Shown: positions 1 through 64,000 of the stretch, piece after piece
Position numbering within the stretch: the first letter of the stretch is position 1
How the letters are laid out: the number at the start of each line of letters is the position of its first letter
Source of the DNA: Candidatus Lindowbacteria bacterium RIFCSPLOWO2_12_FULL_62_27
GTDB taxonomy: Bacteria; Lindowbacteria; 2-12-FULL-62-27
DNA length: 64,000 bases
Assembly (NCBI GenBank): GCA_001784175.1
Contig: MFPR01000017.1
Location: 29,024-93,023 of the forward strand
Direction of reading: 5' to 3'
Notes under the pieces: model-generated
The model's database searches: none
What the model was told of the DNA's origin: nothing
What the model saw: only the letters and a program-made list of their open reading frames with translations
Program-made: the position numbers and the translations under genes

Positions 1-26
1 TAGAAGAGGAATTTCAGAAACAAAAA

Positions 27-572
27 GTGGAGACGGTCATCATAGACCTTGCCCCTGTTGCCATTCTTCCCCCGGATGGCCGGGGGGCCCTTCAACCCGC
101 CGGACAAGGATATGCCTTGGCATGTTCTTTGGTGACATCAATGGATTCGTTATCCCTGCTTTGGCCCATAAGAATTGAGAGTGAACTGAATGTGAAACGG
201 TTTATGTACGAGGAGCCCCGATTTTATTTTTCATGCGTGGATGGTCCAGGACAGCTTCATCTGATTAAACAGGAACACACCGCTCCCATAAATGAACACC
301 CGCAAAGCCCGGAAGATCGGCCACAGGTCCAAACCGATGCGGTAGGAGTCCTTGGACAACTTTTTGCCAAAAAGTATAGTCAATCGAGGCGGATGATCTG
401 GTTCTACGATCAAGTCTGTGGGTTTGATCAAGAAACAAGCGCAAGGCTGAAGAGACTCAAGGCCGGGCAAGAATGGATACTCTTGATGAACACCGACGCA
501 AAAGTAGTATCCATGAATTTTCCTCACGATCGGGTGGTCAAAAACGCCGATGAGCTGATTTTAAATAAATGA
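27..572 (+). CDS. hypothetical protein; first gene of the + strand secretion-ATPase operon, possibly 5'-partial
   Basis: GTG-initiated ORF with no in-frame stop between window start and position 27; ends 17 bp before the GspE-like gene; no recognisable motif. Confidence 0.35.
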   Translation: METVIIDLAPVAILPPDGRGALQPAGQGYALACSLVTSMDSLSLLWPIRIESELNVKRFMYEEPRFYFSCVDGPGQLHLIKQEHTAPINEHPQSPEDRPQVQTDAVGVLGQLFAKKYSQSRRMIWFYDQVCGFDQETSARLKRLKAGQEWILLMNTDAKVVSMNFPHDRVVKNADELILNK

Positions 573-588
573 GGAGAAATTTAAAAAA

Positions 589-1779
589 ATGAATGATTCA
601 CTAATCAAACAAATATTATCTTGGACCGACCAACCCGAACCGGATGCCGTCAAAATCGTGGACGCTCTCCTCCAATCTGCCGTCGATGAAAAGGCCAGCG
701 ATCTTTATATTACGCCCAACAACGAACACCTGTCTGTCCGGTTGCGCATCGAAGGCCATTATCGGGAACTCTTGAATCTGCCCAACAGTGTCCGAGATCA
801 ATTGACCGCGCGCCTCAAGGTCTTGGCGCGTTGCCAATCGCACGAATTCCGCCGGCCGCAGGAAGGGCGGATTCAGAGCCTCAACGGTAAAACGCTCGAT
901 ATCCGGGCGTCCTTTCTGCCTGCACTCCACGGTGAGCGAATCGTCTTGCGCGTCTTGCGCGGCGAAATGGAATTGCGCCCCCTGGATGCCCTTGGCTGGA
1001 CGCCGGAACAGCTCAAGCTGTATATCTCCCTCCTTCATCCCATCGACGGCGCGATCCTCTTTACAGGCCCGGCCGGCAGCGGCAAGTCAACGACAATTTA
1101 CGCGACGCTCCGGCACCTCGAGGCCACGGAGGGCAAATATCTGAATTTCGCAACGCTTGAAGATCCCATTGAATACGATTTGCGAACGATTGCGCAGACC
1201 CAGATCGCTCCAGCCGTCGGCTTGGACTTCGCCGCCGGATTGCGTTCCATGCTCCGTCAGGACCCCAACGTCATCATGATCGGAGAAATCCGGGACACAG
1301 AAACCGCCGCCACTGCCATGCGAGCCGCCATGTCCGGCCACCTGATCCTGAGCACCGTCCATGCGCGCGATACGCTCGGCGTCTCTATTCGGCTCATCGA
1401 TATGGGCGTTGAACCCTTTATCGTCGCTTCGTCCATACGCGTCGTCGCCGCCCAGCGGCTTGTGGGATTGAATTGTCCGAAATGCAGTAAACAGGTGCCT
1501 CTAGATCCATATTTGGCCGAGTATTTTCGGTTGGACAAAAATCAGGCGGTGTTTCAGGGGCAGGGCTGTGAGGTGTGTGGACAGACAGGGATTATGGAAA
1601 GAAGAGCCTTGTTCGAACTCTTTATACCCGGAGATAATTTTCAGCAGGCTGTGACAGAACGGACACCGCTTTTCGAGCTTAGAAAACTCTTTCAGCCACG
1701 CCCTTCCCTGAAGGATTCGGCCGCAGTATTGATAAAGGAGGGTTTCTTATCGCCGCTTGAAGCCGGCAGGGTCTTATGA
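589..1779 (+). CDS. GspE/PilB-family secretion ATPase (short form lacking an N1 domain)
   Basis: Walker A GPAGSGKST, Asp box LEDPIEY, Walker B IMIGEIRD, His box LSTVHA, C-terminal tetracysteine CPKC...CEVCGQTG, N2-like region upstream of the ATPase core. Confidence 0.85.
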   Translation: MNDSLIKQILSWTDQPEPDAVKIVDALLQSAVDEKASDLYITPNNEHLSVRLRIEGHYRELLNLPNSVRDQLTARLKVLARCQSHEFRRPQEGRIQSLNGKTLDIRASFLPALHGERIVLRVLRGEMELRPLDALGWTPEQLKLYISLLHPIDGAILFTGPAGSGKSTTIYATLRHLEATEGKYLNFATLEDPIEYDLRTIAQTQIAPAVGLDFAAGLRSMLRQDPNVIMIGEIRDTETAATAMRAAMSGHLILSTVHARDTLGVSIRLIDMGVEPFIVASSIRVVAAQRLVGLNCPKCSKQVPLDPYLAEYFRLDKNQAVFQGQGCEVCGQTGIMERRALFELFIPGDNFQQAVTERTPLFELRKLFQPRPSLKDSAAVLIKEGFLSPLEAGRVL

Positions 1780-2867
1780 ACGCGACCATATGGGGACGGC
1801 TGTTTCGTGACCTGAAAAAATTGGCCGGGTGGATCTGGGGCCAAATCATCGGCTCGGCCCAGCAGTTTAATGATGCGGCCCAATTACTGCTGAAACTCGA
1901 GTTCGCTGTTTCCAGCGGCCTTCCTATTCATGAAGTTCTCGATCCGGAGAGCATGCCCCGGGAGCCCTTGAAACGACAGATGGAAAAACTCGTCAATGAC
2001 GTAAAAGACGGCAAATCCCTTTCATCCGCGCTCCGGGATCATTTCAGTGATGTTTGTAGCCCGCTCTTTTTGTTTGTGATTGAGACCGGAGAAGCGGCCG
2101 GCAACCTTGAAATTACGCTCTCCCGGCTTCGAAATTACTGCGAGAAAAAAATGAAGTACATGGGCCAGTTGGCAGCAGCCTTGACCTATCCCGTTGTCCT
2201 GTCAGCCATCATGTTTCTTGTTCTCTTCTTTCTCTTGACGAAAATCATCCCCACATTTGCAAGCATGTTCACAGCGATGGGGGTCGATCTGCACTGGCTG
2301 ACCGCCCTCATAATCAGAATGTCCGAAATCACTATAAGCTACTGGCCGATCTTGCTCCTGGGTGCTCTTGGTCTCGCATATGCGTTCGTCCTTATCGCCA
2401 AACACCACAATGTATACTGGATGCCGCTATTTGGGCCTATTCTCAAAGTTGCGGACGAAATGGAAATTTTGAACTCGCTTGTATTGGTTTCTTCTCTCCC
2501 GCAGGCTCGGTGGGATGATCTGCTTGGCAATGAAAGACCGCAGGGGTTCAAATACCGCCAACTACTGCATCTCCTCGACGCACATCAGCGGGGCGTCGCG
2601 CTTTCCCAGATCGCAAAGACTTCGGCGATATTTTCGCGGGTAACGGCATGGCACTTGCTCTCGGGCGAACGGCGCGGCTCGGTGGCGAACAGCATCCAGC
2701 GGTGTTTCGATTTCGCTGAAAGACGACTCGAATCTATGACCCTTCTGACGATCCATACTGTTGAACCGACACTTGTCGTCCTGATGGGATGCGTCGTCGG
2801 AATGATCGTCTGCGGAATGTTTTTCCCGATGCTTGAACTTGTCGATTTTGTGTTTCGTCAGTATTGA
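1776..2867 (+). CDS. GspF/PilC-like inner-membrane platform protein, paralog 1
   Basis: 4-bp overlap with ATPase gene; GEAAGNLE motif; hydrophobic segments; C-terminal VEPTLVVLMGCVVGMIVCGMFFPMLEL resembles the PilC/GspF C-terminus. Confidence 0.7.
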   Translation: MNATIWGRLFRDLKKLAGWIWGQIIGSAQQFNDAAQLLLKLEFAVSSGLPIHEVLDPESMPREPLKRQMEKLVNDVKDGKSLSSALRDHFSDVCSPLFLFVIETGEAAGNLEITLSRLRNYCEKKMKYMGQLAAALTYPVVLSAIMFLVLFFLLTKIIPTFASMFTAMGVDLHWLTALIIRMSEITISYWPILLLGALGLAYAFVLIAKHHNVYWMPLFGPILKVADEMEILNSLVLVSSLPQARWDDLLGNERPQGFKYRQLLHLLDAHQRGVALSQIAKTSAIFSRVTAWHLLSGERRGSVANSIQRCFDFAERRLESMTLLTIHTVEPTLVVLMGCVVGMIVCGMFFPMLELVDFVFRQY

Positions 2868-2884
2868 TTCGATGAGGCAATTCC

Positions 2885-3931
2885 ATGCCGCTGTTTAGAA
2901 ATTACGAGTTTGAGGCGGAGATATTCGATTCGCTCGCGGAAGCGATCGTGGCCGGCATACCTTTGTCGCAGGCTATGCAGGAGCTTTCTGAGGACTACAG
3001 AAAAAGCGCGTATGGGCGCGAACTGGCAGCATGGAGCTATAACATCGAATCGGGTAGAGATCTGGTCGACAGCATCAGAGACCACCCCATTTTGAATGAT
3101 CCACAGATCAAAGCATTTCTTTGGCTTGGTCAGAAAACGGGAGCGATGGCCTCGGCATTCAGGTCCGTCGCCCAACGCCTTCGCTACAGCGGTGATCTGG
3201 CAAAAAAACTCGCTTCTGACCTTACCTATCCGGCCATCGTCGTCGTCGGGTTGGGTTGCCTTTTTTTCTTTCTAAATAACATGGTGTTTCCGCATTTTCA
3301 GGCGGTTTACAACTCGTTTAACTCGCCGCTGCCGACGTGGATTCTTTTCATTCTGAAAATGAACGCCTTTATCCTTGATCGCTGGGTGGTCATCGTCGCA
3401 GTCGCAACCATTTTGGCCGCCTGGGCCTTTTTTATTAGAAAACATCGTATCGTCGAGCAACTCTTCGACTGGTTCGTCCTTTCTATGCCATTTACCGGCA
3501 GTCTAATCCGCATGCGTGAATTGTTCACTTTTTCGCACCTCATGGGAGAAATCCTCAAGCAGGATGGGACGGTACAGGACGGTACACACGTGATGGCGGA
3601 AACTGTCAAACCTGGGCCGTTTAGGAAAGTCTGGAAAACGGTGGACGAGAAGGTCAATCAGGGCCTGCGGCTGGACCATGTACTTGCGAATTATCACTGG
3701 CATTTCCCGCTGTTATTTGTTTACGTCCTCAATCTGGGTATCGATAACGACGACCTCGTTCAGACTTTCGAGGATCTAGCCGAACATTACAAAACCGAAT
3801 ATGAGATGACCACCGAACGGTTTACATCCATGTTTGCCGTGTTTCTGGTCTTAGCCGTTGGAAGCGGTCTAATGGGTTTGGCGCTGGCATTCTGGAAACT
3901 CCAGTTCGGGCTGGTCGACCTCTTAGGGTAA
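2885..3931 (+). CDS. GspF/PilC-like membrane protein, divergent paralog 2
   Basis: Same size and hydrophobicity layout as neighbours, GQKTGAMASAF motif in the GE..G..L position; weaker C-terminal conservation. Confidence 0.5.
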   Translation: MPLFRNYEFEAEIFDSLAEAIVAGIPLSQAMQELSEDYRKSAYGRELAAWSYNIESGRDLVDSIRDHPILNDPQIKAFLWLGQKTGAMASAFRSVAQRLRYSGDLAKKLASDLTYPAIVVVGLGCLFFFLNNMVFPHFQAVYNSFNSPLPTWILFILKMNAFILDRWVVIVAVATILAAWAFFIRKHRIVEQLFDWFVLSMPFTGSLIRMRELFTFSHLMGEILKQDGTVQDGTHVMAETVKPGPFRKVWKTVDEKVNQGLRLDHVLANYHWHFPLLFVYVLNLGIDNDDLVQTFEDLAEHYKTEYEMTTERFTSMFAVFLVLAVGSGLMGLALAFWKLQFGLVDLLG

Positions 3932-3938
3932 GCGGAGA

Positions 3939-4982
3939 ATGACATATTTCAATCTGCGGGAATTGACTTTTTTTGTCCATCACTTGGCGCTCTTTGCATC
4001 TCGGGGTGCCGTTCCGCCTGATAGCGGGGCTTACCTATTCGGCAAGCGTGCGAAGGGCCGGCATGCTGAAATATGGAATCAGGTTGCCGCAAAACTGTCG
4101 GCTGGACAGAAACTGTCCTTTGTGCTTCGGGAAATGAAAAATGTCTTTCCGGATTCAATGGTCCGGCTGGTGGAATCGGGTGAACGGGCAGGCCAGCTCA
4201 GAGAATCGCTCAAACAGTACGCCGGGTTCCTCAGATTTCAGACAAAGCTTCGCGAGCTTGTAAGTATCGCCCTCGGTTATCCCACGTTGCTGTTTATTTG
4301 CACAATGGTGGCAGTCGGTTTCCTGCTCTCGTACGTCACCCAAAGATTTATAGACATGTTCAAAGCTTTGGGGGTCACGTTGCCGCTGCCCACCCGCATC
4401 GTATTGGCGGTCAGTGAATTTATGAGCCGTCACGGCATGCAGTTGGTCGTGATTGGCTTTGCGCTGTTTTTGCTTTACCGCCTGCTGAGGAAAATTACGT
4501 CGATCAGAATTTGGCTGGATGCTCTCTCCCTGCATTGGCCTGTTTTTGGCAACCTGCAAGACAAAATGGCCATGCTCAACCTCGCAGAAACGACCGCGAT
4601 GGGCCTGAAATCCGGCATTGCCCTTCACGAATCCTTTGACCTGGCGGCGGTATCAACCACCAACATGTTCCTGGCCAATGGCTTCGTCCGAATTGCTGAC
4701 GACATCAGGTCAGGCTTATCCTTGCGTGAGATTCTCCACAATCGCCCCGGGATCTTGTCCAGGGAAATCTCGATGCTCCTGATCTCCGCTGAACGCCACG
4801 GTCAATTTGACAAGGCTTTAAACAGCTATATTGTTCAACAGCGGGATGTGACCTCCGACTACGTAAAGACGATGACCACCCTGATCGAACCCATCATGGT
4901 TCTCATTTTCGGCGGGGCCATTGGCATGATCGTTATGGCCCTGTTCTTCCCGATGTTCAATATGATCAATATAGTCAAATAA
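3939..4982 (+). CDS. GspF/PilC-like inner-membrane platform protein, paralog 3
   Basis: GERAGQL motif, PLPTRIV segment, C-terminal LIEPIMVLIFGGAIGMIVMALFFPMFNM typical of T2SS F-domain proteins. Confidence 0.75.
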   Translation: MTYFNLRELTFFVHHLALFASRGAVPPDSGAYLFGKRAKGRHAEIWNQVAAKLSAGQKLSFVLREMKNVFPDSMVRLVESGERAGQLRESLKQYAGFLRFQTKLRELVSIALGYPTLLFICTMVAVGFLLSYVTQRFIDMFKALGVTLPLPTRIVLAVSEFMSRHGMQLVVIGFALFLLYRLLRKITSIRIWLDALSLHWPVFGNLQDKMAMLNLAETTAMGLKSGIALHESFDLAAVSTTNMFLANGFVRIADDIRSGLSLREILHNRPGILSREISMLLISAERHGQFDKALNSYIVQQRDVTSDYVKTMTTLIEPIMVLIFGGAIGMIVMALFFPMFNMINIVK

Positions 4983-4993
4983 CCGATCCGGAT

Positions 4994-6274
4994 CTATTCC
5001 GCACTCTTCGCGTTTGACATGGCCTTCATCTCATCCAGGCGTACCTGAAAGACGTCGGCTTCTTTGATCCTGCCCCATTTCTTGTACAGATCCCTCATAT
5101 TCTCCAAGGCTCCGATCATGACTGAATGCCCTCGACCCAAGCAGGTTTCAATAATCGGAAGTGCTTTCAAATACATGCCCTCGGCCTCCTGATATCGACC
5201 CTGTATGTAATACACCTCAGCCAAATCCATCATTCTCCGGCCGGCTCCAAGGCTGTCTGACCCGCGGGCCGCGTTTTCAATTTCGATGATTCTTTTATAA
5301 ACACGCTCAGCCTCTTCATACCTGCGCTCATTGAAATAAAATTCGGCGAGCCTCAACAGGCTCGTATTAATGTGTGGGTGGTCCGCGCCAAAGGTTTTTT
5401 CGCTGATTTCAACGGCTCTCTTATAGTGGTTTTCTGCTCGACCCTTTTCGTCAGTCACCCTATATATTTTGGCAAGCTCGATAAGAAGCGGAATCAGCAG
5501 GGAAGCGTCCATGCCGTTTTTAGACTCTGTGATTACAACGGCTCTTTCATACGCTTCCCTAGCCTTGTCTTTGAATCCACCATGCAAGTACGCCTGCCCC
5601 AATCCCGATAGTGTCCATGCCAGGTCCGGGTGACTTGTCCCCAGTAGCTTTTCATTCATAGCTAACGCGCGATGAAGTACGTTGATCGCTTCATCATATC
5701 GATGTAGTTCTCGATACAGGTCCGCCAAATTCATCAGGCCTATGGCAATGTCTGCATGCTCTTTACCAAGCGTCCCTTCCCACATGGTCAGCGAGTCTTT
5801 GTAGTATTTCTCTGCCTCGTCATGTTTTCCCTCGGCACGAGCCAGATCTCCGAGGTGATTGATGCTGGCAGCCACGCGTGGATGCGTTGATCCATATTTC
5901 TCTTGTCTGAGACACAGCGCCGCGCCATGCGCTTTCCGCGCGGCGGCATAATGTCTTGAAGACATCGCGATTGCACCGAGAAGGTCGTGGGCGTCGGCAT
6001 AATCTGGATGGTGCCCGATAAAGGCTTTTAGTTTCTCCGTTGCCTCATCCGCAGAGTACTTATCTGCTCGATAGTCAACATATATCTCGGCCAACTGCTC
6101 CGCCATTTCTATTTCTACAATCAAATCAGGCACATCTAAATCTGACTTCTCTCCGGCATTGACAATCTGTTCCAACTCATCGAGCGTTCGAATCAATGAT
6201 CGGTATTGGTATTGTCGGTAGGATTCGCGCAATTTTCCGATGCGCACAGAAATTGGATGCTTGGAATTAACCAT
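4994..6274 (-). CDS. TPR-repeat protein (kinesin-light-chain-like TPR_10/12 repeats)
   Basis: Repeated 42-residue units with A..Y..AL pattern along the whole protein. Confidence 0.8.
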   Translation of the reverse strand: MVNSKHPISVRIGKLRESYRQYQYRSLIRTLDELEQIVNAGEKSDLDVPDLIVEIEMAEQLAEIYVDYRADKYSADEATEKLKAFIGHHPDYADAHDLLGAIAMSSRHYAAARKAHGAALCLRQEKYGSTHPRVAASINHLGDLARAEGKHDEAEKYYKDSLTMWEGTLGKEHADIAIGLMNLADLYRELHRYDEAINVLHRALAMNEKLLGTSHPDLAWTLSGLGQAYLHGGFKDKAREAYERAVVITESKNGMDASLLIPLLIELAKIYRVTDEKGRAENHYKRAVEISEKTFGADHPHINTSLLRLAEFYFNERRYEEAERVYKRIIEIENAARGSDSLGAGRRMMDLAEVYYIQGRYQEAEGMYLKALPIIETCLGRGHSVMIGALENMRDLYKKWGRIKEADVFQVRLDEMKAMSNAKSAE

Positions 6275-7589
6275 CTCGCCCAGCCAATATGCCTGTCGAC
6301 TTTTTGGCCACTATGAAGCGCTCATCGGGTGACCATTTCGGAACGCTCAGCCATCCGAAATTCTCATGATTTTGTAGGATTTTCTTCCTGGTTTTGTCGT
6401 TTGTATCCACAACCGTGGGGAACAGCCTACGCGCATCAGGGCCCGGAGATTCCATCAAAAGGATTCTATCGGATATCATTGACCACTGGGGGTCGTGTAT
6501 GAAATGTCCAGTATAGATGTGATCTTTTCGCTTCGTGTCAACGTTATAGGTATAGAGTTCGTTGGCATGGCCCTTCCCCCATTTGACATAGCAAATAATG
6601 GGATTTGTAGAATGCGCCATACTCAGGAATGAAATTCGGCCGTTGGGCGTTCCGCTTTCGCCATGAGGGCCGTTGATATCCTCATCGACATGATCCAATT
6701 GGCCAGAGTCCAAATCTACCAACGCCAGATCGCTTGCTATCTTGCCTTTGGCTTTATGTTTGAAAGCTATCCTGTTCCGACCTGTTATCCATGTAAATAT
6801 ATCCACGTCGTATTCCTTGAGTACGTCCTCAAATAGATGCGCTCTTCGTTGTAAATCGTAAATCTTAAGTTCCGATACAAAATGAAATTTACCATCTGTC
6901 ACATCGTCACCTATGACGGATGTCATAAGATCGTCGATTTCTTCTTTGGAAAGTACCTGTTCTTCCCGATCGCATGGGGGAACATTACTCGCTCGCGTTA
7001 TCCGATAGGCCAGGTATCGTCCGTTTTTAGAGACAATGTGATCGCCAATAAAGCTGTCAGGCTCGTCATTACTGATGAGTCGGTCGAAACCTTTCTTCTT
7101 CAAATTAAACAAACATATCTCCATGGGCCCACTCTTATTGGCTATCCTTCGCGGCCCTTCAATGACGGCCAACAATTCACTCTCGTTAGGGATCCAGATG
7201 GGATCCTGTATTGATCGCTCTTGCTCGACGTGGACTTGATAATTTCTATTTTGTGCCGGGTCAAAAATGCCCAACACACGTTGCTCATACTCCGGTCTCG
7301 ACGGGGTCACATGTGCAATAAGTCTGCCCGAAGGAGACCATCTGGCATTGTGAACCATTGGCGGGCCACACGCGAGAAGTTTTTCGGGCGCTTCCAAAAT
7401 AATAAAGCCGTGTTCCTTCGTCCCGTGAATAGTTTCAACAAGATATTTTCCACCTGACGGACACCAAGCGTGCCCTCTACAATCAGCAGCCGCAGGGACG
7501 GAGTGGACCGCCTCTTTCACGCAATCAATACATAAAAACTCCCAGAGCATCGGAATGGTCCGTTTCATCGGAGAACCCGACTCGATCAT
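6267..7589 (-). CDS. beta-propeller protein (PD40/TolB-like repeats)
   Basis: Recurrent WSPSGRLIA / SKNGRYLAY / WSPDERFIV blade-like motifs; overlaps downstream TPR gene by 8 bp. Confidence 0.5.
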   Translation of the reverse strand: MIESGSPMKRTIPMLWEFLCIDCVKEAVHSVPAAADCRGHAWCPSGGKYLVETIHGTKEHGFIILEAPEKLLACGPPMVHNARWSPSGRLIAHVTPSRPEYEQRVLGIFDPAQNRNYQVHVEQERSIQDPIWIPNESELLAVIEGPRRIANKSGPMEICLFNLKKKGFDRLISNDEPDSFIGDHIVSKNGRYLAYRITRASNVPPCDREEQVLSKEEIDDLMTSVIGDDVTDGKFHFVSELKIYDLQRRAHLFEDVLKEYDVDIFTWITGRNRIAFKHKAKGKIASDLALVDLDSGQLDHVDEDINGPHGESGTPNGRISFLSMAHSTNPIICYVKWGKGHANELYTYNVDTKRKDHIYTGHFIHDPQWSMISDRILLMESPGPDARRLFPTVVDTNDKTRKKILQNHENFGWLSVPKWSPDERFIVAKKSTGILAGRDG

Positions 7590-8308
7590 AGAACGATCTT
7601 CTCTCGGTGTTTAAAGTATTTCGGATGCCATTCATATTCACGCCTTATCCTCTTTCCCGCATAAACGTAGTAGACCTCGGTACCCTCCGGATTGAATTCG
7701 TAGTCGGCGGCTTCCTGTATTTCCACGATTTTTCTAAATTTCCATCTCACCAATTCCCCATATGAATTCAAATATGGCTGCTCGTAAATTTTGAATTCTT
7801 TTCTGAGGCGCCTCTTTGCGTCACTGCCGTCCCTCGCCATGACCAACATGTACCTGTCTTCGTGAGTCTGATTGCCGCTTCGGTGTCCCTCTATTTGGCA
7901 GATGAATCTGGCATGGACGCAGAATAAGATGCGCGCAGGTTTCTGGTACGGCCTTTTCTTAATGCCGGCAATCGCCTCTATCGATATTGAAGTTACTTCC
8001 CTCATTTTCAAAATGATGCCCAAATCTTTGGCGTATATGGCAGCCGAAATTCCACCGGGTGCCTTTGTGGAGCCGATTCGTTGATAATTTCGGTCCGGCC
8101 ACTTTGAAACCGCCCTTCTGTATTTTTCGCGCCGGATTTTTTCCATCAGCTTTACTCTTTCTTTCGGCGGATATGGAAGCAGTTTCTTGAAAGGATCCCT
8201 AAAATAGGCCTGGATCGACAATTGCCTTTTGCCCATGTGAAGAATGGCGGAGGCGGTCCGGCCAAATCTCTCCATACCGTCCAATTTCTCTATAAATTTT
8301 GGCGGCAT
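7586..8308 (-). CDS. hypothetical protein
   Basis: ORF co-oriented and overlapping the beta-propeller gene by 4 bp; ORF-track start at 8407 is TTG, internal ATG at 8308 or 8275 more likely; no known motif. Confidence 0.35.
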   Translation of the reverse strand: MPPKFIEKLDGMERFGRTASAILHMGKRQLSIQAYFRDPFKKLLPYPPKERVKLMEKIRREKYRRAVSKWPDRNYQRIGSTKAPGGISAAIYAKDLGIILKMREVTSISIEAIAGIKKRPYQKPARILFCVHARFICQIEGHRSGNQTHEDRYMLVMARDGSDAKRRLRKEFKIYEQPYLNSYGELVRWKFRKIVEIQEAADYEFNPEGTEVYYVYAGKRIRREYEWHPKYFKHREKIVL

Positions 8309-8486
8309 TAGAATAATACGCAGAGAAAAAATAAAAATAGTGTTACGGCAATGGTGGACCAGATCGACATGCCGCTCTGAATGAAAAAGAAAAAAATAAT
8401 ACTGCAAATGATGAGGCCGGCTACAATTTTTATCTTTAAGAGATTGTCGACGTAAAAATTCGACGGCTTATTTTTATTCTCGTCCA

Positions 8487-9734
8487 TTATTTCACATCAT
8501 TCGGCTCACGCCGTTTAGTATCAGAACTGGCTTCAGACACCGTATCCGAAATATCCATCTTTTGACGTTGAACACTCACTTTTTTGATCTGCGCCGGTAT
8601 TTGCTTGTCGTCTTTCACCAGATTAATCATCTCAAACATGGGAAAAAACATGGCCATTACGACGATCCCGATCGCTCCGCCAAGACATACGACCATCAGT
8701 GGTTCGATCAAGTGGGATACTGCCAAGACCGTCTCATCCACGATTCTTTCGTAGCTGCTCGATGATTCCATGAGTTTCTGTCCCAAGTCATCGTCTCGTT
8801 CGGCCTCTTTTACTGCCAGAACAATAATGTTGAGTGGGAAAACCGTGGCGTGCTTCATTGAATCCGAAAGGTTATTGCCTTGTTCCAGATGCGTTAATAC
8901 AAGGTCTAATTCTGCCGCAATGACAGAATTATCAATTACATCCTGTAAAGTTCTTACGGCAGCGATGACGTCGACTCCGGATTTCAGCAGAATGCCCAAG
9001 ATATTCAGACTGCGAGAAACCAAATTCTTTAAAAGAATGTCCCCTATGATAGGTAATTTTAGAATCATTCGATCCATAACAGGCCGAATCCTGCAGGGTC
9101 TGGTCATGAACACGTAAATCGCAAATGAATAGAGTGCGATGAAAATTAAGAAACCCCACCAGTACTCGACCAGAATCTTGCTCATTTCTAGGACAATCCT
9201 GGTTGGCAGGGGCAACTTTACACCCATGTCTTCAAACATCTTTCCAAAGGTCGGAATAATCTTGAAAAGTAAAAATGCGATGACAAGTATCGAAATTGCG
9301 GCCATGACAACCGGATACGTCATTATTCCCCTCAATGTTGCTGTTCTTAGATATTCCTTTCCGATCTTATGGGCCAGATGGCTCAGTGCCGTCCCGAGCA
9401 CCCCATTCATCTCACCGGCCTTCACCGTCTGGATATACATGGGGCTGAAGTATACCCGATGCTTCGATATAGCCTCGGACAAAGACGAACCGCGGTTCAC
9501 ATCGTGTTGTAATTTCTTCAGCAATCTTTTCATTCTTTGGGTTTGCATTCGCTGTTCCAGCAACGACAGCGCTCGCGGGAGGGAATCGCCAGACTTCAAA
9601 AACGTCCCGAGGTTACGGGTGAAATTTGCAATATCCTCGATAATTATTTGCGCCTTAAATAAATGTCGGCCGTTTAGTTCCATGCGGCTCCATCCTCTGT
9701 CATGGGCGCCAAGCCACTCGCCACGCGATGGCAT
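8487..9734 (-). CDS. GspF/PilC-like inner-membrane platform protein, paralog 4
   Basis: GEMNGVLGTAL motif, PLPTRIV, C-terminal LIEPLMVVCLGGAIGIVVMAMFFPMFEM; alternative start at 9683 (MELNGRHLF) has a GAGGA ribosome-binding site. Confidence 0.7.
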   Translation of the reverse strand: MPSRGEWLGAHDRGWSRMELNGRHLFKAQIIIEDIANFTRNLGTFLKSGDSLPRALSLLEQRMQTQRMKRLLKKLQHDVNRGSSLSEAISKHRVYFSPMYIQTVKAGEMNGVLGTALSHLAHKIGKEYLRTATLRGIMTYPVVMAAISILVIAFLLFKIIPTFGKMFEDMGVKLPLPTRIVLEMSKILVEYWWGFLIFIALYSFAIYVFMTRPCRIRPVMDRMILKLPIIGDILLKNLVSRSLNILGILLKSGVDVIAAVRTLQDVIDNSVIAAELDLVLTHLEQGNNLSDSMKHATVFPLNIIVLAVKEAERDDDLGQKLMESSSSYERIVDETVLAVSHLIEPLMVVCLGGAIGIVVMAMFFPMFEMINLVKDDKQIPAQIKKVSVQRQKMDISDTVSEASSDTKRREPNDVK

Positions 9735-9747
9735 GAATCCGGAAACC

Positions 9748-10521
9748 TCAGCTTCTCTTGATTATCTCTAAACAACCTCTTTTATATCTGCCCGATTTTT
9801 CCGTCATGACATTAATATCAGTATGAAAACTATCGGAACAAAAGTTAAATTTGCCTTGTTGTTTCTCGGATTTCCAATACTCGAGGCCGGCCATAGTTTC
9901 GATCCTACTGAACATATCCGGCACGACTTTAAGTGGCACGGACGGCATTTTTTCCAATTTCCCGAGTTTTAACAATTCGACTTTTAAGCTGTGTTCTTCG
10001 GGCGAAAATATTATTTGATCCGCGCCCTCCCTGATCGCCTGCAAGAGAATCATATGAACCAATCTGCTAACGGGGGCGTTATGGTGATCTACTATTTCTA
10101 AGTTGAATATTTTCGTGTCGTGCGTTTGCATGTCCTTTATGACTTGTTCTAATGACGTCAAGAGATCAGCCCTGTTTAAGAGTGTCGCATCGTATTGTGC
10201 TATAAGCTGCTCTATAGATTGAACAAAATCCGTACTATCTTCTGCCCTTTCTACATCCTTCCAAAAATCACGAGGGAAATACCCTTGTGCATGATGGGCA
10301 ATGGATCCGGATAGCCGCGTACCATGCGAAACTTCTTGGGCAATTCGAATGTTTATTCCGAGTGCCACAAAAACTATGAGATCCCGATCGAGAGACAAAA
10401 ATCGAACCACGTCTGTCAATCTATATCCTTCCTTGATGAGTTTGGCGAGTTTTGCGAGCCAGATGTATGCATATTTCTTCTTTATAAACTCCGGCGCGAA
10501 TTTAAATAGTTTCAGCCACAT
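9748..10521 (-). CDS. secretion-ATPase N-terminal (N2-like) domain protein without ATPase core; possible truncated gspE-like paralog
   Basis: C-terminal half RLVHMILLQAIREGADQIIFSPEEHSLKVELLKLGKLEKMPSVPLKVVPDMFSRIETMAGLEY matches the N2 region preceding the Walker A in GspE/PilB; no Walker A or Asp/His boxes; directly upstream of a GspF-like gene. Confidence 0.45.
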   Translation of the reverse strand: MWLKLFKFAPEFIKKKYAYIWLAKLAKLIKEGYRLTDVVRFLSLDRDLIVFVALGINIRIAQEVSHGTRLSGSIAHHAQGYFPRDFWKDVERAEDSTDFVQSIEQLIAQYDATLLNRADLLTSLEQVIKDMQTHDTKIFNLEIVDHHNAPVSRLVHMILLQAIREGADQIIFSPEEHSLKVELLKLGKLEKMPSVPLKVVPDMFSRIETMAGLEYWKSEKQQGKFNFCSDSFHTDINVMTEKSGRYKRGCLEIIKRS

Positions 10522-10582
10522 CTTGGCATTTCATCTCCGATAACGAGGATCGAGGCCGACTCAAGTATATCCCATGATGTTT

Positions 10583-11347
10583 TCATGGCGTTGTCTTCCT
10601 TTTGAATTCTGCGATGTCTTTCACTGTTTGATCTATGAGTCCCTCTATTTTCTTATCTTTGATGTCGTGCTCCTTTAGATCCTGCTTGATGTTCGCTAAT
10701 GTCTTGGTGGTATCATCCATAAGTTGATCGAATTGTTTTCTATCCTGTTTTACCTCTTTCTTTACCCACAGATATCCAGCCCATGCAATGATGATGCATG
10801 GTATGGCTACCAGCCACAATCTCGAAGAGGCGGCCTGAAAGCGCATCAATAGTAAAGACGTGATACCGGCTAAAATAACGGCGAATAGGCAGTAGATAAG
10901 TACCACCCGCCGTCGACTTAATCTCTGGCGGAGAACATTATCAGAATCATTTAGAGGGCCCGTTCGTATGAGCTGAATATTGAACTCGTCGACTTCAAGC
11001 TTTATCTCCCCTAGCATATTGTCGAATGTAAGATCGCCCGTGCCGGGGTCATAGGTCAAATCATTAAACATCTCGTCGACGTGGTCATTGCCGTATGTAA
11101 TGACACAGCTTTTCACATTTTTAACGTATAGAAGGTAGTATCCGGAGTGTGGTTCATCTGTCCGTTTGAAAGGGATCTTTAGCAATCTTTGATCGGAATC
11201 GAATTCTAATTCGTTTCGGTGATACCACTGATCGTGAATAACATCGAGCAGCGTACCAATCTGATGCTCTGAAAAGACACCGGAGAACTCCAGAGTCATC
11301 TGAGTGCGGGGCTGTGCGAACGGCGGCGGGGCTTGGAATAGAAACAC
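10583..11347 (-). CDS. hypothetical membrane protein with C-terminal coiled-coil
   Basis: Two predicted transmembrane helices (VVLIYCLFAVILAGITSLLL, LWLVAIPCIIIAWAGYLWV) followed by a K/E/D-rich helical tail. Confidence 0.4.
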   Translation of the reverse strand: MFLFQAPPPFAQPRTQMTLEFSGVFSEHQIGTLLDVIHDQWYHRNELEFDSDQRLLKIPFKRTDEPHSGYYLLYVKNVKSCVITYGNDHVDEMFNDLTYDPGTGDLTFDNMLGEIKLEVDEFNIQLIRTGPLNDSDNVLRQRLSRRRVVLIYCLFAVILAGITSLLLMRFQAASSRLWLVAIPCIIIAWAGYLWVKKEVKQDRKQFDQLMDDTTKTLANIKQDLKEHDIKDKKIEGLIDQTVKDIAEFKRKTTP

Positions 11348-11369
11348 TGCCGCCGCGGCCGAGTTTTCA

Positions 11370-11837
11370 TCATGAACCGATTTTGGAGGGACTGTTTTTA
11401 GTCTGCTCTATGATGGCCTTCGGGCTACACAGCCAAAGAGCCCATAAACTGAGGAGCGTAAATCCAATTTGGATTGGATAACTCCCGCCCAGCATGATCC
11501 AAACTAAACCATATATGGCAATCACGTCGCAAAAAGCCCATAAAATAATCCCATATAGGAGTATGGGATCTTGTGTTTTGTTTCCAGTTTCACTCGACGA
11601 TTTGTAAAAACATTTCAAGAGAAATGGCCGTACTTTGAAATTCACATGGATGCACGCCGATATGCTTACTGCAAGAACAACTAGGATGGGAAACACAAAA
11701 TCTGGCGGTGTTACACCACCCTTTCTCTGTCCGAGCAGCGTATGGCCAATATACAGATAGGCCCAAATGGCGTGAACAAATGCCCAATAAATATATTTCA
11801 TATTTTGAGGCGGTTCTGTGGCTGATCTTATGTTCAT
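11370..11837 (-). CDS. hypothetical polytopic membrane protein
   Basis: 155-aa ORF with four hydrophobic segments. Confidence 0.4.
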   Translation of the reverse strand: MNIRSATEPPQNMKYIYWAFVHAIWAYLYIGHTLLGQRKGGVTPPDFVFPILVVLAVSISACIHVNFKVRPFLLKCFYKSSSETGNKTQDPILLYGIILWAFCDVIAIYGLVWIMLGGSYPIQIGFTLLSLWALWLCSPKAIIEQTKNSPSKIGS

Positions 11838-11839
11838 CT

Positions 11840-12529
11840 CTACCTCGCCCCCACCCTCGTGCCGGCCAGCAGCATTTCCTGGACCGCATCACCCTCGTCA
11901 CGATCAATATCCAGCTCATAGTCAAACCCGGAGGACACGCTATCCAGACATCCATAGGTTATGTGTCTTGTCTGCTCTGTAAATGCCGATAGGGATGGCG
12001 CGGCGGCATCCGTGTCAGACCACTTGAGTTTCTCAACCTTCCCGTCGCGGAGGGCATTCTTAAAGCGGACAATTTGTTCGCGTGCCTTGCGAACAACCTG
12101 TCTGGGATTGCGTGAAAATTTCACCTGCCCGACTTCAACCACATGTCCATCACCGCGCCGAATGACAACCAGATCCAGCTCGCCGATCGTTTTGCCTCCT
12201 CCCATGTATTTCAAACTGGTTGCCACCAGGTAATCGTCGAGTGGATACCGAGTCCACTGAAGATGTATCCGTAAAAGTTCTTCGAGAATAAATCCGACGT
12301 TTCCCCAATCACGATCGACACCCGAAAGAGTCTTCGCGAAAAATTTGATGCGGTCAGCGCTACCGATAGACGCTTTCGGCGTCCCCGCCAGCCTTAAAAT
12401 TCTTTTGTCATCGTGGTGGGATTTCTGCTGTCTTGTTCCGATGGGCATGTCGGATTTTGCGAATAGACCATGTGGAAACGTAAAAAGAAGAAATAGGCTA
12501 CATACGGCGGTGGCTGACAATCTGCGCAT
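11840..12529 (-). CDS. hypothetical secreted protein, possible PD-(D/E)xK-like fold
   Basis: N-terminal signal-peptide-like segment AVCSLFLLFTFPHGLFA; GELDLVVIRRGDGHVVEVGQVK resembles a D...E.K nuclease core. Confidence 0.4.
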   Translation of the reverse strand: MRRLSATAVCSLFLLFTFPHGLFAKSDMPIGTRQQKSHHDDKRILRLAGTPKASIGSADRIKFFAKTLSGVDRDWGNVGFILEELLRIHLQWTRYPLDDYLVATSLKYMGGGKTIGELDLVVIRRGDGHVVEVGQVKFSRNPRQVVRKAREQIVRFKNALRDGKVEKLKWSDTDAAAPSLSAFTEQTRHITYGCLDSVSSGFDYELDIDRDEGDAVQEMLLAGTRVGAR

Positions 12530-12544
12530 ACAGGAACTATATCA

Positions 12545-13906
12545 TCATCTTTTGTCTGCTGCCTCTCTCGTGGCTGCTCCCAACCCCATCCGCGCCGCCA
12601 ACTGATCCTGATTGATCAGCCCCGCCTCGCGCATCTCGACGCCCGTCTCCAACGTCAACTTCTCCGCCTGCGCCTGTTTCAGCGACTCCTGCAGATTCGT
12701 CCGGTGAAACTGCACTTCCGTCCGGTATTCCGGAAATCCCCACAATTTCAACGCGAGGTCATATACGCGCTCGATCATCCGTTTGATCCCAAGCTGGGCT
12801 GAAATGGCCGCCCGTTCCATCAGCCGCGCCTGCGCCTCCGCCCACGTCCCGCTCGGCCCGTACGAACGGCCGACCAGCATTGGAACCAGGTGCATGCCGG
12901 TGATGAGTTGCTCCTCCAGCGCCCGTAATTTTTCATAAAACCGTTCCGTCGGATTCGACGCCTGCTTGTATTCCATTTCGACGTTGCTGTACGTCACGAG
13001 GTTGGTGTCGATGTCCAGGTTCTCGACAAGGTCCACGAGTTGATTGAAATTCGCGTCGATCCGCTGTTTGTATTCCTCGTCTGTCTCCCCGCGTTTCTGC
13101 GTGTCCGGCCGGTAGACGAAATGCATCCGCGGCCACGCGGCATTGAGCTGGGCCCGGGCCATCGCCGGAATCACCTGCCTCTGCCAGTGGACATATTCGG
13201 GCAACGCATTGATGAGCGACCGGCCATATGGGCTGTCATCGTCGGGATCGAGCGCGTAATAGATGAACGTCTCCGGATTGAGTTCGATCGGCTCGCGTTG
13301 TCCCGGCACGACCTGAAACGCCTGCAACGGTGCATTCGCTGGTATTCCCCGCATCTCTTTGGAGACTTTGTACCCAAACCGAATCGTCCGGACCGGAATG
13401 GGTGCCAGCGTGGAAATGTCCGTCCGAGTGTTGTTCACGACGATCTCGCCGGCAAAGGCGCCGTATGTAAAATAGGAGAGGAGCAACCGGTTGAGCAGCC
13501 CGTCCATCCCGCCGTTCGAATCGATCCGCGCCGCCAGATCCCGAATGCGTTCGGAGAATTCGTATGTCTGCTCGCGCGTCTCCCGGTGAAACACGTTCAC
13601 GTCATGCCCCGTGTTGCACATCCGGACCCACACCCATATCCCGCCCGAAATGTCCGGGACGTTGTCCCGAAGTTCCCGGTACTGTTCCATTTTCTGCGGT
13701 GTTTCCGTTGGCGGGTGGGGAATGAAGTAAATGTCGCCGGAGGTCGCCGCCCCGCCCCCCGAAATGTAGCCGGGCACCGACAGCCTCGTACCGTTCGTCC
13801 CGGACGGCTTGGGCGTCCCCGCGCCCATCGACACGACGCGAACGAGAGGCCCATCCCGCACCGGCCTTCGTCTTGCCCGGAACAATTTTCTGAAAAAAGA
13901 AATCAT
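12545..13906 (-). CDS. phage-like structural protein, possibly a portal protein
   Basis: 453 aa, no Walker A, general resemblance to phage portal proteins; assignment by pattern only. Confidence 0.35.
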   Translation of the reverse strand: MISFFRKLFRARRRPVRDGPLVRVVSMGAGTPKPSGTNGTRLSVPGYISGGGAATSGDIYFIPHPPTETPQKMEQYRELRDNVPDISGGIWVWVRMCNTGHDVNVFHRETREQTYEFSERIRDLAARIDSNGGMDGLLNRLLLSYFTYGAFAGEIVVNNTRTDISTLAPIPVRTIRFGYKVSKEMRGIPANAPLQAFQVVPGQREPIELNPETFIYYALDPDDDSPYGRSLINALPEYVHWQRQVIPAMARAQLNAAWPRMHFVYRPDTQKRGETDEEYKQRIDANFNQLVDLVENLDIDTNLVTYSNVEMEYKQASNPTERFYEKLRALEEQLITGMHLVPMLVGRSYGPSGTWAEAQARLMERAAISAQLGIKRMIERVYDLALKLWGFPEYRTEVQFHRTNLQESLKQAQAEKLTLETGVEMREAGLINQDQLAARMGLGAATREAADKR

Positions 13907-13910
13907 CGAC

Positions 13911-14243
13911 CTATGCTGGTTTCCAGAAAGGAAATCTCCTGCGAACCCAGAACTCGTATTTCAATTCTGGCTTGCCCCGATGGAACTTCTGAAAAAACTC
14001 CGGGTCCGTCGGATGCGTGTCCGGCAAATCCCGGTGTTGCCGAAGATCCGCCCGCTCATCCCGAATGACCACCTGCACCTTGCTCTGCGGCTTGTCGCGT
14101 TCGATCGTCACGGTCACCGTTGTAGTTTCCGTGGCTGTCGCCGCCGAACCTGTTCCAACTGCCGGCGGTACAGCCGCCACGGCCGACTCCGCTCTGTTTT
14201 TTCTGAATCTCATCATGTTCCCTCCCCCCATTTCTTGGCTCAC
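13911..14243 (-). CDS. hypothetical protein
   Basis: 110-aa ORF tightly spaced between phage-like genes. Confidence 0.3.
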   Translation of the reverse strand: MSQEMGGGNMMRFRKNRAESAVAAVPPAVGTGSAATATETTTVTVTIERDKPQSKVQVVIRDERADLRQHRDLPDTHPTDPEFFQKFHRGKPELKYEFWVRRRFPFWKPA

Positions 14244-14249
14244 GCCGCT

Positions 14250-14897
14250 TCAGCCGCTCGCCACTTTCTCGATCTCTTCAAACCCACTCCCTTGCTCCAC
14301 AGCCCGGTTCCACAAATTGAGCAGCATCGCATCCCGCGTAGCCGGATCCAGCACATTCGGCCGGCCACCTGGTATCGGCGTGGCAACCGCGCTGATCCCC
14401 AGCATCTCCAAATCCCGCCGACAGCTTTCGGAGAGCCGAACAATCAGATCCAGTACGGGGTTGACCTCTCCCTCGACCACCTCGCCCGTCTTGACCATGT
14501 ATTCGTACCCGCGAAAAATCCGCATCGTCTTGCTCACAAAATTCTGCAGGATCCACCGCGCCCGCGGATCGTTCATATCCAGCCCATACCGGTTCACAAA
14601 CGCGATCGCATATTCCTCCGCCTCGGCATACTCCTGCGTCCGAACCCGCTTGGAATACATCCCGTGCTTGAATGCGTTCTCATTCCCGGCGGCCCCTGTC
14701 GAAAGTCCGCCATGCCAAAGACATCGTCCAGACGAGCCTTCGGTATGCGGCGGCCATTCGCAGACGGCGCCGCTATGAAGCCGCGCCCCGCAGACCGCCC
14801 GCCCGAGTCGTTTTTCCGCTCCCTGAATTTTTTTGAGATGTGTCTTGTCCCATCTGGGCGACGGCATCGTTCCTTGCCGTGCCACGCTCTCACTCAT
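14250..14897 (-). CDS. phage small-terminase-like protein (zinc-ribbon plus HGG/KHG motif)
   Basis: CGARLHSGAVCEWPPHTEGSSGRCLWHGGLSTGAAGNENAFKHGMYS resembles a motif recalled from phage small terminase / DNA-packaging proteins. Confidence 0.4.
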   Translation of the reverse strand: MSESVARQGTMPSPRWDKTHLKKIQGAEKRLGRAVCGARLHSGAVCEWPPHTEGSSGRCLWHGGLSTGAAGNENAFKHGMYSKRVRTQEYAEAEEYAIAFVNRYGLDMNDPRARWILQNFVSKTMRIFRGYEYMVKTGEVVEGEVNPVLDLIVRLSESCRRDLEMLGISAVATPIPGGRPNVLDPATRDAMLLNLWNRAVEQGSGFEEIEKVASG

Positions 14898-15151
14898 TCA
14901 TCCATCCCCCGAGTCTTCCGCGGATCCGGACACTCGACCTTGACCACGCCGGCCACCCCACCAAACATCCGCGCCCACCCGTAGTAGCAGGACTCCAATT
15001 TCTCCGCCGCCTCTTTCGCATTCCGCGCAAAAATGATCCGGCCCACGACAGACAGCGCCCCGCGCGAAGCACGCCATCCTGTCCTCCGCATCACCACCGC
15101 GTACGCTTTCATTTCCGTGTCCTTGGACGCTACTGTTCCCGACAGAGCCAT
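14894..15151 (-). CDS. hypothetical protein
   Basis: 85-aa ORF overlapping the downstream gene by 4 bp. Confidence 0.3.
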   Translation of the reverse strand: MALSGTVASKDTEMKAYAVVMRRTGWRASRGALSVVGRIIFARNAKEAAEKLESCYYGWARMFGGVAGVVKVECPDPRKTRGMDE

Positions 15152-15160
15152 ATTTCCCCC

Positions 15161-15580
15161 TCAAACCCCAAGAATATGGATACTCGCCGCCGACCCCATC
15201 CCCGACGTTTTATTTTTCAGCAGCACTCTCACCCGCTTGTAGACCTGTTCGATCACCCTCTCGACGTGCGCCGACCCGGCATTCAGAGTCGTCTCCGTTT
15301 GAACGGTCTCATCAAACTCTACTCCATCCACAGACCCCTCAATGAGAAATTTAATCTGATTCGCCCCCGAATTTTTCACCCGGAGTGTCAACAGCGTGCA
15401 ATCCGCCACCAGTACCCCCGGCCGTGTCGTATCGTAGGCATCCGGCGTGACCGCAATCATCTCCGCTTCATCCACATGCGCTGCATTCAGGATATCCTGC
15501 ACATCTCTCTGCCTGCTCGTCACGCCGTGGCCATAACAACCATTTGCCGAAGAGTCAATAAAATCGCCCGCCAAATACAA
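15161..15580 (-). CDS. hypothetical protein
   Basis: 139-aa ORF co-oriented with the phage-like block. Confidence 0.3.
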   Translation of the reverse strand: MYLAGDFIDSSANGCYGHGVTSRQRDVQDILNAAHVDEAEMIAVTPDAYDTTRPGVLVADCTLLTLRVKNSGANQIKFLIEGSVDGVEFDETVQTETTLNAGSAHVERVIEQVYKRVRVLLKNKTSGMGSAASIHILGV

Positions 15581-15609
15581 TGGTTTTATGAAATGTATTT
15601 TTGAGATAG

Positions 15610-16026
15610 ATGTGGATCATGAATCCACAAATGGAACGCCTGCGAAAAAGACTGGTCAAGCGCACAACCATTCTATCGGACCAAGAGGTCGCCGCAGTCG
15701 TGAAATTGATGTGCCAGAACCTGGGCGACCATTTTGTAAGCGCCGCGGCCGAATTCGGAGTTTCGATGCAGGACGGCGTCCGTTACGGGTCCCTCTCGGC
15801 AAAATGCCAGGAAGCCCGGGAAAAACGCCGCATGAGCATCAAACAAATTTCCGCCGAATTGAAAATCCCGCAGTATCGTCTGCAAGCAATTGAAGAAGGT
15901 CACGCCGCCGGATCATTTTTGCCGGCCGTTTTCAAAACGTATATCGCCTTCCTCGGAATCGGCCGCTGGGTGTCGCAATGGAAATCAAAAAACAAGGATT
16001 TCGCATCTCGCTTGGGAATCCTCTAA
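15610..16026 (+). CDS. XRE-family helix-turn-helix regulator
   Basis: HTH segment RRMSIKQISAELKIPQYRLQAIEEG. Confidence 0.5.
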   Translation: MWIMNPQMERLRKRLVKRTTILSDQEVAAVVKLMCQNLGDHFVSAAAEFGVSMQDGVRYGSLSAKCQEAREKRRMSIKQISAELKIPQYRLQAIEEGHAAGSFLPAVFKTYIAFLGIGRWVSQWKSKNKDFASRLGIL

Positions 16027-16042
16027 CCGGCTGGCGACCATC

Positions 16043-16672
16043 ATGGACAAACTCACGTTTGCAGGAATCATCCTCGCCGTCCAGCCCAGAATCCGCCTGA
16101 TCCGTTCGTTCGATCAGAGCAGTCACGCCTATCTGGGATTCGTCTTGCGGATCAGAGGTACGCTGGCCGGTCAGGAACGCGAATTCACCGTGGGCATCGG
16201 CAATGCCGCCCATGCCAAACACCAGTTCCGCGCCGGCGACGCCATCAGCGGCGAATGCCTTCCGGTAGCCGACCCAGAAAAAGAGCCGGTCGATTATTAC
16301 AAAACCAGCAAATTGAAACTCACCGCCCGCCCGGAACAGTCGCCGCCGTCCGCGCCTCCGCCATGGCTCGGCATCCCGCCGACCTTGCCGACCTACCGCG
16401 CCCGAGGCCACCGCCGCCTGGCCGCCCGCACCTACGACACCCAGTGCCTCACGTGTATATGGGCCTGCCGTATGTCCGTCGAAATGATCATCGACCACTG
16501 GAACCCGTCCAAAAAACGCTACCGCACCGAAACCTTCTGTTACGGTCCCAAATCCTGCCCCCTCTACAAACCCGGCCCCACCCGCAAAGTCCCCGGCCGA
16601 CGCGGCATGAGCTGGACAGAAGAGGACTGGGTTGATGAGCAAGCGACTGCCCATAGAGGGGAGCACGACTAA
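16043..16672 (+). CDS. hypothetical cysteine-rich protein
   Basis: ATG at 16043 follows the upstream stop by 16 bp; CLTCIWAC and CYGPKSCP motifs; no known family recognised. Confidence 0.4.
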   Translation: MDKLTFAGIILAVQPRIRLIRSFDQSSHAYLGFVLRIRGTLAGQEREFTVGIGNAAHAKHQFRAGDAISGECLPVADPEKEPVDYYKTSKLKLTARPEQSPPSAPPPWLGIPPTLPTYRARGHRRLAARTYDTQCLTCIWACRMSVEMIIDHWNPSKKRYRTETFCYGPKSCPLYKPGPTRKVPGRRGMSWTEEDWVDEQATAHRGEHD

Positions 16673-16676
16673 GCGC

Positions 16677-17693
16677 ATGCAGATTCCTGTCCTCCGCTCC
16701 GGCGAACAGATCACGAATCTACCCGCCGCGCTTGGTTCCCTCAAGGAAACGCGGCTGACCGCATTCCTCGCCTATCTCATGGGTCTTTGCCCACAGCCAT
16801 TCACTGATCTGTTCCTGGACGAGAGCGAAAAAATATCAAGAATTCTTATCGAGTACGCGGAATACGATGGGCGCTATGACATCGTCCTGGAGGGCATCAA
16901 AACCACAACGATTATTGAGGCCAAGACCACCTTTGAGCAGTCCAGAAAGCAGATCACGAAATATATTTCCACGCTCGCTCGCCGTAAGGGACAACATTTC
17001 AAGGTTGTCCTGCTGGATGTGGGGTCCAAGGCATCCAGCTACTGGATGCGCGACATGCGCGACGAACTGCCTCCCAACTGCCAAATCGACTTTGTCTCTT
17101 GGAATCAAGTGCTGGCAAAACTACGATGGGTCTTGAAGTCCAAATACATTCGGCGGCTTTCGCCATTTGCGCAAGGACTCGCCGCAGATATAATCACGCA
17201 CCTAAAGGAGAACGCCATGGTCAAAGAACGCGAAGGTGAAATATACGTGAGAGACATGAGCGGCCGATCCGTCGAACTGTTTTTCCGCCACCGGATATAC
17301 AGATCCCAACCGAAGTTCTATAACTCGGCCAAGGGGAACCTCTATTTTTCTCCGATCTTCACCCACGCGGCGAACCTGTCCTTTGCAGGCCACGAATACA
17401 TGAACCTGCGTGACGGCCTCTCGTACATCGCCAAAATCAGGCACCTCGAAATTGTCCCCAATAAACACATGAAGGAATTTCTGATGGATCACGATCATCC
17501 AAACGCGGCCGAGGCGGCAAAATTCAGCCTCAAAGGCGCCAAACACAAAACGCTGCTGGTGCTATTGCTCGACCGACCCCACCGGCTGTTCCTGACACCG
17601 CTGACCAAAACAAAATTGAACATCCATGGCGCCACGGGATCCAGATCATTCACCTTGGATCGACTGCTGACCGCCGCCGAATCCGGGAGGTAG
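16677..17693 (+). CDS. hypothetical protein with PD-(D/E)xK nuclease-like motif, immediately upstream of hsdR
   Basis: YDGRYDIVLEGIKTTTIIEAKT matches a D-x(n)-E-x-K core; GGGGAG ribosome-binding site before ATG 16677; stop lies 10 bp before the hsdR start. Confidence 0.45.
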   Translation: MQIPVLRSGEQITNLPAALGSLKETRLTAFLAYLMGLCPQPFTDLFLDESEKISRILIEYAEYDGRYDIVLEGIKTTTIIEAKTTFEQSRKQITKYISTLARRKGQHFKVVLLDVGSKASSYWMRDMRDELPPNCQIDFVSWNQVLAKLRWVLKSKYIRRLSPFAQGLAADIITHLKENAMVKEREGEIYVRDMSGRSVELFFRHRIYRSQPKFYNSAKGNLYFSPIFTHAANLSFAGHEYMNLRDGLSYIAKIRHLEIVPNKHMKEFLMDHDHPNAAEAAKFSLKGAKHKTLLVLLLDRPHRLFLTPLTKTKLNIHGATGSRSFTLDRLLTAAESGR

Positions 17694-17702
17694 TCGGAAC
17701 GC

Positions 17703-20387
17703 ATGACGCAGGACGAAGCCGAGTGGAAGACCCGTAAAGAGCGAATCGACAAACGTCTCAAATTGCTCAACCCCGCGTGGTCCATCATCCATTACAAAGA
17801 AGGCATGGACACGTCCGTCCTGAAAGCCCACGCCGTCGAGGAGTATCCGACCCAAAACGGCCCCGCCGACTACGCGCTGTTTGTCGCCGGACGCCTTCTC
17901 GGTATACTTGAAGCAAAAAAAGTCGGTGTCGGCCCGCAGAATGTCCTCGAACAGGCCAAACGCTATGCCAAGGGTGTCACGGACGGATCTGGAAACTGGA
18001 ACGGCTTTCGCGTCCCGTTTCTATATTCCTCCAACGGCGAACTCATTTTCCACGCCGACGTCCGATCCGGCAAAATCATTTCACGCCAGCTGGCCGATTT
18101 CCATACGCCGGCCGCGCTCGCTGATTTTTTTGCTCACGCTCCCGACGCCGGCCACGCATGGCTGAAATCCACGCCGAATACGATTGATAAACTCCGCGAC
18201 TACCAAAAAAAGGCCATCGCCGCCTGTGAGTCGGCCATCCTCTCCGGCAAACGCGCCATGCTCGTCGCGATGGCAACTGGCACCGGCAAAACGTTCATGA
18301 CCGTCGCCCAAGTTTACCGCCAGCTGGAATCCAAGGCCGCCCGCCGAATCCTCTTTCTCGTCGACCGCAAAGCCCTCGCCGCGCAGGCTGTCCGCGCTTT
18401 CGCGTCGTTCCAGACGCCCCGAGGAAACAAATTCGATCAGGAGTACGAAGTTTACAGCCAGAAGTTTCGCAAGGAGGATTTCGGCGATGATGAGCCATAT
18501 GATCCGAAGCTGTTGCCGACCGAATACTTGACCAAACCGGACGCTTCAAAAACATTCGTCTATGTCTGCACCATCCAGCGCATGGCCATCAATCTCCTCG
18601 GAAAGCAGGCCTATCAGTCTGGAGGCGAAAGCGGAGAGGACGATGAGGATGCGGACAAACTCGATATTCCGATTCATGCCTTTGACGTGGTCATCGCCGA
18701 TGAGTGCCATCGCGGCTACACTTCCAAAGAAACCGGCATCTGGCGGCAGGTGCTCGACTATTTCGACGCCGTGAAAATCGGCCTGACCGCCACGCCGGCC
18801 GCCCACTCCCTGACCCTTTTCAGGGAGGTCGTCTACCGCTACACGACCGACGAGGCCATTGACGACGGCTGGCTCGTCGAATATGAACCGGTCAAAATCA
18901 ACTCGAACGTCCGCATGCAGGGCGCATTTCTCAAGGAAGGCGAACTCGTTGGCCGCGTCGACACGGAAACCGGCGTGGAAAAACTCGACGAGCTGGAGGA
19001 TGAGCGCGCCTACGACAGCAGTCAGATCGAAAGAGACATCACCGCGCCGGACAGCAACCGCAAAATTATCGCGGAAATCGCCAAATATGCTCTCGCCCAT
19101 GAAACCGAAACAGGCCGCTTTCCGAAAATCCTGATCTTCGCCGCCAACGATATCCCTCACACGTCCCACGCGCAACAACTCGTGAATATCGCGCGCGAGG
19201 TGTTCAACCGGGGGGATGACTTCGTCCAGAAAATCACCGGCGCCAAGGACGTCGACCGGCCGCTTCAGAGAATACGCGAGTTCCGAAACCGCCCCGAGCC
19301 TAAAATCGTTGTAACCGTCGACATGCTCTCAACCGGCGTCGACGTACCGGCCATCGAGTTCATCGTTTTTCTGCGCCCCGTAAAATCCCGCATCCTCTGG
19401 ACGCAGATGCTCGGACGCGGCACCCGCCGCTGTGACGCCATCAACAAAAAGAAGTTCGTCATCTTCGACTGCTTTAACGGCACGCTCATCGAATACTTCA
19501 AAAACTCCACCGATTTCAAAATCGAAATGCAGAAGGATACCGTGCCGATCGAAGAGGTCATCGAAAATATTTACAACAACGTCGACCGTGACTATCACGT
19601 CAAAGTCCTGGTACGCCGTCTGCGCCGTATTGAGCGCGATATGAGCGGCGAAGCCCGCGAACGGTTCGCGGCTTTTATTCCCGAGGGAGACATCGGCAAA
19701 TTCGCCGGCGACATCCCCCGCGCGATCAAGGCCGACTTCTCCGGCGCTATGAAACTGCTTCGCGACAAGAATTTTCAGGAACTCCTGCTGAATTACCCAA
19801 AGGCCAAACGAACTTTTTTGAAGGGATACGAGATCCAGGACACGGTCTCGTCGGAATTGGTCTTTCGCATGGGATCGGAATACAAAAAACCGGAAGACTA
19901 TCTGGTCTTGTTTGATCGGTTCGTCAAGGAACATCAAAACGAGATCGAAGCCATTCGCATCCTGCTGGCCCGGCCCAAAAAATGGAATCCGAAAGCGCTC
20001 GATGAATTGAAAAAGAAACTCGAACAGAACCAGTTCCGGCTATCGGACCTCCAAAAAGCCCACCGGCTCGTGTACCATAAGGACTTGGCCGACATCATTT
20101 CGATGATCAAGCATGCCGTGCGCAAGGAAGAGCCGGTTTTGTCGGCGGAAGAGCGGGTTGACCGCGCCATGAGCAATGTCACTTCAGGCAAGACATTCAC
20201 CGCCGAACAGCGCCAATGGCTGGATCTCATCCGCCACCATCTCGTGGAGAACCTGACGCTCGATCAGGAGGATTTCGACCTCGCGCCCATCTTCGAACAG
20301 CGCGGAGGCCTCGCCGTCGCCCGCAATGTCTTCCGTGACCGATTTGATTCTCTCATCGAGGAGATCAACTATGCCCTCGCGGCGTGA
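17703..20387 (+). CDS. hsdR: type I restriction enzyme R subunit
   Basis: N-terminal PD-(D/E)xK region (ADYALF...GILEAKK), SF2 helicase motifs MATGTGKT, DECH, GLTATP, arginine-finger-like QMLGRGTRR. Confidence 0.9.
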   Translation: MTQDEAEWKTRKERIDKRLKLLNPAWSIIHYKEGMDTSVLKAHAVEEYPTQNGPADYALFVAGRLLGILEAKKVGVGPQNVLEQAKRYAKGVTDGSGNWNGFRVPFLYSSNGELIFHADVRSGKIISRQLADFHTPAALADFFAHAPDAGHAWLKSTPNTIDKLRDYQKKAIAACESAILSGKRAMLVAMATGTGKTFMTVAQVYRQLESKAARRILFLVDRKALAAQAVRAFASFQTPRGNKFDQEYEVYSQKFRKEDFGDDEPYDPKLLPTEYLTKPDASKTFVYVCTIQRMAINLLGKQAYQSGGESGEDDEDADKLDIPIHAFDVVIADECHRGYTSKETGIWRQVLDYFDAVKIGLTATPAAHSLTLFREVVYRYTTDEAIDDGWLVEYEPVKINSNVRMQGAFLKEGELVGRVDTETGVEKLDELEDERAYDSSQIERDITAPDSNRKIIAEIAKYALAHETETGRFPKILIFAANDIPHTSHAQQLVNIAREVFNRGDDFVQKITGAKDVDRPLQRIREFRNRPEPKIVVTVDMLSTGVDVPAIEFIVFLRPVKSRILWTQMLGRGTRRCDAINKKKFVIFDCFNGTLIEYFKNSTDFKIEMQKDTVPIEEVIENIYNNVDRDYHVKVLVRRLRRIERDMSGEARERFAAFIPEGDIGKFAGDIPRAIKADFSGAMKLLRDKNFQELLLNYPKAKRTFLKGYEIQDTVSSELVFRMGSEYKKPEDYLVLFDRFVKEHQNEIEAIRILLARPKKWNPKALDELKKKLEQNQFRLSDLQKAHRLVYHKDLADIISMIKHAVRKEEPVLSAEERVDRAMSNVTSGKTFTAEQRQWLDLIRHHLVENLTLDQEDFDLAPIFEQRGGLAVARNVFRDRFDSLIEEINYALAA

Positions 20388-20440
20388 TTTCAATCTCCTC
20401 CCCCCTTGCGGGGGAGGCTGGGTGGGGGGTCGAGGACAAC

Positions 20441-21856
20441 ATGTCTGACATCGTCAACAAACTCTGGGGCTTTTGCCACACCCTCCGCCACGATGGCATC
20501 GATTACGGCGACTACATCGAACAGCTCACGTATCTGCTCTTCCTCAAAATGGCCGACGAACGCGAGGTCGTCATTCCCAAGGGCTTCGACTGGAATAGCC
20601 TCAAGACACGCTCCGGCACCGACTTGACCGACCACTACGCCGAAATCCTCCGAAAACTGCGCGAGGAAAAGGGACTGCTCGGCGACATCTTCGCCCAGTC
20701 CATGCCCCGGTTCAATAATCCCGTCAATCTCAAACGCCTCGTCACCATGATCGACGAGGAACACTGGTCGGCGATGGATGTCGACGTGAAAGGCGCCTGT
20801 TTCGAGGGACTGCTCGAGAAGGCGGCCAGCGAAGGCAAGAAAGGCGCCGGGCAATATTTCACGCCGCGCGTGCTCATTCAGTCGGTTGTCCGCGTCATGA
20901 AACCCGACCCGCGCGCCCGGACGGATTTCACCCTCTGCGACCCCGCCTGCGGCAGCGGTGGATTTCTCATGTCCGCCTATGAATGGCTCATGGGCGTCAC
21001 GAAAGGCGCGCTGGAGCGCGGCGAGATCAAACGCATCAAGACCAAGACCTACTTCGGCCAGGACCTCGTCCCGCGTCCCCGTCGCCTCGCGCTCATGAAT
21101 CTATATCTCCACGGCATCGTCCCAAAAATTTATCTCGGCGATGCCATCTATGAGCCCGATCGCGGCGAACTCTATGACTGCGTCCTCACCAACCCGCCCT
21201 TCGGCACCAAAGGCGCCAATCAAGCCCCTGACCGCGAGGATTTCACAATCGAGACCAGCAACAAACAGCTCAACTTTGTCCAGCACGTCGTGAACATCCT
21301 CAAAGACGGCGGCCGCGCCGCGATGGTTCTGCCGGACAACTGTCTCTTCGAAGGCAAAGCCGGCGAGGTCTTCAAGATTCTGATGCAGGACTGCAACCTC
21401 CACACGGTCCTGCGCCTGCCGCGCGGCACCTTCACGCCCTACAGTCAGGGCGTCAAAGCCAACGTCGTCTTTTTCCAAAAAGGCGTGAAGACCGAACACG
21501 TCTGGATTTTCGACGCCCGATCCAACGTCCCCGGCATCACCAAAAAAGACCGCCCCCTCGCCCGCGCGCACTTCGAGGAATTCGAAAAATGCTACGGCAA
21601 AGATCCCAACGGCCAGAGCAAACGCGAGGACACCGGCGAGTCGGGCCGGTTCCGCAAGTTCCACATCAGCGACATCGAAAACCGCGACTACAAACTCGAC
21701 ATCACCTGGCTCAAGGACGATTCCCTCGAAGACGCCGACGACCTCCCCGCCCCGGAAGAACTGGCCGCCGAAGCCATCACCGAACTCGAAGCCGCTGTGG
21801 ATGAACTCAAGGCAATCGTGGCACTTGTGGAAAATAATGAGGGCGTTGAGAAATGA
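20441..21856 (+). CDS. hsdM: type I restriction-modification N6-adenine DNA methyltransferase
   Basis: AdoMet motif DPACGSGGFL and catalytic NPPFG; N-terminus MSDIVNKLW typical of HsdM; ORF-track GTG at 20384 overlaps the hsdR stop. Confidence 0.9.
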   Translation: MSDIVNKLWGFCHTLRHDGIDYGDYIEQLTYLLFLKMADEREVVIPKGFDWNSLKTRSGTDLTDHYAEILRKLREEKGLLGDIFAQSMPRFNNPVNLKRLVTMIDEEHWSAMDVDVKGACFEGLLEKAASEGKKGAGQYFTPRVLIQSVVRVMKPDPRARTDFTLCDPACGSGGFLMSAYEWLMGVTKGALERGEIKRIKTKTYFGQDLVPRPRRLALMNLYLHGIVPKIYLGDAIYEPDRGELYDCVLTNPPFGTKGANQAPDREDFTIETSNKQLNFVQHVVNILKDGGRAAMVLPDNCLFEGKAGEVFKILMQDCNLHTVLRLPRGTFTPYSQGVKANVVFFQKGVKTEHVWIFDARSNVPGITKKDRPLARAHFEEFEKCYGKDPNGQSKREDTGESGRFRKFHISDIENRDYKLDITWLKDDSLEDADDLPAPEELAAEAITELEAAVDELKAIVALVENNEGVEK

Positions 21857-23358
21857 CCGACGAAATCCCGCTAGGGTGGACAAAAGCTCATATCTCCGAG
21901 ATATGTGATGTGTCGAAGGAACGCGGACGTGAGGGAATTACACCGTACCTCGAGATAGGGAACGTCGATATTGTGTCCAAGCGATACATGTTCACTGACA
22001 AGCTTTCGGTTAGAGGCTGTCAGATGGCGAAGCAAGATGATGTTCTTATTTCAAGGGTGAGACCAACCCGTGGGGCGATCGTTTGGATTCGTGAGAGCGA
22101 ATTGCACGTGTCTTCGGCTTTCACTGTACTGCGAGATTGTGGGACACTTTCAAAAAAATATCTTTGGTTATTTCTTGCTTGGAATCGTGCCTACCTCAAC
22201 CACCTTGGCGATAACTGCACTGGAACTATGTATCCGACCACTTCAGAGGATGCGATTACTGACTTTGATGTCCCTATCGCTCCACTTGCCGAGCAGAAGC
22301 GGATCGTCGAAAAACTGGACGCGGTGATGGCGCGGCTGGAGGCGTGCAAGTCCCGGCTGGCCCTCATCCCGCCCCTCCTCAAACGTTTCCGCCAATCCGT
22401 CCTCTCCGCCGCCTGCTCCGGGAAACTCACAGCCGATTGGCGCGAGCAAAATTTAATTATAGAAAATGCTGATGCTCTGCTCGACAGGATTAGAGAGAAG
22501 CGATTGGCATCAGCTCCGACCAAAAAAGAGAAGGCACGGATTGATGAAGTATTTGACGAGGGGAATCTGCGTATTGACGAGGGAGACCTTGGACTGGATG
22601 AGATTCCTGACACTTGGTTTGGCTGCCGCGTCGGCGCCGTTGGCGCGGTCTCCAACGGCAGCACGCCATCACGAAAGCGGCCGGATTTTTGGGGCGGAGC
22701 AATTCCGTGGGTCAGTTCGGGCGAAGTACGTAACAATATCATCTCGGCAACGCGCGAACGAATTACCAAAGCGGGCTACGAAGATAGTTCCGTGCGCCTC
22801 CTGCCCCGTGGCACCGTCCTGCTTGCCATGATTGGCGAGGGGAAAACCAGAGGGCAGACAGCCATCCTCCACATCGAGGCTACGATTAACCAGAACATCG
22901 CCGCCGTTGTTTTGGATCACGGTTTGCTTAGCTCCGCATACTTGTGGCGATGGTTTCAACTGCAATACGAAGCAACGCGAGAACGAGGCAGCGGGTCCGG
23001 CCCGCAGGCGTTGAACTGTCAACGAGTCCGTGAACTGCCCTTTGTTCTGCCCCCGTTGCCCGAACAACACGAAATCGTCTGTCGAGTGGAGGCGTTGTTC
23101 GCGATTGCGGACAAGATCGCGGAGCGCTACAAAAACGCCAAAGCCAACGTGGACAAACTGGCCCAATCCATCCTCACCAAAGCCTTCCGCGGCGAACTCT
23201 TGCCGCAGGACCCCTCAGACGAACCAGCCTCCTTACTCCTTGAGCGCATCCGCACACAGCGCATCAGCCGGGAAGCGCAGCAGAGCACCTCGAAGAAATC
23301 TCATCGGAATGGAATCAAAAGAGTGGCAAGACAGATACATAAGACTTTGAAAATATGA
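21853..23358 (+). CDS. hsdS: type I restriction-modification specificity subunit
   Basis: 4-bp overlap with hsdM; two target-recognition-domain halves separated by a conserved helical spacer (LAEQKRIVEKLDAVMARLE and LPEQHEIVCRVEALFAIADKI). Confidence 0.85.
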   Translation: MTDEIPLGWTKAHISEICDVSKERGREGITPYLEIGNVDIVSKRYMFTDKLSVRGCQMAKQDDVLISRVRPTRGAIVWIRESELHVSSAFTVLRDCGTLSKKYLWLFLAWNRAYLNHLGDNCTGTMYPTTSEDAITDFDVPIAPLAEQKRIVEKLDAVMARLEACKSRLALIPPLLKRFRQSVLSAACSGKLTADWREQNLIIENADALLDRIREKRLASAPTKKEKARIDEVFDEGNLRIDEGDLGLDEIPDTWFGCRVGAVGAVSNGSTPSRKRPDFWGGAIPWVSSGEVRNNIISATRERITKAGYEDSSVRLLPRGTVLLAMIGEGKTRGQTAILHIEATINQNIAAVVLDHGLLSSAYLWRWFQLQYEATRERGSGSGPQALNCQRVRELPFVLPPLPEQHEIVCRVEALFAIADKIAERYKNAKANVDKLAQSILTKAFRGELLPQDPSDEPASLLLERIRTQRISREAQQSTSKKSHRNGIKRVARQIHKTLKI

Positions 23359-23518
23359 ACATTACGCAATTGGCCTTTTATCTGAGTCTCACTCGTCGTC
23401 TCATTGGCACAACTACCATCCTTTCAACTGATTATGCTATTTTATTACATATACCTTGCCATTTGTTAAGTTTTATATTAGCAATGTCGATAGATGAAAT
23501 TAAGCGCCGGGTGGCCAT

Positions 23519-23893
23519 TTGAATACCACGGTTCTGCATGTTGGCGAAAAGTTGAAGGTCGAGGCGGTGCTCAATCCCGACGGAAAATGTCCGGCGCAGG
23601 AATTTTTGGATGAGCAGTTGGAAAGTGACAGGCAGAAAATCAAGGCCTTATTTTTCATGGTTGCTCTCAAGGGCAATCAGTTTCGAAACGGGGAGAAATT
23701 CAAGAAGCTCGATGGCGAAATTTTCGAATTCAAGAGTTATCAAATTCGCCTCCTCTGTTTCTTTCACAGAGGCGGCAGGTTGATCATCACTCACGGACTC
23801 ATCAAACAGACGGATAACATGCGAAGAGGGGAAATCGAGAAGGCGGAGCGAATCCGCCAACAGTTTCTTGCGGAGGAGGTTTCCCATGGCTGA
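23519..23893 (+). CDS. higB: HigB/RelE-superfamily toxin (Gp49-like)
   Basis: EFKSYQIRLLCFFHRGGRLIITHGLIKQTD resembles the Gp49-like/HigB fold; overlaps the downstream HTH gene. Confidence 0.55.
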   Translation: MNTTVLHVGEKLKVEAVLNPDGKCPAQEFLDEQLESDRQKIKALFFMVALKGNQFRNGEKFKKLDGEIFEFKSYQIRLLCFFHRGGRLIITHGLIKQTDNMRRGEIEKAERIRQQFLAEEVSHG

Positions 23894-24284
23894 AGAAACG
23901 TGGTTTGAAAAGCATCACAAAACCGACGAGGAGAAGCGGCTGTTCGCGCAGGAAGTCGCCATTCTGTCCGCGCTTGAAGAAGTCTGCCGGGTGATGGAAA
24001 CGGAAAACGTCTCCCGGGCGGACATGGCGACCAAACTCGGAAAAAGCCGGGCGTTTGTAACCCAGGTGCTGCGCGGCAGCAACAACATCACGATTCGTAC
24101 GCTCGCCGATTTCGCATGGGCCTGCGGCCGCACCGTCGATATCCGACTTCGCAAAGGCGCCGGACATAACTTCGAGCCGACCGTGTATGCCGAGTGGAAA
24201 GAGTCGGCGGAAACGCAGGCGACGGTCAACCCGTCGGGACCGGCTCAACAAGTAGAAGATTTGGAATCGTCGCTGGCAGGATGA
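23886..24284 (+). CDS. higA: HigA-like HTH antitoxin with C-terminal extension
   Basis: HTH MATKLGKSRAFVTQVLRGSNNITIRTLADFA; aromatic-containing C-terminal tail (EPTVYAEWKES) compatible with a chaperone-addiction region; 8-bp overlap with toxin gene. Confidence 0.55.
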   Translation: MAEETWFEKHHKTDEEKRLFAQEVAILSALEEVCRVMETENVSRADMATKLGKSRAFVTQVLRGSNNITIRTLADFAWACGRTVDIRLRKGAGHNFEPTVYAEWKESAETQATVNPSGPAQQVEDLESSLAG

Positions 24285-24754
24285 CGCCGGAACTCAAAAC
24301 GGCGGCCAAGGTTGCCGCCGTCTCACAGATTCAGAACGTCCGATTGACGTTTGTGCACTCCGATCTGCAACCCGGATTCGAAAAAGTTCTAAACGGAAAA
24401 TCCGAGATTCAGATTGACCACCGGATGACGGAATATATCGTTCGTGAAGACGAACTCCAACTCATCCTCGAATTCAAACTAAAGATCGTTGTTGAATCCG
24501 CAGAGGAGAAGACCGCCCCTCAACCTGGGGAAACTTCCACTCCGCCTCTCGAAATCCACGCAAAATTCTGCGTTGACTACACGGTCAAAGATCTCAAGAC
24601 TTTTTCTGAACAGGACATTCAGGCCTTCGCAAAAATCAACGCCGTTTTCAATTCGTGGCCCTACTGGCGGGAAATCGTCCAATCCACATTTTGGCGCATG
24701 GGCCTGCCGCCGTTCGTCATCCCCGTATTCCGGATGCCGCTGAAGTCAGATTAG
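24281..24754 (+). CDS. SecB-like chaperone of a TAC system
   Basis: AFAKINAVFNSWPYWREIVQSTFWRMGLPPFVIPVF parallels the SecB C-terminal conserved region; ATGA overlap with higA-like stop. Confidence 0.6.
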   Translation: MTPELKTAAKVAAVSQIQNVRLTFVHSDLQPGFEKVLNGKSEIQIDHRMTEYIVREDELQLILEFKLKIVVESAEEKTAPQPGETSTPPLEIHAKFCVDYTVKDLKTFSEQDIQAFAKINAVFNSWPYWREIVQSTFWRMGLPPFVIPVFRMPLKSD

Positions 24755-24767
24755 GCCGGCATTTCAT

Positions 24768-25592
24768 TCACACCTGCTCGACGCTAAACCCCTGCTTGAA
24801 TCTGACTGTCTTGCCGCACTTCGCACAACCCGCCGTCGCGCCATTCAGCACACGGTGCTTTCCGACAAAATTCTCCGCATCGCATGATGGGCACGGGTAT
24901 TTGACCTGCCGGAGGTGGACAATTATTTCATTGCCTTTGCCGGGTTCTACGTCGTAAACCGCTTGGCAGTTGGTGATGGGACACTTCACTCCCCCTTCGG
25001 CTGTGAAACTGCCGGCGCGACGCTGTATCTGCTCTCCGCAGTCTTGGCACTGAAACTCGAAAAACTGTCCGAAATTAACCCTGAAAATCGGCGACGTCAA
25101 AATTGCCTCGCACTCATCGGCAACGGCCGCCGCCCGCTTGATCATTCCAGCCAGATTGGAAGTTTTGCCGGACTCGATCTGGTGGATCGTTAGAGCGTGG
25201 AGAAAATTCCCCAGCGCGTTGTGGTTATCGTTGGCCCACTTCCGCGAAAACCTTCTGTCCTGCCCCAGCATCTGCATTTCCTCGCCCGGTGGCGGGACAC
25301 CGTACGTGTGTTCGATCCCAACCGCCAAGCTGACGCTCTGGTCGGCATGCGGGTCAACTTCGCGCATCTCTGAAATTACGTGTCTGGGCTGCCACTTCTT
25401 GAGCGCATCATTTGGAACTTCTTTCAGGTACGCCAGCAGTTGATCATAGGTGATGTACTCAATCGTGAGACGCAACTCGAGGCAGGCATACCGGACAGAA
25501 GGTTCATCGCCCTTTGCCAACAAATTCCTTGCACGAGCGAGACATTCGCGGGCCACGCATCGCATATCGGGCACGGTTATCGTCGCCGTCAT
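24768..25592 (-). CDS. hypothetical protein with C-terminal multi-zinc-ribbon region
   Basis: Helical N-terminal half; C-terminal CQDCGEQ, CPITNC, CPSCDAEN, CAKCGK cysteine pairs. Confidence 0.5.
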   Translation of the reverse strand: MTATITVPDMRCVARECLARARNLLAKGDEPSVRYACLELRLTIEYITYDQLLAYLKEVPNDALKKWQPRHVISEMREVDPHADQSVSLAVGIEHTYGVPPPGEEMQMLGQDRRFSRKWANDNHNALGNFLHALTIHQIESGKTSNLAGMIKRAAAVADECEAILTSPIFRVNFGQFFEFQCQDCGEQIQRRAGSFTAEGGVKCPITNCQAVYDVEPGKGNEIIVHLRQVKYPCPSCDAENFVGKHRVLNGATAGCAKCGKTVRFKQGFSVEQV

Positions 25593-26146
25593 TTTGCCCC
25601 TCCCCCGGTGGCGTGAGTTATTCTGCCTGTTTTCGGCGGCCCAAACCCACCGGCTTCATCCTTCTTCCGAATAATCTCCTCCTGGTCTTTCTTGGCCTGT
25701 TTTGCCGTGTGCTTATCGCCTCTTCTTGAAGCCTCACTTTCCTCAACGACTTTTCTGGAAAAGGCTTTATCCAAGTCTTCAAAATTCTTAGGAGTCATTT
25801 CGTATTCCTCCTTTAATTGTTCGTTGCAGGACGTGTCAAAGGCCGCCCGCAAGTCAGTTTCCTTATCCAGCCGTGAATCCTCGTCGCTATCGACGTGAAC
25901 ACAAATACAGTTGCCGCCATTCTTCTCAACACATGGCCATTTCTCGTGGGATGGGATCCTATCCGAGAGGGAATCGGTTTGGCCGATATAACGAGGCGTA
26001 TGTGTGCCTCCGTTCGATCCGACCACACGTTTGCTGAATATGTAGACAGCCCCGACATCTTTGAACCTCGTGTCTGTGGTATATGCTTGGAACTTGTACT
26101 CCGTGCCACTTCCTCCTGCAAAAGTAACGTCAGAAATTTTTGACAT
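25589..26146 (-). CDS. GIY-YIG-like nuclease-domain protein
   Basis: GAVYIFSKR ... PRYIGQTDSLSDRIPSH matches the GIY-(10-11)-YIG plus Arg pattern; 4-bp overlap with the downstream zinc-ribbon gene. Confidence 0.45.
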   Translation of the reverse strand: MSKISDVTFAGGSGTEYKFQAYTTDTRFKDVGAVYIFSKRVVGSNGGTHTPRYIGQTDSLSDRIPSHEKWPCVEKNGGNCICVHVDSDEDSRLDKETDLRAAFDTSCNEQLKEEYEMTPKNFEDLDKAFSRKVVEESEASRRGDKHTAKQAKKDQEEIIRKKDEAGGFGPPKTGRITHATGGGAK

Positions 26147-26438
26147 GTGAAACTCCTTCATTATCGAAGCCCGCGGCTGCCGGCGGTCCCAGCCACCGAG
26201 GTGCTCATTGTCATCAAGCTTATGTCGTCTGCAACGCGACGACGTTCTGACCGTTCACGTAAACGTGCGCAACCCGTCGACCATCTAAATCGATGGCCTT
26301 GCTGCACAAAAAAACACTCATCACAGGGGTCGTTTCCCCCCTCTCCTCGACTGGATTGCTCTTGCTGTACGGAAGGCCGCCATGCTAACGTCACTCTGGA
26401 CTAGTGAGGGACGGGGGCGGCCTGCCGGATGCGCAAGC

Positions 26439-26466
26439 GGACGGCGTCGTTACCGTCCTTTTTTAT
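26439..26466 (+). terminator. intrinsic-terminator-like hairpin followed by T-run
   Basis: GGACGG-cgtcgtta-CCGTCC followed by TTTTTTAT; no convincing + strand CDS upstream. Confidence 0.3.
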
Positions 26467-26522
26467 GGCTGTTTCACAATCTGAAAAACAAACACCATAA
26501 AAGCCGTATCATTCATCTGGAC

Positions 26523-26774
26523 TTACTTTCTCCTTCCACGCCTGCTGTGAATCAAGTCGTTCACAGACGCAAACCCGGTTTTCTGAAGAAGCGTTCCGAC
26601 ATGCATATCGTCCCGAACGCCGAAATCGCGGTTGTACTGTTTCTCCAATGTCGAAACGTGCTTGTCGTCACGCGTGTCCCGGAGCGGTCCGTTCGCATTC
26701 CGTGTCCGATAACCCCGCATTCCTGCTGCGTCTTTGGCCATATTCATCACCCCCTTTCTCTGCCGAATGTTCAA
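26523..26774 (-). CDS. small hypothetical protein, divergent from the ATPase operon
   Basis: 83-codon ORF, hydrophilic; coding status uncertain. Confidence 0.25.
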   Translation of the reverse strand: MNIRQRKGVMNMAKDAAGMRGYRTRNANGPLRDTRDDKHVSTLEKQYNRDFGVRDDMHVGTLLQKTGFASVNDLIHSRRGRRK

Positions 26775-26846
26775 TTATCTATATGTACCATATCTGTAAA
26801 AAAAATCAAGGTTTTAGATGATAATGTTATGGGTCACAAAAAAAGC

Positions 26847-26875
26847 TTGACAAAAACATGAATTTATCATAGAGT
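26847..26875 (+). promoter_or_regulatory. putative sigma70-type promoter for the ATPase-subtilase operon
   Basis: Consensus TTGACA at 26847-26852, 17-nt spacer, TAGAGT -10-like hexamer; preceded by an A7 tract. Confidence 0.2.
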
Positions 26876-26881
26876 CACAAT

Positions 26882-28012
26882 ATGAAAGGTCTTCCGTTTA
26901 TAGGCCAATTGGCCAAAATGTCACTGAAATCTCACAACCAAGAGGCCACCCCTTATGTGGAGGCGCTTATCCGTTTGGCCGAGGAAGAAGGGGATGTTAA
27001 ATCGGCCAAGAAACTGGCGGCAATCCTCGAAGATGCCCGAAAACGGGGATTTGTCGGGTCTAATTCGTCCTCGTCGCCCGGTGATCGATATCCGATGACA
27101 ACGTCTTCCGCGACAATGGAAATGCCTGTATCGATATCGAAATTCCTGGAAGACTCCCTGCCGGCGCCGCCGGAACGGCCGACTCTGGATGCTTCCGTAT
27201 CGCAAGGTATTCGAGATTATATTTTTCATGCTTCACATGGATTGAAGGAGAACATCTTTTTTGTCGGACCTTCGGGTACAGGCAAGACCTTGACGGCTGC
27301 ATGGCTTGCCGCACAATTGGAAAAGCCGTTGTATCGTCTGGCTTATCCTCGGGTCTTCGATAGTTATCTTGGCAGAACCGCTAGAAATCTGGTCGCGGCG
27401 TTCGAGGAGGTTAAACTCCTGGGTGGGATCCTTTTTATTGACGAGGTGGACGCCATTTTGAGGTCTCGGGAACTTACAGGCGACCACGGCGAGATGCAGC
27501 GGACGGTCAATGTGCTGCTCATGGAAATCGATAGAGCCCGCGATGAATTACCGATCTTTGCCGCGACCAATCTGTTCCATAAGGTGGATACGGCGGTGGC
27601 CAGACGATTTCATCTGATACTCCACTTCAATTTGCCCTCTGACTTTTTGCGCGAGCATTATGTTCGACTGAAGGTGAAACAATATATTCCTTCGTACCTG
27701 ATGACGTCTTTGATCAGGCTGACGGAAGGATTCTCCTACGCGGATTTGGAAAAGTTGCTTGGTTGCATGCCGGATTTCGATTTACCTCCGACCGCGTTTT
27801 GGCCGGAATTCTTGCGCGTTCTTTCACAAACGTCGCCACCCGCGACCGCTCAATCTATTTCAGAATTCGCGCATTCGCCATCCCCGATACAGGCGAGAAA
27901 GCTGATTGAATGGGGTGTGGAGAAACAAGTCGTCACTCAGATGTTTGGGATATCTTCTGCCCTTCTGACGAAATGGATTCAGGGAGAGAAGCTGGAGGTA
28001 GTCCATGGCTGA
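26882..28012 (+). CDS. AAA+ ATPase (IetA-like)
   Basis: Walker A GPSGTGKT, Walker B ILFIDEVD, sensor region AATNLFHKVD. Confidence 0.75.
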   Translation: MKGLPFIGQLAKMSLKSHNQEATPYVEALIRLAEEEGDVKSAKKLAAILEDARKRGFVGSNSSSSPGDRYPMTTSSATMEMPVSISKFLEDSLPAPPERPTLDASVSQGIRDYIFHASHGLKENIFFVGPSGTGKTLTAAWLAAQLEKPLYRLAYPRVFDSYLGRTARNLVAAFEEVKLLGGILFIDEVDAILRSRELTGDHGEMQRTVNVLLMEIDRARDELPIFAATNLFHKVDTAVARRFHLILHFNLPSDFLREHYVRLKVKQYIPSYLMTSLIRLTEGFSYADLEKLLGCMPDFDLPPTAFWPEFLRVLSQTSPPATAQSISEFAHSPSPIQARKLIEWGVEKQVVTQMFGISSALLTKWIQGEKLEVVHG

Positions 28013-30413
28013 CGAACCGGGTCGGCCGCGAAGCAGCATCCTCCGGGTTGATAAGCGGAAACAGAGGACGAAAGAGTTTACCGATAAGCGGACTGGGGGT
28101 GGGTATAAAAAGATTTTTCCGGATGTACAAGAACGCTTGACCTTCGTCGCCCATCAACTGGATATCGCCATCGACGATTACAAGTCCGCTTACGCCCTGA
28201 CGGAGTCATCCGCCCCGTACCTGGTATTTGAATTGCAGCCATCGGCCATCGCCAAATCTCACAGCGCCTTGGACGTGTTAAATGATTGCGGGCTCGAAGT
28301 CGTTGCCACTCGGACTCTGGAGGAGAAGATTGTGCATGGGGTCGAAGGGGCCTTTAAGCGGCTCGGGGGCGATTTGGTGATGGCCGCGAAAGATGCCCCG
28401 ACGGACGAACAACTCAAAAAATTGGATGCGGAAGATAAGGAGATTCGGAAGATAAAAAGGGAAGAAAAACGACTTGGAAAAGAAAGTGATGCCAAGAAAA
28501 CGGTTCACCGCTATCTGCCGGGTGGGAAGTTTTCATGGAACGAGGTGGCCCAGTTCTCAACGTTCCGGAATGTCGGGTTCATACGTCCTGAAGAGAAAAT
28601 GATGGTTCCGGCCAATTTCGAATCGGCGCCGGTCTTTGTCTCGACATTCCCGTTGTGTGACAGCGCAAACGACGACATCAGAATATGGATTACATGCATT
28701 GATAGCATCATCAAGAAATACAAAACGGGTATCCGTGTTTTACGCGCCAATAAGAAATTCATGGAAAATATACAGGAACACGCGTCGGGTTTGGAATGCG
28801 ATTGGAATTTTAAAGTGAATCGGGAATACAAATCCCATCAAAAATCCTTTGTGTTTCTGATTGAAAATGCGGGTGTCAAAGCGGTGCGTGAGTTGGCCGG
28901 GTGCGAGTTTGTGCGTACGGTGGCTTTGGGACATATCCAAACAGATGTGTTGCGCGCATCTTCAAAGTTGTCCATACCATCCCCGCCTGCGGCGATTCGA
29001 TCTTTGCCGGCGGCGGGGTTGGTGGACACGGGTATTGCATCTCCTTCAAAATTGGATCCCTATATCACTTTCCGTGGTGGAGAAAATACTATCCGCAATA
29101 AAAAAGTGTTTCATGCAACGGACGTGGCCTATCTCCTTGTCCACAATGGCGCCGCCACGCCTTGGAAACCGGACGTGGCCGGATTGCCGTGTGCCATCCG
29201 CGACGTGGCCAGAATTGATGGTGGAGACGTTGACGGGGATCAGCTGCGGGCGGCCATCTGGGAGGCAACCCGGGATTCGTCGGGGGATGGAACTGTGAAT
29301 TTTTCGGCATATGTGAACGAGGGGAGGCGGGCGAAGCCTACGCCGGAAGTCTCTGTGTTTGGTGAACTGTTGGATGATATGTCATTGGAGGCCGAAAATC
29401 TCATGATCGTTTGTTCCGCCGGTAATTCCGGATCGGTGGGAATGGATTCTCCCGCCGACGGAGTTCATGTGGTTTCCGTAGGTGCCTTTACCCGCACACC
29501 GCAAGGAAACTTTGTACGGTCGGATTACTCCTGTCACGGCGGCGGGATCGCGCACAATGCCAAGCCCACTTTTGTTGTACCTGTCCATGACTTGAATAAT
29601 AAGGATTCTACCTGGGATACACTCATTCCATCGGGTTCGCCTGGCACAAGTTTCGCTGCTCCGGTTGCCACGCGAGTTCACGCCGGCCTACGGCATCGTG
29701 GATATAATCGAGATGAAGCTTTGGCGCTGATGGTGCACCACGCAAAACATCCGGGGAAGGATGTTTATTACAAGCCATCGTCAAAAGAAATTGAGGAGTT
29801 TGGGTTTGGGGTGGTTCCTTCTATCAATGAATGCGACCCGCCGGATGGTTCGAGGATAACGTTGATCTACGATGTTCCCGTCAAACTCGGCAAATTTTAT
29901 GAATTGAGATTGCCGATACCGCAAGAGCTTTCGGATTATTCGGCATTTGCCCGTCTGACTGCATACACTCGCGCGCCATGCAGCCGAGAAATGGGTGAGG
30001 AATATGTTGCCGCCGAGGTTCCGACACATCTGAGAATGTATAAAAAAGAGGTCAAAAAGAATGGAGTGCCATATGTGGATTTGCCGCCGGAGCCGGTCGA
30101 CTGGAAAGCCCGATACGAGGAACATCGCATTAAATATGGATGGAAATGGGGCACGCTGAGGCGATATAGCAAGACCATCCGGTTCGGAAAATATAAAGAA
30201 TTTGCTCTAAGGATTGGTCCGGTTATATGGCGGAAATGGGTACCAGGGACTGTGAAAGGACAAGAAACAAAGGTGCAGTGTGTTCTTTCGTTTTATCCGC
30301 TTGAGGGCGAAGCACCGCCGTTTTTTGATTTCTTCCGCAGGGCGTTTGTTGCCGCGCAGGTGGAAGTGGAGGTTCCATTGGAGGTGCAAATCGAATTGGA
30401 AGGTGAAAGTTGA
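28005..30413 (+). CDS. S8 subtilisin-family serine peptidase with N-terminal non-catalytic region (IetS-like)
   Basis: Asp motif GLVDTGIASP, His region FHATDVAYLLV, Asn CSAGNSGS, Ser GTSFAAPVA; 8-bp overlap with the ATPase gene. Confidence 0.75.
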   Translation: MADEPGRPRSSILRVDKRKQRTKEFTDKRTGGGYKKIFPDVQERLTFVAHQLDIAIDDYKSAYALTESSAPYLVFELQPSAIAKSHSALDVLNDCGLEVVATRTLEEKIVHGVEGAFKRLGGDLVMAAKDAPTDEQLKKLDAEDKEIRKIKREEKRLGKESDAKKTVHRYLPGGKFSWNEVAQFSTFRNVGFIRPEEKMMVPANFESAPVFVSTFPLCDSANDDIRIWITCIDSIIKKYKTGIRVLRANKKFMENIQEHASGLECDWNFKVNREYKSHQKSFVFLIENAGVKAVRELAGCEFVRTVALGHIQTDVLRASSKLSIPSPPAAIRSLPAAGLVDTGIASPSKLDPYITFRGGENTIRNKKVFHATDVAYLLVHNGAATPWKPDVAGLPCAIRDVARIDGGDVDGDQLRAAIWEATRDSSGDGTVNFSAYVNEGRRAKPTPEVSVFGELLDDMSLEAENLMIVCSAGNSGSVGMDSPADGVHVVSVGAFTRTPQGNFVRSDYSCHGGGIAHNAKPTFVVPVHDLNNKDSTWDTLIPSGSPGTSFAAPVATRVHAGLRHRGYNRDEALALMVHHAKHPGKDVYYKPSSKEIEEFGFGVVPSINECDPPDGSRITLIYDVPVKLGKFYELRLPIPQELSDYSAFARLTAYTRAPCSREMGEEYVAAEVPTHLRMYKKEVKKNGVPYVDLPPEPVDWKARYEEHRIKYGWKWGTLRRYSKTIRFGKYKEFALRIGPVIWRKWVPGTVKGQETKVQCVLSFYPLEGEAPPFFDFFRRAFVAAQVEVEVPLEVQIELEGES

Positions 30414-31075
30414 TGTCCCGTATACTCTTGAACCTCCCCCCTCACGACCGCCCCCGCGAGAAATTCAAAGCCAAAGGCTCCGAATCCCTGTCCGACCAGG
30501 AGCTATTGGCCATCCTGCTTGGCAGCGGCACCAAAAAATCGGACGTTTTGAAAGTCGCCGAACATATACTCAAAGAGATCGACGGCTCTAAGAAAAAATG
30601 GAGGTTGGCGGATCTTCAGAAAATCGAAGGTGTCGGCGAAGCCAAGGCCATGCAGATTCTGGCTGCGATGGAGTTTGCCCGGCGCCGCATCCAGCCCGCC
30701 GGATTTAAAATCTCGTTCCCGGCTGACGTCGTCCCCCTCATTCGCCACTACGCCGACCGCAAACAAGAACATCTGATCTGCGTCACTCTGAACGGCGCAA
30801 ACGAAATCATCGCCACCCGCGTCGTTACGGTCGGCCTCGCCGACAAAATCCAAGTCCACCCCCGTGAACTCTTCGCCGACCCCCTGACCGACCGCGCCAC
30901 CGCCGTCATCATCGCCCACAATCATACCGGCTCGGACCTCATCCCGACCCGCGAAGACATCGAGACCACCCGCCGCCTCAAGGCCGCCGGCGAAACGATT
31001 GGCATCAAATTGCTCGACCACATCATATTCAACAAAACCGGCTATTACAGTTTTCTCGAGAAAGATAATTTGTGA
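30410..31075 (+). CDS. radC: RadC-like JAB/MPN domain protein
   Basis: N-terminal HhH-like LSDQELLAILLGSG and JAB motif AVIIAHNHTGSDLIPTREDIETTRRL; ATGA overlap with subtilase stop. Confidence 0.8.
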   Translation: MMSRILLNLPPHDRPREKFKAKGSESLSDQELLAILLGSGTKKSDVLKVAEHILKEIDGSKKKWRLADLQKIEGVGEAKAMQILAAMEFARRRIQPAGFKISFPADVVPLIRHYADRKQEHLICVTLNGANEIIATRVVTVGLADKIQVHPRELFADPLTDRATAVIIAHNHTGSDLIPTREDIETTRRLKAAGETIGIKLLDHIIFNKTGYYSFLEKDNL

Positions 31076-31088
31076 ATTGAGGTAATCC

Positions 31089-32723
31089 ATGGCCACCGGT
31101 CGCAATCAGCCGTGCCCCTGCGGAAGCGCAAGGAAATACAAGAGGTGTTGCGGCAATCCGCTAAAAATGTCGCTTAAGGGCATTCATCGCCCGACAGAAA
31201 GCCGCGTCGCGGACGGAATCGCCAAAGCGCTCGAACATCACAAGGCCTCTGAACTCATCCGATGTCAACAGCAGGGACTGGGCAAGCCGATCATCTCTAC
31301 AGAACATCAGGGCAGGCGCCTCGTGGCTGTTGGAAACAAAGTCTACCATTCGACCAAATTCAAAACATTCCCTGATTTTCTGTTCGCTTATGTAAAAGGC
31401 AAACTCGGTTCGGAGTGGGGCAATGCGGAGATCGTCAAGCCCCTGGAGGAGAGGCATATTATTCTGCAATGGTACAACGAGTATTACCTCTTCCAAAAAC
31501 GGCACTTCGACAAAGACCACGAAATCCAGTCTTTTCCGGCAACGGGTGTGGTCAATTGTTATCTCGGCCTTGCCTACAGTCTGTACTTGCTGGAGCACAA
31601 CGTCGAGCTCCAGGACCGTTTGCTCAAACGGCTAAAAGACTCGGCAAATTTCCAGGGAGCGTATTACGAATTAATCGTCGCAAACTGTCTGATTCGAGCC
31701 GGATTTGATTTGGTTCTCGAAGATGAAACCGATCGTGCCTCGAAGCATTGTGAATTTTCCGCCGTTTCACAGAAGACTGGAAAAAAATACTGGGTCGAAG
31801 CCAAGATGCGGGCGGTTTCCGGCATTCTCGGTAAATCCGACCATGACGGCACCCAATCGTTGGAACCGACTTCCTCGCTGATACAGCATGTGAACAAGGC
31901 GCTTGCAAAGCCGGCGGCGGATGAACGACTCATTTTCATCGATCTCAACACCGATCCGCCCGACGGGCAGAGTCTGCCGGATTGGATGGAACGAGCCGCA
32001 CAAAAACTTGAAGGCCTCGAAAAAACTTACCAAAAAGGGGAGCGCGCTTATATTTTTGTGACGAACATGGCGTTTCACCGGCGCTTGACGGACGCCCGCC
32101 CGGCTGGCGCCGTTTTGGTTCACGGATTTGGAATTCCCGATTTTGGAAGGCCGGGGGAATATCGGCTTACGGAAATTTACAGGAAAAGACAAAAACATAA
32201 GGATGCCTATCACATTTTTGAAGCCGTCAAAGAATATCCGAAATTTCCTTCGACGTTTGACGGTAGTTTGCCATCCGAAACCTTTGGTGATGGAGGTGGT
32301 CGCATTATTATTGGAGAAACGTATTTTTTTCCTGATATGGACGAGAAGGGAATTACAGGGACCGTCACTTCTGCCATGGTGAGTGAAACTGAAAAGACAG
32401 AACATTTGGGCATTACGACAAAAGATAACGGGTCATTTATTCTCAGCAGGCCGATGACAGAGGCGGAACTGACAGATTACAAAAACCATCCCGAGGCGTT
32501 TTTTGGTGTGATTCTTCAACCACCAGGGAACGCGAATGACCCGTACGAATTATTTGAATTTTTTGTTGGATGTTATAAAAACTCGTCTAAAGAGAAATTG
32601 CTAGAATTTTTAAAGGATTCGCAGGACACCGACTCCCTCGCGGCGTTGCCTCATATGGATTTGGTACTCGAATACTGCGAACGATTGGTCGCTGCCGCAG
32701 TGGCTGGCCAAGAAAACAGATGA
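31089..32723 (+). CDS. SEC-C-motif protein with PD-(D/E)xK-like core
   Basis: N-terminal NQPCPCGSARKYKRCCG; central FDLVLEDETD ... KYWVEAKM resembling a D-E-K nuclease triad. Confidence 0.55.
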   Translation: MATGRNQPCPCGSARKYKRCCGNPLKMSLKGIHRPTESRVADGIAKALEHHKASELIRCQQQGLGKPIISTEHQGRRLVAVGNKVYHSTKFKTFPDFLFAYVKGKLGSEWGNAEIVKPLEERHIILQWYNEYYLFQKRHFDKDHEIQSFPATGVVNCYLGLAYSLYLLEHNVELQDRLLKRLKDSANFQGAYYELIVANCLIRAGFDLVLEDETDRASKHCEFSAVSQKTGKKYWVEAKMRAVSGILGKSDHDGTQSLEPTSSLIQHVNKALAKPAADERLIFIDLNTDPPDGQSLPDWMERAAQKLEGLEKTYQKGERAYIFVTNMAFHRRLTDARPAGAVLVHGFGIPDFGRPGEYRLTEIYRKRQKHKDAYHIFEAVKEYPKFPSTFDGSLPSETFGDGGGRIIIGETYFFPDMDEKGITGTVTSAMVSETEKTEHLGITTKDNGSFILSRPMTEAELTDYKNHPEAFFGVILQPPGNANDPYELFEFFVGCYKNSSKEKLLEFLKDSQDTDSLAALPHMDLVLEYCERLVAAAVAGQENR

Positions 32724-32821
32724 TTTGGAATATTGGGATCCGGCCGGTGCGCAATTTGTGGACAACGCGCCGCCTTCTCTTTCACTGTCTCTCTTTCTAT
32801 ATCTCTCTTTCCCGTGCACTC

Positions 32822-32865
32822 TGTGTCACCATTCGCGGGCATCGTGTGTCACCATCTCGGTGACA
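32822..32865. repeat. two direct 11-bp repeats TGTGTCACCAT plus inverted GGTGACA forming a 7-bp palindrome
   Basis: Repeat copies at 32822-32832 and 32845-32855; inverted core at 32859-32865; preceded by a CT-rich tract 32775-32815. Confidence 0.5.
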
Positions 32866-32870
32866 GGGAG

Positions 32871-33248
32871 TCACATATCGGGGATTGTTGTGCACGGTTT
32901 TGGGGATAACGGCAGTTCGTCCTGGATGGCGAGGAGGGTGTAGGTGTTTGACCGCCGGCGGCGGCCTACGGACGGCGGGCTTCGTTTGATCGAGATGAGG
33001 CCGAGGTCGGCCAGTTGGCGGACGACGCGGATCACGTGGCGGCGCGAGAGGGCGAGCATCCGGGCGAGGGTGTCGTAGGAGGGGTGGCAGGAGCGGTGGT
33101 TGAAATCCGCGAACCGCGCCAGGGCCGCGTAGACGCCGACGCCGATGGCGCCGATTTCGGCGGCGTAGTTGTCGATTACGATGTGGTCGATGCGAAGCCA
33201 GTGGCCCGATGGGGCCCTGGGTTTGGGGTCCGGCATTGGGTCATCCAT
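32871..33248 (-). CDS. winged-helix DNA-binding protein
   Basis: SYDTLARMLALSRRHVIRVVRQLADLGLI wHTH-like segment. Confidence 0.4.
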   Translation of the reverse strand: MDDPMPDPKPRAPSGHWLRIDHIVIDNYAAEIGAIGVGVYAALARFADFNHRSCHPSYDTLARMLALSRRHVIRVVRQLADLGLISIKRSPPSVGRRRRSNTYTLLAIQDELPLSPKPCTTIPDM

Positions 33249-33260
33249 TTCTCCGCGCGA

Positions 33261-33521
33261 TCATTTGCCGGACGGCGGCCGGTAGGACTCGAAGATGAAG
33301 CGGTCGAGATCTTCCCGCCGGAATCTCCGGCTCTTGCCGATTTTGGAATAGGGCAGCCTGCCGCGCGCCACGAACGCGTCGAGGGCGTTCAGCGTCACCC
33401 GCAGATAACACGCCGCCTCCTTCGAACTCAGGTAGGGCGTGCTCGGCACCGGCACATCCGGCACCCGGCACCGGCTCTCGGTGCCGGCCTCTTTTTGCTC
33501 ATTATCCGTCGGGTGATCCAT
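33261..33521 (-). CDS. excisionase/AlpA-like HTH DNA-binding protein
   Basis: YLSSKEAACYLRVTLNALDAFVARGRLPYSKIGKSRRFRREDLDRFI matches the excisionase-type HTH. Confidence 0.5.
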   Translation of the reverse strand: MDHPTDNEQKEAGTESRCRVPDVPVPSTPYLSSKEAACYLRVTLNALDAFVARGRLPYSKIGKSRRFRREDLDRFIFESYRPPSGK

Positions 33522-33735
33522 GAATCAGTGTCCTTCCGCCTCTTCCGCGTCCTCGGACGCCTGAGTTGTATATCAGGAGAGATTATGTCTGTCAAGAAGC
33601 CATTATTGTTTTTAGAGTGATTATGTGGTATATAACACTGTCAGAAAGGATTGTATCTTTGTGAGAGAGCCGCTTGACAGAGGGGGTGGCCCATGTTGAA
33701 GTCGCCCGTAAGCGTATTTCCGAGGAGGTGGCCGG

Positions 33736-34152
33736 ATGGACAAATCGCTGGGAGAAGTGTTTCGAGAGCAGACGCATGCCAAGGACTTGACCGCGGAGGA
33801 TCTGGTCAAAAAAACGGGTGTCGGCACCCGTTCCCTGGTTTTCCAATTCTGGGCGGGCCGGACCTTTCCGCCGCTGCACAAGCTGATTTCGATGTTCAAC
33901 CTGGTTGGAATGGAATTCCACATATATGTCAACGGCCAGTTGCGAAAACTGAAACTGGACGGCCGGCGCGGTCTTTCTGACGCCGAGCGTGTGCTCGTCG
34001 GCGATCCCGGCGAAGTGGGCCTGCTGGATGGCCTGACGCCTTCCCAGGGAGAGGCGATTCTGGCGCAGGCGAATTTTTTCAGGGAATACAACGCCAGGAA
34101 GCAATCGGCGAAACCCGCCTCCGCCCGGCGTCGCGCGGACGCGGCGGCATAG
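33736..34152 (+). CDS. XRE-like HTH regulator
   Basis: LTAEDLVKKTGVGTRSLVFQFWAG HTH-like; GAGGAGG ribosome-binding site; divergent from the excisionase-like gene. Confidence 0.45.
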   Translation: MDKSLGEVFREQTHAKDLTAEDLVKKTGVGTRSLVFQFWAGRTFPPLHKLISMFNLVGMEFHIYVNGQLRKLKLDGRRGLSDAERVLVGDPGEVGLLDGLTPSQGEAILAQANFFREYNARKQSAKPASARRRADAAA

Positions 34153-34162
34153 GAGAAAGACC

Positions 34163-35335
34163 ATGCGCGTCAGGGTCATTCAACGAAAGGGCGCTTGGTG
34201 GATCGACTATTACTATCTGGACGAAACGGGCGCTTTGCGAAGAAAATACGAAAAGATCGGCCCGGGCAGGAAATTTGCGGAGACGGTGGCCGCCAAGCGC
34301 CGCGTGGAAATTCTGGAAGGAAAATTTCTGGACCGCCGTCGTTTCAAGCCCATCACGTTTGCGGACTTTATCCGGGAATTCGACGACAAGCACATGCGGT
34401 TTTTGAGAATTTACCGGCATGGCGGCAAGCAGTATCTCCGCCATCTGGTTTCCTTCTTTGGCGCAAGGCAACTCATGTCCATTTCGCAATTCGACGCCGC
34501 GCGGTTCAAGGTCCATTTCATGAGCCGGAAAACGCGCGCTGGAACCCCGCCGGCGAAATCGACCTTCAACCGGTATCTGTCGACTCTCATTTGCATCATG
34601 AACAAAGCGGTCGAATGGGGACATCTCCCGCAAAATCCGCTGTCGCGGGTGAAGAAGGAGCGAGAGGACGAAAAGCCGATGCGAATTTTAACGGCCGCCG
34701 AAAAAGTACGTCTCCTCGAAGTCGCGCTGGAGGATGGCCAGGAAGCGCACTCGCTCATCACGTTGGCGCTCAACACAGGTCTTAGGCGTGGTGATCTTCT
34801 GCGTCTTCAAATGAACGCGGCCATGATGCGTGAGCGAGAAATCCATCTCACGATGCAAAAAACCCGCCACGCCATTCATGTGCCGCTCAACAGAGCCGCC
34901 GAGTCTGCGATCAAAGCGTTGAACCGGGGCGACGACGAATTGTTATTCCCACCGAGGCGCGCGGACTCGAAAGACTCGCGCTGGCACTATGCATTGTGGC
35001 TAAAACTTGCAAATAGGGCCCAACTTCGTTATTGTCGTTTCCATGATTTGCGTCACACCTTCGCCACGGATCTTTTGCGGCGGGGCGTGAACATCAAAGT
35101 GGTCAAGGAGCTCCTGGGTCACCGGTCGATCCAAACGACAATGCGATATTTGCATTTCGTGGAGATCGACCGAAGGGCCGCGGTGGACACGCTGGAACCC
35201 GCCGCCGACGCCCGTGAGCCCCGTATGGCCCGGCAGTTTCCAATGCCAACGAATGCCGACTTACAGAACGCAACTGGAAACCTACTGGAGACCAAATGGA
35301 GACCAGAACGTCAAGTCGAGGAAGCGATCGCATGA
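34163..35335 (+). CDS. int: tyrosine-type site-specific recombinase/integrase
   Basis: C-terminal catalytic region HDLRHTFATDLLRRGVNIKVVKELLGHRSIQTTMRYLH with R, H-x-x-R and Y. Confidence 0.9.
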   Translation: MRVRVIQRKGAWWIDYYYLDETGALRRKYEKIGPGRKFAETVAAKRRVEILEGKFLDRRRFKPITFADFIREFDDKHMRFLRIYRHGGKQYLRHLVSFFGARQLMSISQFDAARFKVHFMSRKTRAGTPPAKSTFNRYLSTLICIMNKAVEWGHLPQNPLSRVKKEREDEKPMRILTAAEKVRLLEVALEDGQEAHSLITLALNTGLRRGDLLRLQMNAAMMREREIHLTMQKTRHAIHVPLNRAAESAIKALNRGDDELLFPPRRADSKDSRWHYALWLKLANRAQLRYCRFHDLRHTFATDLLRRGVNIKVVKELLGHRSIQTTMRYLHFVEIDRRAAVDTLEPAADAREPRMARQFPMPTNADLQNATGNLLETKWRPERQVEEAIA

Positions 35336-35380
35336 AAGTACATTCGCAATCCTCTATACATATTGGAGTACTGTAAACAC

Positions 35381-35464
35381 GGGGAGGTGCTCCAGTGGAC
35401 AACGAGAGCAGACTGTAAATCTGCCGCCCTTCGGGCTACGGAGGTTCGAATCCTCCCCTCCCCA
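35381..35464 (+). tRNA. tRNA-Tyr (anticodon GTA), class II with long variable arm
   Basis: Acceptor stem GGGGAGG/CCTCCCC, anticodon stem GCAGA/TCTGC with loop CTGTAAA, variable-arm hairpin GCCC-ttcg-GGGC, T-arm GGAGG-TTCGAAT-CCTCC, discriminator A; CCA not encoded. Confidence 0.8.
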
Positions 35465-35496
35465 TACATGGAGGTACAGGTCATGGGTCATGAGTC

Positions 35497-36225
35497 ATGA
35501 CTTCCAAGCCAGGGCTGTTTGAAACCTTTCTGTGCGTGCGCAGGCGTGCGCCATTTCTGGATTTTCATCTGATGAGGCTCAAGGGATCGGCCCGAAGGCT
35601 GCACATTCCTGTTGAGGCGGGGCTTGCCGCCGAGGTGTCGCGGCGTGTGGAGGCGCTCGGGTCGCATCCGCATCGCGGGCGGTTGGAGGTTTCGAGCGCG
35701 GGCGAGGTTCGATTGACATTTGCGGGGTATGACGCGCGCTTGATTTTTCGCAAAACGCCGATCGCCGAAAAACTTATTTCCCTTGCCGCGCCGCGCGGGT
35801 ATCCCGGCGCGTGGGCGGGGATGAAGACATTTCCGCGAATGCTCCTGGATCAGGCGCACGCCGAGGCAGGACGGCGGGGCGCGGCCGATGCGGTACTGGC
35901 GCGCCGATGGGTTTACGAAACGGCGCAGGGGAATTTGTTCTGGCTGAGGGGCGATGTCCTGCACACGCCGGCGGTCGGGCTGGGATGCCTTCCGGGAATT
36001 CTGCGGGGATGGGTGATCGGTGAGGCGCGGAGACTGGGCGTGAAGGTGCGCGAGGGCCGGTTTTCGCCGTCGAGCCTGACAGGCGCCGAGTCGATCTTCA
36101 GGACAAACGCGCTGATCGGCATTCGGTGGGTCCGTGAAATTGCGGGTCTTGGCCGGTGGCGCCGGCCCGTTCATCCGCTGGTCATGGAACTTTACCGGCG
36201 GTGGTGTGATAAGATCCGGTCATGA
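35497..36225 (+). CDS. pabC: class IV aminotransferase-fold protein, aminodeoxychorismate lyase-like
   Basis: Size and general similarity to PabC/class IV aminotransferases; overlaps ruvX start by 4 bp. Confidence 0.5.
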   Translation: MTSKPGLFETFLCVRRRAPFLDFHLMRLKGSARRLHIPVEAGLAAEVSRRVEALGSHPHRGRLEVSSAGEVRLTFAGYDARLIFRKTPIAEKLISLAAPRGYPGAWAGMKTFPRMLLDQAHAEAGRRGAADAVLARRWVYETAQGNLFWLRGDVLHTPAVGLGCLPGILRGWVIGEARRLGVKVREGRFSPSSLTGAESIFRTNALIGIRWVREIAGLGRWRRPVHPLVMELYRRWCDKIRS

Positions 36226-36638
36226 CGCTTTTGGCCGTTGATTTCGGGACCAAGCGACTGGGTGTGGCGGTGACGGACAGCGCCGAACGGATGGCGCTGC
36301 CACTGGCGTCGTTTGCCGTCCGGTCGGAAGACGAGGGCGTGGACAAGATCGCGCGCATCGCACAGGAGCGCGGCGTCCGGGAGATCATCGTGGGCCTGCC
36401 GATCGGCCACCGGGGCGGGGAGACTCAGATGAGCGCGCAGGTGCGCGCATTCGGAGAAAAACTGCGAGTGAGAATCGCCGTCCCCGTGACGTTTTCGGAC
36501 GAGCGCTTCACGACCAAGCTTGCGGAGGCCCCGATGATGGAGGCGGGCGTCAGCGCCAAAAAGCGCCGTGGGCTCGTCGACGCCGGCGCGGCTTCGCTGC
36601 TCCTACTGGCCGTCCTCGACGCGCGCCGTCCGAGCTGA
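36222..36638 (+). CDS. ruvX: Holliday-junction-resolvase-like pre-16S rRNA nuclease YqgF/RuvX
   Basis: N-terminal LAVDFGTKRLGVAV signature; 138 aa. Confidence 0.85.
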   Translation: MTLLAVDFGTKRLGVAVTDSAERMALPLASFAVRSEDEGVDKIARIAQERGVREIIVGLPIGHRGGETQMSAQVRAFGEKLRVRIAVPVTFSDERFTTKLAEAPMMEAGVSAKKRRGLVDAGAASLLLLAVLDARRPS

Positions 36639-36641
36639 AGC

Positions 36642-37610
36642 ATGCGGTGGCTCCGCTCGGTCATTCTGTTGGCGTGCGTTGCTCTATTGGGCTGGAGTTT
36701 CCATTTTGCCGTGTCGCGTCCCCTGCCGGAACTGCGCGAGGGCGTGGTGGAGATCCGGCGCGGGTGGGGCCTGTCGGAGATCGGGCGCGCGTTTTTCGGA
36801 TCGAATCGGTGGTCCGTCGGCTCGTTCAAGGCATATGTGATTCTGACCGGCCGCAGCCGGCGGCTCAAAGCCGGCGAGTATGAATTGGACCGGGATTCGA
36901 TTCGAAGCCTGACGCGGAAACTGGCCGCCGGCCGAGTGCTTCAGTACCGCGTCACCGTCGCGGAGGGTGTGTGGGCGTCGGACATCGCGGTGCTCCTGGA
37001 GGGCGCGGGCCTGTGCGACCGCGAGAGGCTGCTTTCGTTGATCCGCGACCCCGCCTTCGCCACGGACATGGCCGGCGCCCGTGTTCCGTCGCTGGAGGGC
37101 TATCTCTTTCCTGAAACGTATTTTTTCACAAAGGGAATGTCGGAAGAGGACATTCTGAAAACGTTCGTCGCGCGGTTCAACGAAAAGGCCCGGCCGCTGC
37201 TTCGTTCCGACACGCATTCGGCGCACGACCTCCTGACGCTGGCCTCGATGGTGGAGCGCGAGGCTGCAAGGGACGAGGAGCGGCCGGTGATCGCGGGCGT
37301 GTTCTGGAACCGGCTCCGGCGCCGGATGCCCCTCGAATCGTGCGTCACCGTCGAGTACGCGCTGGGCCGGAAGAAAAAGAAGCTGACCGACGAGGACCTC
37401 CGGGCGGACTCGCCCTACAACACCTACCGCCGCGCGGGCCTTCCGCCGGGCCCGGTGGGCAATCCCGGCCTGCGGGCGATTGCGGCGACCGTGATGCCGG
37501 CCGCCACCGGATACCTTTTTTTCGTCGCCGCCGGCGACGGAAGCCATCACTTTTCCGCCACGTGGGCTGAGCACCTGCGCGCCAAGCGTCGGGCGGGGCG
37601 GGGGAGATAG
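36642..37610 (+). CDS. mltG: endolytic murein transglycosylase MltG (YceG family)
   Basis: N-terminal membrane helix; EGYLFPETY and SPYNTYRRAGLPPGPVGNPG motifs. Confidence 0.85.
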   Translation: MRWLRSVILLACVALLGWSFHFAVSRPLPELREGVVEIRRGWGLSEIGRAFFGSNRWSVGSFKAYVILTGRSRRLKAGEYELDRDSIRSLTRKLAAGRVLQYRVTVAEGVWASDIAVLLEGAGLCDRERLLSLIRDPAFATDMAGARVPSLEGYLFPETYFFTKGMSEEDILKTFVARFNEKARPLLRSDTHSAHDLLTLASMVEREAARDEERPVIAGVFWNRLRRRMPLESCVTVEYALGRKKKKLTDEDLRADSPYNTYRRAGLPPGPVGNPGLRAIAATVMPAATGYLFFVAAGDGSHHFSATWAEHLRAKRRAGRGR

Positions 37611-37702
37611 GAAGGTCAAATTCGCAAAAGTCCTGTAATAAAAATCCCGCCGGATGCCGAAATAGCTATTTAGGACGTGCATATTATATATGGAGTGGAA
37701 CC

Positions 37703-39175
37703 ATGAAGAAATGGCTGTGCCTTGGGTTTCTCACGTTGATGGTCCTGGCAGGCCTTGCGGCAGGCGCGCGGGCGAAGAGTCTGGACGGTTTTTATCTCGA
37801 AAGCGCCAGCACGCTGGGCCGCGGATCCTGGGATTTAAAATCCTATCTTGAATTCGGCAGCAACGCCGAGCCTCTGACCATTCCCGGCGCGCTGACCAAC
37901 ACCGGCCGGAACATCGCCGTCAAGGTCAGCACGACCCGCCTGCCCGTGGAGCTGCGGTACGGCCTGTCGGAGGGGTGGGAGATCGGGGGCGACCTGGGAT
38001 TTGAGAGCGACGACGGCGAAGCGGACCCGCCGTCGATTTATCTGGGCAAGAGCGGCCTGCAGAGGATCCGATTTTTCGGCAAATGGAATTTTTTCCAGGA
38101 CGTGGCCGCGATGGCGGATCTGTCGATGTTCGGCGACGAGAAGTTGTATTACGGCCAGGACGGATTTGATTTCGGCCTGAAATTCATCTACGGGCCCGAA
38201 CTCGGCGCCGGCAATCTCATGCTCAATCTCGGGATTCTGCTCAAGGGCGGCGAGGCCGAGTATGCCGACGGGAACTCGAAAATTTCCGGGTCCGCCAAGG
38301 ATTTCGACAACGTGTTCTCCTACGGCATCGGCTACGCCTACCCGTACAGCGACCGATTCACCGGCATCTTTGAGCTGGCTGGATCGTCCTCCCCGTACAA
38401 GGGCGGTTCGGGCGTGAGCACGGAGGATTTGCTGGCGTTGAATCTTGGCGCGCGATACGCGTTCACGGACCAGTTTTCGCTCGAGGGCGGAATCGCCCTG
38501 GGCCTCGCCGACGGCAGCCCGAATTTCCTGCTGAGGGTCGGCATGGACTGGTGGTGGAGCGCTGCGGGCGAATACAGCGAGGCCGCCGAACCGGCGCGTC
38601 CCTGGACGCCTGCCGCCGAGCCGAAGAAATCCGAAAAGGCCGCGCCGGCCTGGACGCCGCCGGAAAGACCGGCCGAGAAACCGGCCGAGAAGAAAGAGCC
38701 GATGGCGCGCGAATCGGCGCCTTACGATGTGCCGCCGACCTATCAGGCGCCCCAAAAAGAAGCGATGCCCGAACGCGCGCCCGTCGTGGCGGCGGAAGCG
38801 CCGGCCGGTCCCTCCACGGACGAGCAGATCCAGTCGCGCGTCGCAAAAGCGGCGGATGCCTTCAACCGGGGGGACTTCGCGACCGCCGTCAGCCACTACG
38901 AGGCGGCGATCCAGTTGAAGAACAACGATCCCGTACTGCACTACAACCTCGCGACCGTGCATTTCCAGCAGAAGCGGTACGAGGACGCCAAAACATACTA
39001 TAAGAACGCGATCACCCTGAATCCGAACGATCCCGAGAGCCATCTGTATCTGGGATACACGCATTATTATCTGAACGACCAGGCGTCGGCGATCCGCGAA
39101 TGGCAGCGGGTGCTCGAGCTGAATCCCGACAACACGCTGGCCATCGAGAATCTGAAAGCCCTCGGCGTCGAGTAG
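37703..39175 (+). CDS. secreted beta-rich domain protein with Pro-rich linker and C-terminal TPR repeats, paralog A
   Basis: Signal peptide; N-terminal domain with alternating hydrophobic beta-like segments; PE-rich linker; three C-terminal TPR units. Confidence 0.6.
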   Translation: MKKWLCLGFLTLMVLAGLAAGARAKSLDGFYLESASTLGRGSWDLKSYLEFGSNAEPLTIPGALTNTGRNIAVKVSTTRLPVELRYGLSEGWEIGGDLGFESDDGEADPPSIYLGKSGLQRIRFFGKWNFFQDVAAMADLSMFGDEKLYYGQDGFDFGLKFIYGPELGAGNLMLNLGILLKGGEAEYADGNSKISGSAKDFDNVFSYGIGYAYPYSDRFTGIFELAGSSSPYKGGSGVSTEDLLALNLGARYAFTDQFSLEGGIALGLADGSPNFLLRVGMDWWWSAAGEYSEAAEPARPWTPAAEPKKSEKAAPAWTPPERPAEKPAEKKEPMARESAPYDVPPTYQAPQKEAMPERAPVVAAEAPAGPSTDEQIQSRVAKAADAFNRGDFATAVSHYEAAIQLKNNDPVLHYNLATVHFQQKRYEDAKTYYKNAITLNPNDPESHLYLGYTHYYLNDQASAIREWQRVLELNPDNTLAIENLKALGVE

Positions 39176-39220
39176 GGAACGACTTTCTCGACAATTAACT
39201 TGATTTTGACCGCATAGTAT

Positions 39221-40648
39221 ATGAATATCCATCCAATGATCTTCAGGCGACTGGTGGGGGTTGGTGTGTTCTTTGCGATGCTCTGTCTGAGCCCGGCGGA
39301 GGTTTCGGCCCGGAGCTTGAACGGCGCTTATCTCGAGCAGGCCGGCACGCTGAACGACGGCGCGTGGGCGCTCAAGTCCTACGTGGAACTCGGCAGCAAG
39401 GCGAAACCCATCAAAGTAACCAATGCGGTGACCGGGACGGGCGATGTCGAGCTCAAGACGGGAACGATCCGCCTTCCGGTGGAGCTTCGGTACGGCCTGA
39501 CGGACAAATGGGAGCTGGGCGGCGACCTGGGCCTGGAGATCGACAACGGCGGGATCATTGTGGGTTCAAAAGGTTTTCTGGATGGCAGCGGCCTGCAGGG
39601 AATCCGGATGTATGGCAAATGGAATTTCATCGAGAATCTGGCGACGAAGCTGGAGCTGTCCTTTGCCGGAGACGAGTCGCTGTACTGGACGCTGGGGAGC
39701 TTTGATCTCGGCATCAAATTCATGTTCAGCCCGGAGATCGGCCCCGGCCAGCTCAACACAAATTTGGGATTCGTGTCCAAGAGCGGCGACGTCAGCGTGT
39801 CGAGCGCCCTCGTCGTCGATTTCGGAACGATGTTCATGTACGGCGTCGGCTATACGTGGCCGTGGGGCGATCGGATCGGCTGGACGGTGGAGCTGGCCGG
39901 ATCGTCCTCGCCGTACAAGGGCGGCACGGGCGTGTCCGGCAAGAACGCGCGTTTGAGTTTGCTGTTCGGCGGGCAATACGAGCTCAGCGAGCGCGTGTCG
40001 GCTGACGCGTCGGTGTCGTTCGGCCTGGCGAAGGGCAGCCCGCGGTTCATGTTGAAGGGCGGGATGGAATGGCTGTGGGGCGCCGTGGAGGAAGCGCGGC
40101 GGACGGCGGCGGCCGCAACCCCGCAGCAGCCCTCCAAGGCATGGACGCCGTCCACGACGCCGGCGGGGGCGCCCGCGACCGGCGCGACGACCGCCGCAAC
40201 GCCGGCCAAGCCCAAGGGTCCGACCTACGAGGCGCCGGCCGCCTATGAAGTTCCCAAGCCGCCCCCCCCGCCGCCGAGCGGTCCGACGACCGCGGAACTT
40301 TTGCAGCAGCGGATCGCGGACGCCCAATCGTCGTTCAGCCGCGGCGATTTCGTGACCGCGGCCGCGCAGTACGAAGCGGCGATCAAACTGAAGGACAACG
40401 ATCCGGTGCTGCACTACAATCTCGCGACCGCGTACTTTCAGTTAAAAAGATATTCGGACGCCAAGATCTATTACAAGAACGCCGTAACCTACAATCCGGC
40501 CGATCCCGACAGTCACCTGTATCTGGGCTATTGCTACTATTATCTGCAGGATCAGCAGTCCGCGATCCGCGAGTGGCAGAAGGTTCTGGAGACGGATCCG
40601 TCCAACTCGCTGGCGCGAGAAAATCTCAAATCCTTGGGCGTTGAATAG
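39221..40648 (+). CDS. secreted beta-rich domain protein with Pro-rich linker and C-terminal TPR repeats, paralog B
   Basis: Same architecture as upstream gene, shared blocks (RLPVELRYGL, ELAGSSSPYKGG, VLHYNLATV). Confidence 0.6.
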   Translation: MNIHPMIFRRLVGVGVFFAMLCLSPAEVSARSLNGAYLEQAGTLNDGAWALKSYVELGSKAKPIKVTNAVTGTGDVELKTGTIRLPVELRYGLTDKWELGGDLGLEIDNGGIIVGSKGFLDGSGLQGIRMYGKWNFIENLATKLELSFAGDESLYWTLGSFDLGIKFMFSPEIGPGQLNTNLGFVSKSGDVSVSSALVVDFGTMFMYGVGYTWPWGDRIGWTVELAGSSSPYKGGTGVSGKNARLSLLFGGQYELSERVSADASVSFGLAKGSPRFMLKGGMEWLWGAVEEARRTAAAATPQQPSKAWTPSTTPAGAPATGATTAATPAKPKGPTYEAPAAYEVPKPPPPPPSGPTTAELLQQRIADAQSSFSRGDFVTAAAQYEAAIKLKDNDPVLHYNLATAYFQLKRYSDAKIYYKNAVTYNPADPDSHLYLGYCYYYLQDQQSAIREWQKVLETDPSNSLARENLKSLGVE

Positions 40649-41327
40649 TCGTACCCGGCTTCCCGTTCGCCGCGCCTCCGCGTTGATCCTCTGCGTCGCG
40701 ATCGCTCTCTTGGTCCTCGGAGGGTTGCCGGCCGAGGCCGGCGTGTATCTCTTCCGGGACGAGACGACGGGCAAGATGGTTCTGTCGGACGTTCCGGCCT
40801 CCGCGACGGCCCGGCGTTTGATTGGCGACCCGAAAGAGGAAGAGACGATCAACCAGTTCGTGACCGACCGCGACCGGGTCGCGCTTTATGCGGGGCTGAT
40901 CCGCCAGCACGCACGGATGTACAATCTGCCGGAACCGCTGATCAAGGCCGTGATCCAGGCCGAGTCGTCCTTCAACCCGGAGGCGGTGTCCCACAAGGGC
41001 GCGGTCGGCCTCATGCAGGTGATGCCCGCAACGGCGAAGGACATCGGGATCCTCGGCGATCTCAAGGACCCGCGCGTGAACATCGACGCCGGATGCCGGT
41101 ACCTCTCGATGATGCTGAGCCGGTTCAAAGGCCAGGTGCCGCTGGCCCTCGCGGCGTACAACGCGGGCCCGGAAGCGGTCGTCTACGCCGGCACCGCGGT
41201 GCCGAATTTTCCCGAAACGAAAGCCTACGTCAACAATGTGATCGACCTCATGAACCGCTTCAAAACCGCCGGCACGGTCTTCGTCGTCGAACTTTCCGCC
41301 GGCCGGTTTCTGCTTACGAATTACTGA
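40641..41327 (+). CDS. lytic transglycosylase (SLT domain)
   Basis: ESSFNPEAVSHKGAVGLMQVMP catalytic-Glu motif and AAYNAGP. Confidence 0.7.
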   Translation: MNSRTRLPVRRASALILCVAIALLVLGGLPAEAGVYLFRDETTGKMVLSDVPASATARRLIGDPKEEETINQFVTDRDRVALYAGLIRQHARMYNLPEPLIKAVIQAESSFNPEAVSHKGAVGLMQVMPATAKDIGILGDLKDPRVNIDAGCRYLSMMLSRFKGQVPLALAAYNAGPEAVVYAGTAVPNFPETKAYVNNVIDLMNRFKTAGTVFVVELSAGRFLLTNY

Positions 41328-41353
41328 AAGGGCTCAACCGAACGAGCGATGAG

Positions 41354-44164
41354 GTGGAGGTATCGGCGGAATCCCTGCTGACCATCGTCCGGGTTATGGT
41401 CGCCGAGGTTCACAGGGGCGACGCAGCTGCCGCCGTCGTGTCGCTGGACAGCACGCTGGACGGCGATCTCGGATTGGACAGCCTGGGCCGGGTGGAGCTT
41501 CTGATGCGGATCGAGCGGAGCTTCGGCGTCCGCCTGCCGGAAGGGGTGCTCTCGACGGCGGAGACGCCGCGCGATCTTTTGCGCGCGGCGCTGATCGCCA
41601 AAGGCGAGCCGGTCTTGGCGCAGTCCGTGGAGATGAGGAGCGGTCCCGGCGAGAAGGTGGAATCCTCTCCGGCCGGCGCCGGAACGTTGACGGAAGTTCT
41701 CGCCTGGCACGCGCGGGCCCATCCCGACCGGACGCATCTCACTCTCTATCTCGACGACGAGCGGGAAGTCGACATCACGTACCGGGACCTGTGGGACCGC
41801 GCCCGGGCGGTCGCGCGCGGACTGCAGGCGCACGATCTTCAGCCGGGCCAGTCGGTCGGCATCATGCAGCCGACGGGTCTGGATTTTTTTGTGAGTTTTT
41901 ATGGCGTGCTCATCGCCGGCGGCGCGCCGGTTCCGCTGTATCCGCCGGCGCGTCTGAGCCAAATTGAAGACCACCTGCGCCGCCAGTCGCGGATTCTGAC
42001 CAACGCCCTCGCCGTCGAACTCATCACGATGCCCGAGGCCAAGCCGCTCGCGCTCCTCATCAAGTCCCAGGTCGAAACGCTCCGGCACGTCTCGACGGTT
42101 CAGGAATTGTCCGAGAATTCCGGAACTTACACCGAACCTCCCCTCAAGACGCAGGACATCGCGCTTCTGCAATACACCTCGGGCAGCACCGGCCATCCGA
42201 AAGGCGTCGTGCTGACGCATGCGAATCTCCTGGCGAACATCCGGACGATGGGCCAGGCGTTGAAAGTGGATTCGACCGACGTGGTCGTGAGCTGGCTGCC
42301 GCTGTACCATGACATGGGCCTCATCGGCGCCTGGTTCGGGAGCCTCCACCATGCGGCCCGGCTGGTCATCATGTCTCCGCTCACGTTTCTGTCCCGGCCT
42401 TCCCGGTGGCTCTGGGCGATCCACCGGCACCGGGGAACGATTTCGGCCGCGCCGAATTTCGCGTACGAATTCTGCCTGCGAAAAATAGACGACCGCGAGA
42501 TCGAGGGACTCGACCTCAGCTCATGGCGCGCCGCCTTGAACGGCGCCGAACCCGTCCGGCCCGAAACCGTGCAGCGGTTCATCGAGCGCTATTCCAAGCA
42601 CGGATTTCGCGCCGAGTCGGTCATGCCGGTGTACGGTCTGGCCGAATGCTCCCTTGGCCTGTCTTTCCCGCCGCTCGGCAGGCCGCCGCTGATCGACCGG
42701 ATCGAGCGCGAGCTTTTTGTGACCCAGGGGCTGGCCGTGCCGGCCGCGCCGGGCGACCCTGACGCGCTGGCCTTCGTTTCGTGCGGCCGGCCGATCGCCG
42801 GCCACCAGATCCGGATCGTGGACGCGACCGGCCGGGAAGTGATCGACCGCGCGGAGGGCCGGCTGCAATTCCGGGGGCCGTCGGCGACCAGCGGATATTT
42901 TCGGAACGCCGGGGAGACGCGGCGTCTCTTTCAAGACGAGTGGCTCGAATCGGGCGACGTGGCGTACATGGCCGAGGGCAACGTGTATCTGACGAGCCGG
43001 ACCAAGGACATCATCATCCGCGCCGGCCACAACATTTATCCGTACGAGCTGGAGGACGCCATCGGCGATGTCCCGGGCATTCGAAAGGGCTGCGTTGCGG
43101 TGTTCAGCAGTCCCGATCCCGTGCTCGGCACGGAACGGCTGGTCGTGCTGGCCGAAACCCGCGAGCCGGCCGCCGGCGTCGGGGAAACTCTCCGCGCCCG
43201 GATCAACACGCTTGCGATCGATCTCATCGGCATGCCGCCGGATGATATTGTTCTCGTCCCGCCTCACACCGTTCTCAAAACCTCCAGCGGAAAAATCCGC
43301 CGCGCCGCCAGCCGCGAACTCTATGAGCAGGGTCTCATCGGCCGTCGGCAGCGCGCGGTCTGGATCCAGATTGCGCGGCTGGCCTGGGCGAGCCTTCGGC
43401 CCGCGTTGCGCCGCGCGTCGCGCGCGGCCACGGACGTGTTGTTTGCCGGCTATGTTCTCGCGCTTTTCGGCCTGTGTTTCGTCCCGGCATGGCTTGGCGC
43501 GGTGTTCCTGCCGCGGCGGTCCTGGCGCCGCGCGGCAGCCTATGGTGCGGCCCGGTGCCTGGTGCGGCTGAGCGGCGTGCGGGTCGCGGTTCGGGGGCGG
43601 GAGAATCTTCCGCTCGAAGGTCCCTGCCTGATCGTTTCCAATCATGCGAGTTATCTCGACGCGATCGTACTTGCGGCGATCGTGCCGACGCGGTTCGGGT
43701 ACACCGCCAAGCGCGAACTGGCCGGGCGATTTCTCAGCCGCGTGGGACTTCAGCGGCTTGGTTTCCAGTTTCTGGAGCGTTTTGACATTGAGCGGACGAT
43801 GGACGACACGCGGCGGATCGCGGCATCGGTCCGGAAGGGCCATCCGCTGATTTTTTTCCCGGAGGGAACCTTTGGCCGGATGCCGGGCCTGCGAGCGTTT
43901 CACATGGGCGCATTTCTCATTGCCGCCGAAGGAACGGTTCCAGTCGTCCCCGTGTCCATTCGCGGGACGCGGTCGGTCCTGCGGGACGGCCACTGGTTTC
44001 CCCGGCGTTCTTCCATCCGGATCACGATCGGCGCGCCGATTGCGCCCGACGGCCAGGACTGGTCCGCCGCGATCAAACTCCGCGACGCCGCCCGCGCCGT
44101 GATCCTTCGGCACTGCGGCGAACCCGACGTCGGCCAGGCGGTATCCGGGTCTCCCTCGCCTTGA
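41354..44164 (+). CDS. tri-domain fusion: acyl-carrier-protein domain, fatty acyl-AMP ligase/AMP-binding domain, lysophospholipid acyltransferase (PlsC-like) domain
   Basis: ACP motif GDLGLDSLGRVEL; AMP-binding YTSGSTGHPKGV; acyltransferase NHASYLDA (H-x4-D) and FPEGT; start set to GTG after the SLT stop, ATG at 41396 is an alternative. Confidence 0.7.
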   Translation: MEVSAESLLTIVRVMVAEVHRGDAAAAVVSLDSTLDGDLGLDSLGRVELLMRIERSFGVRLPEGVLSTAETPRDLLRAALIAKGEPVLAQSVEMRSGPGEKVESSPAGAGTLTEVLAWHARAHPDRTHLTLYLDDEREVDITYRDLWDRARAVARGLQAHDLQPGQSVGIMQPTGLDFFVSFYGVLIAGGAPVPLYPPARLSQIEDHLRRQSRILTNALAVELITMPEAKPLALLIKSQVETLRHVSTVQELSENSGTYTEPPLKTQDIALLQYTSGSTGHPKGVVLTHANLLANIRTMGQALKVDSTDVVVSWLPLYHDMGLIGAWFGSLHHAARLVIMSPLTFLSRPSRWLWAIHRHRGTISAAPNFAYEFCLRKIDDREIEGLDLSSWRAALNGAEPVRPETVQRFIERYSKHGFRAESVMPVYGLAECSLGLSFPPLGRPPLIDRIERELFVTQGLAVPAAPGDPDALAFVSCGRPIAGHQIRIVDATGREVIDRAEGRLQFRGPSATSGYFRNAGETRRLFQDEWLESGDVAYMAEGNVYLTSRTKDIIIRAGHNIYPYELEDAIGDVPGIRKGCVAVFSSPDPVLGTERLVVLAETREPAAGVGETLRARINTLAIDLIGMPPDDIVLVPPHTVLKTSSGKIRRAASRELYEQGLIGRRQRAVWIQIARLAWASLRPALRRASRAATDVLFAGYVLALFGLCFVPAWLGAVFLPRRSWRRAAAYGAARCLVRLSGVRVAVRGRENLPLEGPCLIVSNHASYLDAIVLAAIVPTRFGYTAKRELAGRFLSRVGLQRLGFQFLERFDIERTMDDTRRIAASVRKGHPLIFFPEGTFGRMPGLRAFHMGAFLIAAEGTVPVVPVSIRGTRSVLRDGHWFPRRSSIRITIGAPIAPDGQDWSAAIKLRDAARAVILRHCGEPDVGQAVSGSPSP

Positions 44165-44180
44165 CCCTGCCGCGCGCGTT

Positions 44181-45056
44181 ATGCTACGAGGAAACATGAA
44201 AGATTTCCCGCATGAGGAGAGATTGCTCGAGGCCGCGCGGGTTGTGCGCGCGCGATCGCCGGCGCGAAAGATCAAAGGCGCGCCGGTGGCCGGGCTGGAT
44301 CTCGGCACGGCCGACGTGGTGTTTCTGGTGCTGGACGAAACCGGCGCGCCGGTGTGCGGGTATCTCGAATGGTCGGAAGTGGTGCGGGACGGCGTGGTGG
44401 TCGATTTTGCGGGCGCGCGCCGGATCGTGCGGAAAATGGTGGAGGACGCGGAAGCGGCGCTGGGCCAGTCGATCGAATCGTGTTCGACCGGGTATCCGCC
44501 GGGGACCGACCCGGACCTCAGTGTGAATGTGGTGCGGGACGCGGGCCTGCGGATCGCCGCCGTGTTGGACGAGCCGACGGCCGCCGCGACGGCGCTGGGC
44601 ATCCGGGACGGGATCGTGGTCGACATCGGTGGCGGCACCACCGGCATCTCCATTCTGCAGGAGGGCAAGGTCCGGTACAGCGCGGACGAGGCGACGGGCG
44701 GCCGCCATCTGTCTCTGGTGCTGGCCGGCGCGTACAAGATTTCGTATGACGAAGCGGAGCGGCGCAAGCGGAGCGGCGAAGGCCGGCAATTTCTGAACGT
44801 GGTCCGGCCGGTGATCGAAAAAATGGCGTCGATCGTCCAGGCCCACATTCGCGGCGCGTCCGAAAGCCTCCCGATCGTTCTTGTCGGCGGCACGCCGCAA
44901 CTGGAGGGCTTCAAAGAGATATTTGAAGAAGAACTGGCCCGGCCCGTGACGGTGCCCCAAGAGCCGCTCTTCGCCACGCCGCTCGGAATTGCGCTGTCGG
45001 GACTGCCGGCGCGCCGCGCGTCGCCCTCGCCGGTCGCGCAGGGTTGCGCGGTCTGA
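44181..45056 (+). CDS. eutJ: EutJ-like actin-fold (Hsp70-type) ATPase
   Basis: Phosphate-binding motifs AGLDLGTADV and VDIGGGTTGI. Confidence 0.65.
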   Translation: MLRGNMKDFPHEERLLEAARVVRARSPARKIKGAPVAGLDLGTADVVFLVLDETGAPVCGYLEWSEVVRDGVVVDFAGARRIVRKMVEDAEAALGQSIESCSTGYPPGTDPDLSVNVVRDAGLRIAAVLDEPTAAATALGIRDGIVVDIGGGTTGISILQEGKVRYSADEATGGRHLSLVLAGAYKISYDEAERRKRSGEGRQFLNVVRPVIEKMASIVQAHIRGASESLPIVLVGGTPQLEGFKEIFEEELARPVTVPQEPLFATPLGIALSGLPARRASPSPVAQGCAV

Positions 45057-45063
45057 TTCCTCG

Positions 45064-45741
45064 ATGACCGGCGCCGCGATTCAGGCCGCCGTCGAACAGG
45101 CGGTCCGGCGCGTGTTCGTGTCGGCGGATCCGCCCGCCGCGTCCTCCGCGCCCGCCGCCGTCACCGTGCGCCGCGTTGTGCCGGTCGGCGTATCGAGCCG
45201 GCATCTGCATTTGCAGCCGGACCACGTGGAGGCGCTGTACGGCAAGGGTCACCGGCTGACGAAGCTGCGGGACCTGATTCAGCCGGGGCAGTTCGCCTGC
45301 AAGGAAACCGTGACGTTGATCGGCCCGCAAGGTAAGATCGCCCAAGTGCGGGTGCTGGGTCCGGAGCGGAAGCAGACGCAGATCGAGGCGGCCGTCACGG
45401 ACCTCGTGGCGCTGGGCGTGATGGCCCCGCTGCGGCTGTCCGGGGACCTGGCCGGCTCGGCGCCGCTGAAGATCCGCGGGCCGCGCGGTCTCGTCGAGAT
45501 TCGTGAGGGCCTGATCATCGCGCACCGGCATCTGCACATCGGCGGCGACGAGTCGAGCCGGTACGGCGTCCAGACCGGCGACCGCGTGCGGATCCGCACG
45601 TCGGGCTCGCGGCCGGTCCTGTTCGAAGATGTGATCGTCCGGGCCGGCGGCGATCACCGGATGGAATTTCATCTGGACACGGACGAGGCCAACGCCGCCG
45701 GCGTCAAGAACGGCGACCTCGCCGAAATCATCGGAGGCTGA
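45064..45741 (+). CDS. pduL: phosphate acyltransferase PduL-type with N-terminal amphipathic extension
   Basis: Duplicated VGVSSRHLHL and IIAHRHLHIG motifs; N-terminal AAIQAAVEQAVRRVF helix. Confidence 0.8.
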   Translation: MTGAAIQAAVEQAVRRVFVSADPPAASSAPAAVTVRRVVPVGVSSRHLHLQPDHVEALYGKGHRLTKLRDLIQPGQFACKETVTLIGPQGKIAQVRVLGPERKQTQIEAAVTDLVALGVMAPLRLSGDLAGSAPLKIRGPRGLVEIREGLIIAHRHLHIGGDESSRYGVQTGDRVRIRTSGSRPVLFEDVIVRAGGDHRMEFHLDTDEANAAGVKNGDLAEIIGG

Positions 45742-45743
45742 TC

Positions 45744-46055
45744 ATGCAACTCGCGCGCGTCATCGGAAACGTCGTGGCGACCCGCAAGGTCGACAAAATC
45801 ATGCGGTACAAACTGCTCGTGGTCGAGCCCATCGACCTGACCGGCAAGGGTTCCGGCAAGCACATGGTGGCCATCGACGCCGTGCAGGCCGGCCCGGGCG
45901 AGATCGTGTTCATCGTGGAGGGCAGCTCCGCGAGGATGGCGGTGCCGGAAAAGGACGTGCCGATCGACACGGCCATCATCGCGATCGTCGACGCGATCGA
46001 GCACGACGGCCGGATCGTCTTCCGGAAAACCGTCCAGGAATTCGCGGCGGTCTGA
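45744..46055 (+). CDS. BMC vertex protein (BMC-P; EutN/CcmL/PduN family)
   Basis: MQLARVIGNVVAT ... KLLVVEP ... VAIDAVQAGPGEIVFIVEGSSAR ... IVD matches the EutN/CcmL pattern. Confidence 0.8.
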   Translation: MQLARVIGNVVATRKVDKIMRYKLLVVEPIDLTGKGSGKHMVAIDAVQAGPGEIVFIVEGSSARMAVPEKDVPIDTAIIAIVDAIEHDGRIVFRKTVQEFAAV

Positions 46056-46056
46056 C

Positions 46057-46533
46057 ATGCTGCTCGTGCTCGGATCGGACCATGGGGGATTCGGATTGAA
46101 GACAGAGATCAAGACGTTCCTGGCGGCGCAGGGCCATTCGGTCAAGGATTTCGGCGCGTTTTCGAAGGACCCCGTCGATTATCCGGACATCGCGTTTCTC
46201 GTGGCGCAGGCGGTGGCGCGCGGGGAGTACGAGCGCGGGATCCTGGTCGACACGACCGGAATTGCGTCGGCGATCGTGGCAAACAAAGTATTCGGCATCC
46301 GCGCGACGCCCTGCGCGGACCTCACCACCCTCAAATCCTCGCGGGAACACAACGACGCCAACGTCCTGTGTCTGGGCGCCGGCCTCGTCCACGCCGACCA
46401 GGCCCGCGAATTCCTCGGCGTGTGGCTGTCGACGCCCTTCGCCGGCGGCCGGCACGCGCGCCGGGTCGACAAAATATGCCAAGTGGAAGAAATGACGATG
46501 AAACGCACCGGCGTCCATTCGGTCAGAGGTTAG
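46057..46533 (+). CDS. rpiB: sugar-phosphate isomerase RpiB/LacA/LacB family
   Basis: LGSDHGGFGLK, DTTGIASAIVANK, REHNDANVL motifs. Confidence 0.85.
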   Translation: MLLVLGSDHGGFGLKTEIKTFLAAQGHSVKDFGAFSKDPVDYPDIAFLVAQAVARGEYERGILVDTTGIASAIVANKVFGIRATPCADLTTLKSSREHNDANVLCLGAGLVHADQAREFLGVWLSTPFAGGRHARRVDKICQVEEMTMKRTGVHSVRG

Positions 46534-46535
46534 CG

Positions 46536-46817
46536 TTGGAGCTTGCGCGCGTGTTCGGGCGGGTCTGGGCGACGGCGAAGGATCCTAAACTCGAACAGAC
46601 CAAACTCCTCCTCGTGCAGCCGGTCGATTTTTATCTGAAGGACCGCGGCAAGCCCTTCATCGCAGTGGAAAGCGTGGACGCGGGCGCCGGCGAGATCGTG
46701 CTCCTGGCCCGCGGCCGGGAGGCGACGTTCCCGTTCGGCCTCGAGCCAAAGGCCCCGCCGGTCGACAAGTGCTGCGTCGGGGTCGTGGACGATGTCTATT
46801 ACGATGAGAACGCCTGA
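46536..46817 (+). CDS. BMC vertex protein (BMC-P), second paralog
   Basis: TTG-initiated ORF just after the rpiB stop; ELARVFGRVWAT ... KLLLVQP ... VESVDAGAGEIVLLARG; the longer ORF-track frame overlapping rpiB was not used. Confidence 0.65.
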   Translation: MELARVFGRVWATAKDPKLEQTKLLLVQPVDFYLKDRGKPFIAVESVDAGAGEIVLLARGREATFPFGLEPKAPPVDKCCVGVVDDVYYDENA

Positions 46818-46826
46818 TTCGATGCC

Positions 46827-47195
46827 ATGTTGATCTGTCGCGTGAAGGGCAACGTCGTGGCGACGCAGAAGGACGCGCGTCTCGACTCCTGGAAGATCCT
46901 CATCGTCCAGCCCATCGGGATGGGCGGCGAGGCGCAGGGCGAGCCGTTCATGTCCGTGGACGCCGCCCAGGCCGGCGTCGGGGATCTGGCGCTGGTGGCG
47001 CGGCATGGCGCCGCGGCCCGCGCCGCGATGATGGCGATTCGAAAGTCCGACGAGTACGCGCCGGCGAACGCCGTCATCGTCGGCATTATCGATGAGGTCA
47101 CCGATTACCGCGCGCCGGCCGGGTCAGTGCCTCCGGCCGAAAGTTCCGCCGCCCGCCGTCGAGGGCGGCCGAAGGGATCGAAGAACAAGAGATGA
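46827..47195 (+). CDS. BMC vertex protein (BMC-P), third paralog with basic C-terminal tail
   Basis: [13 protein letters not shown] ... KILIVQP ... [18 protein letters not shown] ... IVGIIDE; C-terminal [13 protein letters not shown]. Confidence 0.7.
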
Positions 47196-48091
47196 TTACG
47201 GAAGAGCTGGTCGAGCGAATCGCCGAGGCGGTCCTCCGGGAATTGGAGCGCACCGGAAATCTGCCGCGGGCGGACGACGCCGTCGTTTCGGCCTGTTTCG
47301 AGCATGACCGGGATGACGGAGAAATCTGCTGTGTCTGCTGGGGAAAAAATCCCGAGGGGGTCCAGGAATTTCTGGACGCCGGCGCGTCGCGGTTCGGCAT
47401 CCATCTCGGCCAGACCGTCACGGCGCCCACCCTGGCGAAATACATCGATCACACCCTGCTCAAGCCGCAGACCACCAAGGCCGAAATCGAGCAGCTCTGC
47501 AAGGAGGCGAAGGAATACGGGTTCGCATCGGTGTGCATCAATCCCTTCTGGGTCCCGCTCTGCGCCCAGCTCCTGAAGGGCAGCGGCGTCAAGGTCTGCA
47601 CCGTGATCGGATTTCCGCTCGGCGCGACGAGCACCGCCGCCAAGGTCGGCGAGACGCAGGACGCGATCCGAAACGGCGCCGAGGAGGTCGACATGGTGAT
47701 CAACGTGGGCGCGCTCAAGGCCGGCGACCGCGACACGGTGCGGCGCGACATTGCGGAGGTGAAGAAGGCGGCCGGTCACCGGATTCTCAAGGTTATTCTT
47801 GAAACGGGACTTCTCACAGACGAGGAAAAAATGACCGCCTGTCAGCTCTGCAAGGACGCCGGCGCCGACTTCGTCAAAACCTCCACCGGATTCGGGCCCG
47901 GCGGCGCCACGCTCGGCGACATTGCGCTCATGCGCCGCGTCGTCGGCCCGCAGATGGGCGTCAAGGCCTCCGGCGGCGTGCGGGACACCAAGACGGCCAA
48001 ACAGATGATCGAGATGGGCGCGACGCGCATCGGGGCTTCCGCCGGCATCGCCATCGTCAAGGGAGAGGAAGGAAAGGGCGCCGGGTATTAA
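47192..48091 (+). CDS. deoC: deoxyribose-phosphate aldolase with about 90-residue N-terminal extension
   Basis: DeoC core begins at [12 protein letters not shown]; catalytic-Lys region DFVKTSTGF; N-terminal [19 protein letters not shown] amphipathic helix. Confidence 0.85.
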
Positions 48092-48097
48092 TTTGAA

Positions 48098-49729
48098 ATG
48101 AAGGTCAAGAGACGCCCGTCTCTTCCCGCGGTCCCGCCGCCGCGTTTTTTGAACATCCCGGTTCATTATCTTGTTGCGCTCTTCCTGTTCGTTGTTCCCT
48201 CGGCTCTTTTCTTTCAAGTCCGGCATCACGAATTTTTCGACGTCGACGACCCGCCCTACGTGACGCAGAACGCGCATGTTCAAATGGGCCTCGCGCGGGA
48301 GAGCATCGGGTGGGCGTTTACCGCAATCCACTCCGCCAACTGGCATCCGCTCACATGGCTGTCTCACATGCTGGACTGCCGGCTCTTCGGGCTCGATCCG
48401 TTTCATCACCATCTCACGAACGTCTATCTTCACAGCGCGAACGCCGTCCTGTTGTTTCTGCTTCTCCGGATGCTCACCGGCGCGCTCTGGCGGGCGGCCT
48501 TTGTGGCCGCGGTCTTCGCCGTTCATCCTCTGGCCGTCGAGTCGGTGGCGTGGGTGGCCGAGCGCAAGAATGTCCTCAGCACGTTTTTCTGGTTTCTCAC
48601 GATGGCGCTTTATGCCCGATACGTCCGCCGGCCGACGGGTCGGGCCTACGGGTGGGTGGCGCTGTCCCTGGCGCTGGGCCTCATGGCCAAACCGATGCTC
48701 GTGACCCTGCCGGTCGTTCTGTTCCTGATGGACTTCTGGCCGTTGAACCGCGCCGGGCCGCCGCGTTCGGTCCAATCCCTGATCTTCGAGAAAATCCCGC
48801 TCATGGCGCTGGCGGCCGCTTCATCCGCGATTACCATCGTCGCCCAGAAGTCGGACGCGGCCATGTACTCGCTCAAGGCGATTTCCCTGTCGGAGCGGCT
48901 CGTCAACGCGCTGCTGAGTTTCATCAAGTACATCGGCCTCATGGTATGGCCGGTGGATCTCGCCTTCTTCTACCCGTACGATCGGGCGGCGCTTACGGGG
49001 TTGAACGCCCTGGGATTTGGGGCCGCCCTGGCCGCCGTCACGGGGATGGCCGTCGCGTCATTCCGTCGCCGGCCGTATCTGGCCTTCGGGTGGTTCTGGT
49101 ACCTGGTGACGCTCCTGCCGGTCATCGGGCTGGTTCAGGTCGGGTCGCAGGCGCTCGCGGACCGCTACACCTACGTGCCGCTGATCGGCCTGTACGTAAT
49201 CATCGCGTGGGGAGTCCACGACCTGACCTGCGGGGTGAGGGGCGCGAGAATCACGGCGGCCGTCGCGGCCTTCGTCGTGATTGCGGCGCTCGCGCGGGCC
49301 ACGTGGGTCCAGACCGGACTTTGGCGTGACAGCGTCACGATGTACACGCACGCCATCCGGGTGACCCGGGACAACGACATGGCGCTCTACAATCTCGGGA
49401 ACCTCTATCTGAAATCCGGCCGGTACGCCGACGCCGTCGAGCATTACTCGGAATCGGTCCGCATCAACGATCGCGATCCGTGGGTCCTCAACAATCTCGG
49501 ATACGCCCTGCACCGCGCCGGAAACCGGAAGGAGGCCGTCGTCCAGTACACGAAGGCGATCCAACTGAAACCGGATTACGGCCGGGCCCGATACAATCTC
49601 GGCAACGCCCTCGCCGAAGAGGGAAATTACGCGGAGGCCGAGAAACAGTTCGCCGAAGCCGTGCGGTACGATCCGGCCAACCAGCACGCGCGCGCGAATC
49701 TGGAGAAAGTCCGGGCTATTCTCCGATGA
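48098..49729 (+). CDS. polytopic membrane protein with C-terminal TPR repeats (TMTC/DUF1736-like, putative protein O-mannosyltransferase family)
   Basis: About ten hydrophobic helices followed by three TPR units ([20 protein letters not shown] ...). Confidence 0.6.
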
Positions 49730-50129
49730 TCTTCACCAGCACGCGTTTTCGCCGCTGACCGTCGAACTCGCCGTAATGAATCCGTTCCCACGGCCCGAAG
49801 TCCAGCTTGCCGTTCGTGATCGCCACAACGACCTCGCGTCCCATGAGATTGCGCTTGAGATGCGCGTCGCCGTTGTCTTCGCCGGTGTTGTGATGCGCAT
49901 AATCCCTGCCGTAGGGCGCCATCTTCTCGGCCCACTCGATCTGGTCCTTGTAGAGGCCGGGCTCGGCGTCGTTGATGAAGACGCTGGCGGTGATGTGCAT
50001 CGCGTTCACGAGGCACAGCCCCTCTTTCACGCCGCTCTTTTTCACCACCTGCTCGACCTGGCTTGTGATGTCCTGGATCGTGCAGCGGTCTTTCGTGTTA
50101 AACCAGAGGTATTCGGTTGTTGATTTCAT
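49716..50129 (-). CDS. yjbQ: YjbQ/UPF0047 family protein
   Basis: [15 protein letters not shown] ... [15 protein letters not shown] ... [13 protein letters not shown] ... [18 protein letters not shown] pattern; ATG at 50129 rather than ORF-track start. Confidence 0.7.
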
Positions 50130-50166
50130 AGCGGTATAATATTGTTTAGAAGGGAGGAATTCGCAA

Positions 50167-51393
50167 GTGAGTAATATTGGCAGAAAATCCACAGTTCAAG
50201 TCCGGGTCGGCGGTGTGGCCGTCGGCGGGGGCGCGCCGGTCGTGGTCCAGTCGATGACGAACACCGACACGGCAGACGCTGCGTCGACCGCCCGGCAGGT
50301 CGTGGACTTGGCGCGGGCGGGATCGGAACTCGTGCGGATCACGGTCAACGTGCCGGAAGCGGCGCGCGCCGTGCCGGAAATCCGGCGGCGCGTGCGGGAT
50401 GCCGGCGTCAGCGTGCCCATCATCGGGGACTTTCATTACAACGGACACCAGCTCCTCACGGATTTCCCCGACTGCGCCAAATCGCTCGACAAGTACCGGA
50501 TCAATCCCGGCAACGTCGGCGTCGGCCGCGCGCGGGACGAGCGGTTCTCGACGATCTGCCGGATCGCCGCCGATCACGGCGTGCCGGTGCGGATCGGCGT
50601 GAACGGCGGGTCGCTCAACCAGGAGCTGGTGACCGCCAAGATGGAGGAAAACACGCGCCGAAATCTCGGCCGCACCTCTCAGGAAATCGTCAACGACTGC
50701 ATGGTCATCTCCGCGCTCGAGTCCACGGACCTGGCGCTGAAAGTCGGGCTTCGCAAAGACCAGATCATCATCTCCTGCAAAGTTTCCAATCCGAACGATC
50801 TGATCCGGGTCTATCAGGATCTCTCGCAAAAAACCGACCAGCCGCTCCATCTGGGCCTGACGGAGGCCGGCATGGGATCGAAGGGCATCGTCAGTTCCGC
50901 GATCGCGTGCGGGATTCTCCTGCATCAGGGCATCGGCGACACGATCCGCGTGTCGCTTACCCCGGAAGTCGGCGGCGACCGGACGAAGGAGGTGCAGGTC
51001 GCGCAGGAGATCCTGCAGTCCCTCGGCATCCGCTCGTTCTCGCCGGCCGTCACCGCCTGCCCGGGCTGCGGCCGGACAACGAGCACGGTGTTTCAGGAGC
51101 TGGCCGAGCAGGTACAGGGATATCTGCGCGAGAGAATGCCGGCCTGGAAGGAAAAATACGAGGGCGTGGAGGAGATGAAACTGGCCGTGATGGGTTGCGT
51201 GGTGAACGGCCCGGGCGAATCGAAGTCCGCGCACATCGGGATCAGCCTCCCGGGCACAGGCGAGGAACCGACCGCGCCGGTGTTCATCGACGGTCGCAAA
51301 GCCGCGACGCTGAAAGGCGCCCCGGACCGCCTCGCGGCCGATTTCCGCGCGCTGGTGGAGGACTATGTGGCGCGGACGTTCGCAAAGAAATGA
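50167..51393 (+). CDS. ispG: 4-hydroxy-3-methylbut-2-en-1-yl diphosphate synthase (flavodoxin)
   Basis: TIM-barrel and C-terminal 4Fe-4S cluster motifs CPGCGRT and GCVVNGPGE; GGGAGG ribosome-binding site. Confidence 0.9.
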
Positions 51394-51815
51394 GCCGGTT
51401 TCCGGTTTCGGTGGACAAGGAGCGGGAACTGCTTGAGCGGATGGCGGCGCTCGGAGTTTTCGAATCCGATATCGATGAGGCCTTCACGCACTCAGGCGGC
51501 CACGGCGGGCAGAACGTGAACAAAGTCGCGACCTGCGTCCTCCTGACGCACCGGCCGACCGGCGTGCGCGTGCGGTGCCAGGAGGAGCGGTCGCAGGGTC
51601 TCAACCGCTTTCTGGCCCGGCGGATATTGGCCGACCGGATCGAAACGATTCAGATCGGGAAAAAATCGGAGGAGCAGCAGCGCATTCAGAAAATCCGACG
51701 GCAAAAACGCCGCCGGTCCCGCCGCGCCCGGCTCAAGATGCTCGCGGAGAAACATCATCGAAGTGACATCAAAACCGCCCGGCAGGGCGTCCGGCCGCAC
51801 GCGGTGACGGACTAA
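51390..51815 (+). CDS. arfB: ArfB/YaeJ-like peptidyl-tRNA hydrolase (RF-1 domain, GGQ motif)
   Basis: [20 protein letters not shown] motif and basic C-terminal tail; ATGA overlap with ispG stop; upstream part of the ORF-track frame overlaps ispG and was not used. Confidence 0.65.
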
Positions 51816-52324
51816 CCCGACAGCTTCTTCAGAATCTCCCTGCAGAACGCCGGCAGGTCCTCCGGTTTGCGGGACGTGATGAGGTTGCCGTCCACGACGA
51901 CCTCCCGGTCGAGCCACTTCGCGCCGGCCGCGGTCATGTCGTCCTTGATCGCGGAAAACGACGTGCAGGTCCGGCCTTTCACGATGCCGGCCGAGATCAG
52001 CACCCAGCCCGCGTGGCAGATCGCGCCGACGACCTTGCCCGCGCGGTCCATGTCGCGCACGAACTTATTGACCAACGGGAACCGCCGCAGGATGTCCGGC
52101 GCGTAGCCGCCCGGGATGATGACGGCGTCGAACCGCGCCGCGCGCGCCTTGCCGATCGACGTGTCGACCTTCGCCGGATAGCCGACCTTGGATTTGTATT
52201 CGTCCTTGGTGCCGGTCCCGACCAAGACCACCTCGTGGCCCGCTTCGCGAAACCGCAGCGCCGGGTACCACACCTCGAGTTCCTGGTAGAGGTCCTCCAC
52301 CAGGACAGCGATTTTCTTTTTCAT
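51812..52324 (-). CDS. DJ-1/PfpI family protein
   Basis: Nucleophile-elbow-like AICHAGWVL and PGGYAPD. Confidence 0.8.
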   Translation of the reverse strand: MKKKIAVLVEDLYQELEVWYPALRFREAGHEVVLVGTGTKDEYKSKVGYPAKVDTSIGKARAARFDAVIIPGGYAPDILRRFPLVNKFVRDMDRAGKVVGAICHAGWVLISAGIVKGRTCTSFSAIKDDMTAAGAKWLDREVVVDGNLITSRKPEDLPAFCREILKKLSG

Positions 52325-52436
52325 CGGCGTAGAGGCTAATCCGCCTCCGGATCGCTGTCAATCCCGAAAAGGGTTGCGATTTTCCGCCAACCGGTGCATA
52401 ATCTGAGTGTTCGGAACGTCAGGGTCATTCGGATTC

Positions 52437-53954
52437 ATGAAAAGGTCCAGTAAAATATTATTGATTGAAGACAATCCGGACGATGTCATCATCGTGGAGG
52501 ACGCGCTGAAAGAGGGAGGCGGACGGGCAACGCTGTCACTCGAGACGGCGGATTGTCTGTCCACCGGGCTGAAAATCCTCGAGCGTGGCGACATCGACGC
52601 GGTCATTCTGGACCTCAAGCTGCCCGACAGCACGGGCGAGACGACGATCCTCAAAACCCGCGCCGCCGCGCCCGCCGTTCCCATCGTGGTTCTCACCGGG
52701 ACTGACGACGAGGGCATGGCGGTGGAATCCATTCAAAAAGGCACGCATGATTATCTCGTCAAGGGCAAAGTCGACGGCCCCGGCCTGGTGCGCGCTCTGC
52801 ACTTCGCCATGGTGCGGCAGCGCTGTCAGATCGAGATGGAGCAGATCCGGATTCTGGAACGGATGGTCGACCTCGGGCGGCTGGCGGCCGGGGTGGCCAA
52901 TGAAATCAACAATGCGGTGTCCGGCGTCGTCGGCATGGCGGAACTGCTCCGGCGCGGCCAGGGCCGGGGCAACGAGCTGGAGATCGTCATTCAGGAGGGC
53001 CACCGGATTTCCCAGATCGCGCGGAATCTCATCCAATATACGAGGCCGGACGCGCCGGCGACCGGGGACATCGACGTGGCGGAGTTCATCGCCAAGACCC
53101 TGGATATGGCCCGGCCGCATCTCATGCTCCACCGGATCAAACTCGAAACGAGCGTTGCGAAGGATCTGCCGGCGATCCAGATCAACGAATTGCACGCCCA
53201 GCAAATTCTGCTGAACCTCATCCTCAACGGCTGCGACGCGATGCCGGACGGCGGCCAGATCGAGATCGAGGCCGGCCGAAGGAATGAATTCGTTCGATTC
53301 GTCATCTCCGACAGCGGCCCCGGCATCCCGGAGGACCTTCTGCCGAAAATTTTCGATCCTTTTTACTCCACAAAACCGAGAATTCCGTCCTTCGGGTTGG
53401 GGCTGTCGGTGGTCGCCGGGCTGGTTCGATCCTGCGGCGGCCGGATCCGGGCGGCCAACCGGCCGGAGGGCGGCGCGGTGTTTACGGTTCATCTTCCGAT
53501 CGGCCCTGTCCCGGCCACGCCGTTGCGGTCGAAGCCCCGGGTTCTCGACGCCGCGCCGAGCCACCTCAGCATTCTGGTGGTGGACGACGAGCCTCATGTG
53601 CGGGACGTGTGCAAGCGGTATCTGGAGAGAATCGGAAACCGCGTGGTCGAGGCCGGGGGCGTGGCGGAAGCCATGCAGTGTCTTCTGGCCGAGCCGTTCG
53701 ACGTCGTCCTGTGCGACCGGTATCTTCAGGATCAGGACGGGTTGGTGCTCTACGAAACGCTGAAGGAGCGGGGGAGGCTTGAAGCGACGCGGTTCGTGCT
53801 GATGTCGGGCGTTTCTTCCGATGAGCCGGAACTGGCGTTCCCCCGGCTGACCAAGCCGTTTTCATTCGAGGAACTGGGTCATGTGATCCGGCGCGTGGGA
53901 TCAGGCGCCGCGCGCGGCCGCAACAAATTTGACAGCCCCCGCGCCGCGCGGTAA
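52437..53954 (+). CDS. hybrid histidine-kinase-like protein: receiver, HisKA-like (His replaced by Asn), HATPase, receiver
   Basis: N-terminal REC (ILLIEDNPDD ... LDLKLPD), H-box position ANEINNAV, N box LLNLILNGCDAM, G1 ISDSGPGIP, G2 GLGLSVV, C-terminal REC (ILVVDDEP ... LCDRYLQDQDG). Confidence 0.75.
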   Translation: MKRSSKILLIEDNPDDVIIVEDALKEGGGRATLSLETADCLSTGLKILERGDIDAVILDLKLPDSTGETTILKTRAAAPAVPIVVLTGTDDEGMAVESIQKGTHDYLVKGKVDGPGLVRALHFAMVRQRCQIEMEQIRILERMVDLGRLAAGVANEINNAVSGVVGMAELLRRGQGRGNELEIVIQEGHRISQIARNLIQYTRPDAPATGDIDVAEFIAKTLDMARPHLMLHRIKLETSVAKDLPAIQINELHAQQILLNLILNGCDAMPDGGQIEIEAGRRNEFVRFVISDSGPGIPEDLLPKIFDPFYSTKPRIPSFGLGLSVVAGLVRSCGGRIRAANRPEGGAVFTVHLPIGPVPATPLRSKPRVLDAAPSHLSILVVDDEPHVRDVCKRYLERIGNRVVEAGGVAEAMQCLLAEPFDVVLCDRYLQDQDGLVLYETLKERGRLEATRFVLMSGVSSDEPELAFPRLTKPFSFEELGHVIRRVGSGAARGRNKFDSPRAAR

Positions 53955-54002
53955 AATCCTACTGTTCCACTGAGGGAACCACAAACCGCCAGGAGGGCAC
54001 CC

Positions 54003-54419
54003 ATGGCTTCGGAGATTGCCGTAAGTTCCGCCGTATCGTTTTTCCAGAACATTCCCAAAACGCCCGGCAAGCCGCTGGACCTGACGTTCAGCACCAAGAC
54101 CACGAGTTCCGACATCGCCGGCGACGCGCTCAAGTTCGCGGACCAGCTTGTCACGCTCGTCAATCAAACCGAGGGCACCGACACCGACACGACAACGGTC
54201 AACATTGACGAGTTCACGCGGCTGGCCAGTGGCGACCGCATCAAGAAATTTTCACAGATTACCGACACCGCTCAGAAAAGCCTCATTCAGGAAACGTTCG
54301 AGGACATCACCAAAGGCCGGCCCTTGGCCACCGCGTCGGACCTCGCCGAGTATCTGCGATTCCGGGACGGCAGGGACGGGACGACCGACGGCAAGGCCGC
54401 CATCAATTTTCTGATATAA
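54003..54419 (+). CDS. hypothetical protein
   Basis: 138-aa ORF, T/D-rich, no motif recognised. Confidence 0.35.
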   Translation: MASEIAVSSAVSFFQNIPKTPGKPLDLTFSTKTTSSDIAGDALKFADQLVTLVNQTEGTDTDTTTVNIDEFTRLASGDRIKKFSQITDTAQKSLIQETFEDITKGRPLATASDLAEYLRFRDGRDGTTDGKAAINFLI

Positions 54420-56052
54420 GCTCTTCCAGCGCGGTGCCGTCGAGCCCGTCCGGCGTCGCCACGCCCAGAATGCGCGCGAGGGTCGGCGCAAGGTCCACGG
54501 TGCGGACCGGCCGGTTCGCCGTCTTCGGCGCCGCCTGCCAGCCATAAAACAGGAGCGGCACGCGGGCGTCGTAGTCGTACGGCGATCCATGATTGGCGCC
54601 GCGCGGCGCGCCCTGCGTGATCAGATACGGTTTGGGGATGAGGTACAGGTCGGCGCCTTTTTCGGGATGGAACGAGTGAAGCATCTGTTGGCCGACGGGA
54701 TTGAGATCCCGTGGATGGAGAAGTTCCTCGCGGTCCAAGATATGCGCGATCCACGTTTCCGTAGACGCGAGGAGCCGGACCTCCTCGTAGAGATCCTGCG
54801 GATCGATCCGGCGCCGCGCAAGTTCCTCGTGATCGAAATGTATGTTCTCCTGGCCTCGGAACAGAAACAGCCGTGCCGCCGACTCGTATTTTTTTTCCAA
54901 TTCGTCGAAGAGCCGCGTCCGGAACGCCTTGACCTCGGCCGACACCCGCGCCGCCGGCAGACCCTTCGACCGGCAGACTTCCGCCAGCGGCATGACGCCG
55001 TGGTCGCTGGTCAACACGAGAAGTACACGCCCGCGGCCGAATCGCTGCTCCACGAATTGCACGAACGCTCCAAGTTCCCGGTCCACCCGGATCGCCGCGT
55101 CCATCGCCTCCTGGCTGTTGGGGCCGAAGGCATGGCCGAGAACGTCGAACGCGGACAGGCTGACCGCGAGGAGGTCGGGGTGGTCGTCCAGCCCGATCCG
55201 GGTCGACTCGATCAGGTGCCGCGCCAGCTTCACCGTCAACTCATCCAACCAGGGAAACGCCATGAAGGCCCCGAATCCATCGGAAGCCGGCCGGCCGGTC
55301 AGCCGGTGGGGGAACACCGGCGAGTCTTCATCCCTCGAAATCATATTTTCTCCCGGCGCGTCGTCCGCGCCGGCGTAGGTTCGGTAGAGCTTTTCGTCCT
55401 TGAGCGCCCTCTGCCAGTCCTTTCCGAAGAACGGCTCCACCCGGTTGCGCGCGTTAAAGATCTGGACGGCTTTCGGAATCGTGTCGGCATAATAGGTGCT
55501 GGTCGTGAAGCCGCCTGCCTGGGGGTGAAACCAGATCGCTCCATCGGGCCGCTGTCCTCCCAGAAGAACGGCCGAACGGTCCTTGCCCGCGACGGAGTAG
55601 ACGAGGGACTGCGAGTCGGCCTCTTTCATCCAATCGCCCAGGGCCGTCGCCTGGACGTTCCGGTACGAAGCGCCCCGGCCGTCCGCGCCCAAAATCCGCG
55701 ACTGGCGGTCTTCGACGGAGTACACGATCCGGCGTTCGGTCCGGTCATAAAATTCGTTGGCCGGCACGCCGGCCGGTCCGGGATGGCGGCCGGACAGGAG
55801 CACGAAATGTCCGGGCGCGGTCTGGGTCAACGCATGATCGTGGCGCGCCTGGAGAAACCGCAGCCCGCGATCGCGAAACGTCTTGAACGCGCCCGTAAAC
55901 ACCGGCCCCAGCCGGTCCAGCAGATCAGGGGTGAGCTGATCGACGACGATGACCACCACCAGCCGGGGCGGCGCCGCGTTTTTCGGGACGGCCAAAGCGA
56001 CCCCGGCGGCGCAGACAACGCCGGCGAGGATGATCCAAAATCGCGATCGCAT
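54403..56052 (-). CDS. alkaline phosphatase superfamily protein (nucleotide pyrophosphatase/phosphodiesterase-like), secreted
   Basis: Signal peptide after MRSRFWIIL; metal-site motifs VVDQLTPD and LTSDHG. Confidence 0.7.
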   Translation of the reverse strand: MRSRFWIILAGVVCAAGVALAVPKNAAPPRLVVVIVVDQLTPDLLDRLGPVFTGAFKTFRDRGLRFLQARHDHALTQTAPGHFVLLSGRHPGPAGVPANEFYDRTERRIVYSVEDRQSRILGADGRGASYRNVQATALGDWMKEADSQSLVYSVAGKDRSAVLLGGQRPDGAIWFHPQAGGFTTSTYYADTIPKAVQIFNARNRVEPFFGKDWQRALKDEKLYRTYAGADDAPGENMISRDEDSPVFPHRLTGRPASDGFGAFMAFPWLDELTVKLARHLIESTRIGLDDHPDLLAVSLSAFDVLGHAFGPNSQEAMDAAIRVDRELGAFVQFVEQRFGRGRVLLVLTSDHGVMPLAEVCRSKGLPAARVSAEVKAFRTRLFDELEKKYESAARLFLFRGQENIHFDHEELARRRIDPQDLYEEVRLLASTETWIAHILDREELLHPRDLNPVGQQMLHSFHPEKGADLYLIPKPYLITQGAPRGANHGSPYDYDARVPLLFYGWQAAPKTANRPVRTVDLAPTLARILGVATPDGLDGTALEELISEN

Positions 56053-56098
56053 GAGGGTGACCCTATCCCAAAAGGCGGCCTGCGGCAATCACTTGCCC

Positions 56099-57154
56099 TC
56101 AGGCAGCGGGCCGGAACTGGCGGGAGCCGAAGAAGCGGCAGAAGATTTTGTGTTTGTCCTCGCAGGGCGAGTTGGCCGCCACAAACGCGCGGCCGGCGTC
56201 GGTGAACCGGGTTTGGCCGATCAGGTGTTCGATGACCGGCAGCTCGCAGGGCGACACCGGGATCCATCCCGCCTGGCGCATCGCGTAGCCGAGATGGATG
56301 TCCTCGTATCCGGCGACGCCGTAGAGGTCGCCGCGCCAGCCACCCGCGTCGCGCAGGGCGCGCCGGGTCGTGAGGAGATTGAATCCGGAGACCCATGAGA
56401 GGGGCAGGCTGTAGGCCGGGAAGAAGACTTTCTGGTAATATTCCTCGCGCTCGCCGTCGAAACAGTCAAGCACGCCGAACTGCCCCGTCGCGCCGATCCG
56501 GGGATGGACGAGGAAAGACCGCATGAGCTGGCCGATCCAGTCCGGCGAGTGGATGAGGACGTCGTTGTTCAAAAAGATCAGGTGCTCGAACCGCGCCGCC
56601 GCCACGCCCTGATTGTTCGCCTCCGAAAACCCGAGGTTCCGGCCGTTCCGGATCACGCGCAGCCGCCGTTCCGACGGCGCCAGCCGCGCCAGCTCCCGGG
56701 GCGTGTCATCCTCGGAGCCGTTGTCGATCACGACCACTTCGTACTCGGGCCACACTGTTTTTGAGAACATCGTCGCCAGCGTGTCGCGCGTGAACGCCCA
56801 CTGGTTCCACGCGGGAATGATCACCGACACCGGCGGCTGCTCCGGCGGATCGTACCGGTAGGCCGGGTCGGACATGAGGGCCAGGAGGTCGTCGGCCGCC
56901 AGCCGCAGCAGCCGGATCTGGTGAATCTTGCAGATCGCGGGGTCAATCTCCGACCGGTCCCGGCCAAACCATCCGCTCCAGAGATTGAGTTCGAAGATGT
57001 TCAGGATCGTCCCGAGGTACGTGTTCAGATCCGACTTGGACTCAAGGAACCTTTCAATCCGCGGCAACTGCCGCCGGATTTCCTCCTCCGTCGGCGCCTC
57101 GATCCTCGTCCGGAGCATCATCAGGTAGTCGTAAAACGGCTCGTCCAGATTCAT
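56099..57154 (-). CDS. family 2 glycosyltransferase
   Basis: VSVIIPAWNQ, VVVIDNGSEDDT and D-x-D-like region; start set to ATG 57154 because the longer ORF overlaps the divergent transporter gene. Confidence 0.7.
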   Translation of the reverse strand: MNLDEPFYDYLMMLRTRIEAPTEEEIRRQLPRIERFLESKSDLNTYLGTILNIFELNLWSGWFGRDRSEIDPAICKIHQIRLLRLAADDLLALMSDPAYRYDPPEQPPVSVIIPAWNQWAFTRDTLATMFSKTVWPEYEVVVIDNGSEDDTPRELARLAPSERRLRVIRNGRNLGFSEANNQGVAAARFEHLIFLNNDVLIHSPDWIGQLMRSFLVHPRIGATGQFGVLDCFDGEREEYYQKVFFPAYSLPLSWVSGFNLLTTRRALRDAGGWRGDLYGVAGYEDIHLGYAMRQAGWIPVSPCELPVIEHLIGQTRFTDAGRAFVAANSPCEDKHKIFCRFFGSRQFRPAA

Positions 57155-57230
57155 ACATCTCTTATCGGCACGCGCTCGCGCGCTGTCCAGCCTTGACCTC
57201 TGGTTCGCCGGTTTGGTAGCGTCGGTCCCA

Positions 57231-58379
57231 ATGAGAGAGAAGCTGCGCATTTCTGTCCTCGGCCTCCTTCTGTTGTCGCTGGCCGCCTGCGGCGGGTCGG
57301 CCAAGAAGACGCTCGCGATCGGCGCGATTCTGCCGCTGACCGGGCCGGCCGCTTCGGCGGGGGACGAGGCGTACAAGTCGCTGATGCTGGCCGTGGAGGA
57401 GGCGAACGCCTCCCAGCGGCTCGCGCCGTACACGCTGGAGGTCGTGGTCCGGGACGACGTGTCGGACCCGAAGCAGGCGGTGAGTTCCGCGAAAGACCTG
57501 GCGTCCAACCCGGCCGTGCTTGGCGTGATCGCGCATTTCAACAGCGGCTGCTACATGCCCGCCTCCCGCGTCTATCACGAAAACGGCCTGCCGGCCATCA
57601 CGCCCGCCGCGTCCAACCCGTCGATCACCCAGCAAGGGTTCCCTGAAATCCATCGCATCGTGCCGACCGATCAGGTGCAGGGCGAAGCGGTCGGAAAATT
57701 CATCGCCAAGCGCGGGGTGAAGCGCCTCGCGATCATCCACGACAAGACGCAGTATGGCGAGCCGCTCGCCGGCATGGTGCGGGCGTCGGCGGAGCAGTCG
57801 GGCGTGAAGGTGATTTCGTACGACGGCATTCAGGTCGGCGACAAGGATTTTCGCGCGCTCCTCACGTCGCTGCGGTCAAAGAATCCCGAAGCGGTATTTT
57901 TCGGCGGCCTCTACGACGAGGGCGGCCTGATCGTCAAACAGATGCGGGAACTCGGCATGACCCAGACCTTCCACGGGCCGGACGGCATCAAGGGCAAGGA
58001 CTTCATCGACGTGGCCGGCGCCGCCGCGAACGGGGCCTACGTGAGTTTCATCGGCAACAACGCCGACGCCCTCCCGAGCGCGCGGTCGCTTCTGGAGAAT
58101 TATCAGAAGCGGTTCAACAAGCCGATCGAAAATTTCGGCCCCTACGCCTACGACGTCGCCGGCGTCTTCATCGCGGTCCTCGAAAATCTCGTCAAGCGCG
58201 GCGAAACGCCCACCCGCGCGGCGGTGTTGGCGGAACTCGGAAAAATCCGGTACGAAGGCGCGATGGGCTTTGCCGAGTTTGACGAGCGCGGGGACAACAA
58301 GAACCGCGCGATTTCCTTTTACCGCGTGGACAACGGCCAATTCGTATTCGTCGAGGCGATCGGCGAATCGTCTTCGTGA
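57231..58379 (+). CDS. branched-chain amino acid ABC transporter substrate-binding lipoprotein (LivJ/LivK-like)
   Basis: Lipobox LSLAACGG; periplasmic binding protein type I pattern. Confidence 0.8.
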   Translation: MREKLRISVLGLLLLSLAACGGSAKKTLAIGAILPLTGPAASAGDEAYKSLMLAVEEANASQRLAPYTLEVVVRDDVSDPKQAVSSAKDLASNPAVLGVIAHFNSGCYMPASRVYHENGLPAITPAASNPSITQQGFPEIHRIVPTDQVQGEAVGKFIAKRGVKRLAIIHDKTQYGEPLAGMVRASAEQSGVKVISYDGIQVGDKDFRALLTSLRSKNPEAVFFGGLYDEGGLIVKQMRELGMTQTFHGPDGIKGKDFIDVAGAAANGAYVSFIGNNADALPSARSLLENYQKRFNKPIENFGPYAYDVAGVFIAVLENLVKRGETPTRAAVLAELGKIRYEGAMGFAEFDERGDNKNRAISFYRVDNGQFVFVEAIGESSS

Positions 58380-58439
58380 TTTGTTCTGCCTGCTGAAGCT
58401 TTCCTCCAACATCTCTTAAACGGCCTGACGCTGGGCGGC

Positions 58440-59321
58440 ATGTATGCCCTCGTCGCGCTCGGCTACACCCTCGTCTACGGCATCATCGAGCTCATCAATT
58501 TCGCCCACGGCGAGATCGTCACCTTCGGCGCGTTTGTCGGACTCGCCGTCCTCGCCGCGCTGGCCGGCACGCCCCTTTCGGCCGCCGCAACGGCCCTGCC
58601 GGCCGCCTTTCTCGTGTCGATGGCGGTCACGGCGCTTCTTGGCGTGACGCTCGAGCGCTTCGCCTACCGGCCCCTGCGCGGGGCCGACCGGCTGATGGCG
58701 CTGATCAGCGCGCTGGGCGCGAGCATTTTTCTGATGAACGCGATGATGCTCGCGATCGGCCGCGATTCGAAACCGTTTCCGGCCTACCTGTCGGAGCCGG
58801 TCCTCCAACGCGGGGACCTGGTGGTCCGCCAGCTCGACCTCTTTCTCATCGGCCTCACGATCCTGCTCTGCGCGCTCCTCGATCTGTTCGTCCGCCGCAC
58901 GCGGATCGGGCGCGCGATGCGGTCGGTGGCGCAGGACCAGGAGGCCGCGCGGATGTGCGGCGTGTCGGTGAACGCGACGGTTTCGATCACGTTCGTGCTG
59001 GGCTCGGCGATGGGCGCGGCGGCCGGAATACTGAACGGCCTCTATTACGGCGTCATCCGGTTCGACATGGGGTTTCTCCTCGGCATCAAGGCATTCACGG
59101 CCGCGGTGCTCGGCGGCATCGGGAATCTGCGCGGCGCGGTCGTGGGCGGGTTCGTGCTCGGGATATCCGAGTCGCTCATCCCGGCGATTCTCGCGGCCCC
59201 GCCATTTTCGGTGCCGGAGATTTTCGATTACAAGGACGCGGTGGCCTTCGGCATTCTGATCCTGGTGCTCATGGTGAAACCGAGCGGCATCCTCGGCGAA
59301 GAGGTTCCGGAAAAGGCATGA
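58440..59321 (+). CDS. livH: branched-chain amino acid ABC transporter permease
   Basis: MYALVALGYTLVYGIIELINFAHGE N-terminal signature. Confidence 0.8.
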   Translation: MYALVALGYTLVYGIIELINFAHGEIVTFGAFVGLAVLAALAGTPLSAAATALPAAFLVSMAVTALLGVTLERFAYRPLRGADRLMALISALGASIFLMNAMMLAIGRDSKPFPAYLSEPVLQRGDLVVRQLDLFLIGLTILLCALLDLFVRRTRIGRAMRSVAQDQEAARMCGVSVNATVSITFVLGSAMGAAAGILNGLYYGVIRFDMGFLLGIKAFTAAVLGGIGNLRGAVVGGFVLGISESLIPAILAAPPFSVPEIFDYKDAVAFGILILVLMVKPSGILGEEVPEKA

Positions 59322-60529
59322 ACGGTCCGCGCGCGGCCACGTGGCTTCTGTGGGCCGGCCCGGCCTTCGTCCTTGCGTGGGTCCTCGGGTTTCTTCTGAC
59401 GCCCGAAGTCCGCGGCCTCGCGGAACCGCAGGATTTCGCGGGCCTGGCGGGCCTTGCGGCGCTGGCGGCGATCGCATGGTGTGCGTGGCGGGCTCTGGAC
59501 CGCCGGGGTCTTTTGACGGTCTTCGATGAGGCGCGGCACCGCGCCCCGGCGCAATTCGGCCTGTCGGTCCTTCTATGCGCGGCCGTCTTTCCCCTGATCC
59601 TTGCCCAACTCGGCAAATACTATTGGATCCACGTCGGCGCGCTGTCGCTGATCTACGTGATCCTCGCCGTCGGCCTGAATCTCGTGGTGGGCTTTGCGGG
59701 CCTGCTCGTGATCGGCTTTGCGGCGTTTTACGGCATCGGCGCCTACGCGGCGGCGATCGTGACCACCGAGGTGGGCGACCTGCCGCACATGATCTGGCTC
59801 CTGATACCGGCCGCCGCGGTCCTGTCGGCCGCGTTCGGCGTGCTGCTCGGCGTTCCCACGCTGAGGCTCCGCGGGGACTACCTCGCGATCGTGACGCTGG
59901 GGTTCGGAGAGATCACGCGCATCGTCTTCACCAACTGGGACACGCTGACGCGCGGCCCGCGGGGAATTTCCGGTGTCGGGTCCTTTCAGATCGGCGGCTG
60001 GAACCTGATGCATCCACTGGACGTCGGGCCGCTCCGGCTCGACGGCGACACTCAATATTATTATCTGATCCTCGCCGCCGCCCTGCTTGGCGTGTTCCTC
60101 GCGCACCGGCTCAACCACAGCCGGATCGGCCGCGCGTGGGTGGCGATGCGCGAGGACGAGCTGGCTGCGCGGTCGTTCGGAATTGACGTCGCGCGCTGCA
60201 AAATCCTGGCGTTCGCGATCGGCGCCGCCTATGCCGGCGTGGCCGGCGTGTTTTTCGGGTCGCTGCAGGGGTTTGTCGATCCGACGAGTTTCTCGTTTCT
60301 CGAATCGGTGCTGATTCTCAGCATGGTCGTGCTCGGCGGGATGGGGTCGCTGTCAGGCTCGGTCGTGGCCGCGGTCCTGCTCGTGATCCTCCCGGAGAAA
60401 CTCCAGATGCTGCGGGACTACCGCATGCTCATCTTCGGCCTCCTCATGATCCTGCTCATGATCGTGCGGCCCCAGGGGCTGATCCCGTCCAGGCGCCGGA
60501 TGCTGGAACTGGGCAGCCGCCCCGGATGA
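59318..60529 (+). CDS. livM: branched-chain amino acid ABC transporter permease
   Basis: ATG at 59318 overlapping livH stop; multiple TM helices, IYVILAVGLNLVVGFAGLL ... GFAAFYGIGAY. Confidence 0.8.
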   Translation: MNGPRAATWLLWAGPAFVLAWVLGFLLTPEVRGLAEPQDFAGLAGLAALAAIAWCAWRALDRRGLLTVFDEARHRAPAQFGLSVLLCAAVFPLILAQLGKYYWIHVGALSLIYVILAVGLNLVVGFAGLLVIGFAAFYGIGAYAAAIVTTEVGDLPHMIWLLIPAAAVLSAAFGVLLGVPTLRLRGDYLAIVTLGFGEITRIVFTNWDTLTRGPRGISGVGSFQIGGWNLMHPLDVGPLRLDGDTQYYYLILAAALLGVFLAHRLNHSRIGRAWVAMREDELAARSFGIDVARCKILAFAIGAAYAGVAGVFFGSLQGFVDPTSFSFLESVLILSMVVLGGMGSLSGSVVAAVLLVILPEKLQMLRDYRMLIFGLLMILLMIVRPQGLIPSRRRMLELGSRPG

Positions 60530-61302
60530 GCGCGCCGGCCGAGCCCGTCCTGTCCCTGCGGGACGTCACCAAACATTTCGGCGGCGTGCGGGCCGTGAAC
60601 CGGATGAGCCTCGATGTCCCCTCCGGCGCGATCACCGGCATCATCGGGCCCAACGGGTCCGGCAAGACCACGCTTTTCAATCTCATCAGCGGCATCTACG
60701 AGCCCCAGGCCGGCGAGATTGTCTTCCGAGGCCGGCCGATCCACGGAGAGCCGCCGCACCGGGTGTCGATGCTGGGCGTTGCGCGGACGTTTCAGAATAT
60801 CCGGCTGTTTAATGAAATGCTCGTCATCGAAAATCTGCTCGTCGGGATGCACGCGCAACTCTTGAGCGGCCTCTGGGCCGCCGGCCTGCGCACGCGGCGG
60901 TTCATCGCGGAGGAGCAGTCGGCGCTGCAGTCGGCGATCGAACTCCTCGAATTTTTTCCGGAACTGGCCGGAACGCACGACACGGTCGTGAAGAATCTCT
61001 CCTACGCCAACCGCCGGCGCGTCGAGATTCTTCGGGCCCTCGCCGCGCGGCCCGCCCTCCTGCTCCTGGACGAGCCGGCCGCGGGGATGAACACGACGGA
61101 GGCCGCGAAGCTTCTCCGGGACATCCGCCGCATCCGCGACCGCGGCGTGACGGTCCTCCTCATCGAACACAACATGTCGGTCATCTCCGGCGTGGCCGAT
61201 CACGTCGTCGCGATGGACCAGGGCGAAAAGGTCGTCGAAGGATCCTTCGACGAGGTCAGCCGCCATCCAAAAGTCCTCGCGTCGTATCTGGGGAGCGACT
61301 GA
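60526..61302 (+). CDS. livG: branched-chain amino acid ABC transporter ATP-binding protein
   Basis: Walker A GPNGSGKTT, signature LSYANRRRVEI, Walker B LLLLDEPAAG. Confidence 0.85.
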   Translation: MSAPAEPVLSLRDVTKHFGGVRAVNRMSLDVPSGAITGIIGPNGSGKTTLFNLISGIYEPQAGEIVFRGRPIHGEPPHRVSMLGVARTFQNIRLFNEMLVIENLLVGMHAQLLSGLWAAGLRTRRFIAEEQSALQSAIELLEFFPELAGTHDTVVKNLSYANRRRVEILRALAARPALLLLDEPAAGMNTTEAAKLLRDIRRIRDRGVTVLLIEHNMSVISGVADHVVAMDQGEKVVEGSFDEVSRHPKVLASYLGSD

Positions 61303-62006
61303 TGGGCTTGCTGGACGTTGCGGGCCTCACGAGCGGCTACGGCGGGCCCCCGGTGCTGCACGACATTGATCTCACGGTCGGCGAATCGGAATGGGTCACG
61401 CTCCTCGGCGCGAACGCGGCCGGAAAAACGACGCTCCTCAAAACGCTCATCGGCGTTCTGCCCGCGGCCTCCGGCGCTGTCCGGCTGAACGGCCGCGAGA
61501 TTCAGGCGCTGCCGCCGGAAGAACGGCTCCGGCTGGGACTCGCCATCGTGCCGGAGGGCCGCCGGGTCTTCACGCGGATGACCGTGCAGGAGAATCTGCA
61601 GATGGGCGCGCACCTCTTCGGCGGCGGCCGGGCCGAAGATTTCGACCGCGTCTATTCGTTGTTTCCCCGCATGGCCGAGCGGCGGCGCCAAAAAGCGGGA
61701 ACGCTGTCGGGCGGCGAGCAGCAGATGCTGGCGCTGGGCCGCGCGCTCATGTCCCGGCCCCGGCTGATTCTGCTGGACGAACCCTCGATGGGTCTGGCGC
61801 CAAAACTGGTGGCCGAGGTTTTCGCGCTCCTGCGCGGCATCCTGACCGAGGGCGTGTCGATTCTCCTGGTGGAGCAAAACGCGAAAATGGCGCTGAAATC
61901 CAGCGCCCGCGCCTACGTCCTGCGTCTCGGCCGGATGGTCCTGTCGGGTTCGAGCGCGGACCTTGCCGAAAACCCGGAAGTACGGCAAGCTTATCTCGGC
62001 GGCTGA
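61302..62006 (+). CDS. livF: branched-chain amino acid ABC transporter ATP-binding protein
   Basis: Walker A GANAAGKTT, signature LSGGEQQMLAL, Walker B LILLDEPSMG. Confidence 0.85.
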   Translation: MGLLDVAGLTSGYGGPPVLHDIDLTVGESEWVTLLGANAAGKTTLLKTLIGVLPAASGAVRLNGREIQALPPEERLRLGLAIVPEGRRVFTRMTVQENLQMGAHLFGGGRAEDFDRVYSLFPRMAERRRQKAGTLSGGEQQMLALGRALMSRPRLILLDEPSMGLAPKLVAEVFALLRGILTEGVSILLVEQNAKMALKSSARAYVLRLGRMVLSGSSADLAENPEVRQAYLGG

Positions 62007-62013
62007 TGGACGA

Positions 62014-64000
62014 TGAACGCGACTGACACAACGGCGATTTTCAGAAAACTAAACCGCGCGCTGATTTGGCTCCGGCTCCTGCACGGGCTCTCGCACCTGC
62101 TGAAGGCGATGGTGGTGTGGTGTCTCCTCGCGTCCTTCATCCGCGGGCGGCTCGGATGGGACACCGTCAACCTGATCGCGGCGGCCAGCTTCGTGATTTT
62201 TCTCGCGCGCGATTTCCCCTCGCGCCGCGTCGCCCTCCGCCGGCTGGAGGGACTCCGGCCCGACTCGCAGTTCCGGTTCACGACCTTCCACGAACTCGCG
62301 CGCGCGGCCCTCAGGTCCGGCGCTTCCGCCATGTGGGAAACCCTGCGAACCCAGACGGCGGCGCTCCTCGCGCGGCCGACGCCGTATCTCTCGGCGCCGG
62401 GCTTCGCGTTTTCCTTTCGCGTCTTCGCCGCCGCGCTCAGTCTCACCCTCGTGGGGTCGATGGTCGCGCCCCTCGCCGTCCGGCACACCACGAACCTCCC
62501 GGCGCTCCTGCGCGTGAAACTTCCGGCCGCGCCGGTGCGCGCGGGAACCGACGTGACGGTCCAGGTGTTTTCGGAAGGCCGGATGTCGTCGCCGCGCCTG
62601 CAAGTTCTTCCGGACGATCCGGCGTTCGGATCGGCGGGCGGCGCCGACCCTGCCATCCTGCAGATGCGCGAGACGCCGGGCGGATTTTTTGAAACGGTGC
62701 TGCCGCAGGTCCGGTTCGGTCTGCGCCTGACCGCGCTGGCCGACGTTCCCTCCGGCGGCCGCGTGGTGTCTCCGGAAGCGCGTCTTCGGGTGGTGCGCCC
62801 GCCGGTCGTGGCCTTTTCGTCCATGCTCGTCGTTCCGCCGGCCTACAGCCGTCTGCCCGCGGAGGAGATGAATGCCGTCAGCCAGAGACTTTCTGTTCTA
62901 CCGGGAACCGACCTCACGCTGAAACTGGAATCCGACCAGCCGGTGTCCCAAGCCACCGCGAATTTAGAAAGCGAGCGAAAGACGCCGCCGAAAATCGAGT
63001 GGCGGGACCGCCGCGTCGAAGTCAAGACGCAGGTCCGCTCGCCCGGCCGGTTGTCGGTGTCGGTCACGGCCGACAACGGTCTTTTGGCCGAGCCTCCCTT
63101 CGGATACGAGATCGATACGCTGCCGGACCGCCCCCCGCTCGTGTCGTGGCTGATTCCGCTCGAACCCCAGATGGACGCGCCGGTGGAGGGCCTGGTCCCG
63201 ATGCGCTGGCAGATCGAGGATGATTTCGGCTTTTCGTCGTTCGCCCTTCTCATCACGACGCCGGATCAGGCGAAGCGCGTGCCGGTGGCCTTTCTCCCGG
63301 AACGCCGGCAATCCGTGTCCTACCTGCTCGACGTCACGTCATTCCTGAGCTACGCCGGCTCGGAGATCGAGATTCGCGCCGAGGCGGAAGACAACGACGC
63401 GATCAACGGCCCCAAACGCGCCGCAAGTTCCGTCCTGCGCGTCCGCGCGCCCACCGTGATGGACATGTACCGGAACCTGGCGCAGCAGGGCGCGGATGTG
63501 AGCCGGATCATGGAACGGCTGTCCGGCGAGAGCAGCCGGCTCCTCAAAAAAATGACGGCGGCCACCCGCACGCTCAAATCCGAAGGTAAGATGGCATGGC
63601 AGATGGAGCAGGAACTCGTGAACATGGCCGAGGCGGCGCATCAGGCGAAGCGCGACGCGGAAAAGGCGCTCGCGGAACTCGGCCGGAAAACCGAGTCGGC
63701 CGCGCGGCAGAACCTCCTCTCGAGGGAAACACTCCAGAAACTGTCCGCCATCGGATCGATGATGACGAGCCTCATGAAGGAGGAATACGTCCAGGCCCAG
63801 CGCGAACTTCAGCGCGCGCTTGGCTCCGTCCGCATGGACGAGAAGGAGCGGTCGATGATGACGGCCAAGTTTAACCTCGAACAATTCGTCGAACAGGTCG
63901 ACCGCACCCACCGGATGCTGTCCCGCATGACCGACCTCCTCGCGCAGGCCGAGGCCCACAAGGCCGTGCAGGACCTCGCGGACCGCGCCCGGCAGGCCCT
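62014..64000 (+). CDS. large hypothetical protein, 3'-partial (runs off window end)
   Basis: ATG at 62014 opens a frame without a stop to position 64000 (not in ORF track because unterminated); N-terminal hydrophobic helices, C-terminal helical/coiled-coil-like region. Confidence 0.45.

Follow-up and report, generated by a model that had tools for sequence, protein, structure and literature searches.

A probable lineage-specific mosaic of a divergent IetAS pair, a RadC tail gene, and a predicted nuclease gene in a Candidatus Lindowbacteria defence island

Background

IetAS (IteA/IteS) is an ATPase–protease pair that acts in plasmid stabilisation and against phages. In ietHAS, an experimentally validated system, IetAS is co-transcribed with an SNF2/DrmD-like helicase gene, and this third gene is essential and can control toxicity (NAR 2026, PMC13069673). 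RadC-like proteins known from mobile genetic elements (MGEs) are short, JAB-only proteins encoded beside ArdB and CbtA/CbeA, or are fused to ArdC, DinG, or primase.

The window analysed here, i.e., the whole stretch of 64,000 nucleotides, contains four co-oriented genes (Table 1) that an initial annotation had proposed as an extended or new variant of IetAS. Like IetAS, the locus has adjacent, overlapping, and co-oriented genes for an AAA+ ATPase and an S8 subtilase of ~800 aa in a defence-island setting, with IetA and IetS as the top PADLOC matches and with the Walker motifs and the Asp-His-Ser triad intact; unlike IetAS, the pair scores far below the equivalog cut-offs and is followed by two extra co-oriented genes. 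The IetAS operon with additional co-oriented gene(s) is likewise reminiscent of ietHAS, whereas the extra genes of the window encode a RadC JAB protein and a SEC-C/PD-(D/E)xK protein and lack conservation across IetAS lineages. The operon holds no helicase, the nearest being hsdR of a separate type I restriction-modification (RM) operon ~6.5 kb upstream. The RadC protein resembles the RadC/YicR family (NF000642, TIGR00608) over its full length (HhH plus JAB), above curated cut-offs and with an intact JAMM motif, but differs in that its clade sits, translationally coupled, at the end of type I RM, toxin–antitoxin (TA), LexA/ImmA-like, and IetAS operons, an arrangement for which no description was found in the searchable literature.

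Gene content and operon layout

The four open reading frames (ORFs) of the initial annotation were recovered at the same coordinates, and its domain calls were confirmed by Pfam (AAA, Peptidase_S8, UPF0758_N plus RadC, and SEC-C, respectively). Genes 1 and 2 overlap by exactly 8 bp, and exactly 13 bp separate gene 3 from gene 4, as annotated. The 4-bp overlap of genes 2 and 3, which relied on a TTG start at 30410, is probably wrong, because gene callers chose ATG 30413 on identical contigs as well as in a 77% relative. From this preferred start, which has AAGGTGA just upstream, RadC overlaps the IetS stop codon by 1 nt (TGATG). Gene 4 has its own Shine–Dalgarno (SD) sequence, GAGGT, within the 13-nt gap, and no terminator-like site was predicted at the inter-gene junctions of the operon.

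The TTGACA promoter-like element upstream of the operon was present as annotated (TTGACA-17 nt-TAGAGT) and had the top score of the region, in a scan that overall yielded no enrichment over shuffles (8 sites vs. 5.6 ± 2.4 expected). A weak site at 30999–31026 may give gene 4 a transcript of its own. The site stops 6 nt 5′ of the ATG of gene 1, which has no SD sequence; therefore, the gene 1 transcript would probably be leaderless.

Table 1 Features of the locus and its surroundings (window coordinates)
Feature	Position	Strand	Remarks
hsdR/M/S (type I RM)	17703-23358		within the island
Small divergent gene	26523-26774	-	83 aa; good SD; no Pfam match
Sigma-70-like promoter (putative)	26847-26875	+	TTGACA-17 nt-TAGAGT; consensus match 10/12
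Gene 1 (IetA-like AAA+ ATPase)	26882-28012	+	376 aa ORF
Gene 2 (IetS-like S8 subtilase)	28005-30413	+	802 aa ORF
Gene 3 (RadC)	30413-31075	+	220 aa from ATG 30413; 221 aa if TTG 30410
Gene 4 (SEC-C + PD-(D/E)xK)	31089-32723	+	544 aa ORF
Two convergent HTH genes	32871-33521	-	close the operon's 3′ side; HTH_36 (125 aa) and HTH_17 excisionase-like (86 aa)
Tyrosine integrase	34163-35335	+	island edge marker
tRNA-Tyr	35381-35464	+	island edge marker

The ATPase–subtilase pair

At the sequence level, genes 1 and 2 encode a divergent version of the IetA/IetS pair with intact active sites, and not equivalogs. Gene 1 matched Pfam AAA (3.5e-26), PADLOC IetA (6.3e-44), and phrog_3757 (3e-58), and both its Walker A (GPSGTGKT) and Walker B (ILFIDEVD) motifs are intact. 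Gene 2 matched Pfam Peptidase_S8 and PADLOC IetS (1.1e-39); its catalytic triad (D341/H370/S549) and oxyanion residue N474 are intact and were invariant or nearly so in a 13-sequence alignment. Against the NCBIfam equivalog models for IteA and IteS (NF042959 and NF042956), the two proteins reached 138.1 bits (cut-off 510) and 106.1 bits (cut-off 900), respectively. Hence, the initial assignment to IetA/IetS holds for best matches and motifs, but not at the level of equivalogs.

Gene 1 is 30% identical to a bona fide IetA (locus L038, see below), and gene 2 shares only 18–32% identity with other IetS proteins. The lineage of gene 2 is very sparse: a word-index homolog search with IetS gave two matches, and the sparsity was then confirmed by an exhaustive HMMER search of 1.84e9 representatives, which retrieved only one other close cluster. 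The IetS clade is isolated, with three sampled members.

Distribution of the four-gene arrangement

An identical IetS was encoded on 13 contigs, all from the same Rifle groundwater population (identity to the window 99.99–100% for the nine listed), and the four-gene set was found in this population only. Contigs L086 and L087 had been considered as a natural indel (identical IetS without RadC or gene 4) and were discarded as such, since blastn revealed 100% identity to the window through RadC, the gene caller having chosen an antisense ORF. In the sister lineage L090 (IetS 77%), IetA, IetS, and RadC are arranged with the same stop/start overlap, and homology stops at the RadC stop codon, with no gene 4 behind it; between the window and L090, the IetAS–RadC linkage was kept over ~20% nucleotide divergence. 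In a 48% relative (P0123), an HsdR-like gene and AbiE come after the AAA–S8 pair, and neither RadC nor gene 4 is present; behind four plasmid AAA–S8 pairs the downstream genes are unrelated and likewise include neither.

Genes 3 and 4 were accordingly not found conserved behind IetAS in independent lineages, RadC recurring in the 77% sister lineage only. As to co-occurrence, which the initial annotation had suggested testing, gene 3 accompanies IetAS in L090 and a gene 4 homolog lies once near IetAS (L038, non-adjacent); all four genes were never found together elsewhere. The initial interpretation is partly supported, but its proposal of a four-gene IetAS variant is not borne out, with the arrangement confined to one population and with RadC at 0/80 and IetS at 1/80 of the gene 4 loci described below. 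This absence of four-gene conservation rests on few genomes, as the IetS lineage has three sampled members.

RadC as a 3′-terminal tail gene

Gene 3 encodes a full-length RadC with a UPF0758_N/HhH domain and a JAB domain (Pfam RadC 2.2e-34, UPF0758_N 1.2e-21), which exceeded the cut-offs of both curated family models (NF000642, 188.2 bits, cut-off 180; second model in the NF000642/TIGR00608 comparison, 169.2, cut-off 133.85). Its JAMM motif is intact (E119, H169-x-H171, S179, D182), and E119, H169, H171, and D182 were invariant among the homologs compared. The gene is under purifying selection (dN/dS 0.09–0.13). Within the operon, RadC is compositionally foreign, with a GC3 of 0.72 vs. 0.54–0.55 for genes 1, 2, and 4.

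The genomic context of the RadC clade was evaluated at 80 loci (62 after de-duplication). The clade spans phyla at 60–84% identity, and its members closest to the window's RadC lie downstream of a LexA-like S24 peptidase gene (84% identity) and of an hsdMSR operon (67%). In 56 of the 62 de-duplicated loci, the upstream gene is co-oriented with RadC (median gap 11.5 nt; 16 overlap); tight coupling to the downstream gene occurs in only 6 of 61 cases. The upstream partners belong to 43 unrelated families. Before de-duplication, 71 upstream proteins were scanned; HsdR (~9) and HsdS (~7) led, followed by AbiEii, YhcG, HEPN, ParE, PemK, RloB, and Fic; MazF was also present. Neither IetS nor gene 4 was detected at any of the 80 loci by profile-HMM screening, and the plasmid collection contained no clade member at ≥ 60% identity (best match 43%).

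By its genomic context, the RadC clade is a 3′-terminal, often overlapping tail gene of unrelated defence and toxin operons, type I RM foremost. Literature searches for a link between RadC and RM or TA operons returned nothing specific. The RadC sequences do not track the IetAS context: RadC of L090 is nearer to the LexA-context RadC (dN 0.069) than to the window's RadC (dN 0.100).

The SEC-C/PD-(D/E)xK protein

The predicted domains of the gene 4 product are an N-terminal SEC-C zinc motif (residues 5–23), a helical domain, a PD-(D/E)xK core, and a C-terminal beta-barrel plus helices. Its nuclease core (~residues 185–330) carries the motif residues E194, D215, E222, and E237-A-K239, and the conserved acidic/ExK motif lies on an alpha-beta-beta-beta-alpha-beta core, as in the PD-(D/E)xK superfamily. 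No sequence-level membership was found in the stand-alone PD-(D/E)xK nucleases (HamA/AbpA of Hachiman, NucC, Shedu SduA, CdiA-CT, McrC), from which the protein also differs by the lack of a partner helicase or cyclase and by its unique N-terminal SEC-C zinc knuckle and C-terminal beta-barrel. Regarding Hachiman, neither a DUF1837/HamA match (Pfam, PADLOC) nor an adjacent HamB helicase was present. Searches of Pfam, PADLOC, and NCBIfam returned the SEC-C motif only, PHROG returned 0 matches, and nothing specific on a SEC-C/PD-(D/E)xK defence gene was found in the literature.

The family is strongly conserved, with more than 1300 members. Homologs occur on 3 of 2.9 million viral contigs, and these three contigs encode no IetA, IetS, or RadC. 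Across 80 genome loci, there was no conserved neighbour, and the median upstream gap was 164 nt. As tblastn with the window's IetA and IetS was too insensitive (the IetS of L038 was missed), profile-HMM screens were used instead; these placed RadC nearby at 0/80 and IetS at 1/80 loci (L038), and the gene is solitary at 79/80. In L038, the homolog lies 579 bp 3′ of an independent IetAS pair with an H-NS-like gene between them and no RadC. Tyrosine integrases were found near homologs at 7/80 loci (tblastn with the window's integrase), and Pfam Phage_integrase gave 3 matches among 124 immediate neighbours; on a Caballeronia plasmid, the solitary homolog has an integrase on one side and a type I RM operon on the other. 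Going by these contexts, members of the family are normally solitary predicted nucleases beside integrases, RM genes, and unrelated genes.

Interpretation of the locus

We consider the locus to be probably a co-transcribed, lineage-specific mosaic in which three modules can be told apart, rather than a conserved immune system of four genes. The setting would be a defence island associated with an integrase and tRNA-Tyr in a metagenome-assembled genome from Rifle groundwater (Candidatus Lindowbacteria). By analogy with the IetAS family, the subtilase of the first module (IetA/IetS) would be a toxic effector that the AAA+ ATPase restrains or regulates, and phage infection or plasmid loss may unleash the IetS protease. 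The second module, RadC (HhH plus JAMM-type JAB), would come from a horizontally mobile clade and is most likely a generic accessory to toxic modules, not specific to IetAS; speculatively, it could plausibly be a DNA-associated metallohydrolase that tempers toxic modules or assists their establishment. Gene 4, the third module, would have been inserted 13 nt downstream of RadC and has a ribosome-binding site of its own; its product is predicted to be most likely a stand-alone DNA nuclease.

Several observations count against a mosaic. The tight packing (8-bp and 1-nt overlaps, 13-nt gap, one strong promoter-like site, no predicted junction terminator) resembles a functional operon, and the linkage of IetAS and RadC has outlasted ~20% divergence, while purifying selection acts on RadC. 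By the precedent of ietHAS, an experimentally validated system with an essential third gene, an IetAS operon can include functional accessory genes. The 579 bp between gene 4 and IetAS in L038 are also closer than randomly expected, which clustering in defence islands can explain.

The strongest competitor, which we rate as rather unlikely, is that IetA–IetS–RadC is a genuine extended system like ietHAS, in which RadC would modulate IetS toxicity or sense nucleic-acid cues, with gene 4 as an independent passenger. The arrangement and stop/start overlap common to the window and L090 (77%), the purifying selection on RadC, the precedent of accessory genes controlling IetAS toxicity, and the preference of the RadC clade for the position behind toxic effectors (HsdR, AbiEii, MazF, ParE, HEPN, Fic) all argue for it. 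However, neither the 48% relative nor any more distant IetAS pair has RadC, none of the 80 RadC-clade loci has IetS, and RadC departs from the IetAS context in its phylogeny and from the operon in its composition.

Genes 3 and/or 4 could instead serve the mobile island and not host immunity, i.e., its establishment, anti-restriction, or recombination, as proposed for RadC/ArdB moron modules and RadC–ArdC fusions. Consistent with this, the literature ties RadC to antirestriction modules on MGEs, gene 4 homologs are frequently near tyrosine integrases, including on the Caballeronia plasmid, and a distance of ~1.4 kb separates gene 4 of the window from the integrase and excisionase-like genes; yet the RadCs of MGE morons are short and JAB-only while the window's is full-length, neither gene is typical of phages (for gene 4, see the PHROG and viral contig counts above), and RadC is coupled to defence operons, not integrases, which makes this an improbable explanation.

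Least probable of all is the initial hypothesis that the four products (ATPase, protease, JAB hydrolase, nuclease) act together as a single composite defence system: the operon-like packing behind a single promoter-like site and the gene 4 homolog near IetAS in L038 speak for it, but the full set occurs in one population only, homology to L090 ends exactly after RadC, gene 4 stands alone in 79/80 loci and has RadC beside it in none of the 80, and in L038 an H-NS-like gene and 579 bp part it from IetS, with RadC absent.

Reading the locus as a mosaic and not as a new four-gene defence system avoids cloning work on genes that came together by chance. The locus still offers a member, catalytically intact by its motifs, of an IetAS clade with very few sampled representatives. 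The more interesting lead is the RadC tail-gene pattern; this reproducible genomic behaviour makes a role of RadC approachable by experiment, because members of the clade recurrently close, as a coupled gene, toxic defence and TA operons of diverse kinds. As a tentative idea, the RadC clade could be a portable accessory that many different toxic defence or TA operons (type I RM, AbiE, MazF, ParE, HEPN, Fic, and here IetAS) have taken up at their 3′ end through translational coupling and that performs a common service for them, with IetAS–RadC as a genuine three-component variant. Such a service would be, for example, that of a DNA-associated JAMM hydrolase tempering the effector (restriction-alleviation-like or antitoxin-like) and easing establishment after horizontal transfer. 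To our knowledge, RadC has lacked an assigned function for decades, and this reading, if true, would finally hand it a biological role. Beyond its zinc motif, the large gene 4 family is not represented in Pfam, NCBIfam, PADLOC, or PHROGs; since its members occur in variable regions rich in integrases and RM genes, it is a reasonable candidate for acting as a single gene in defence or in an MGE function.

Surroundings of the island

The type I RM system that had been annotated in the island was located there (Table 1). In the annotated TAC module, a Gp49/HigB-like toxin and a sub-threshold HTH_3 protein were recognised, but the third gene (157 aa) had no SecB or any other match in Pfam. The GC content changes from ~50–58% in the island to ~65% beyond the integrase and tRNA-Tyr. 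A search of positions 1–36500 of the window for att-type direct repeats of tRNA-Tyr (≥ 18 nt) found none, and Rfam reported the tRNA alone over positions 23000–36000. A 159-aa ORF (26382–26861, forward strand) that overlaps the small divergent 83-aa gene is probably spurious. The 83-aa gene itself has a homolog with 59% identity at another locus (L177), where it likewise lies divergently ahead of an operon that ends in RadC.

Gene structure and catalytic motifs

The four ORFs of the operon were recovered at exactly the positions given in the initial annotation, and their gene structure, domain identities, and intact catalytic motifs were established as follows. Gene 1 encodes a classic AAA+ ATPase (Pfam AAA, 3.5e-26) with intact Walker A (GPSGTGKT) and Walker B (ILFIDEVD) motifs, and its top match among defence families was IetA (PADLOC, 6.3e-44). 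For gene 2, the Pfam S8 match was partial and the top match was IetS (PADLOC, 1.1e-39). In an IetS alignment of gene 2 with 12 relatives (18–78% identity), G343, H370, N432, S434, N474, and G547-T548-S549 were invariant and D341 almost so; the predicted subtilase triad is D341/H370/S549, with N474 as the oxyanion residue. The earlier assignment of both genes to IetA and IetS was thus retained, as a divergent pair: since both proteins score far below the NCBIfam equivalog cut-offs (138 versus 510 bits for IteA, 106 versus 900 bits for IteS), the pair is a divergent family member rather than an ortholog of the characterised system, i.e., a divergent addition to an already known kind. By analogy with the family, IetS would be the effector whose toxicity IetA restrains (PMC13069673).

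The close packing previously described was found at two junctions (an 8-bp overlap of genes 1 and 2, and a 13-nt gap between the RadC stop and gene 4, which has its own Shine-Dalgarno GAGGT). The 4-bp overlap of genes 2 and 3, however, which would require TTG 30410 as the start, is likely 1 nt, because the ATG at 30413 shares the last base of the IetS stop codon (TGA, 30411–30413), is preceded by AAGGTGA, and is the RadC start used by gene callers on identical contigs and in the 77% relative. The consensus TTGACA element reported upstream of the operon is present in TTGACA-17-TAGAGT, the top promoter-like match of the region (score 10/12); the regional scan as a whole yielded no enrichment of such sites over shuffles (8 sites vs. 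5.6 ± 2.4). Because the −10 element stops 6 nt ahead of the IetA ATG and no Shine-Dalgarno precedes this codon (genes 3 and 4 have clear ones), gene 1 is probably read from a leaderless mRNA. The ATG itself is supported by the IetA profile alignments, which begin at residue 7 of the protein and at position 7 of the profile. No Rfam family except tRNA-Tyr was detected in 23000–36000. Two probably spurious ORFs, one overlapping the small minus-strand gene and one antisense to RadC, are nevertheless called in public assemblies.

Features of the operon and its surroundings, with features of two compared loci (L038, L177)
Locus	Feature	Position	Strand	Description
Window	hsdR/M/S	17703–23358		type I RM
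Window	Toxin module	23519–24754		Gp49/HigB-like toxin (5.6e-09), weak HTH_3 protein, third gene (157 aa)
Window	274-aa protein	24768–25592	-	weak zinc-ribbon-type matches only: CoiA_N, Zn_ribbon_8, Lar restriction-alleviation (E 0.04)
Window	Gene paired with the 274-aa gene	25589–26161	-	185–190 aa
Window	ORF, probably spurious	26382–26861	+	159 aa
Window	Small gene	26523–26774	-	83 aa, divergent from operon promoter
Window	Promoter-like site	26847–26875		TTGACA-17-TAGAGT
Window	Gene 1 (IetA-like)	26882–28012	+	376 aa
Window	Gene 2 (IetS-like)	28005–30413	+	802 aa
Window	Gene 3 (RadC)	30410/30413–31075	+	221/220 aa by start used
Window	Antisense ORF, probably spurious	30503–31105	-	~195–200 aa
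Window	Gene 4 (SEC-C/PD-(D/E)xK)	31089–32723	+	544 aa
L038	Cas3 HD/helicase fragment	1166–2116		upstream
L038	H-NS-like ORF	7194–7600		C-terminal ...WTGIGRSPKWV... motif; frame continues into gene 4 start
L177	Homolog of the 83-aa gene	3761–4030	-	59% identical

Conservation of the four-gene arrangement

IetS was searched by word index and by exhaustive HMMER against 1.84 billion representatives. The former returned the identical protein and a single 77% relative (L090), nothing more, and the latter just one further close cluster (P0123, 48%), the remainder having E-values of 1e-17 or weaker. The identical protein occurs on 13 contigs, all of one population (nine listed contigs are 99.99–100% identical to the window). 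Scaffold_45 of a Rifle groundwater assembly matches the window at 100% identity, and NCBI lists the identical IetS under a Candidatus Lindowbacteria MAG. Genes 3 and 4 seemed to be missing on two identical contigs (L086, L087), which was a gene-calling artefact caused by an antisense ORF called over RadC.

Across genomes, the four-gene arrangement was seen in this one population only. L090 carries IetA-IetS-RadC with the same stop/start overlap as in the window and without gene 4; its homology to the window, 81% at the nucleotide level, ends exactly at the RadC stop, beyond which the sequences are unrelated. In P0123, an HsdR-like gene and AbiEi/AbiEii come after the AAA-S8 pair, and RadC and gene 4 are both missing; in four plasmid pairs (Methylotuvimicrobium, Mycolicibacterium, Bradyrhizobium, and Dongshaea, annotated iteS), the two genes form the whole module and the genes downstream are unrelated. 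The composite is not conserved. Genes 3 and 4 are not wholly without an ATPase–subtilase pair elsewhere, as RadC accompanies it in L090 and a gene 4 homolog lies near IetAS in L038; in profile-HMM screens, however, neither IetS nor gene 4 was detected at any of 80 RadC-clade loci, and 79 of 80 gene 4 loci lacked IetS. We consider the locus to be probably a co-transcribed mosaic of three modules, in which a divergent IetAS pair is followed by RadC, a promiscuous tail gene, and by a SEC-C/PD-(D/E)xK nuclease that normally stands alone. The tail-gene pattern and the large nuclease family are a more interesting residue than the composite.

The P0123 contig (JGI 3300071358) is a dense defence island comprising a Ser/Thr kinase, a Bub-type ubiquitin-like system (Multi_ubiq, ThiF/DUF6791, BubE) upstream of IetAS, IetAS, the HsdR-like helicase, and AbiEi/AbiEii.

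RadC as an operon tail gene

Gene 3 encodes a full-length RadC (UPF0758_N/HhH and JAB) passing the curated NF000642 and TIGR00608 cut-offs, with a JAMM motif that is intact and invariant within its clade. Clade members share 60–84% identity among MAGs of several phyla; identity this high is unusual for RadC and suggests that the clade is horizontally mobile. The closest relatives lie behind IetS (L090, 83%), behind a LexA-like S24 peptidase (P0273, 84%), and behind a complete hsdM-hsdS-hsdR operon with a 4-nt overlap (P0285, 67%). A survey of 80 metagenome loci (L102–L181; 62 distinct after de-duplication) found the upstream gene co-oriented at 56 of the 62 (median gap 11.5 nt, 16 overlaps), belonging to 43 unrelated families, and tight coupling to the downstream gene in only 6 of 61 cases. 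RadC of this clade, including L095–L101, is almost always the last operon gene, joined by a small gap or overlap. Upstream partners are mostly defence or toxin genes (HsdR ~9 and HsdS ~7 among 71 upstream proteins scanned before de-duplication; further AbiEii, YhcG-PDDEXK, HEPN, ParE, PemK/MazF, RloB, Fic, ImmA/IrrE, and also LexA-like). No description of this pattern was found in the literature searched.

The main rival reading, a genuine three-gene IetAS-RadC variant in the window's clade comparable to ietHAS, an IetAS operon with an extra SNF2 helicase gene, would account for the arrangement shared with L090. RadC is, however, compositionally foreign inside the window operon (GC3 0.72 vs. 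0.55, 0.54, and 0.53 in genes 1, 2, and 4), and the L090 RadC is nearer to the LexA-context RadC (dN 0.069) than to that of the window (dN 0.100); the history of RadC is therefore not that of IetAS, and we judge such a variant unlikely. RadC is under strong purifying selection (dN/dS 0.09–0.13). The literature considers both a nuclease-like and a JAMM protease-like activity for it. Speculatively, it could be a DNA-associated hydrolase tempering the effector or easing establishment after transfer, since this would fit the partners (HsdR, diverse toxins) and the HhH and JAMM architecture; there is a modest chance that the pattern reflects an accessory role shared across toxic defence modules.

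A ~45-nt element, TAAATCAACTACGACATCAAATACCGCATGGGGCGGGAGAGTGAGGA, lies directly past the RadC stop in L103, L104, L106, L118, L127, and L141, and copies shifted ~95 nt downstream of RadC occur in L120, L134, and L135. Identity is 94–98% between most of the nine loci and 89–96% to the shifted copies; past the element the sequence is wholly divergent, and the genes upstream of RadC differ among these loci. The element, which is absent from the window, might act as a terminator, encode an sRNA, or mark a recombination boundary.

The SEC-C/PD-(D/E)xK family

The sole database match of gene 4 was the N-terminal SEC-C zinc motif (Pfam, PADLOC, NCBIfam), and no PHROG match was obtained. More than 1300 full-length homologs (~50–60% identity) occur across phyla, all unannotated. 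At 80 surveyed genome loci the gene is typically solitary (median upstream gap 164 nt), with a co-oriented upstream gene within 50 nt at only 10 of 66 loci and no recurrent neighbour family; immediate neighbours include RM/GmrSD, integrases, resolvases, and HTH proteins as well as housekeeping genes (RecA, DnaB, GatB). The one locus with IetS, L038 (a gammaproteobacterial MAG), has a bona fide IetA/IetS pair (PADLOC, 6e-145 and 3e-294), followed by 579 bp that apparently encode an H-NS-like protein and then the gene 4 homolog, and lacks RadC. RadC was detected at none of the 80 gene 4 loci by profile HMM. We regard the family as a candidate for a single-gene role in defence or in MGEs.

A role of genes 3 and 4 in MGE establishment or anti-restriction would agree with the frequent proximity of gene 4 homologs to tyrosine integrases and RM genes, and with a 20-kb Caballeronia plasmid on which a homolog stands by itself, flanked by an integrase on one side and a convergent type I RM operon on the other. 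Homologs occur on just 3 of 2.9 million viral contigs, none with IetA, IetS, or RadC; we regard this role as improbable. That all four genes form one composite defence system or extended IetAS variant, as initially suggested from their close packing, is highly improbable and unsupported, the composite not being conserved.

Island setting

The operon lies in a left part of the window (1–36000) with a GC content of 44–60%, below the ~65% (62–69%) of the right flank (36000–64000). The type I RM system placed in the same island was confirmed, and the TAC module in part: the Gp49/HigB-like toxin was recovered, but the HTH_3 match is below the Pfam cut-off and the third gene has no SecB or other match. 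On the 3' side, two convergent HTH genes (HTH_36 and HTH_17 excisionase-like) are followed by a tyrosine integrase located 5' of tRNA-Tyr. A search of 1–36500 revealed no att-type repeat of 18 nt or longer; the island's far end may fall beyond the window, or the region may have been built from several insertions. No family match was obtained for the 83-aa gene that points away from the operon promoter; it might be a regulator. Its homolog in L177 is likewise divergent, upstream of another RadC-tailed operon (HTH-ImmA/IrrE fusion, 169-aa protein, RadC).

What the first reader, a model, noticed from the sequence alone, without database searches (positions are those of the whole stretch)
26882..30413. 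IetAS-like AAA+ ATPase / subtilase pair
The AAA+ ATPase (Walker A GPSGTGKT, Walker B ILFIDEVD) is translationally coupled to an 802-aa protein with an S8 catalytic triad arrangement (DTG, HATDVA, SAGNSG, GTSFAAP). This architecture and gene order matches IetA/IetS of the Agrobacterium Ti plasmid, later reported as an anti-phage system.
Basis: partly seen in the sequence, partly recalled or inferred. Interest (0 to 1): 0.5.

Follow-up and report, generated by a model that had tools for sequence, protein, structure and literature searches.

The report
Divergent IetAS ATPase–protease defence pair
This is a real but very divergent copy of the known IetAS toxin–antitoxin / anti-phage gene pair (an AAA+ ATPase that restrains a large intracellular subtilisin-like protease), sitting on a horizontally acquired island in a Candidatus Lindowbacteria genome; it is an ordinary kind of system in an unusual, very rare sequence clade.

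Summary

- **Family:** PADLOC profiles call them IetA (6e-44) and IetS (1e-39).
- **Nearest relatives:** all 60 nearest relatives, from an exhaustive search of 1.84 billion proteins, are IetS-like.
- **Pairing:** the IetS homologue in each of 13 other distinct loci has an AAA ATPase gene directly upstream.
- **Active sites:** the triad D341/H370/S549, oxyanion N474, Walker A/B, a pore-loop-like SYLG motif and the arginine pair are all conserved.

Both proteins fall far below the NCBIfam equivalog cutoffs. IetS has no significant pairwise similarity to the pTiC58 S8 protein, and only about five lineages of this clade were found.

A RadC gene is translationally coupled to `ietS` here and in the 77% relative, and homology between the two stops at the `radC` stop codon. 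RadC is absent at 43–48% identity, so it is probably a local add-on.

Most likely function is an abortive-infection/addiction module. IetA would keep a zymogen-like IetS inactive until a phage cue releases it. That mechanism is inferred, and it is unknown for the whole family. This is a new member of a known kind, of modest interest.

The parts
26847..26875 (+). Promoter-like site TTGACA-17 nt-TAGAGT. It ends 6 nt before the ietA ATG and no Shine-Dalgarno sequence follows, so the transcript may be leaderless.
   Evidence: This is the best consensus match in 26100-33000 (10 of 12 positions); sequence read. It is a consensus match only. The total number of sites (8) is not above the shuffled expectation (6.2), and Lindowbacteria promoters are unknown.
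26882..28012 (+). ietA: classic-clade AAA+ ATPase, 376 aa, the presumed antitoxin/regulator. Features: N-terminal helical region (aa 1-~95); AAA core with Walker A GPSGTGKT (27266-27289); pore-loop-1-like S-Y-L-G (27362-27373); Walker B D187-E188 (within 27425-27448); sensor-1 N230 (27563-27571); R241-R242 (27602-27610); conserved HTH-like C-terminal tail (27890-28009).
   Evidence: Pfam AAA 3.5e-26. PADLOC IetA PDLC02196 6.3e-44, covering residues 7-293. The motif residues are invariant in alignments with canonical IetA and with clade members. Nearest solved relatives are p97/Cdc48/Afg2-type AAA domains. The tail is conserved in the clade but has no Pfam match.
28005..28012 (+). 8-nt overlap ATGGCTGA between the ietA stop and the ietS start, preceded by GGAGG: translational coupling.
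   Evidence: The same 8-nt overlap is seen in L001, L014 and Dongshaea; in L012 and P0003's contig the two genes abut.
28005..29000 (+). ietS N-terminal region (aa 1-332): alpha/beta modules of ferredoxin-like/propeptide-like type separated by a long helical hairpin. It contains the family-wide A-x-A-K-S-H motif (28245-28262). This is the fastest-evolving part of the protein, and it carries insertions relative to canonical IetS.
29001..29819 (+). ietS subtilase (S8) catalytic core (aa ~333-605): D341 (29025-29027), H370 (29112-29114), oxyanion N474 (29424-29426), S549 (29649-29651).
   Evidence: Pfam Peptidase_S8 3.5e-8. D341, H370, N474 and S549 are invariant across all 60 family members. Foldseek top hits are subtilases (3afg E 8e-21, 5fax, 1wmd).
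29820..30413 (+). ietS C-terminal beta-rich domain (aa ~606-802), with conserved E705, K714-W715 and R742.
   Evidence: The AF2 secondary structure is mostly beta strand. The best structural matches are subtilases that also carry a C-terminal beta domain (Tk-SP, KP-43, SubHal). The PADLOC IetS model extends to residue 778. Conserved columns are listed.
30410..31075 (+). radC (UPF0758 N-terminal HhH domain plus RadC/JAB domain, 220-221 aa). Its start (TTG 30410 or ATG 30413) overlaps the ietS stop (30411-30413). It is co-inherited with ietAS in the closest relative and is probably a local accessory or passenger gene rather than a core component.
   Evidence: Pfam RadC 2.2e-34 and UPF0758_N 1.2e-21. 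NCBIfam PRK00024 scores 188.2 bits against a cutoff of 180. Junction read. L001 has the same coupling, and nucleotide homology (80.5%) ends at window 31073, the radC stop. dN/dS 0.12. RadC is absent next to ietS in P0003's contig, L012 and L014 and in the canonical loci.

Best explanation
The locus is a two-gene IetAS-type toxin-antitoxin / abortive-infection module carried on a low-GC, horizontally acquired island next to tRNA-Tyr in a Candidatus Lindowbacteria genome.

**Components**
- IetS is a cytoplasmic, zymogen-like subtilase of 802 aa. It has an N-terminal regulatory region with propeptide-like alpha/beta modules, an intact S8 core and a C-terminal beta domain.
- IetA is a classic-clade AAA+ ATPase with intact ATP-hydrolysis motifs and a pore-loop-like Tyr-Leu-Gly. 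It is made in fixed proportion to IetS through translational coupling.

**Proposed mechanism**
- IetA uses ATP to remodel or hold IetS, probably through the IetS N-terminal region, and so keeps the protease harmless.
- A phage-derived cue, or loss of the island and with it of IetA supply, stops this restraint.
- Free IetS then cleaves host and/or phage proteins and stops growth before phage progeny are released.

**Shown here:** gene structure, family assignment, conserved pairing, intact catalytic and ATPase residues, purifying selection, island context.

**Taken from the literature on relatives:** toxin and antitoxin roles, the abortive-infection phenotype, and triggering by a phage protein.

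**Inferred:** the direction and physical nature of the IetA-IetS interaction, the zymogen idea, and the substrates.
For: **Family**
- PADLOC: IetA 6.3e-44, IetS 1.1e-39.
- The exhaustive phmmer search returned 172 hits at E <= 1e-3. Most of the 150 listed are about 700-860 aa, and the rest appear to be fragments.
- All 60 hits tested match the PADLOC IetS models.

**Pairing**
- An AAA ATPase gene lies directly upstream in 13 other distinct loci spanning Gamma- and Alphaproteobacteria, Actinomycetota and metagenomes, and in pTiC58.
- IetA and IetS diverge in parallel across the clade, at 46-49% and 43-47% identity to the window.

**Active sites**
- D341/H370/N474/S549 are invariant in all 60 sequences.
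- Walker A/B, S-Y-L-G, N230 and R241/R242 are invariant.
- IetA's nearest solved relatives are the p97/Cdc48/Afg2 unfoldases.

**Fold**
- The IetS model is confident.
- It resembles pro-subtilisins that have C-terminal beta domains.
- The N-terminal modules match subtilase pro-domain/inhibitor folds among other ferredoxin-like folds.

**Selection:** dN/dS is 0.17-0.29.

**Context**
- GC is about 0.50 in the island against 0.65 in the flanking core.
- An integrase gene (34163..35335) and tRNA-Tyr (35381..35464) lie close by.
- The same island carries a type I R-M system and a Gp49/HTH TA pair.

**Literature**
- The AAA-ATPase is the antitoxin and the S8 protease the toxin in the pTiC58 and Mycoplasma pairs, and deleting the antitoxin alone is lethal (PMC8562856).
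- An ietA mutant of ietHAS could not be constructed, and protease activity is required for defence (PMC13069673).
- B. cereus ietAS acts by abortive infection and is triggered by the SPbeta protein YosG (10.1101/2022.08.27.505566).
Against: - No experiment exists for this clade.
- Both proteins are far below the NCBIfam equivalog cutoffs.
- IetS has no significant pairwise similarity to the pTiC58 protein, so transferring function from characterised members relies on profile-level homology plus conserved architecture.
- The host is an uncultivated lineage and no phage of it was examined here.
Confidence: 0.8

Rival explanations
1. The pair works mainly as an addiction (post-segregational killing) module that stabilises the integrative island, which was the role first described for ietAS on pTiC58. 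Phage defence would be absent or secondary.
For: - The pair sits on an integrase- and tRNA-associated low-GC island.
- Relatives are common on conjugative and mobilizable plasmids.
- Plasmid-stability and TA roles are reported for the pTiC58 and Mycoplasma pairs (PMC8562856; PMC13069673).
Against: - The neighbourhood here and in clade relatives is rich in defence genes: type I R-M, AbiE, CBASS-like SMODS/SAVED, Bub-like, GmrSD.
- Tested IetAS homologues do protect against phage.
- The two roles are not mutually exclusive, so this is a matter of emphasis rather than a true alternative.
Confidence: 0.3
2. The unit is a three-gene IetA-IetS-RadC variant. The RadC/JAB protein would be a functional third component, for example a second effector or a modulator of IetS/IetA, by analogy with the helicase in ietHAS.
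For: - The radC start overlaps the ietS stop both in the window and in L001.
- Window-L001 homology begins inside ietA (the contig start) and ends exactly at the radC stop, with different genes beyond it.
- radC is under strong purifying selection (dN/dS 0.12).
- A three-gene IetAS variant has precedent (ietHAS, PMC13069673).
Against: - RadC does not adjoin ietS in clade members at 43-48% identity (P0003's contig, L012/L013, L014) or in any canonical locus examined.
- The RadC in L012 is only 29% identical to the window's and is coupled to a type I R-M operon instead.
- The only supporting relative is 80% identical at the nucleotide level, so the shared synteny may simply be recent common descent.
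- RadC genes are common passengers on mobile elements (own knowledge).
Confidence: 0.12
3. The divergent IetAS clade is functionally tied to an adjacent type I restriction-modification system. It would act as a second-line 'guard' that fires when restriction is inhibited, comparable to PrrC with EcoprrI.
For: - A type I R-M system lies beside the pair in all four clade lineages with enough context: the window, 3.5 kb upstream; P0003's contig; L012; L014.
- None was seen in the canonical loci examined.
- Non-random co-localisation of ietAS with type III R-M is reported in E. coli (10.1101/2022.08.21.504612).
Against: - There are only four lineages and no statistics are possible.
- Type I R-M systems are very common in defence islands.
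- The window's HsdM is only 28% identical to those of L012 and L014, so the linkage is not a single inherited module.
- In the window, about six small genes separate hsdS from ietA.
Confidence: 0.08
4. The genes are a housekeeping or secreted subtilase with an unrelated chaperone-type ATPase that merely happen to be adjacent.
For: At the domain level the genes are simply 'AAA' and 'Peptidase_S8'.
Against: - All nearest relatives are IetS-type proteins, most of about 750-850 aa, and not housekeeping subtilases.
- The pairing is conserved across phyla.
- The N-terminus (MADEPGRPRSS...) is charged, not a signal peptide (read by eye).
- The genes overlap by 8 nt.
- They lie on an island of foreign composition.
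Confidence: 0.02

Closest known systems
IetAS anti-phage defence system (Gao et al. 2020; PADLOC IetA/IetS models; NCBIfam IteA NF042959 / IteS NF042956)
   Same: - Gene order is the same, ATPase then protease, on one strand and coupled.
- Sizes match: about 370 aa and about 800 aa.
- IetA has an AAA core plus an HTH-like C-terminal tail.
- IetS has an N-terminal region with the AxAKSH motif, an S8 core with an intact triad, and a C-terminal beta domain with the KW motif.
- The best profile hits are the IetA and IetS models.
   Different: - The sequences are very divergent: about 20-28% identity to canonical IetS and 21-26% to canonical IetA.
- NCBIfam scores are 138 bits against a cutoff of 510, and 106 against 900.
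- The N-terminal region carries insertions, which account for the ~800 aa length against ~750.
- Only about five lineages of the clade were found in public data.
- The host is a Candidatus Lindowbacteria MAG.
pTiC58 ietA/ietS plasmid-stability toxin-antitoxin pair (Yamamoto et al. 2009, J Bacteriol 191:4656; the presumed genes are at NC_003065.3 97873-101373)
   Same: - An ATP-binding protein sits directly upstream of an S8 peptidase of about 830 aa.
- Both pTiC58 proteins hit the PADLOC IetA and IetS models.
- The IetA AAA cores are 36% identical.
   Different: - There is no significant pairwise similarity between the two IetS proteins (E 0.015).
- They best match different PADLOC sub-models: PDLC02198 for pTiC58 and PDLC02197 for the window.
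- pTiC58 IetA is shorter (328 aa).
- pTiC58 is a plasmid, whereas this copy is on a chromosomal island.
ietHAS (Liu-DS4), the three-gene IetAS variant with an SNF2-family helicase (PMC13069673)
   Same: The IetA/IetS core carries one extra gene. The paper reports that IetA behaves as the antitoxin and that protease activity is required for defence.
   Different: - The extra gene here is a RadC/JAB protein downstream of ietS, not an SNF2 helicase.
- No helicase gene adjoins the pair; the nearest one is the hsdR of a separate type I R-M operon about 6.5 kb upstream.
- The extra gene is not conserved across the clade.
Mycoplasma TA132/133, an AAA-ATPase (353 aa) / subtilisin-like protease (757 aa) toxin-antitoxin module (PMC8562856)
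   Same: It has the same two-gene architecture and sizes. The toxin and antitoxin roles were shown experimentally, and deleting the antitoxin alone is lethal.
   Different: No sequence comparison was made here. The host and clade are different, and the Mycoplasma module is chromosomal in a minimal genome.
TRIP13/Pch2-HORMA regulation in CBASS (a functional analogy only)
   Same: An AAA+ remodelling ATPase acts as a negative regulator of an immune effector pathway. IetA's second-best PADLOC family is TRIP13, at 1.4e-14.
   Different: There is no HORMA protein, cyclase or nucleotide signal here, and the effector is a protease encoded right next to the ATPase. The similarity to TRIP13 is just the shared AAA core.

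Membership tests
IetAS (broad family as defined by the PADLOC IetA/IetS profiles) | An AAA+ ATPase that matches an IetA profile | tested here: met
   PDLC02196 IetA: E 6.3e-44, 148.9 bits, residues 7-293 against profile positions 7-294 of 374. Three further IetA models also hit.
IetAS (broad family as defined by the PADLOC IetA/IetS profiles) | A large (~750-850 aa) S8 peptidase that matches an IetS profile beyond the generic subtilase core | tested here: met
   PDLC02197 IetS: E 1.1e-39, 134.4 bits, residues 248-778 against profile positions 170-729 of 749. Four further IetS models also hit. The N-terminal AxAKSH and C-terminal KW motifs are shared with the family.
IetAS (broad family as defined by the PADLOC IetA/IetS profiles) | The two genes are adjacent on the same strand, with the ATPase upstream | tested here: met
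   There is an 8-nt overlap, ATGGCTGA. The same order was found in 13 other distinct loci.
IetAS (broad family as defined by the PADLOC IetA/IetS profiles) | Intact catalytic residues in both proteins (Walker A/B; Asp-His-Ser triad) | tested here: met
   K135 and D187/E188 are invariant. D341, H370, N474 and S549 are invariant in all 60 sequences.
IetAS (broad family as defined by the PADLOC IetA/IetS profiles) | Toxin (IetS) and antitoxin (IetA) behaviour, and phage protection | not testable with these tools
   This needs expression and infection experiments. It has been shown only for distant relatives.
NCBIfam equivalogs IteA (NF042959) and IteS (NF042956) | Whole-protein score at or above the curated cutoff (510 bits for IteA, 900 bits for IteS) | tested here: not met
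   IteA scores 138.1 bits and IteS 106.1 bits. The pair is therefore not an equivalog of the reference E. coli-type pair, although these are still the top NCBIfam hits.
pTiC58 ietAS (founding pair) | Direct pairwise sequence similarity of both proteins | tested here: inconclusive
   IetA: 36% identity over 138 aa, E 3e-23. IetS: best BLASTP E is 0.015, over 62 aa. The relation shows only through shared PADLOC profiles. The identity of the pTiC58 genes as ietAS rests on annotation and memory.
ietHAS (three-gene variant with helicase) | An SNF2-family helicase gene (ietH) in the operon | tested here: not met
   No helicase gene adjoins ietA or ietS in the window. The only helicase-like gene nearby is hsdR at 17703..20387, which belongs to a type I R-M operon.
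Classic-clade AAA+ protein-remodelling ATPases (p97/Cdc48/FtsH/PAN type) | Walker A and B, an aromatic-hydrophobic-Gly pore loop 1, a sensor-1 Asn, and second-region-of-homology arginines | tested here: met
   GPSGTGKT, D187-E188, Y162-L163-G164, N230 and R241-R242 are present. The best PDB and NCBIfam matches are p97 D2, Cdc48, PAN and FtsH. Hexamer formation and substrate threading were not tested.
Subtilases with an I9-type pro-domain (zymogens) | An N-terminal beta-alpha-beta-beta-alpha-beta pro-domain that docks on the catalytic domain | tested here: inconclusive
RadC / UPF0758 family (third gene) | NCBIfam PRK00024 score at or above cutoff, and a JAB-domain HxH...D motif | tested here: met
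   188.2 bits against a cutoff of 180. Pfam RadC 2.2e-34 and UPF0758_N 1.2e-21. H170-N-H172 and D183 are present. The motif varies from the usual form: it reads HNHTGSDLIPTRED, whereas L012's RadC has HNHPSG...PS.ED.

The most novel reading that the evidence does not exclude
In this rare clade, the IetAS core may have recruited a RadC/JAB-domain protein as a working third component. It is translationally coupled, it is co-mobilised as a block whose right-hand boundary falls exactly at the radC stop, and it is under strong purifying selection. That would make an 'IetAS-RadC' variant analogous to ietHAS. It would also give the enigmatic RadC family a defined role in a protease-based abortive-infection system.
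Probability: 0.1. Interest if true: 0.6.

Novelty: new member of a known kind. Interest (0 to 1): 0.3.

Why it matters
IetAS is a validated anti-phage and toxin-antitoxin system whose mechanism was still described as unknown in 2026 (PMC13069673).

A very divergent clade with the same architecture helps separate what is essential from what is incidental. The features kept at about 20% identity are:
- the AxAKSH motif in the IetS N-terminal region;
- the catalytic triad and oxyanion Asn;
- the C-terminal KW motif;
- the IetA Tyr-Leu-Gly pore-loop-like motif;
- the IetA C-terminal tail.

These are direct targets for mutagenesis and for modelling the IetA–IetS complex.

The finding also extends IetAS to a candidate phylum (Lindowbacteria). 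It gives a confident model of full-length IetS that looks like a pro-subtilisin, which suggests a testable zymogen-plus-unfoldase logic.

Beyond that, the locus is what standard defence-annotation tools would already call.

Tried and rejected
1. **Locus retrieval.** `search for related loci` with IetS alone and with the three-sequence clade alignment found no relatives in genome contigs or metagenome contigs. The 60-sequence alignment was too diverse to seed a scan. More clade members were reached through IetA homologues instead.

2. **Word-indexed search.** With IetS it found only the protein itself and one 77% relative. The exhaustive search was needed to reach the rest.

3. **RadC as a conserved third component.** Rejected as a general feature. 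RadC does not adjoin `ietS` at 43-48% identity or in canonical loci. The RadC in L012 is only 29% identical and is linked to the R-M operon.

4. **A single co-inherited R-M + IetAS module.** Rejected. The window's HsdM is 28% identical to those of L012 and L014, while those two are 56% identical to each other.

5. **IetA C-terminal tail as a recognised HTH.** There was no Pfam hit even at E <= 1. It remains a by-eye reading, supported only by conservation.

6. **Island boundary.** No repeat of the tRNA-Tyr region longer than 12 nt exists elsewhere in the window, so the far end of the island was not located.

8. **Yamamoto et al. 2009.** The paper is not held in the library.

Full report
**1. 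Observation**

The window has two long, overlapping ORFs on the + strand at exactly the stated coordinates: 26882..28012 (376 aa) and 28005..30413 (802 aa).
- The junction reads GGAGGTAGTCC-ATGGCTGA. The second gene's ATG lies 8 nt inside the first gene, and a Shine-Dalgarno-like GGAGG sits 6 nt upstream.
- All six quoted motifs were confirmed by translation: GPSGTGKT, ILFIDEVD, DTG, HATDVA, SAGNSG and GTSFAAP.
- Pfam gives AAA (E 3.5e-26) for the first protein and Peptidase_S8 (E 3.5e-8, residues 459-585 only) for the second.
A full-length `radC` (30410/30413..31075) starts within the `ietS` stop codon (TTGATG).

**2. Family assignment**

| Library | IetA | IetS |
|---|---|---|
| PADLOC, best model | PDLC02196, 6.3e-44 | PDLC02197, 1.1e-39 |
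| NCBIfam, top hit | IteA, 138 bits (cutoff 510) | IteS, 106 bits (cutoff 900) |

- PADLOC returns only IetA models for the first protein (then TRIP13 at 1.4e-14) and only IetS models for the second.
- The NCBIfam scores are far below the equivalog cutoffs, so this is not an equivalog of the reference pair.
- An exhaustive phmmer search of 1.84 billion representative proteins found 172 hits at E <= 1e-3. Only two passed 1e-30: the protein itself and P0003 (48% identity). The rest score 80 bits or less, and most of the 150 listed are 700-860 aa long.
- All 60 of the best hits match the PADLOC IetS models. The nearest relatives are therefore IetS proteins and not housekeeping subtilases.
- The catalytic D341, H370 and S549 and the oxyanion N474 are invariant across those 60 sequences.

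**3. Conserved pairing**

An AAA ATPase gene of 362-400 aa lies directly upstream, on the same strand, of the IetS homologue in each of these loci.
- Five plasmids: Dongshaea (annotated `iteS`), Bradyrhizobium, Methylotuvimicrobium, Mycolicibacterium and Agrobacterium vitis.
- Four metagenome loci of canonical type.
- Four other loci of the divergent clade: L001, P0003's contig, L012/L013 and L014. A fifth, partial contig (L015) shows the same order.
- pTiC58 itself, with an ATP-binding protein of 328 aa followed by an S8 peptidase of 836 aa at 97873-101373.

Within the clade the two proteins diverge in step. IetA is 46-49% identical to the window's and IetS 43-47%.

**4. Relation to pTiC58**

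- The IetA AAA cores are 36% identical over 138 aa (E 3e-23).
- The IetS proteins show no significant pairwise similarity (E 0.015).
- Both connect through the PADLOC IetS profiles. The window protein actually scores higher (134 bits on PDLC02197) than the pTiC58 protein does on its own best model (86 bits on PDLC02198).
- So 'matches pTiC58 IetA/IetS' is right for architecture and family, and not for close sequence similarity.
- I could not read Yamamoto et al. 2009. That this pTiC58 pair is `ietAS` rests on annotation and my memory.

**5. Anatomy of IetA**

- IetA has the Walker A and B motifs, sensor-1 N230 and the arginine pair R241/R242.
- It also has an invariant S-Y-L-G at the position of pore loop 1.
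- Its nearest solved relatives are the p97/Cdc48/Afg2/Rix7 AAA domains. Among NCBIfam families the next best are PAN and FtsH. It is therefore a classic-clade protein-remodelling ATPase.
- The last ~40 residues (QARKLIEWGVEKQVVTQMFGISSALLTKWIQGEK) are conserved within the clade. They align with a similar tail in canonical IetA.
- By eye the tail looks like a helix-turn-helix, but no Pfam model matches it.

**6. Anatomy of IetS**

- AlphaFold2 with the 60-sequence alignment gives a confident model (pLDDT 84.8, pTM 0.90).
- The best PDB matches are pro-subtilisins and subtilases with a C-terminal beta domain: ProN-Tk-SP 3afg (E 8e-21, 605 aligned columns), SubHal and KP-43.
- No IetS-like full-length structure and no IetA-IetS complex is in the PDB.
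- Residues 1-332 were modelled separately (pLDDT 79). They consist of alpha/beta modules and a long helical hairpin.
- The only near-invariant motif outside the protease core is A-x-A-K-S-H at residues 81-86.

**7. Selection**

Comparison with the 77% relative L001 gives these dN/dS values.

| Gene or region | dN/dS |
|---|---|
| `ietS`, whole | 0.23 |
| `ietS` N-terminal region | 0.29 |
| `ietS` S8 core | 0.17 |
| `ietS` C-terminal domain | 0.19 |
| `radC` | 0.12 |
| `ietA` tail | 0.26 |

All the genes are maintained by selection. The N-terminal region evolves fastest, which would fit a regulatory or sensing part.

**8. Context**

- The window comes from a Candidatus Lindowbacteria MAG; the source name is truncated at RIFCSPLOWO2_12_FULL_. 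It is probably the taxon ending _62_27.
- The pair lies in a region of about 0.50 GC, against about 0.65 in the core that begins near 36 kb.
- Close by are an excisionase-like HTH gene, a tyrosine integrase (34163..35335) and tRNA-Tyr (35381..35464).
- The same region carries a type I R-M operon, hsdR-M-S at 17703..23358. It also holds a Gp49/HTH toxin-antitoxin pair and a Mu-like portal remnant.
- No att repeat of the tRNA was found in the window.
- The best promoter-like site (TTGACA-17-TAGAGT) ends 6 nt before the `ietA` ATG.
- No + strand terminator is predicted between `ietA` and the SEC-C gene that starts 13 nt after `radC`.

**9. RadC and R-M associations**

- L001 matches the window at 80.5% nucleotide identity from its contig start (inside `ietA`) to window 31073, the `radC` stop. 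Beyond that the genes differ. So `ietA`-`ietS`-`radC` were inherited as a block in these two genomes.
- At 43-48% identity RadC is not adjacent. P0003's contig has an HsdR-like helicase and AbiE after `ietS`. L012 has SMODS/SAVED genes. L014 has an HNH gene.
- L012 does carry a RadC, but it is only 29% identical to the window's and is coupled to the end of a type I R-M operon.
- A type I R-M system is adjacent in all four clade lineages with enough context. The window's HsdM is only 28% identical to the others, so this is not one inherited module.
- Both associations are recorded as leads, not findings.

**10. Mechanism**

From the literature on relatives:
- The ATPase is the antitoxin and the protease the toxin, and deleting the antitoxin alone is lethal (PMC8562856).
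- An `ietA` mutant of ietHAS could not be constructed, and protease activity is needed for defence. [quoted passage not shown]
- B. cereus ietAS acts by abortive infection and becomes toxic when the SPbeta protein YosG is expressed (10.1101/2022.08.27.505566).

Combining this with the anatomy found here, I propose the following.
- IetA, made in fixed ratio to IetS through translational coupling, uses ATP to remodel or hold a zymogen-like IetS through its N-terminal region.
- A phage cue, or loss of IetA supply, releases active IetS.
- IetS then cleaves cellular and/or phage proteins and aborts the infection.

Architecture, residues, pairing and selection are shown here. The toxin and antitoxin roles and the abortive-infection behaviour are transferred from distant relatives. 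The direction and nature of the IetA-IetS interaction, the zymogen idea and the substrates are inference.

**11. Verdict**

- The locus is a new, very divergent member of a known kind of system. Only about five lineages of its clade were found: the window with L001, P0003's contig, L012/L013, L014 and the partial L015.
- Standard defence-annotation profiles already recognise it, and nothing in it contradicts what is known of IetAS.
- Its main value is comparative, in showing which features survive at about 20% identity. The RadC coupling is a secondary lead.
- Interest is 0.3.

Noticed in passing
window 17703..23358; L012 2899..9479; L014 851..4739; P0003 contig (JGI 3300071358) 7552..9909: A type I restriction-modification system lies next to the IetAS pair in all four lineages of the divergent clade that have enough context. 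None was seen in the canonical IetAS loci examined. The window's HsdM is only 28% identical to those of L012 and L014, which are 56% identical to each other, so this is not one co-inherited module.
   Followed up: partly
window 30410..31075; L001 2695..3357; L012 2198..2902 (-): A RadC/JAB gene is translationally coupled to ietS in the window and in L001. In L012 a RadC only 29% identical is coupled to the last gene of a type I R-M operon. The window and L001 copies carry an unusual HNH(T/I)G...PT.ED motif in place of HNHPSG...PS.ED.
   Followed up: partly
window 31089..32723 (+): A 544-aa gene starts 13 nt after radC, with no predicted terminator in between. Only its N-terminal SEC-C zinc motif has a profile hit. 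By eye, the middle of the protein has a D...E-x-K ('VEAKMR') PD-(D/E)XK-like motif. The gene is not present after radC in L001.
   Followed up: partly
window 28245..28262 (IetS residues 81-86): The motif A-x-A-K-S-H(-R-P) in the IetS N-terminal region is the only near-invariant motif outside the protease core across the whole family, and its role is unknown. It could be a processing site, a pseudo-substrate or an IetA contact.
   Followed up: partly
window 26847..26882: The best sigma-70-like site (TTGACA-17-TAGAGT) ends 6 nt before the ietA ATG and no Shine-Dalgarno sequence follows, which suggests a leaderless ietA transcript. This is a consensus match only.
   Followed up: no
window 27890..28009 (IetA residues 337-376): The IetA C-terminal tail is conserved in the clade and aligns with canonical IetA tails. 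By eye it looks like a helix-turn-helix, which could mean operon autoregulation as in type II antitoxins. There is no Pfam match.
   Followed up: partly
window 24768..26161 (-): Two overlapping minus-strand genes of unknown function (274 aa and 190 aa) lie between the R-M/TA genes and ietA. By eye the 190-aa protein has a GIY-YIG-like 'VYIF...YIGQT...R..H' pattern, and the 274-aa protein has CxxC pairs. Neither has a significant profile hit.
   Followed up: no
window 23519..24284 (+): A Gp49-like (HigB/RelE-type) toxin gene overlaps an HTH_3 antitoxin-like gene directly after hsdS. This is a second toxin-antitoxin pair on the island.
   Followed up: no
window 12545..13906 (-) and the low-GC region 1..~35400: A Mu-like portal homologue (Pfam Portal_Mu, 4.8e-8) lies in the same region of atypical composition. 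The foreign DNA upstream of tRNA-Tyr may therefore be a mosaic of prophage remnant and defence island. Its far boundary was not found in the window.
   Followed up: partly
L012 13612..18306; P0003 contig 1754..3592: Relatives of this IetAS clade sit beside other defence systems. L012 has three SMODS genes plus a SAVED gene (CBASS-like) and a GmrSD gene. P0003's contig has a Bub-like ThiF/Multi_ubiq/BubE cluster and AbiE.
   Followed up: no

Follow-up and report, generated by a model that had tools for sequence, protein, structure and literature searches.

The open reading frame at positions 31089-32723 (+ strand) of the window, by which we mean the whole 64,000-nucleotide stretch of Lindowbacteria DNA analysed here, encodes a protein of 544 amino acids (ATG start, plus stop) in which an N-terminal SEC-C zinc knuckle caps a predicted PD-(D/E)xK nuclease fold, the latter assignment being supported by in silico fold and motif evidence. 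The gene is solitary in its organization and resident in mobile elements and defence islands, and comparison across loci shows in silico that it is separate from the IetA-IetS-RadC genes directly upstream and not part of the Iet system. In light of these results we propose that it is an independent, horizontally mobile single-gene cassette for a self-contained, metal-dependent PD-(D/E)xK endonuclease acting in genetic conflict, with a defence or exclusion function for the island that carries it, a reading for which we consider the chances evenly balanced.

Judged by its relatives, the gene encodes a real, conserved protein and is not a chance open reading frame, because more than 1356 full-length homologues remain at 90% clustering, all 50-60% identical to it, and 978 clusters at 50% identity are found with E ≤ 1e-30. 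This 50-60% identity extends across Alphaproteobacteria, Ignavibacteria, Nitrospirota, Acidobacteriota, Scalinduaceae, Verrucomicrobia and Bdellovibrio-like genomes, and the family as a whole is patchily distributed over many bacterial phyla, plasmids and a few archaea; sequence comparison indicates that it has spread horizontally. A homologue search seeded with a shorter, 426-residue variant passed through just 14 close clusters before it came to the main family. A literature search for experiments on family members found none.

The knuckle occupies residues 5-23 (31101-31157, + strand) and matches PF02810 (SEC-C) with an E-value of 3.1e-8 and 33.7 bits against a gathering score of 20.4, which bears out the N-terminal SEC-C metal-binding motif proposed in an earlier sequence-only reading of this DNA. 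The motif proper, PCPCGSARKYKRCCG (residues 8-22, nt 31110-31154), carries the metal ligands C9, C11, C20 and C21 in a CxC-x8-C[CH] pattern and resembles the zinc motifs of SecA and YchJ in PDB searches; C9, C11 and C20 are invariant in 37 aligned homologues, each of which matches the SEC-C profile. Some family members have a CxxC variant of the motif, so that a regular expression for it under-counts them. A knuckle of this CxC(x8)C[CH] type on a flexible tether is common to the protein, the SecA C-terminal tail, YecA and YchJ, although it is N-terminal here and C-terminal in the other three, and the remaining sequences are unrelated. The only PADLOC matches of the protein, to the models E2, E1-E2 and PDC-S12, cover residues 3-49 and thus its SEC-C part. 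The tether itself (residues 24-41; 31158-31211, + strand) is a hypervariable, low-confidence linker, with pLDDT below 50 at residues 28-38, a mean column entropy of 2.97 bits and no invariant position among its 18. One clade, that of the 426-residue proteins, lacks SEC-C altogether and keeps the nuclease-like core. Profile start positions had suggested that about one-fifth of the family lacks the knuckle, an idea weakened by the homologue P0071, whose start was mis-called and which has an in-frame CPLC...CC upstream; absence is shown for the 426-residue clade only.

The AlphaFold2 model of the full-length protein (pLDDT 83.5, pTM 0.80) places a core of alpha-beta-beta-beta-alpha-beta order at residues 188-350 (31650-32138, + strand), so that structure prediction, which could have shown no nuclease fold, instead lends support to the restriction-endonuclease-like core of the sequence-only reading. 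Fold and motif placement agree with what defines PD-(D/E)xK enzymes, namely this core topology together with a conserved acid on strand 2, a (D/E)xK motif on strand 3 and, usually, an acid on helix 1. The putative catalytic residues, all on the + strand, are E194 (31668-31670) in the helix preceding strand 2, E222 (31752-31754) in an HCEF motif at the start of strand 2, and E237 (31797-31799) and K239 (31803-31805), which form E237-A-K239 on strand 3. E194, E237 and K239 do not vary among 37 close homologues, nor among variants of 25-40% identity, and position 222 is E or D only, being D in the 426-residue clade; in a Rhizobium variant the HCEF site reads PEF, the canonical PD position. The earlier D-E-K triad, drawn between FDLVLEDETD (residues 206-215) and KYWVEAKM (residues 233-240), therefore holds in its E237-x-K239 half, whereas its aspartate in the acid loop LEDETD, lost in the distant family member L096, does not: because that loop is unconserved in distant relatives and E222 sits at the start of strand 2, E222 of HCEF appears the likelier catalytic acid. 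Further invariant core positions are D285, N287, T325 and N326.

The core is preceded by a conserved N-terminal alpha/beta domain (residues 42-187; 31212-31649, + strand), delimited from the model and from conservation, which comprises a long helix, a QQQGLGxPI motif, a sheet of three strands and a bundle of helices in which H123, H170, N171 and R181 are invariant, and for which library searches gave no match. It is followed by a helical connector (residues 351-400; 32139-32288, + strand) recognized in the model and by conservation, with an invariant H370 and a P387-x-T389-F390 motif, by a small SH3/Tudor-like beta-barrel insert (residues 401-457; 32289-32459, + strand) that is missing from the 426- and 484-residue variants, and by a C-terminal helical bundle (residues 458-544; 32460-32720, + strand), the most variable structured part of the protein. 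Outside the knuckle, the body of the protein finds no credible match in Pfam, NCBIfam, PADLOC, PHROGs or the PDB by phmmer and profile searches. In particular, none of 37 members has a significant Pfam match to a described PD-(D/E)xK family, the best scores being sub-threshold (PDDEXK_11, E 0.069, in 3 of 37; PDDEXK_9, E 0.087, in one); ten further variants match no PDDEXK profile, a PDB profile search with the family finds no PD-(D/E)xK protein, and hhalign of the family profile against the N-terminal region of the window's HsdR gives no signal (probability 0.2). Foldseek against the PDB and BFVD likewise returns nothing below E 0.001 except SH3-size fragments of about 50 residues. The best structural match is a tRNase, and most of the others are DNases (restriction enzymes, HamA, NucC, Hjc and NucS). 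That the body reaches significance with no nuclease profile, and Foldseek with nothing below that value, are observations that speak against a nuclease.

Nuclease activity, a DNA substrate (which is assumed), a defence role and the role of SEC-C are what we infer from this architecture, and the mechanism we propose would run as follows. Catalysis would lie with residues 188-350 through E194, E222, E237 and K239, preceded by the strongly conserved domain 42-187, while the variable C-terminal module of connector, SH3/Tudor-like barrel and helical bundle would be the likely site of substrate or trigger recognition. The knuckle on its disordered, hypervariable 18-residue tether would serve in docking or regulation and not in catalysis, by analogy to the SecA C-terminal tail. 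Because the gene comes with no methyltransferase, immunity gene or other conserved partner, such an enzyme must restrain itself: it might cut only a foreign feature, in a Type IV-like manner, or it might be auto-inhibited until triggered by infection or invasion, in a Shedu-like or Abi-like manner.

Several known systems offer partial parallels. Shedu (SduA, DUF4263) is a single-gene defence system with a PD-(D/E)xK core and variable sensor domains; the PADLOC Shedu models do not match our protein, and Shedu's flanking domains are unrelated to those found here, which include a SEC-C knuckle and an SH3-like insert. Hachiman HamA (DUF1837), which according to a published account acts as a HamAB complex (PMC11914072), is likewise set apart, as the PADLOC HamA model gives no match and no HamB helicase adjoins the gene in the window or at any homologue locus. 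The PD-(D/E)xK toxins of CdiA C-termini (the Burkholderia pseudomallei 1026b tRNase, 4g6v, and the EC869 DNase, 4g6u) share 11% identity with the protein, which differs from them in being stand-alone at 544 residues and cytoplasmic, with large extra domains and with neither a CdiA delivery region nor an adjacent CdiI immunity gene or any conserved downstream gene. Like the Type IV restriction enzymes Mrr and AspBHI/MspJI, the gene is solitary and without a cognate methyltransferase, the Type I hsdM of the window being part of its own hsdRMS set; Pfam recognizes in the protein neither Mrr_cat or another nuclease nor any known reader of modified bases, whether SRA, EVE, winged-helix or of another kind, and the SH3/Tudor-like barrel is not a known one. 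A further parallel is Rugutis, a lactococcal single-gene Abi-like system of 359 residues on mobile DNA with an N-terminal SEC-C of about 20 residues and an unannotated body (PMC11381338), whose trigger is phage c2's large terminase (PMC12184496); both are single genes on mobile DNA with N-terminal SEC-C. Rugutis is also the only experimentally tested defence protein with an N-terminal SEC-C cap that our literature search found. A 25-residue SEC-C peptide query for Rugutis gave no match, a 53-residue query matched 1096 plasmids, whose ten most frequent genera did not include Lactococcus, and tblastn searches using either the full protein or the 426-residue variant found no Lactococcus plasmid.

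The genomic surroundings of the family are those of a gene that travels alone. Apart from serine/tyrosine recombinases and an ABC ATPase, all-against-all BLAST of 749 neighbouring ORFs revealed no recurrent neighbour family; the 148 immediate neighbours, scanned with Pfam and PADLOC, fall into 154 Pfam families and yielded no partner gene, and a tight co-directional neighbour is present in only about 10% of loci. Family members adjoin integrases, resolvases and relaxases (a recombinase or relaxase from a small query panel in 22 of the 98 loci that are 8 kb or longer) and often R-M, AbiE, HipA, SIR2 or Iet genes. Examples include Type III R-M with AbiE (L009), HsdR with HipA (L183), SIR2_2 with AbiE and T5orf172 (L186), Type I R-M with an integrase on a 20-kb plasmid (L097), IetAS with a resolvase (L052), a MobA relaxase (L001), a relaxase with an integrase (L184), and ParA, resolvases and ArdC (L185). 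The island in the window, with a GC content of 0.53 against 0.65 in the host flank, carries Type I R-M, a HigB-like pair, IetAS and an integrase. Two observations stand against a defence role: many loci have ordinary housekeeping neighbours (e.g., RecA, GatB, EPSP synthase, DnaB and glutamine synthetase), the island examples above being individual loci, and a defence gene that carries a phage-specific sensor would not ordinarily keep 50-60% identity over its full length between phyla.

Within the window, the gene closes a tightly packed, co-directional array on the + strand of orf159 (26382-26861), IetA (26882-28012; PADLOC E 6e-44), IetS (28005-30413; PADLOC E 1e-39) and RadC (30410-31075; Pfam E 2e-34), the last three forming an IetA-IetS-RadC module (26882-31075) directly upstream of, and outside, the gene itself. 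Only 13 nt separate the RadC stop codon (31073-31075) from its start, no terminator is predicted between them, and direct sequence reading places a Shine-Dalgarno-like GAGG (31079-31082, + strand) inside this gap with a 5-nt spacer to the ATG; the next gene downstream, at 32871, lies on the opposite strand. The sequence-only reading had called it the last gene of the operon, which is right as to position and fails as to unit. Of some 95 further homologue loci whose upstream DNA spans at least 4 kb, none has RadC, just one (L052) has an IetAS pair, and more than 95% have neither IetA nor IetS, so that there is no conserved co-occurrence with IetAS. Conversely, the closest relative of the window's module (L182; 81% DNA identity, IetS 77% identical) retains IetA-IetS-RadC and is followed by no SEC-C gene, the DNA similarity stopping at the RadC stop codon. 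The protein shows no homology to IetA or IetS and matches none of the Iet models of PADLOC-DB and NCBIfam, which are confined to IetA/IteA and IetS/IteS. RadC appears to belong to the window's Iet subtype. No IetS relatives were found in IMG/VR.

These data also weigh on the notion that the protein is an accessory or effector of IetA-IetS(-RadC), for example a nuclease that the IetS subtilase activates or processes, perhaps by cutting linker 24-41, which we regard as very unlikely. In its favour, beyond the tight packing just described, is L052, a further independent locus from a Gammaproteobacteria MAG, where a divergent IetA-IetS pair (IetA 30% identical to that of the window and of a different PADLOC subtype) is followed by a 135-residue ORF and, after it, a family member, in the order seen in the window; two such cases in about 95 loci would be far above random placement. 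Yet two co-localizations are equally expected if both genes live in defence islands. Service to the mobile element itself, through DNA processing in recombination, end-processing, replication restart or entry exclusion rather than action against phages, strikes us as unlikely: recombinases, relaxases and replication-type HTH genes are the only recurrent neighbours, and high conservation would more usually be expected of an enzyme whose substrate is fixed, but the gene keeps no constant position with respect to integrases or relaxases and has no constant partner, many loci have no mobile-element gene within 6-10 kb, and the carrier elements are mutually unrelated.

The knuckle invites a different comparison, since the metal-binding domain of SecA, the founding SEC-C motif, binds SecB and ribosomes according to a preprint (bioRxiv 10.1101/613315). 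By analogy, SEC-C could deliver the nuclease to ribosomes or to a partner resembling SecB; there the enzyme would cut tRNA, rRNA or mRNA and stop translation as an Abi-type toxin. This would fit both the high cross-phylum conservation, as expected for a universally conserved target, and the SEC-C-type motifs that end some defence-associated PADLOC models; most of the structural matches other than the best one are DNases, however, the PD-(D/E)xK fold alone cannot separate RNA from DNA, and the SEC-C-less clade retains its core, and we judge such a toxin quite unlikely. The broader idea that the knuckle serves conflict effectors generally as a targeting device and, held by a disposable, hypervariable linker, parks the nuclease on a universally conserved host machine (the ribosome is one candidate and a SecB-like chaperone another, as for the SecA tail) to attack or survey nucleic acid there, is to our minds similarly doubtful. 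It would account at once for the high conservation of a mobile gene across phyla, for a tRNase being the best structural match and for terminal SEC-C turning up repeatedly in defence-associated proteins, and release by proteolysis would be possible, for instance by IetS at the two loci where the gene follows IetAS. Terminal SEC-C recurs in Rugutis and in the models E2, E1-E2 and PDC-S12. Finally, inactive PD-(D/E)xK domains are common and no profile match reaches threshold, so the protein might be a binding or regulatory scaffold with a catalytically dead core; with the four expected catalytic positions conserved from 25% to 60% identity but for the E/D swap at 222, and the core being the most conserved segment of the protein, we find this highly improbable.

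For the annotation of the window, the SEC-C gene should not be counted in the Iet system. If our proposal of a mobile conflict nuclease is correct, the gene would represent a large and widespread single-gene nuclease family of about 1000 clusters at 50% identity, missing from Pfam (except for the 19-residue SEC-C motif), NCBIfam, PHROGs and PADLOC-DB, where the protein lacks a model. With it the defence repertoire would gain a further self-contained effector architecture, and a tractable model would become available for the role of terminal SEC-C knuckles outside SecA, a question already raised by Rugutis.

In the AlphaFold2 model of the target protein (window 31089-32723, + strand; ATG start, 544 codons and stop), computed from a 37-sequence alignment with 80 invariant columns (mean pLDDT 83.5, pTM 0.80), the SEC-C knuckle (residues 1-23) is followed by a linker of low confidence (pLDDT < 50 at residues 28-38), an alpha/beta N-domain (42-187), a core, a set of helices (360-399), a five-stranded, SH3-like small barrel (411-455) and a C-terminal helical bundle (458-543). 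The core runs from helix 188-203 through strands 206-210, 223-227 and 233-240, helix 264-273, strand 280-285 and helix 298-311 to strands 320-327 and 340-347, and is the best-conserved segment (21 of 53 positions invariant). Among the structured parts the barrel and C-terminal bundle vary most, and residues 24-41 are the most variable stretch of all (entropy 2.97 bits). Fold comparison lists HamA (8zue, 7.2; 8vxy, 5.8), AF1548, an XisH-like protein, the CdiA-CT domains EC869, E479 and Yptb, the enzymes BsmI, PaqCI, NucC, HindIII, AspBHI, LlaBIII and N.BspD6I, and YaeQ, NucS, Can2, SfsA, Hjc, SduA and the Avs4 nuclease.

The canonical PD-(D/E)xK fold carries an acid at the start of strand 2, the (D/E)xK motif in strand 3 and often a glutamate in helix 1. 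From the sequence alone, a D-E-K triad had been proposed across FDLVLEDETD (residues 206-215) and KYWVEAKM (233-240), and its second half holds: E237-A-K239 lies within strand 233-240, the third of the core, with E194 inside helix 188-203 and E222 directly before strand 223-227, all four residues being invariant in 37 close homologues. In an alignment of divergent variants at 25-40% identity (Caballeronia plasmid p2, Rhizobium pRlX5, Agrobacterium pAt and a 426-aa archaeal/Gastranaerophilales clade), E194, E237 and K239 remain invariant, with position 222 carrying D in the 426-aa clade and otherwise E; pRlX5 reads 'PEF' there, the textbook PD position. The aspartate of the proposed triad fares worse, since the acid loop L-E211-D212-E213-T-D215 becomes CAETEA in pRlX5, which makes D212 unlikely to be the essential acid. 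Conservation and model geometry instead make E222 the predicted catalytic acid, and the LEDETD loop may help to bind metal or substrate in the main clade. Profile searches for PD-(D/E)xK membership gave only sub-threshold Pfam matches to PDDEXK_11 and PDDEXK_9, and ten further variants gave no PDDEXK Pfam match.

The N-terminal metal-binding motif PCPCGSARKYKRCCG (residues 8-22) is confirmed as a SEC-C motif by PF02810 (E 3.1e-8; 33.7 bits vs. a gathering score of 20.4), and its sequence relatives in the PDB are confined to the SecA and YchJ zinc motifs. The target's knuckle is canonical, with a CxxC variant occurring in the family, and is tethered by the disordered, hypervariable linker, much as the SecA tail carries its own SEC-C knuckle on a disordered tether. 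A SecA study describes that metal-binding domain as binding SecB and ribosomes (bioRxiv 10.1101/613315), and YchJ, also a SEC-C protein, is presented elsewhere as a redox-sensing transcription factor (PMC13377102). SEC-C is probably accessory rather than catalytic in this family, because the 426-aa clade, which also lacks the SH3-like insert, keeps the core without the knuckle. A wider absence of SEC-C, apparent from gene calls, can be traced at least in part to an artefact: for the homologue P0071 (L183 7880-8000) the gene caller chose an internal ATG, and an in-frame SEC-C motif (CPLC...CC) lies upstream of the called start, so that database entries seemingly devoid of SEC-C need a check at the DNA level. 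SEC-C-type ends are also present in the PADLOC defence-associated models E2, E1-E2 and PDC-S12. As a separate observation, a SEC-C peptide query matches 1096 PLSDB plasmid records (403 from Klebsiella, many conjugative), and plasmid-borne proteins with a terminal knuckle are common and come from several families unrelated to one another, YecA/UPF0149 and DUF4145 proteins among them.

A search of 5.8 billion proteins returned more than 1356 homologues of the target, the best 120 of which are full length, 50-60% identical to it and, where named, labelled only 'SEC-C domain-containing' or 'hypothetical'; exhaustive HMMER searching of 1.84 billion cluster representatives yielded 978 clusters at E<=1e-30 and 1955 at E<=1e-10. 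Outside the 19-residue SEC-C motif, the target body had no match in Pfam, NCBIfam, PADLOC-DB or PHROGs and no credible match in the PDB by sequence or by profile. We collected 177 loci with a family member (167 non-duplicate), and an all-against-all comparison of 749 neighbour ORFs revealed no recurrent neighbour beyond recombinases (serine recombinases at 8 loci, tyrosine integrases at 7) and an ABC ATPase (5 loci). The 148 immediate neighbours match 154 different Pfam families, and just ~10% of loci have a co-directional neighbour within 60 nt; these results make the family a single-gene unit. Its hosts include Alphaproteobacteria, with many Bradyrhizobium and sphingomonads among them, Beta- and Gammaproteobacteria, Ignavibacteria, Nitrospirota, Acidobacteriota, Scalinduaceae, Verrucomicrobia, one Bdellovibrio-like genome and one cyanobacterial MAG, with the short 426-aa form in one Methanobacteriaceae genome and in Gastranaerophilales. 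Relatives reside on 8 PLSDB plasmids. Phage carriage is very rare (3 matches in 2.9 million IMG/VR contigs); the temperate Burkholderia phage phi644-2 (L178 4001-4258, 5670-5939) bears a decayed, split copy beside an rve-type integrase gene, reduced to 93 N-terminal and 89 C-terminal residues, each with an in-frame stop and with other genes between them.

Two departures from the standard architecture were also observed. In both of the 426-aa loci examined (L094 5944-8603; L092 5797-8207), a gene of 317-458 aa begins 2 nt past the stop codon and has no Pfam or PADLOC match; the pair may represent a two-gene form of the system. The 830-aa homologue P0179 carries a C-terminal extension of ~290 residues (about 545-830) whose GSxxRG...SDxG pattern is reminiscent of minimal nucleotidyltransferases, with no Pfam match.

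The sequence-only reading had made the target the last gene of an operon, and by position this stands: it ends a tightly packed co-directional array of a 159-aa ORF without a family match (orf159, 26382-26861, +), IetA (26882-28012), IetS (28005-30413) and RadC (30410-31075), separated from the last by 13 nt containing a GAGG 5 nt ahead of its ATG, and the next gene (32871-33248) lies on the opposite strand. Functionally the claim probably does not hold. The window's IetS is nearly an orphan, its single relative at E<=1e-20 (77% identical) lying in L182, where IetA-IetS-RadC is conserved (1-3357) and RadC again abuts the IetS stop; the DNA similarity of 81% ends at window 31073, inside the RadC stop codon, after which L182 has no SEC-C gene. 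IetA-IetS-RadC (window 26882-31075; L182) thus behaves as a conserved three-gene module. RadC appears to belong to this Iet subtype, in which the RadC/JAB protein may act as a third component, and the SEC-C gene is a separate cassette behind it.

A facultative functional link between the SEC-C gene and Iet would draw on a second co-localisation, in a gammaproteobacterial MAG (L052 1639-7635), where a divergent IetA (PADLOC E 1e-144), IetS (E 3e-294) and a 135-aa ORF precede the family member in the same gene order as in the window. That locus holds a different IetA/IetS subtype with a resolvase upstream, RadC occurs in none of the other homologue loci, and the two cases are the only independent ones in ~95 loci that have 4 kb or more of upstream DNA. 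We regard such a link as improbable; the best reading of the two co-localisations is that both genes reside in the same islands.

A ~30-kb low-GC island (window 6000-35335; GC 0.53 vs. 0.65 in the flank) carries the target as cargo, close to its integrase end. The island closes with a tyrosine integrase (34163-35335) adjoining HTH_17 and HTH_36 genes, past which lie the core genes Aminotran_4, RuvX and YceG. The island also encodes a complete Type I restriction-modification set (17703-23358) whose stops and starts overlap: hsdR 894 aa, hsdM 490 aa, hsdS 501 aa. In the interval separating R-M from Iet, a small Gp49/HigB-like gene (23519-23893) overlaps an HTH regulator-like gene (23868-24284), and the two look like a toxin-antitoxin pair. 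Two further overlapping genes (24768-26161, - strand; 274 and 190 aa) show weak CoiA_N, zinc-binding and endonuclease matches. The target and the HTH_36 gene (32871-33248, -) converge, and the stretch between their 3' ends holds three tandem copies of TCTCTTTC... at 14-nt spacing together with two direct repeats of 23 nt ending GTGTCACCA (32776-32854); since that HTH_36 gene matches phage 'replication initiator O-like' PHROGs, the repeats may be iterons or other island binding sites.

The annotated surroundings of other family members contain Type III R-M, AbiEi/AbiEii and a DUF2971/PDC-S31-like gene (L009); HsdR, DUF4145 and HipA (L183); SIR2_2, T5orf172 and AbiE (L186); an integrase with Type I R-M on a 20-kb plasmid (L097) or with VapBC on a pAt plasmid (L095); a MobA/MobL relaxase (L001); a DUF5906 primase and HTH_36 (L006); a relaxase and integrase (L184); ParA, two resolvases and an ArdC-type giant protein (L185); DUF2971 and Roc-COR (L004); and Y1 transposases beside recA (L008). 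DUF2971, the domain of the lactococcal Aristaios defence protein, adjoins family members in two unrelated loci (L004 6042-7046; L009 9681-10301, the latter also matching PADLOC PDC-S31). Of 98 loci spanning 8 kb or more, a crude query panel places a recombinase or relaxase in 22 and R-M genes in 7, as raw counts, and many other loci have housekeeping neighbours only. Qualitatively, the family's association with mobile and defence regions is clear.

In silico, fold and motif evidence supports the original proposal that this defence-island gene encodes a protein with a SEC-C cap and a restriction-endonuclease-like core. In working principle the target comes closest to solitary Type IV restriction enzymes and to PD-(D/E)xK defence nucleases made of a single polypeptide, for instance Shedu; by predicted fold its nearest counterparts appear to be CdiA-CT toxin domains and HamA; none of the defining profiles or partners of Shedu, Type IV, CdiA-CT or HamA systems is present for the target. 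Finding a lone nuclease among defence genes is no surprise per se, but current domain and defence libraries lack this family despite its size. We give roughly even chances to the most likely mechanism, in which the target is a self-restrained conflict nuclease, one that would stand alone and hold its own activity in check while acting in genetic conflict.
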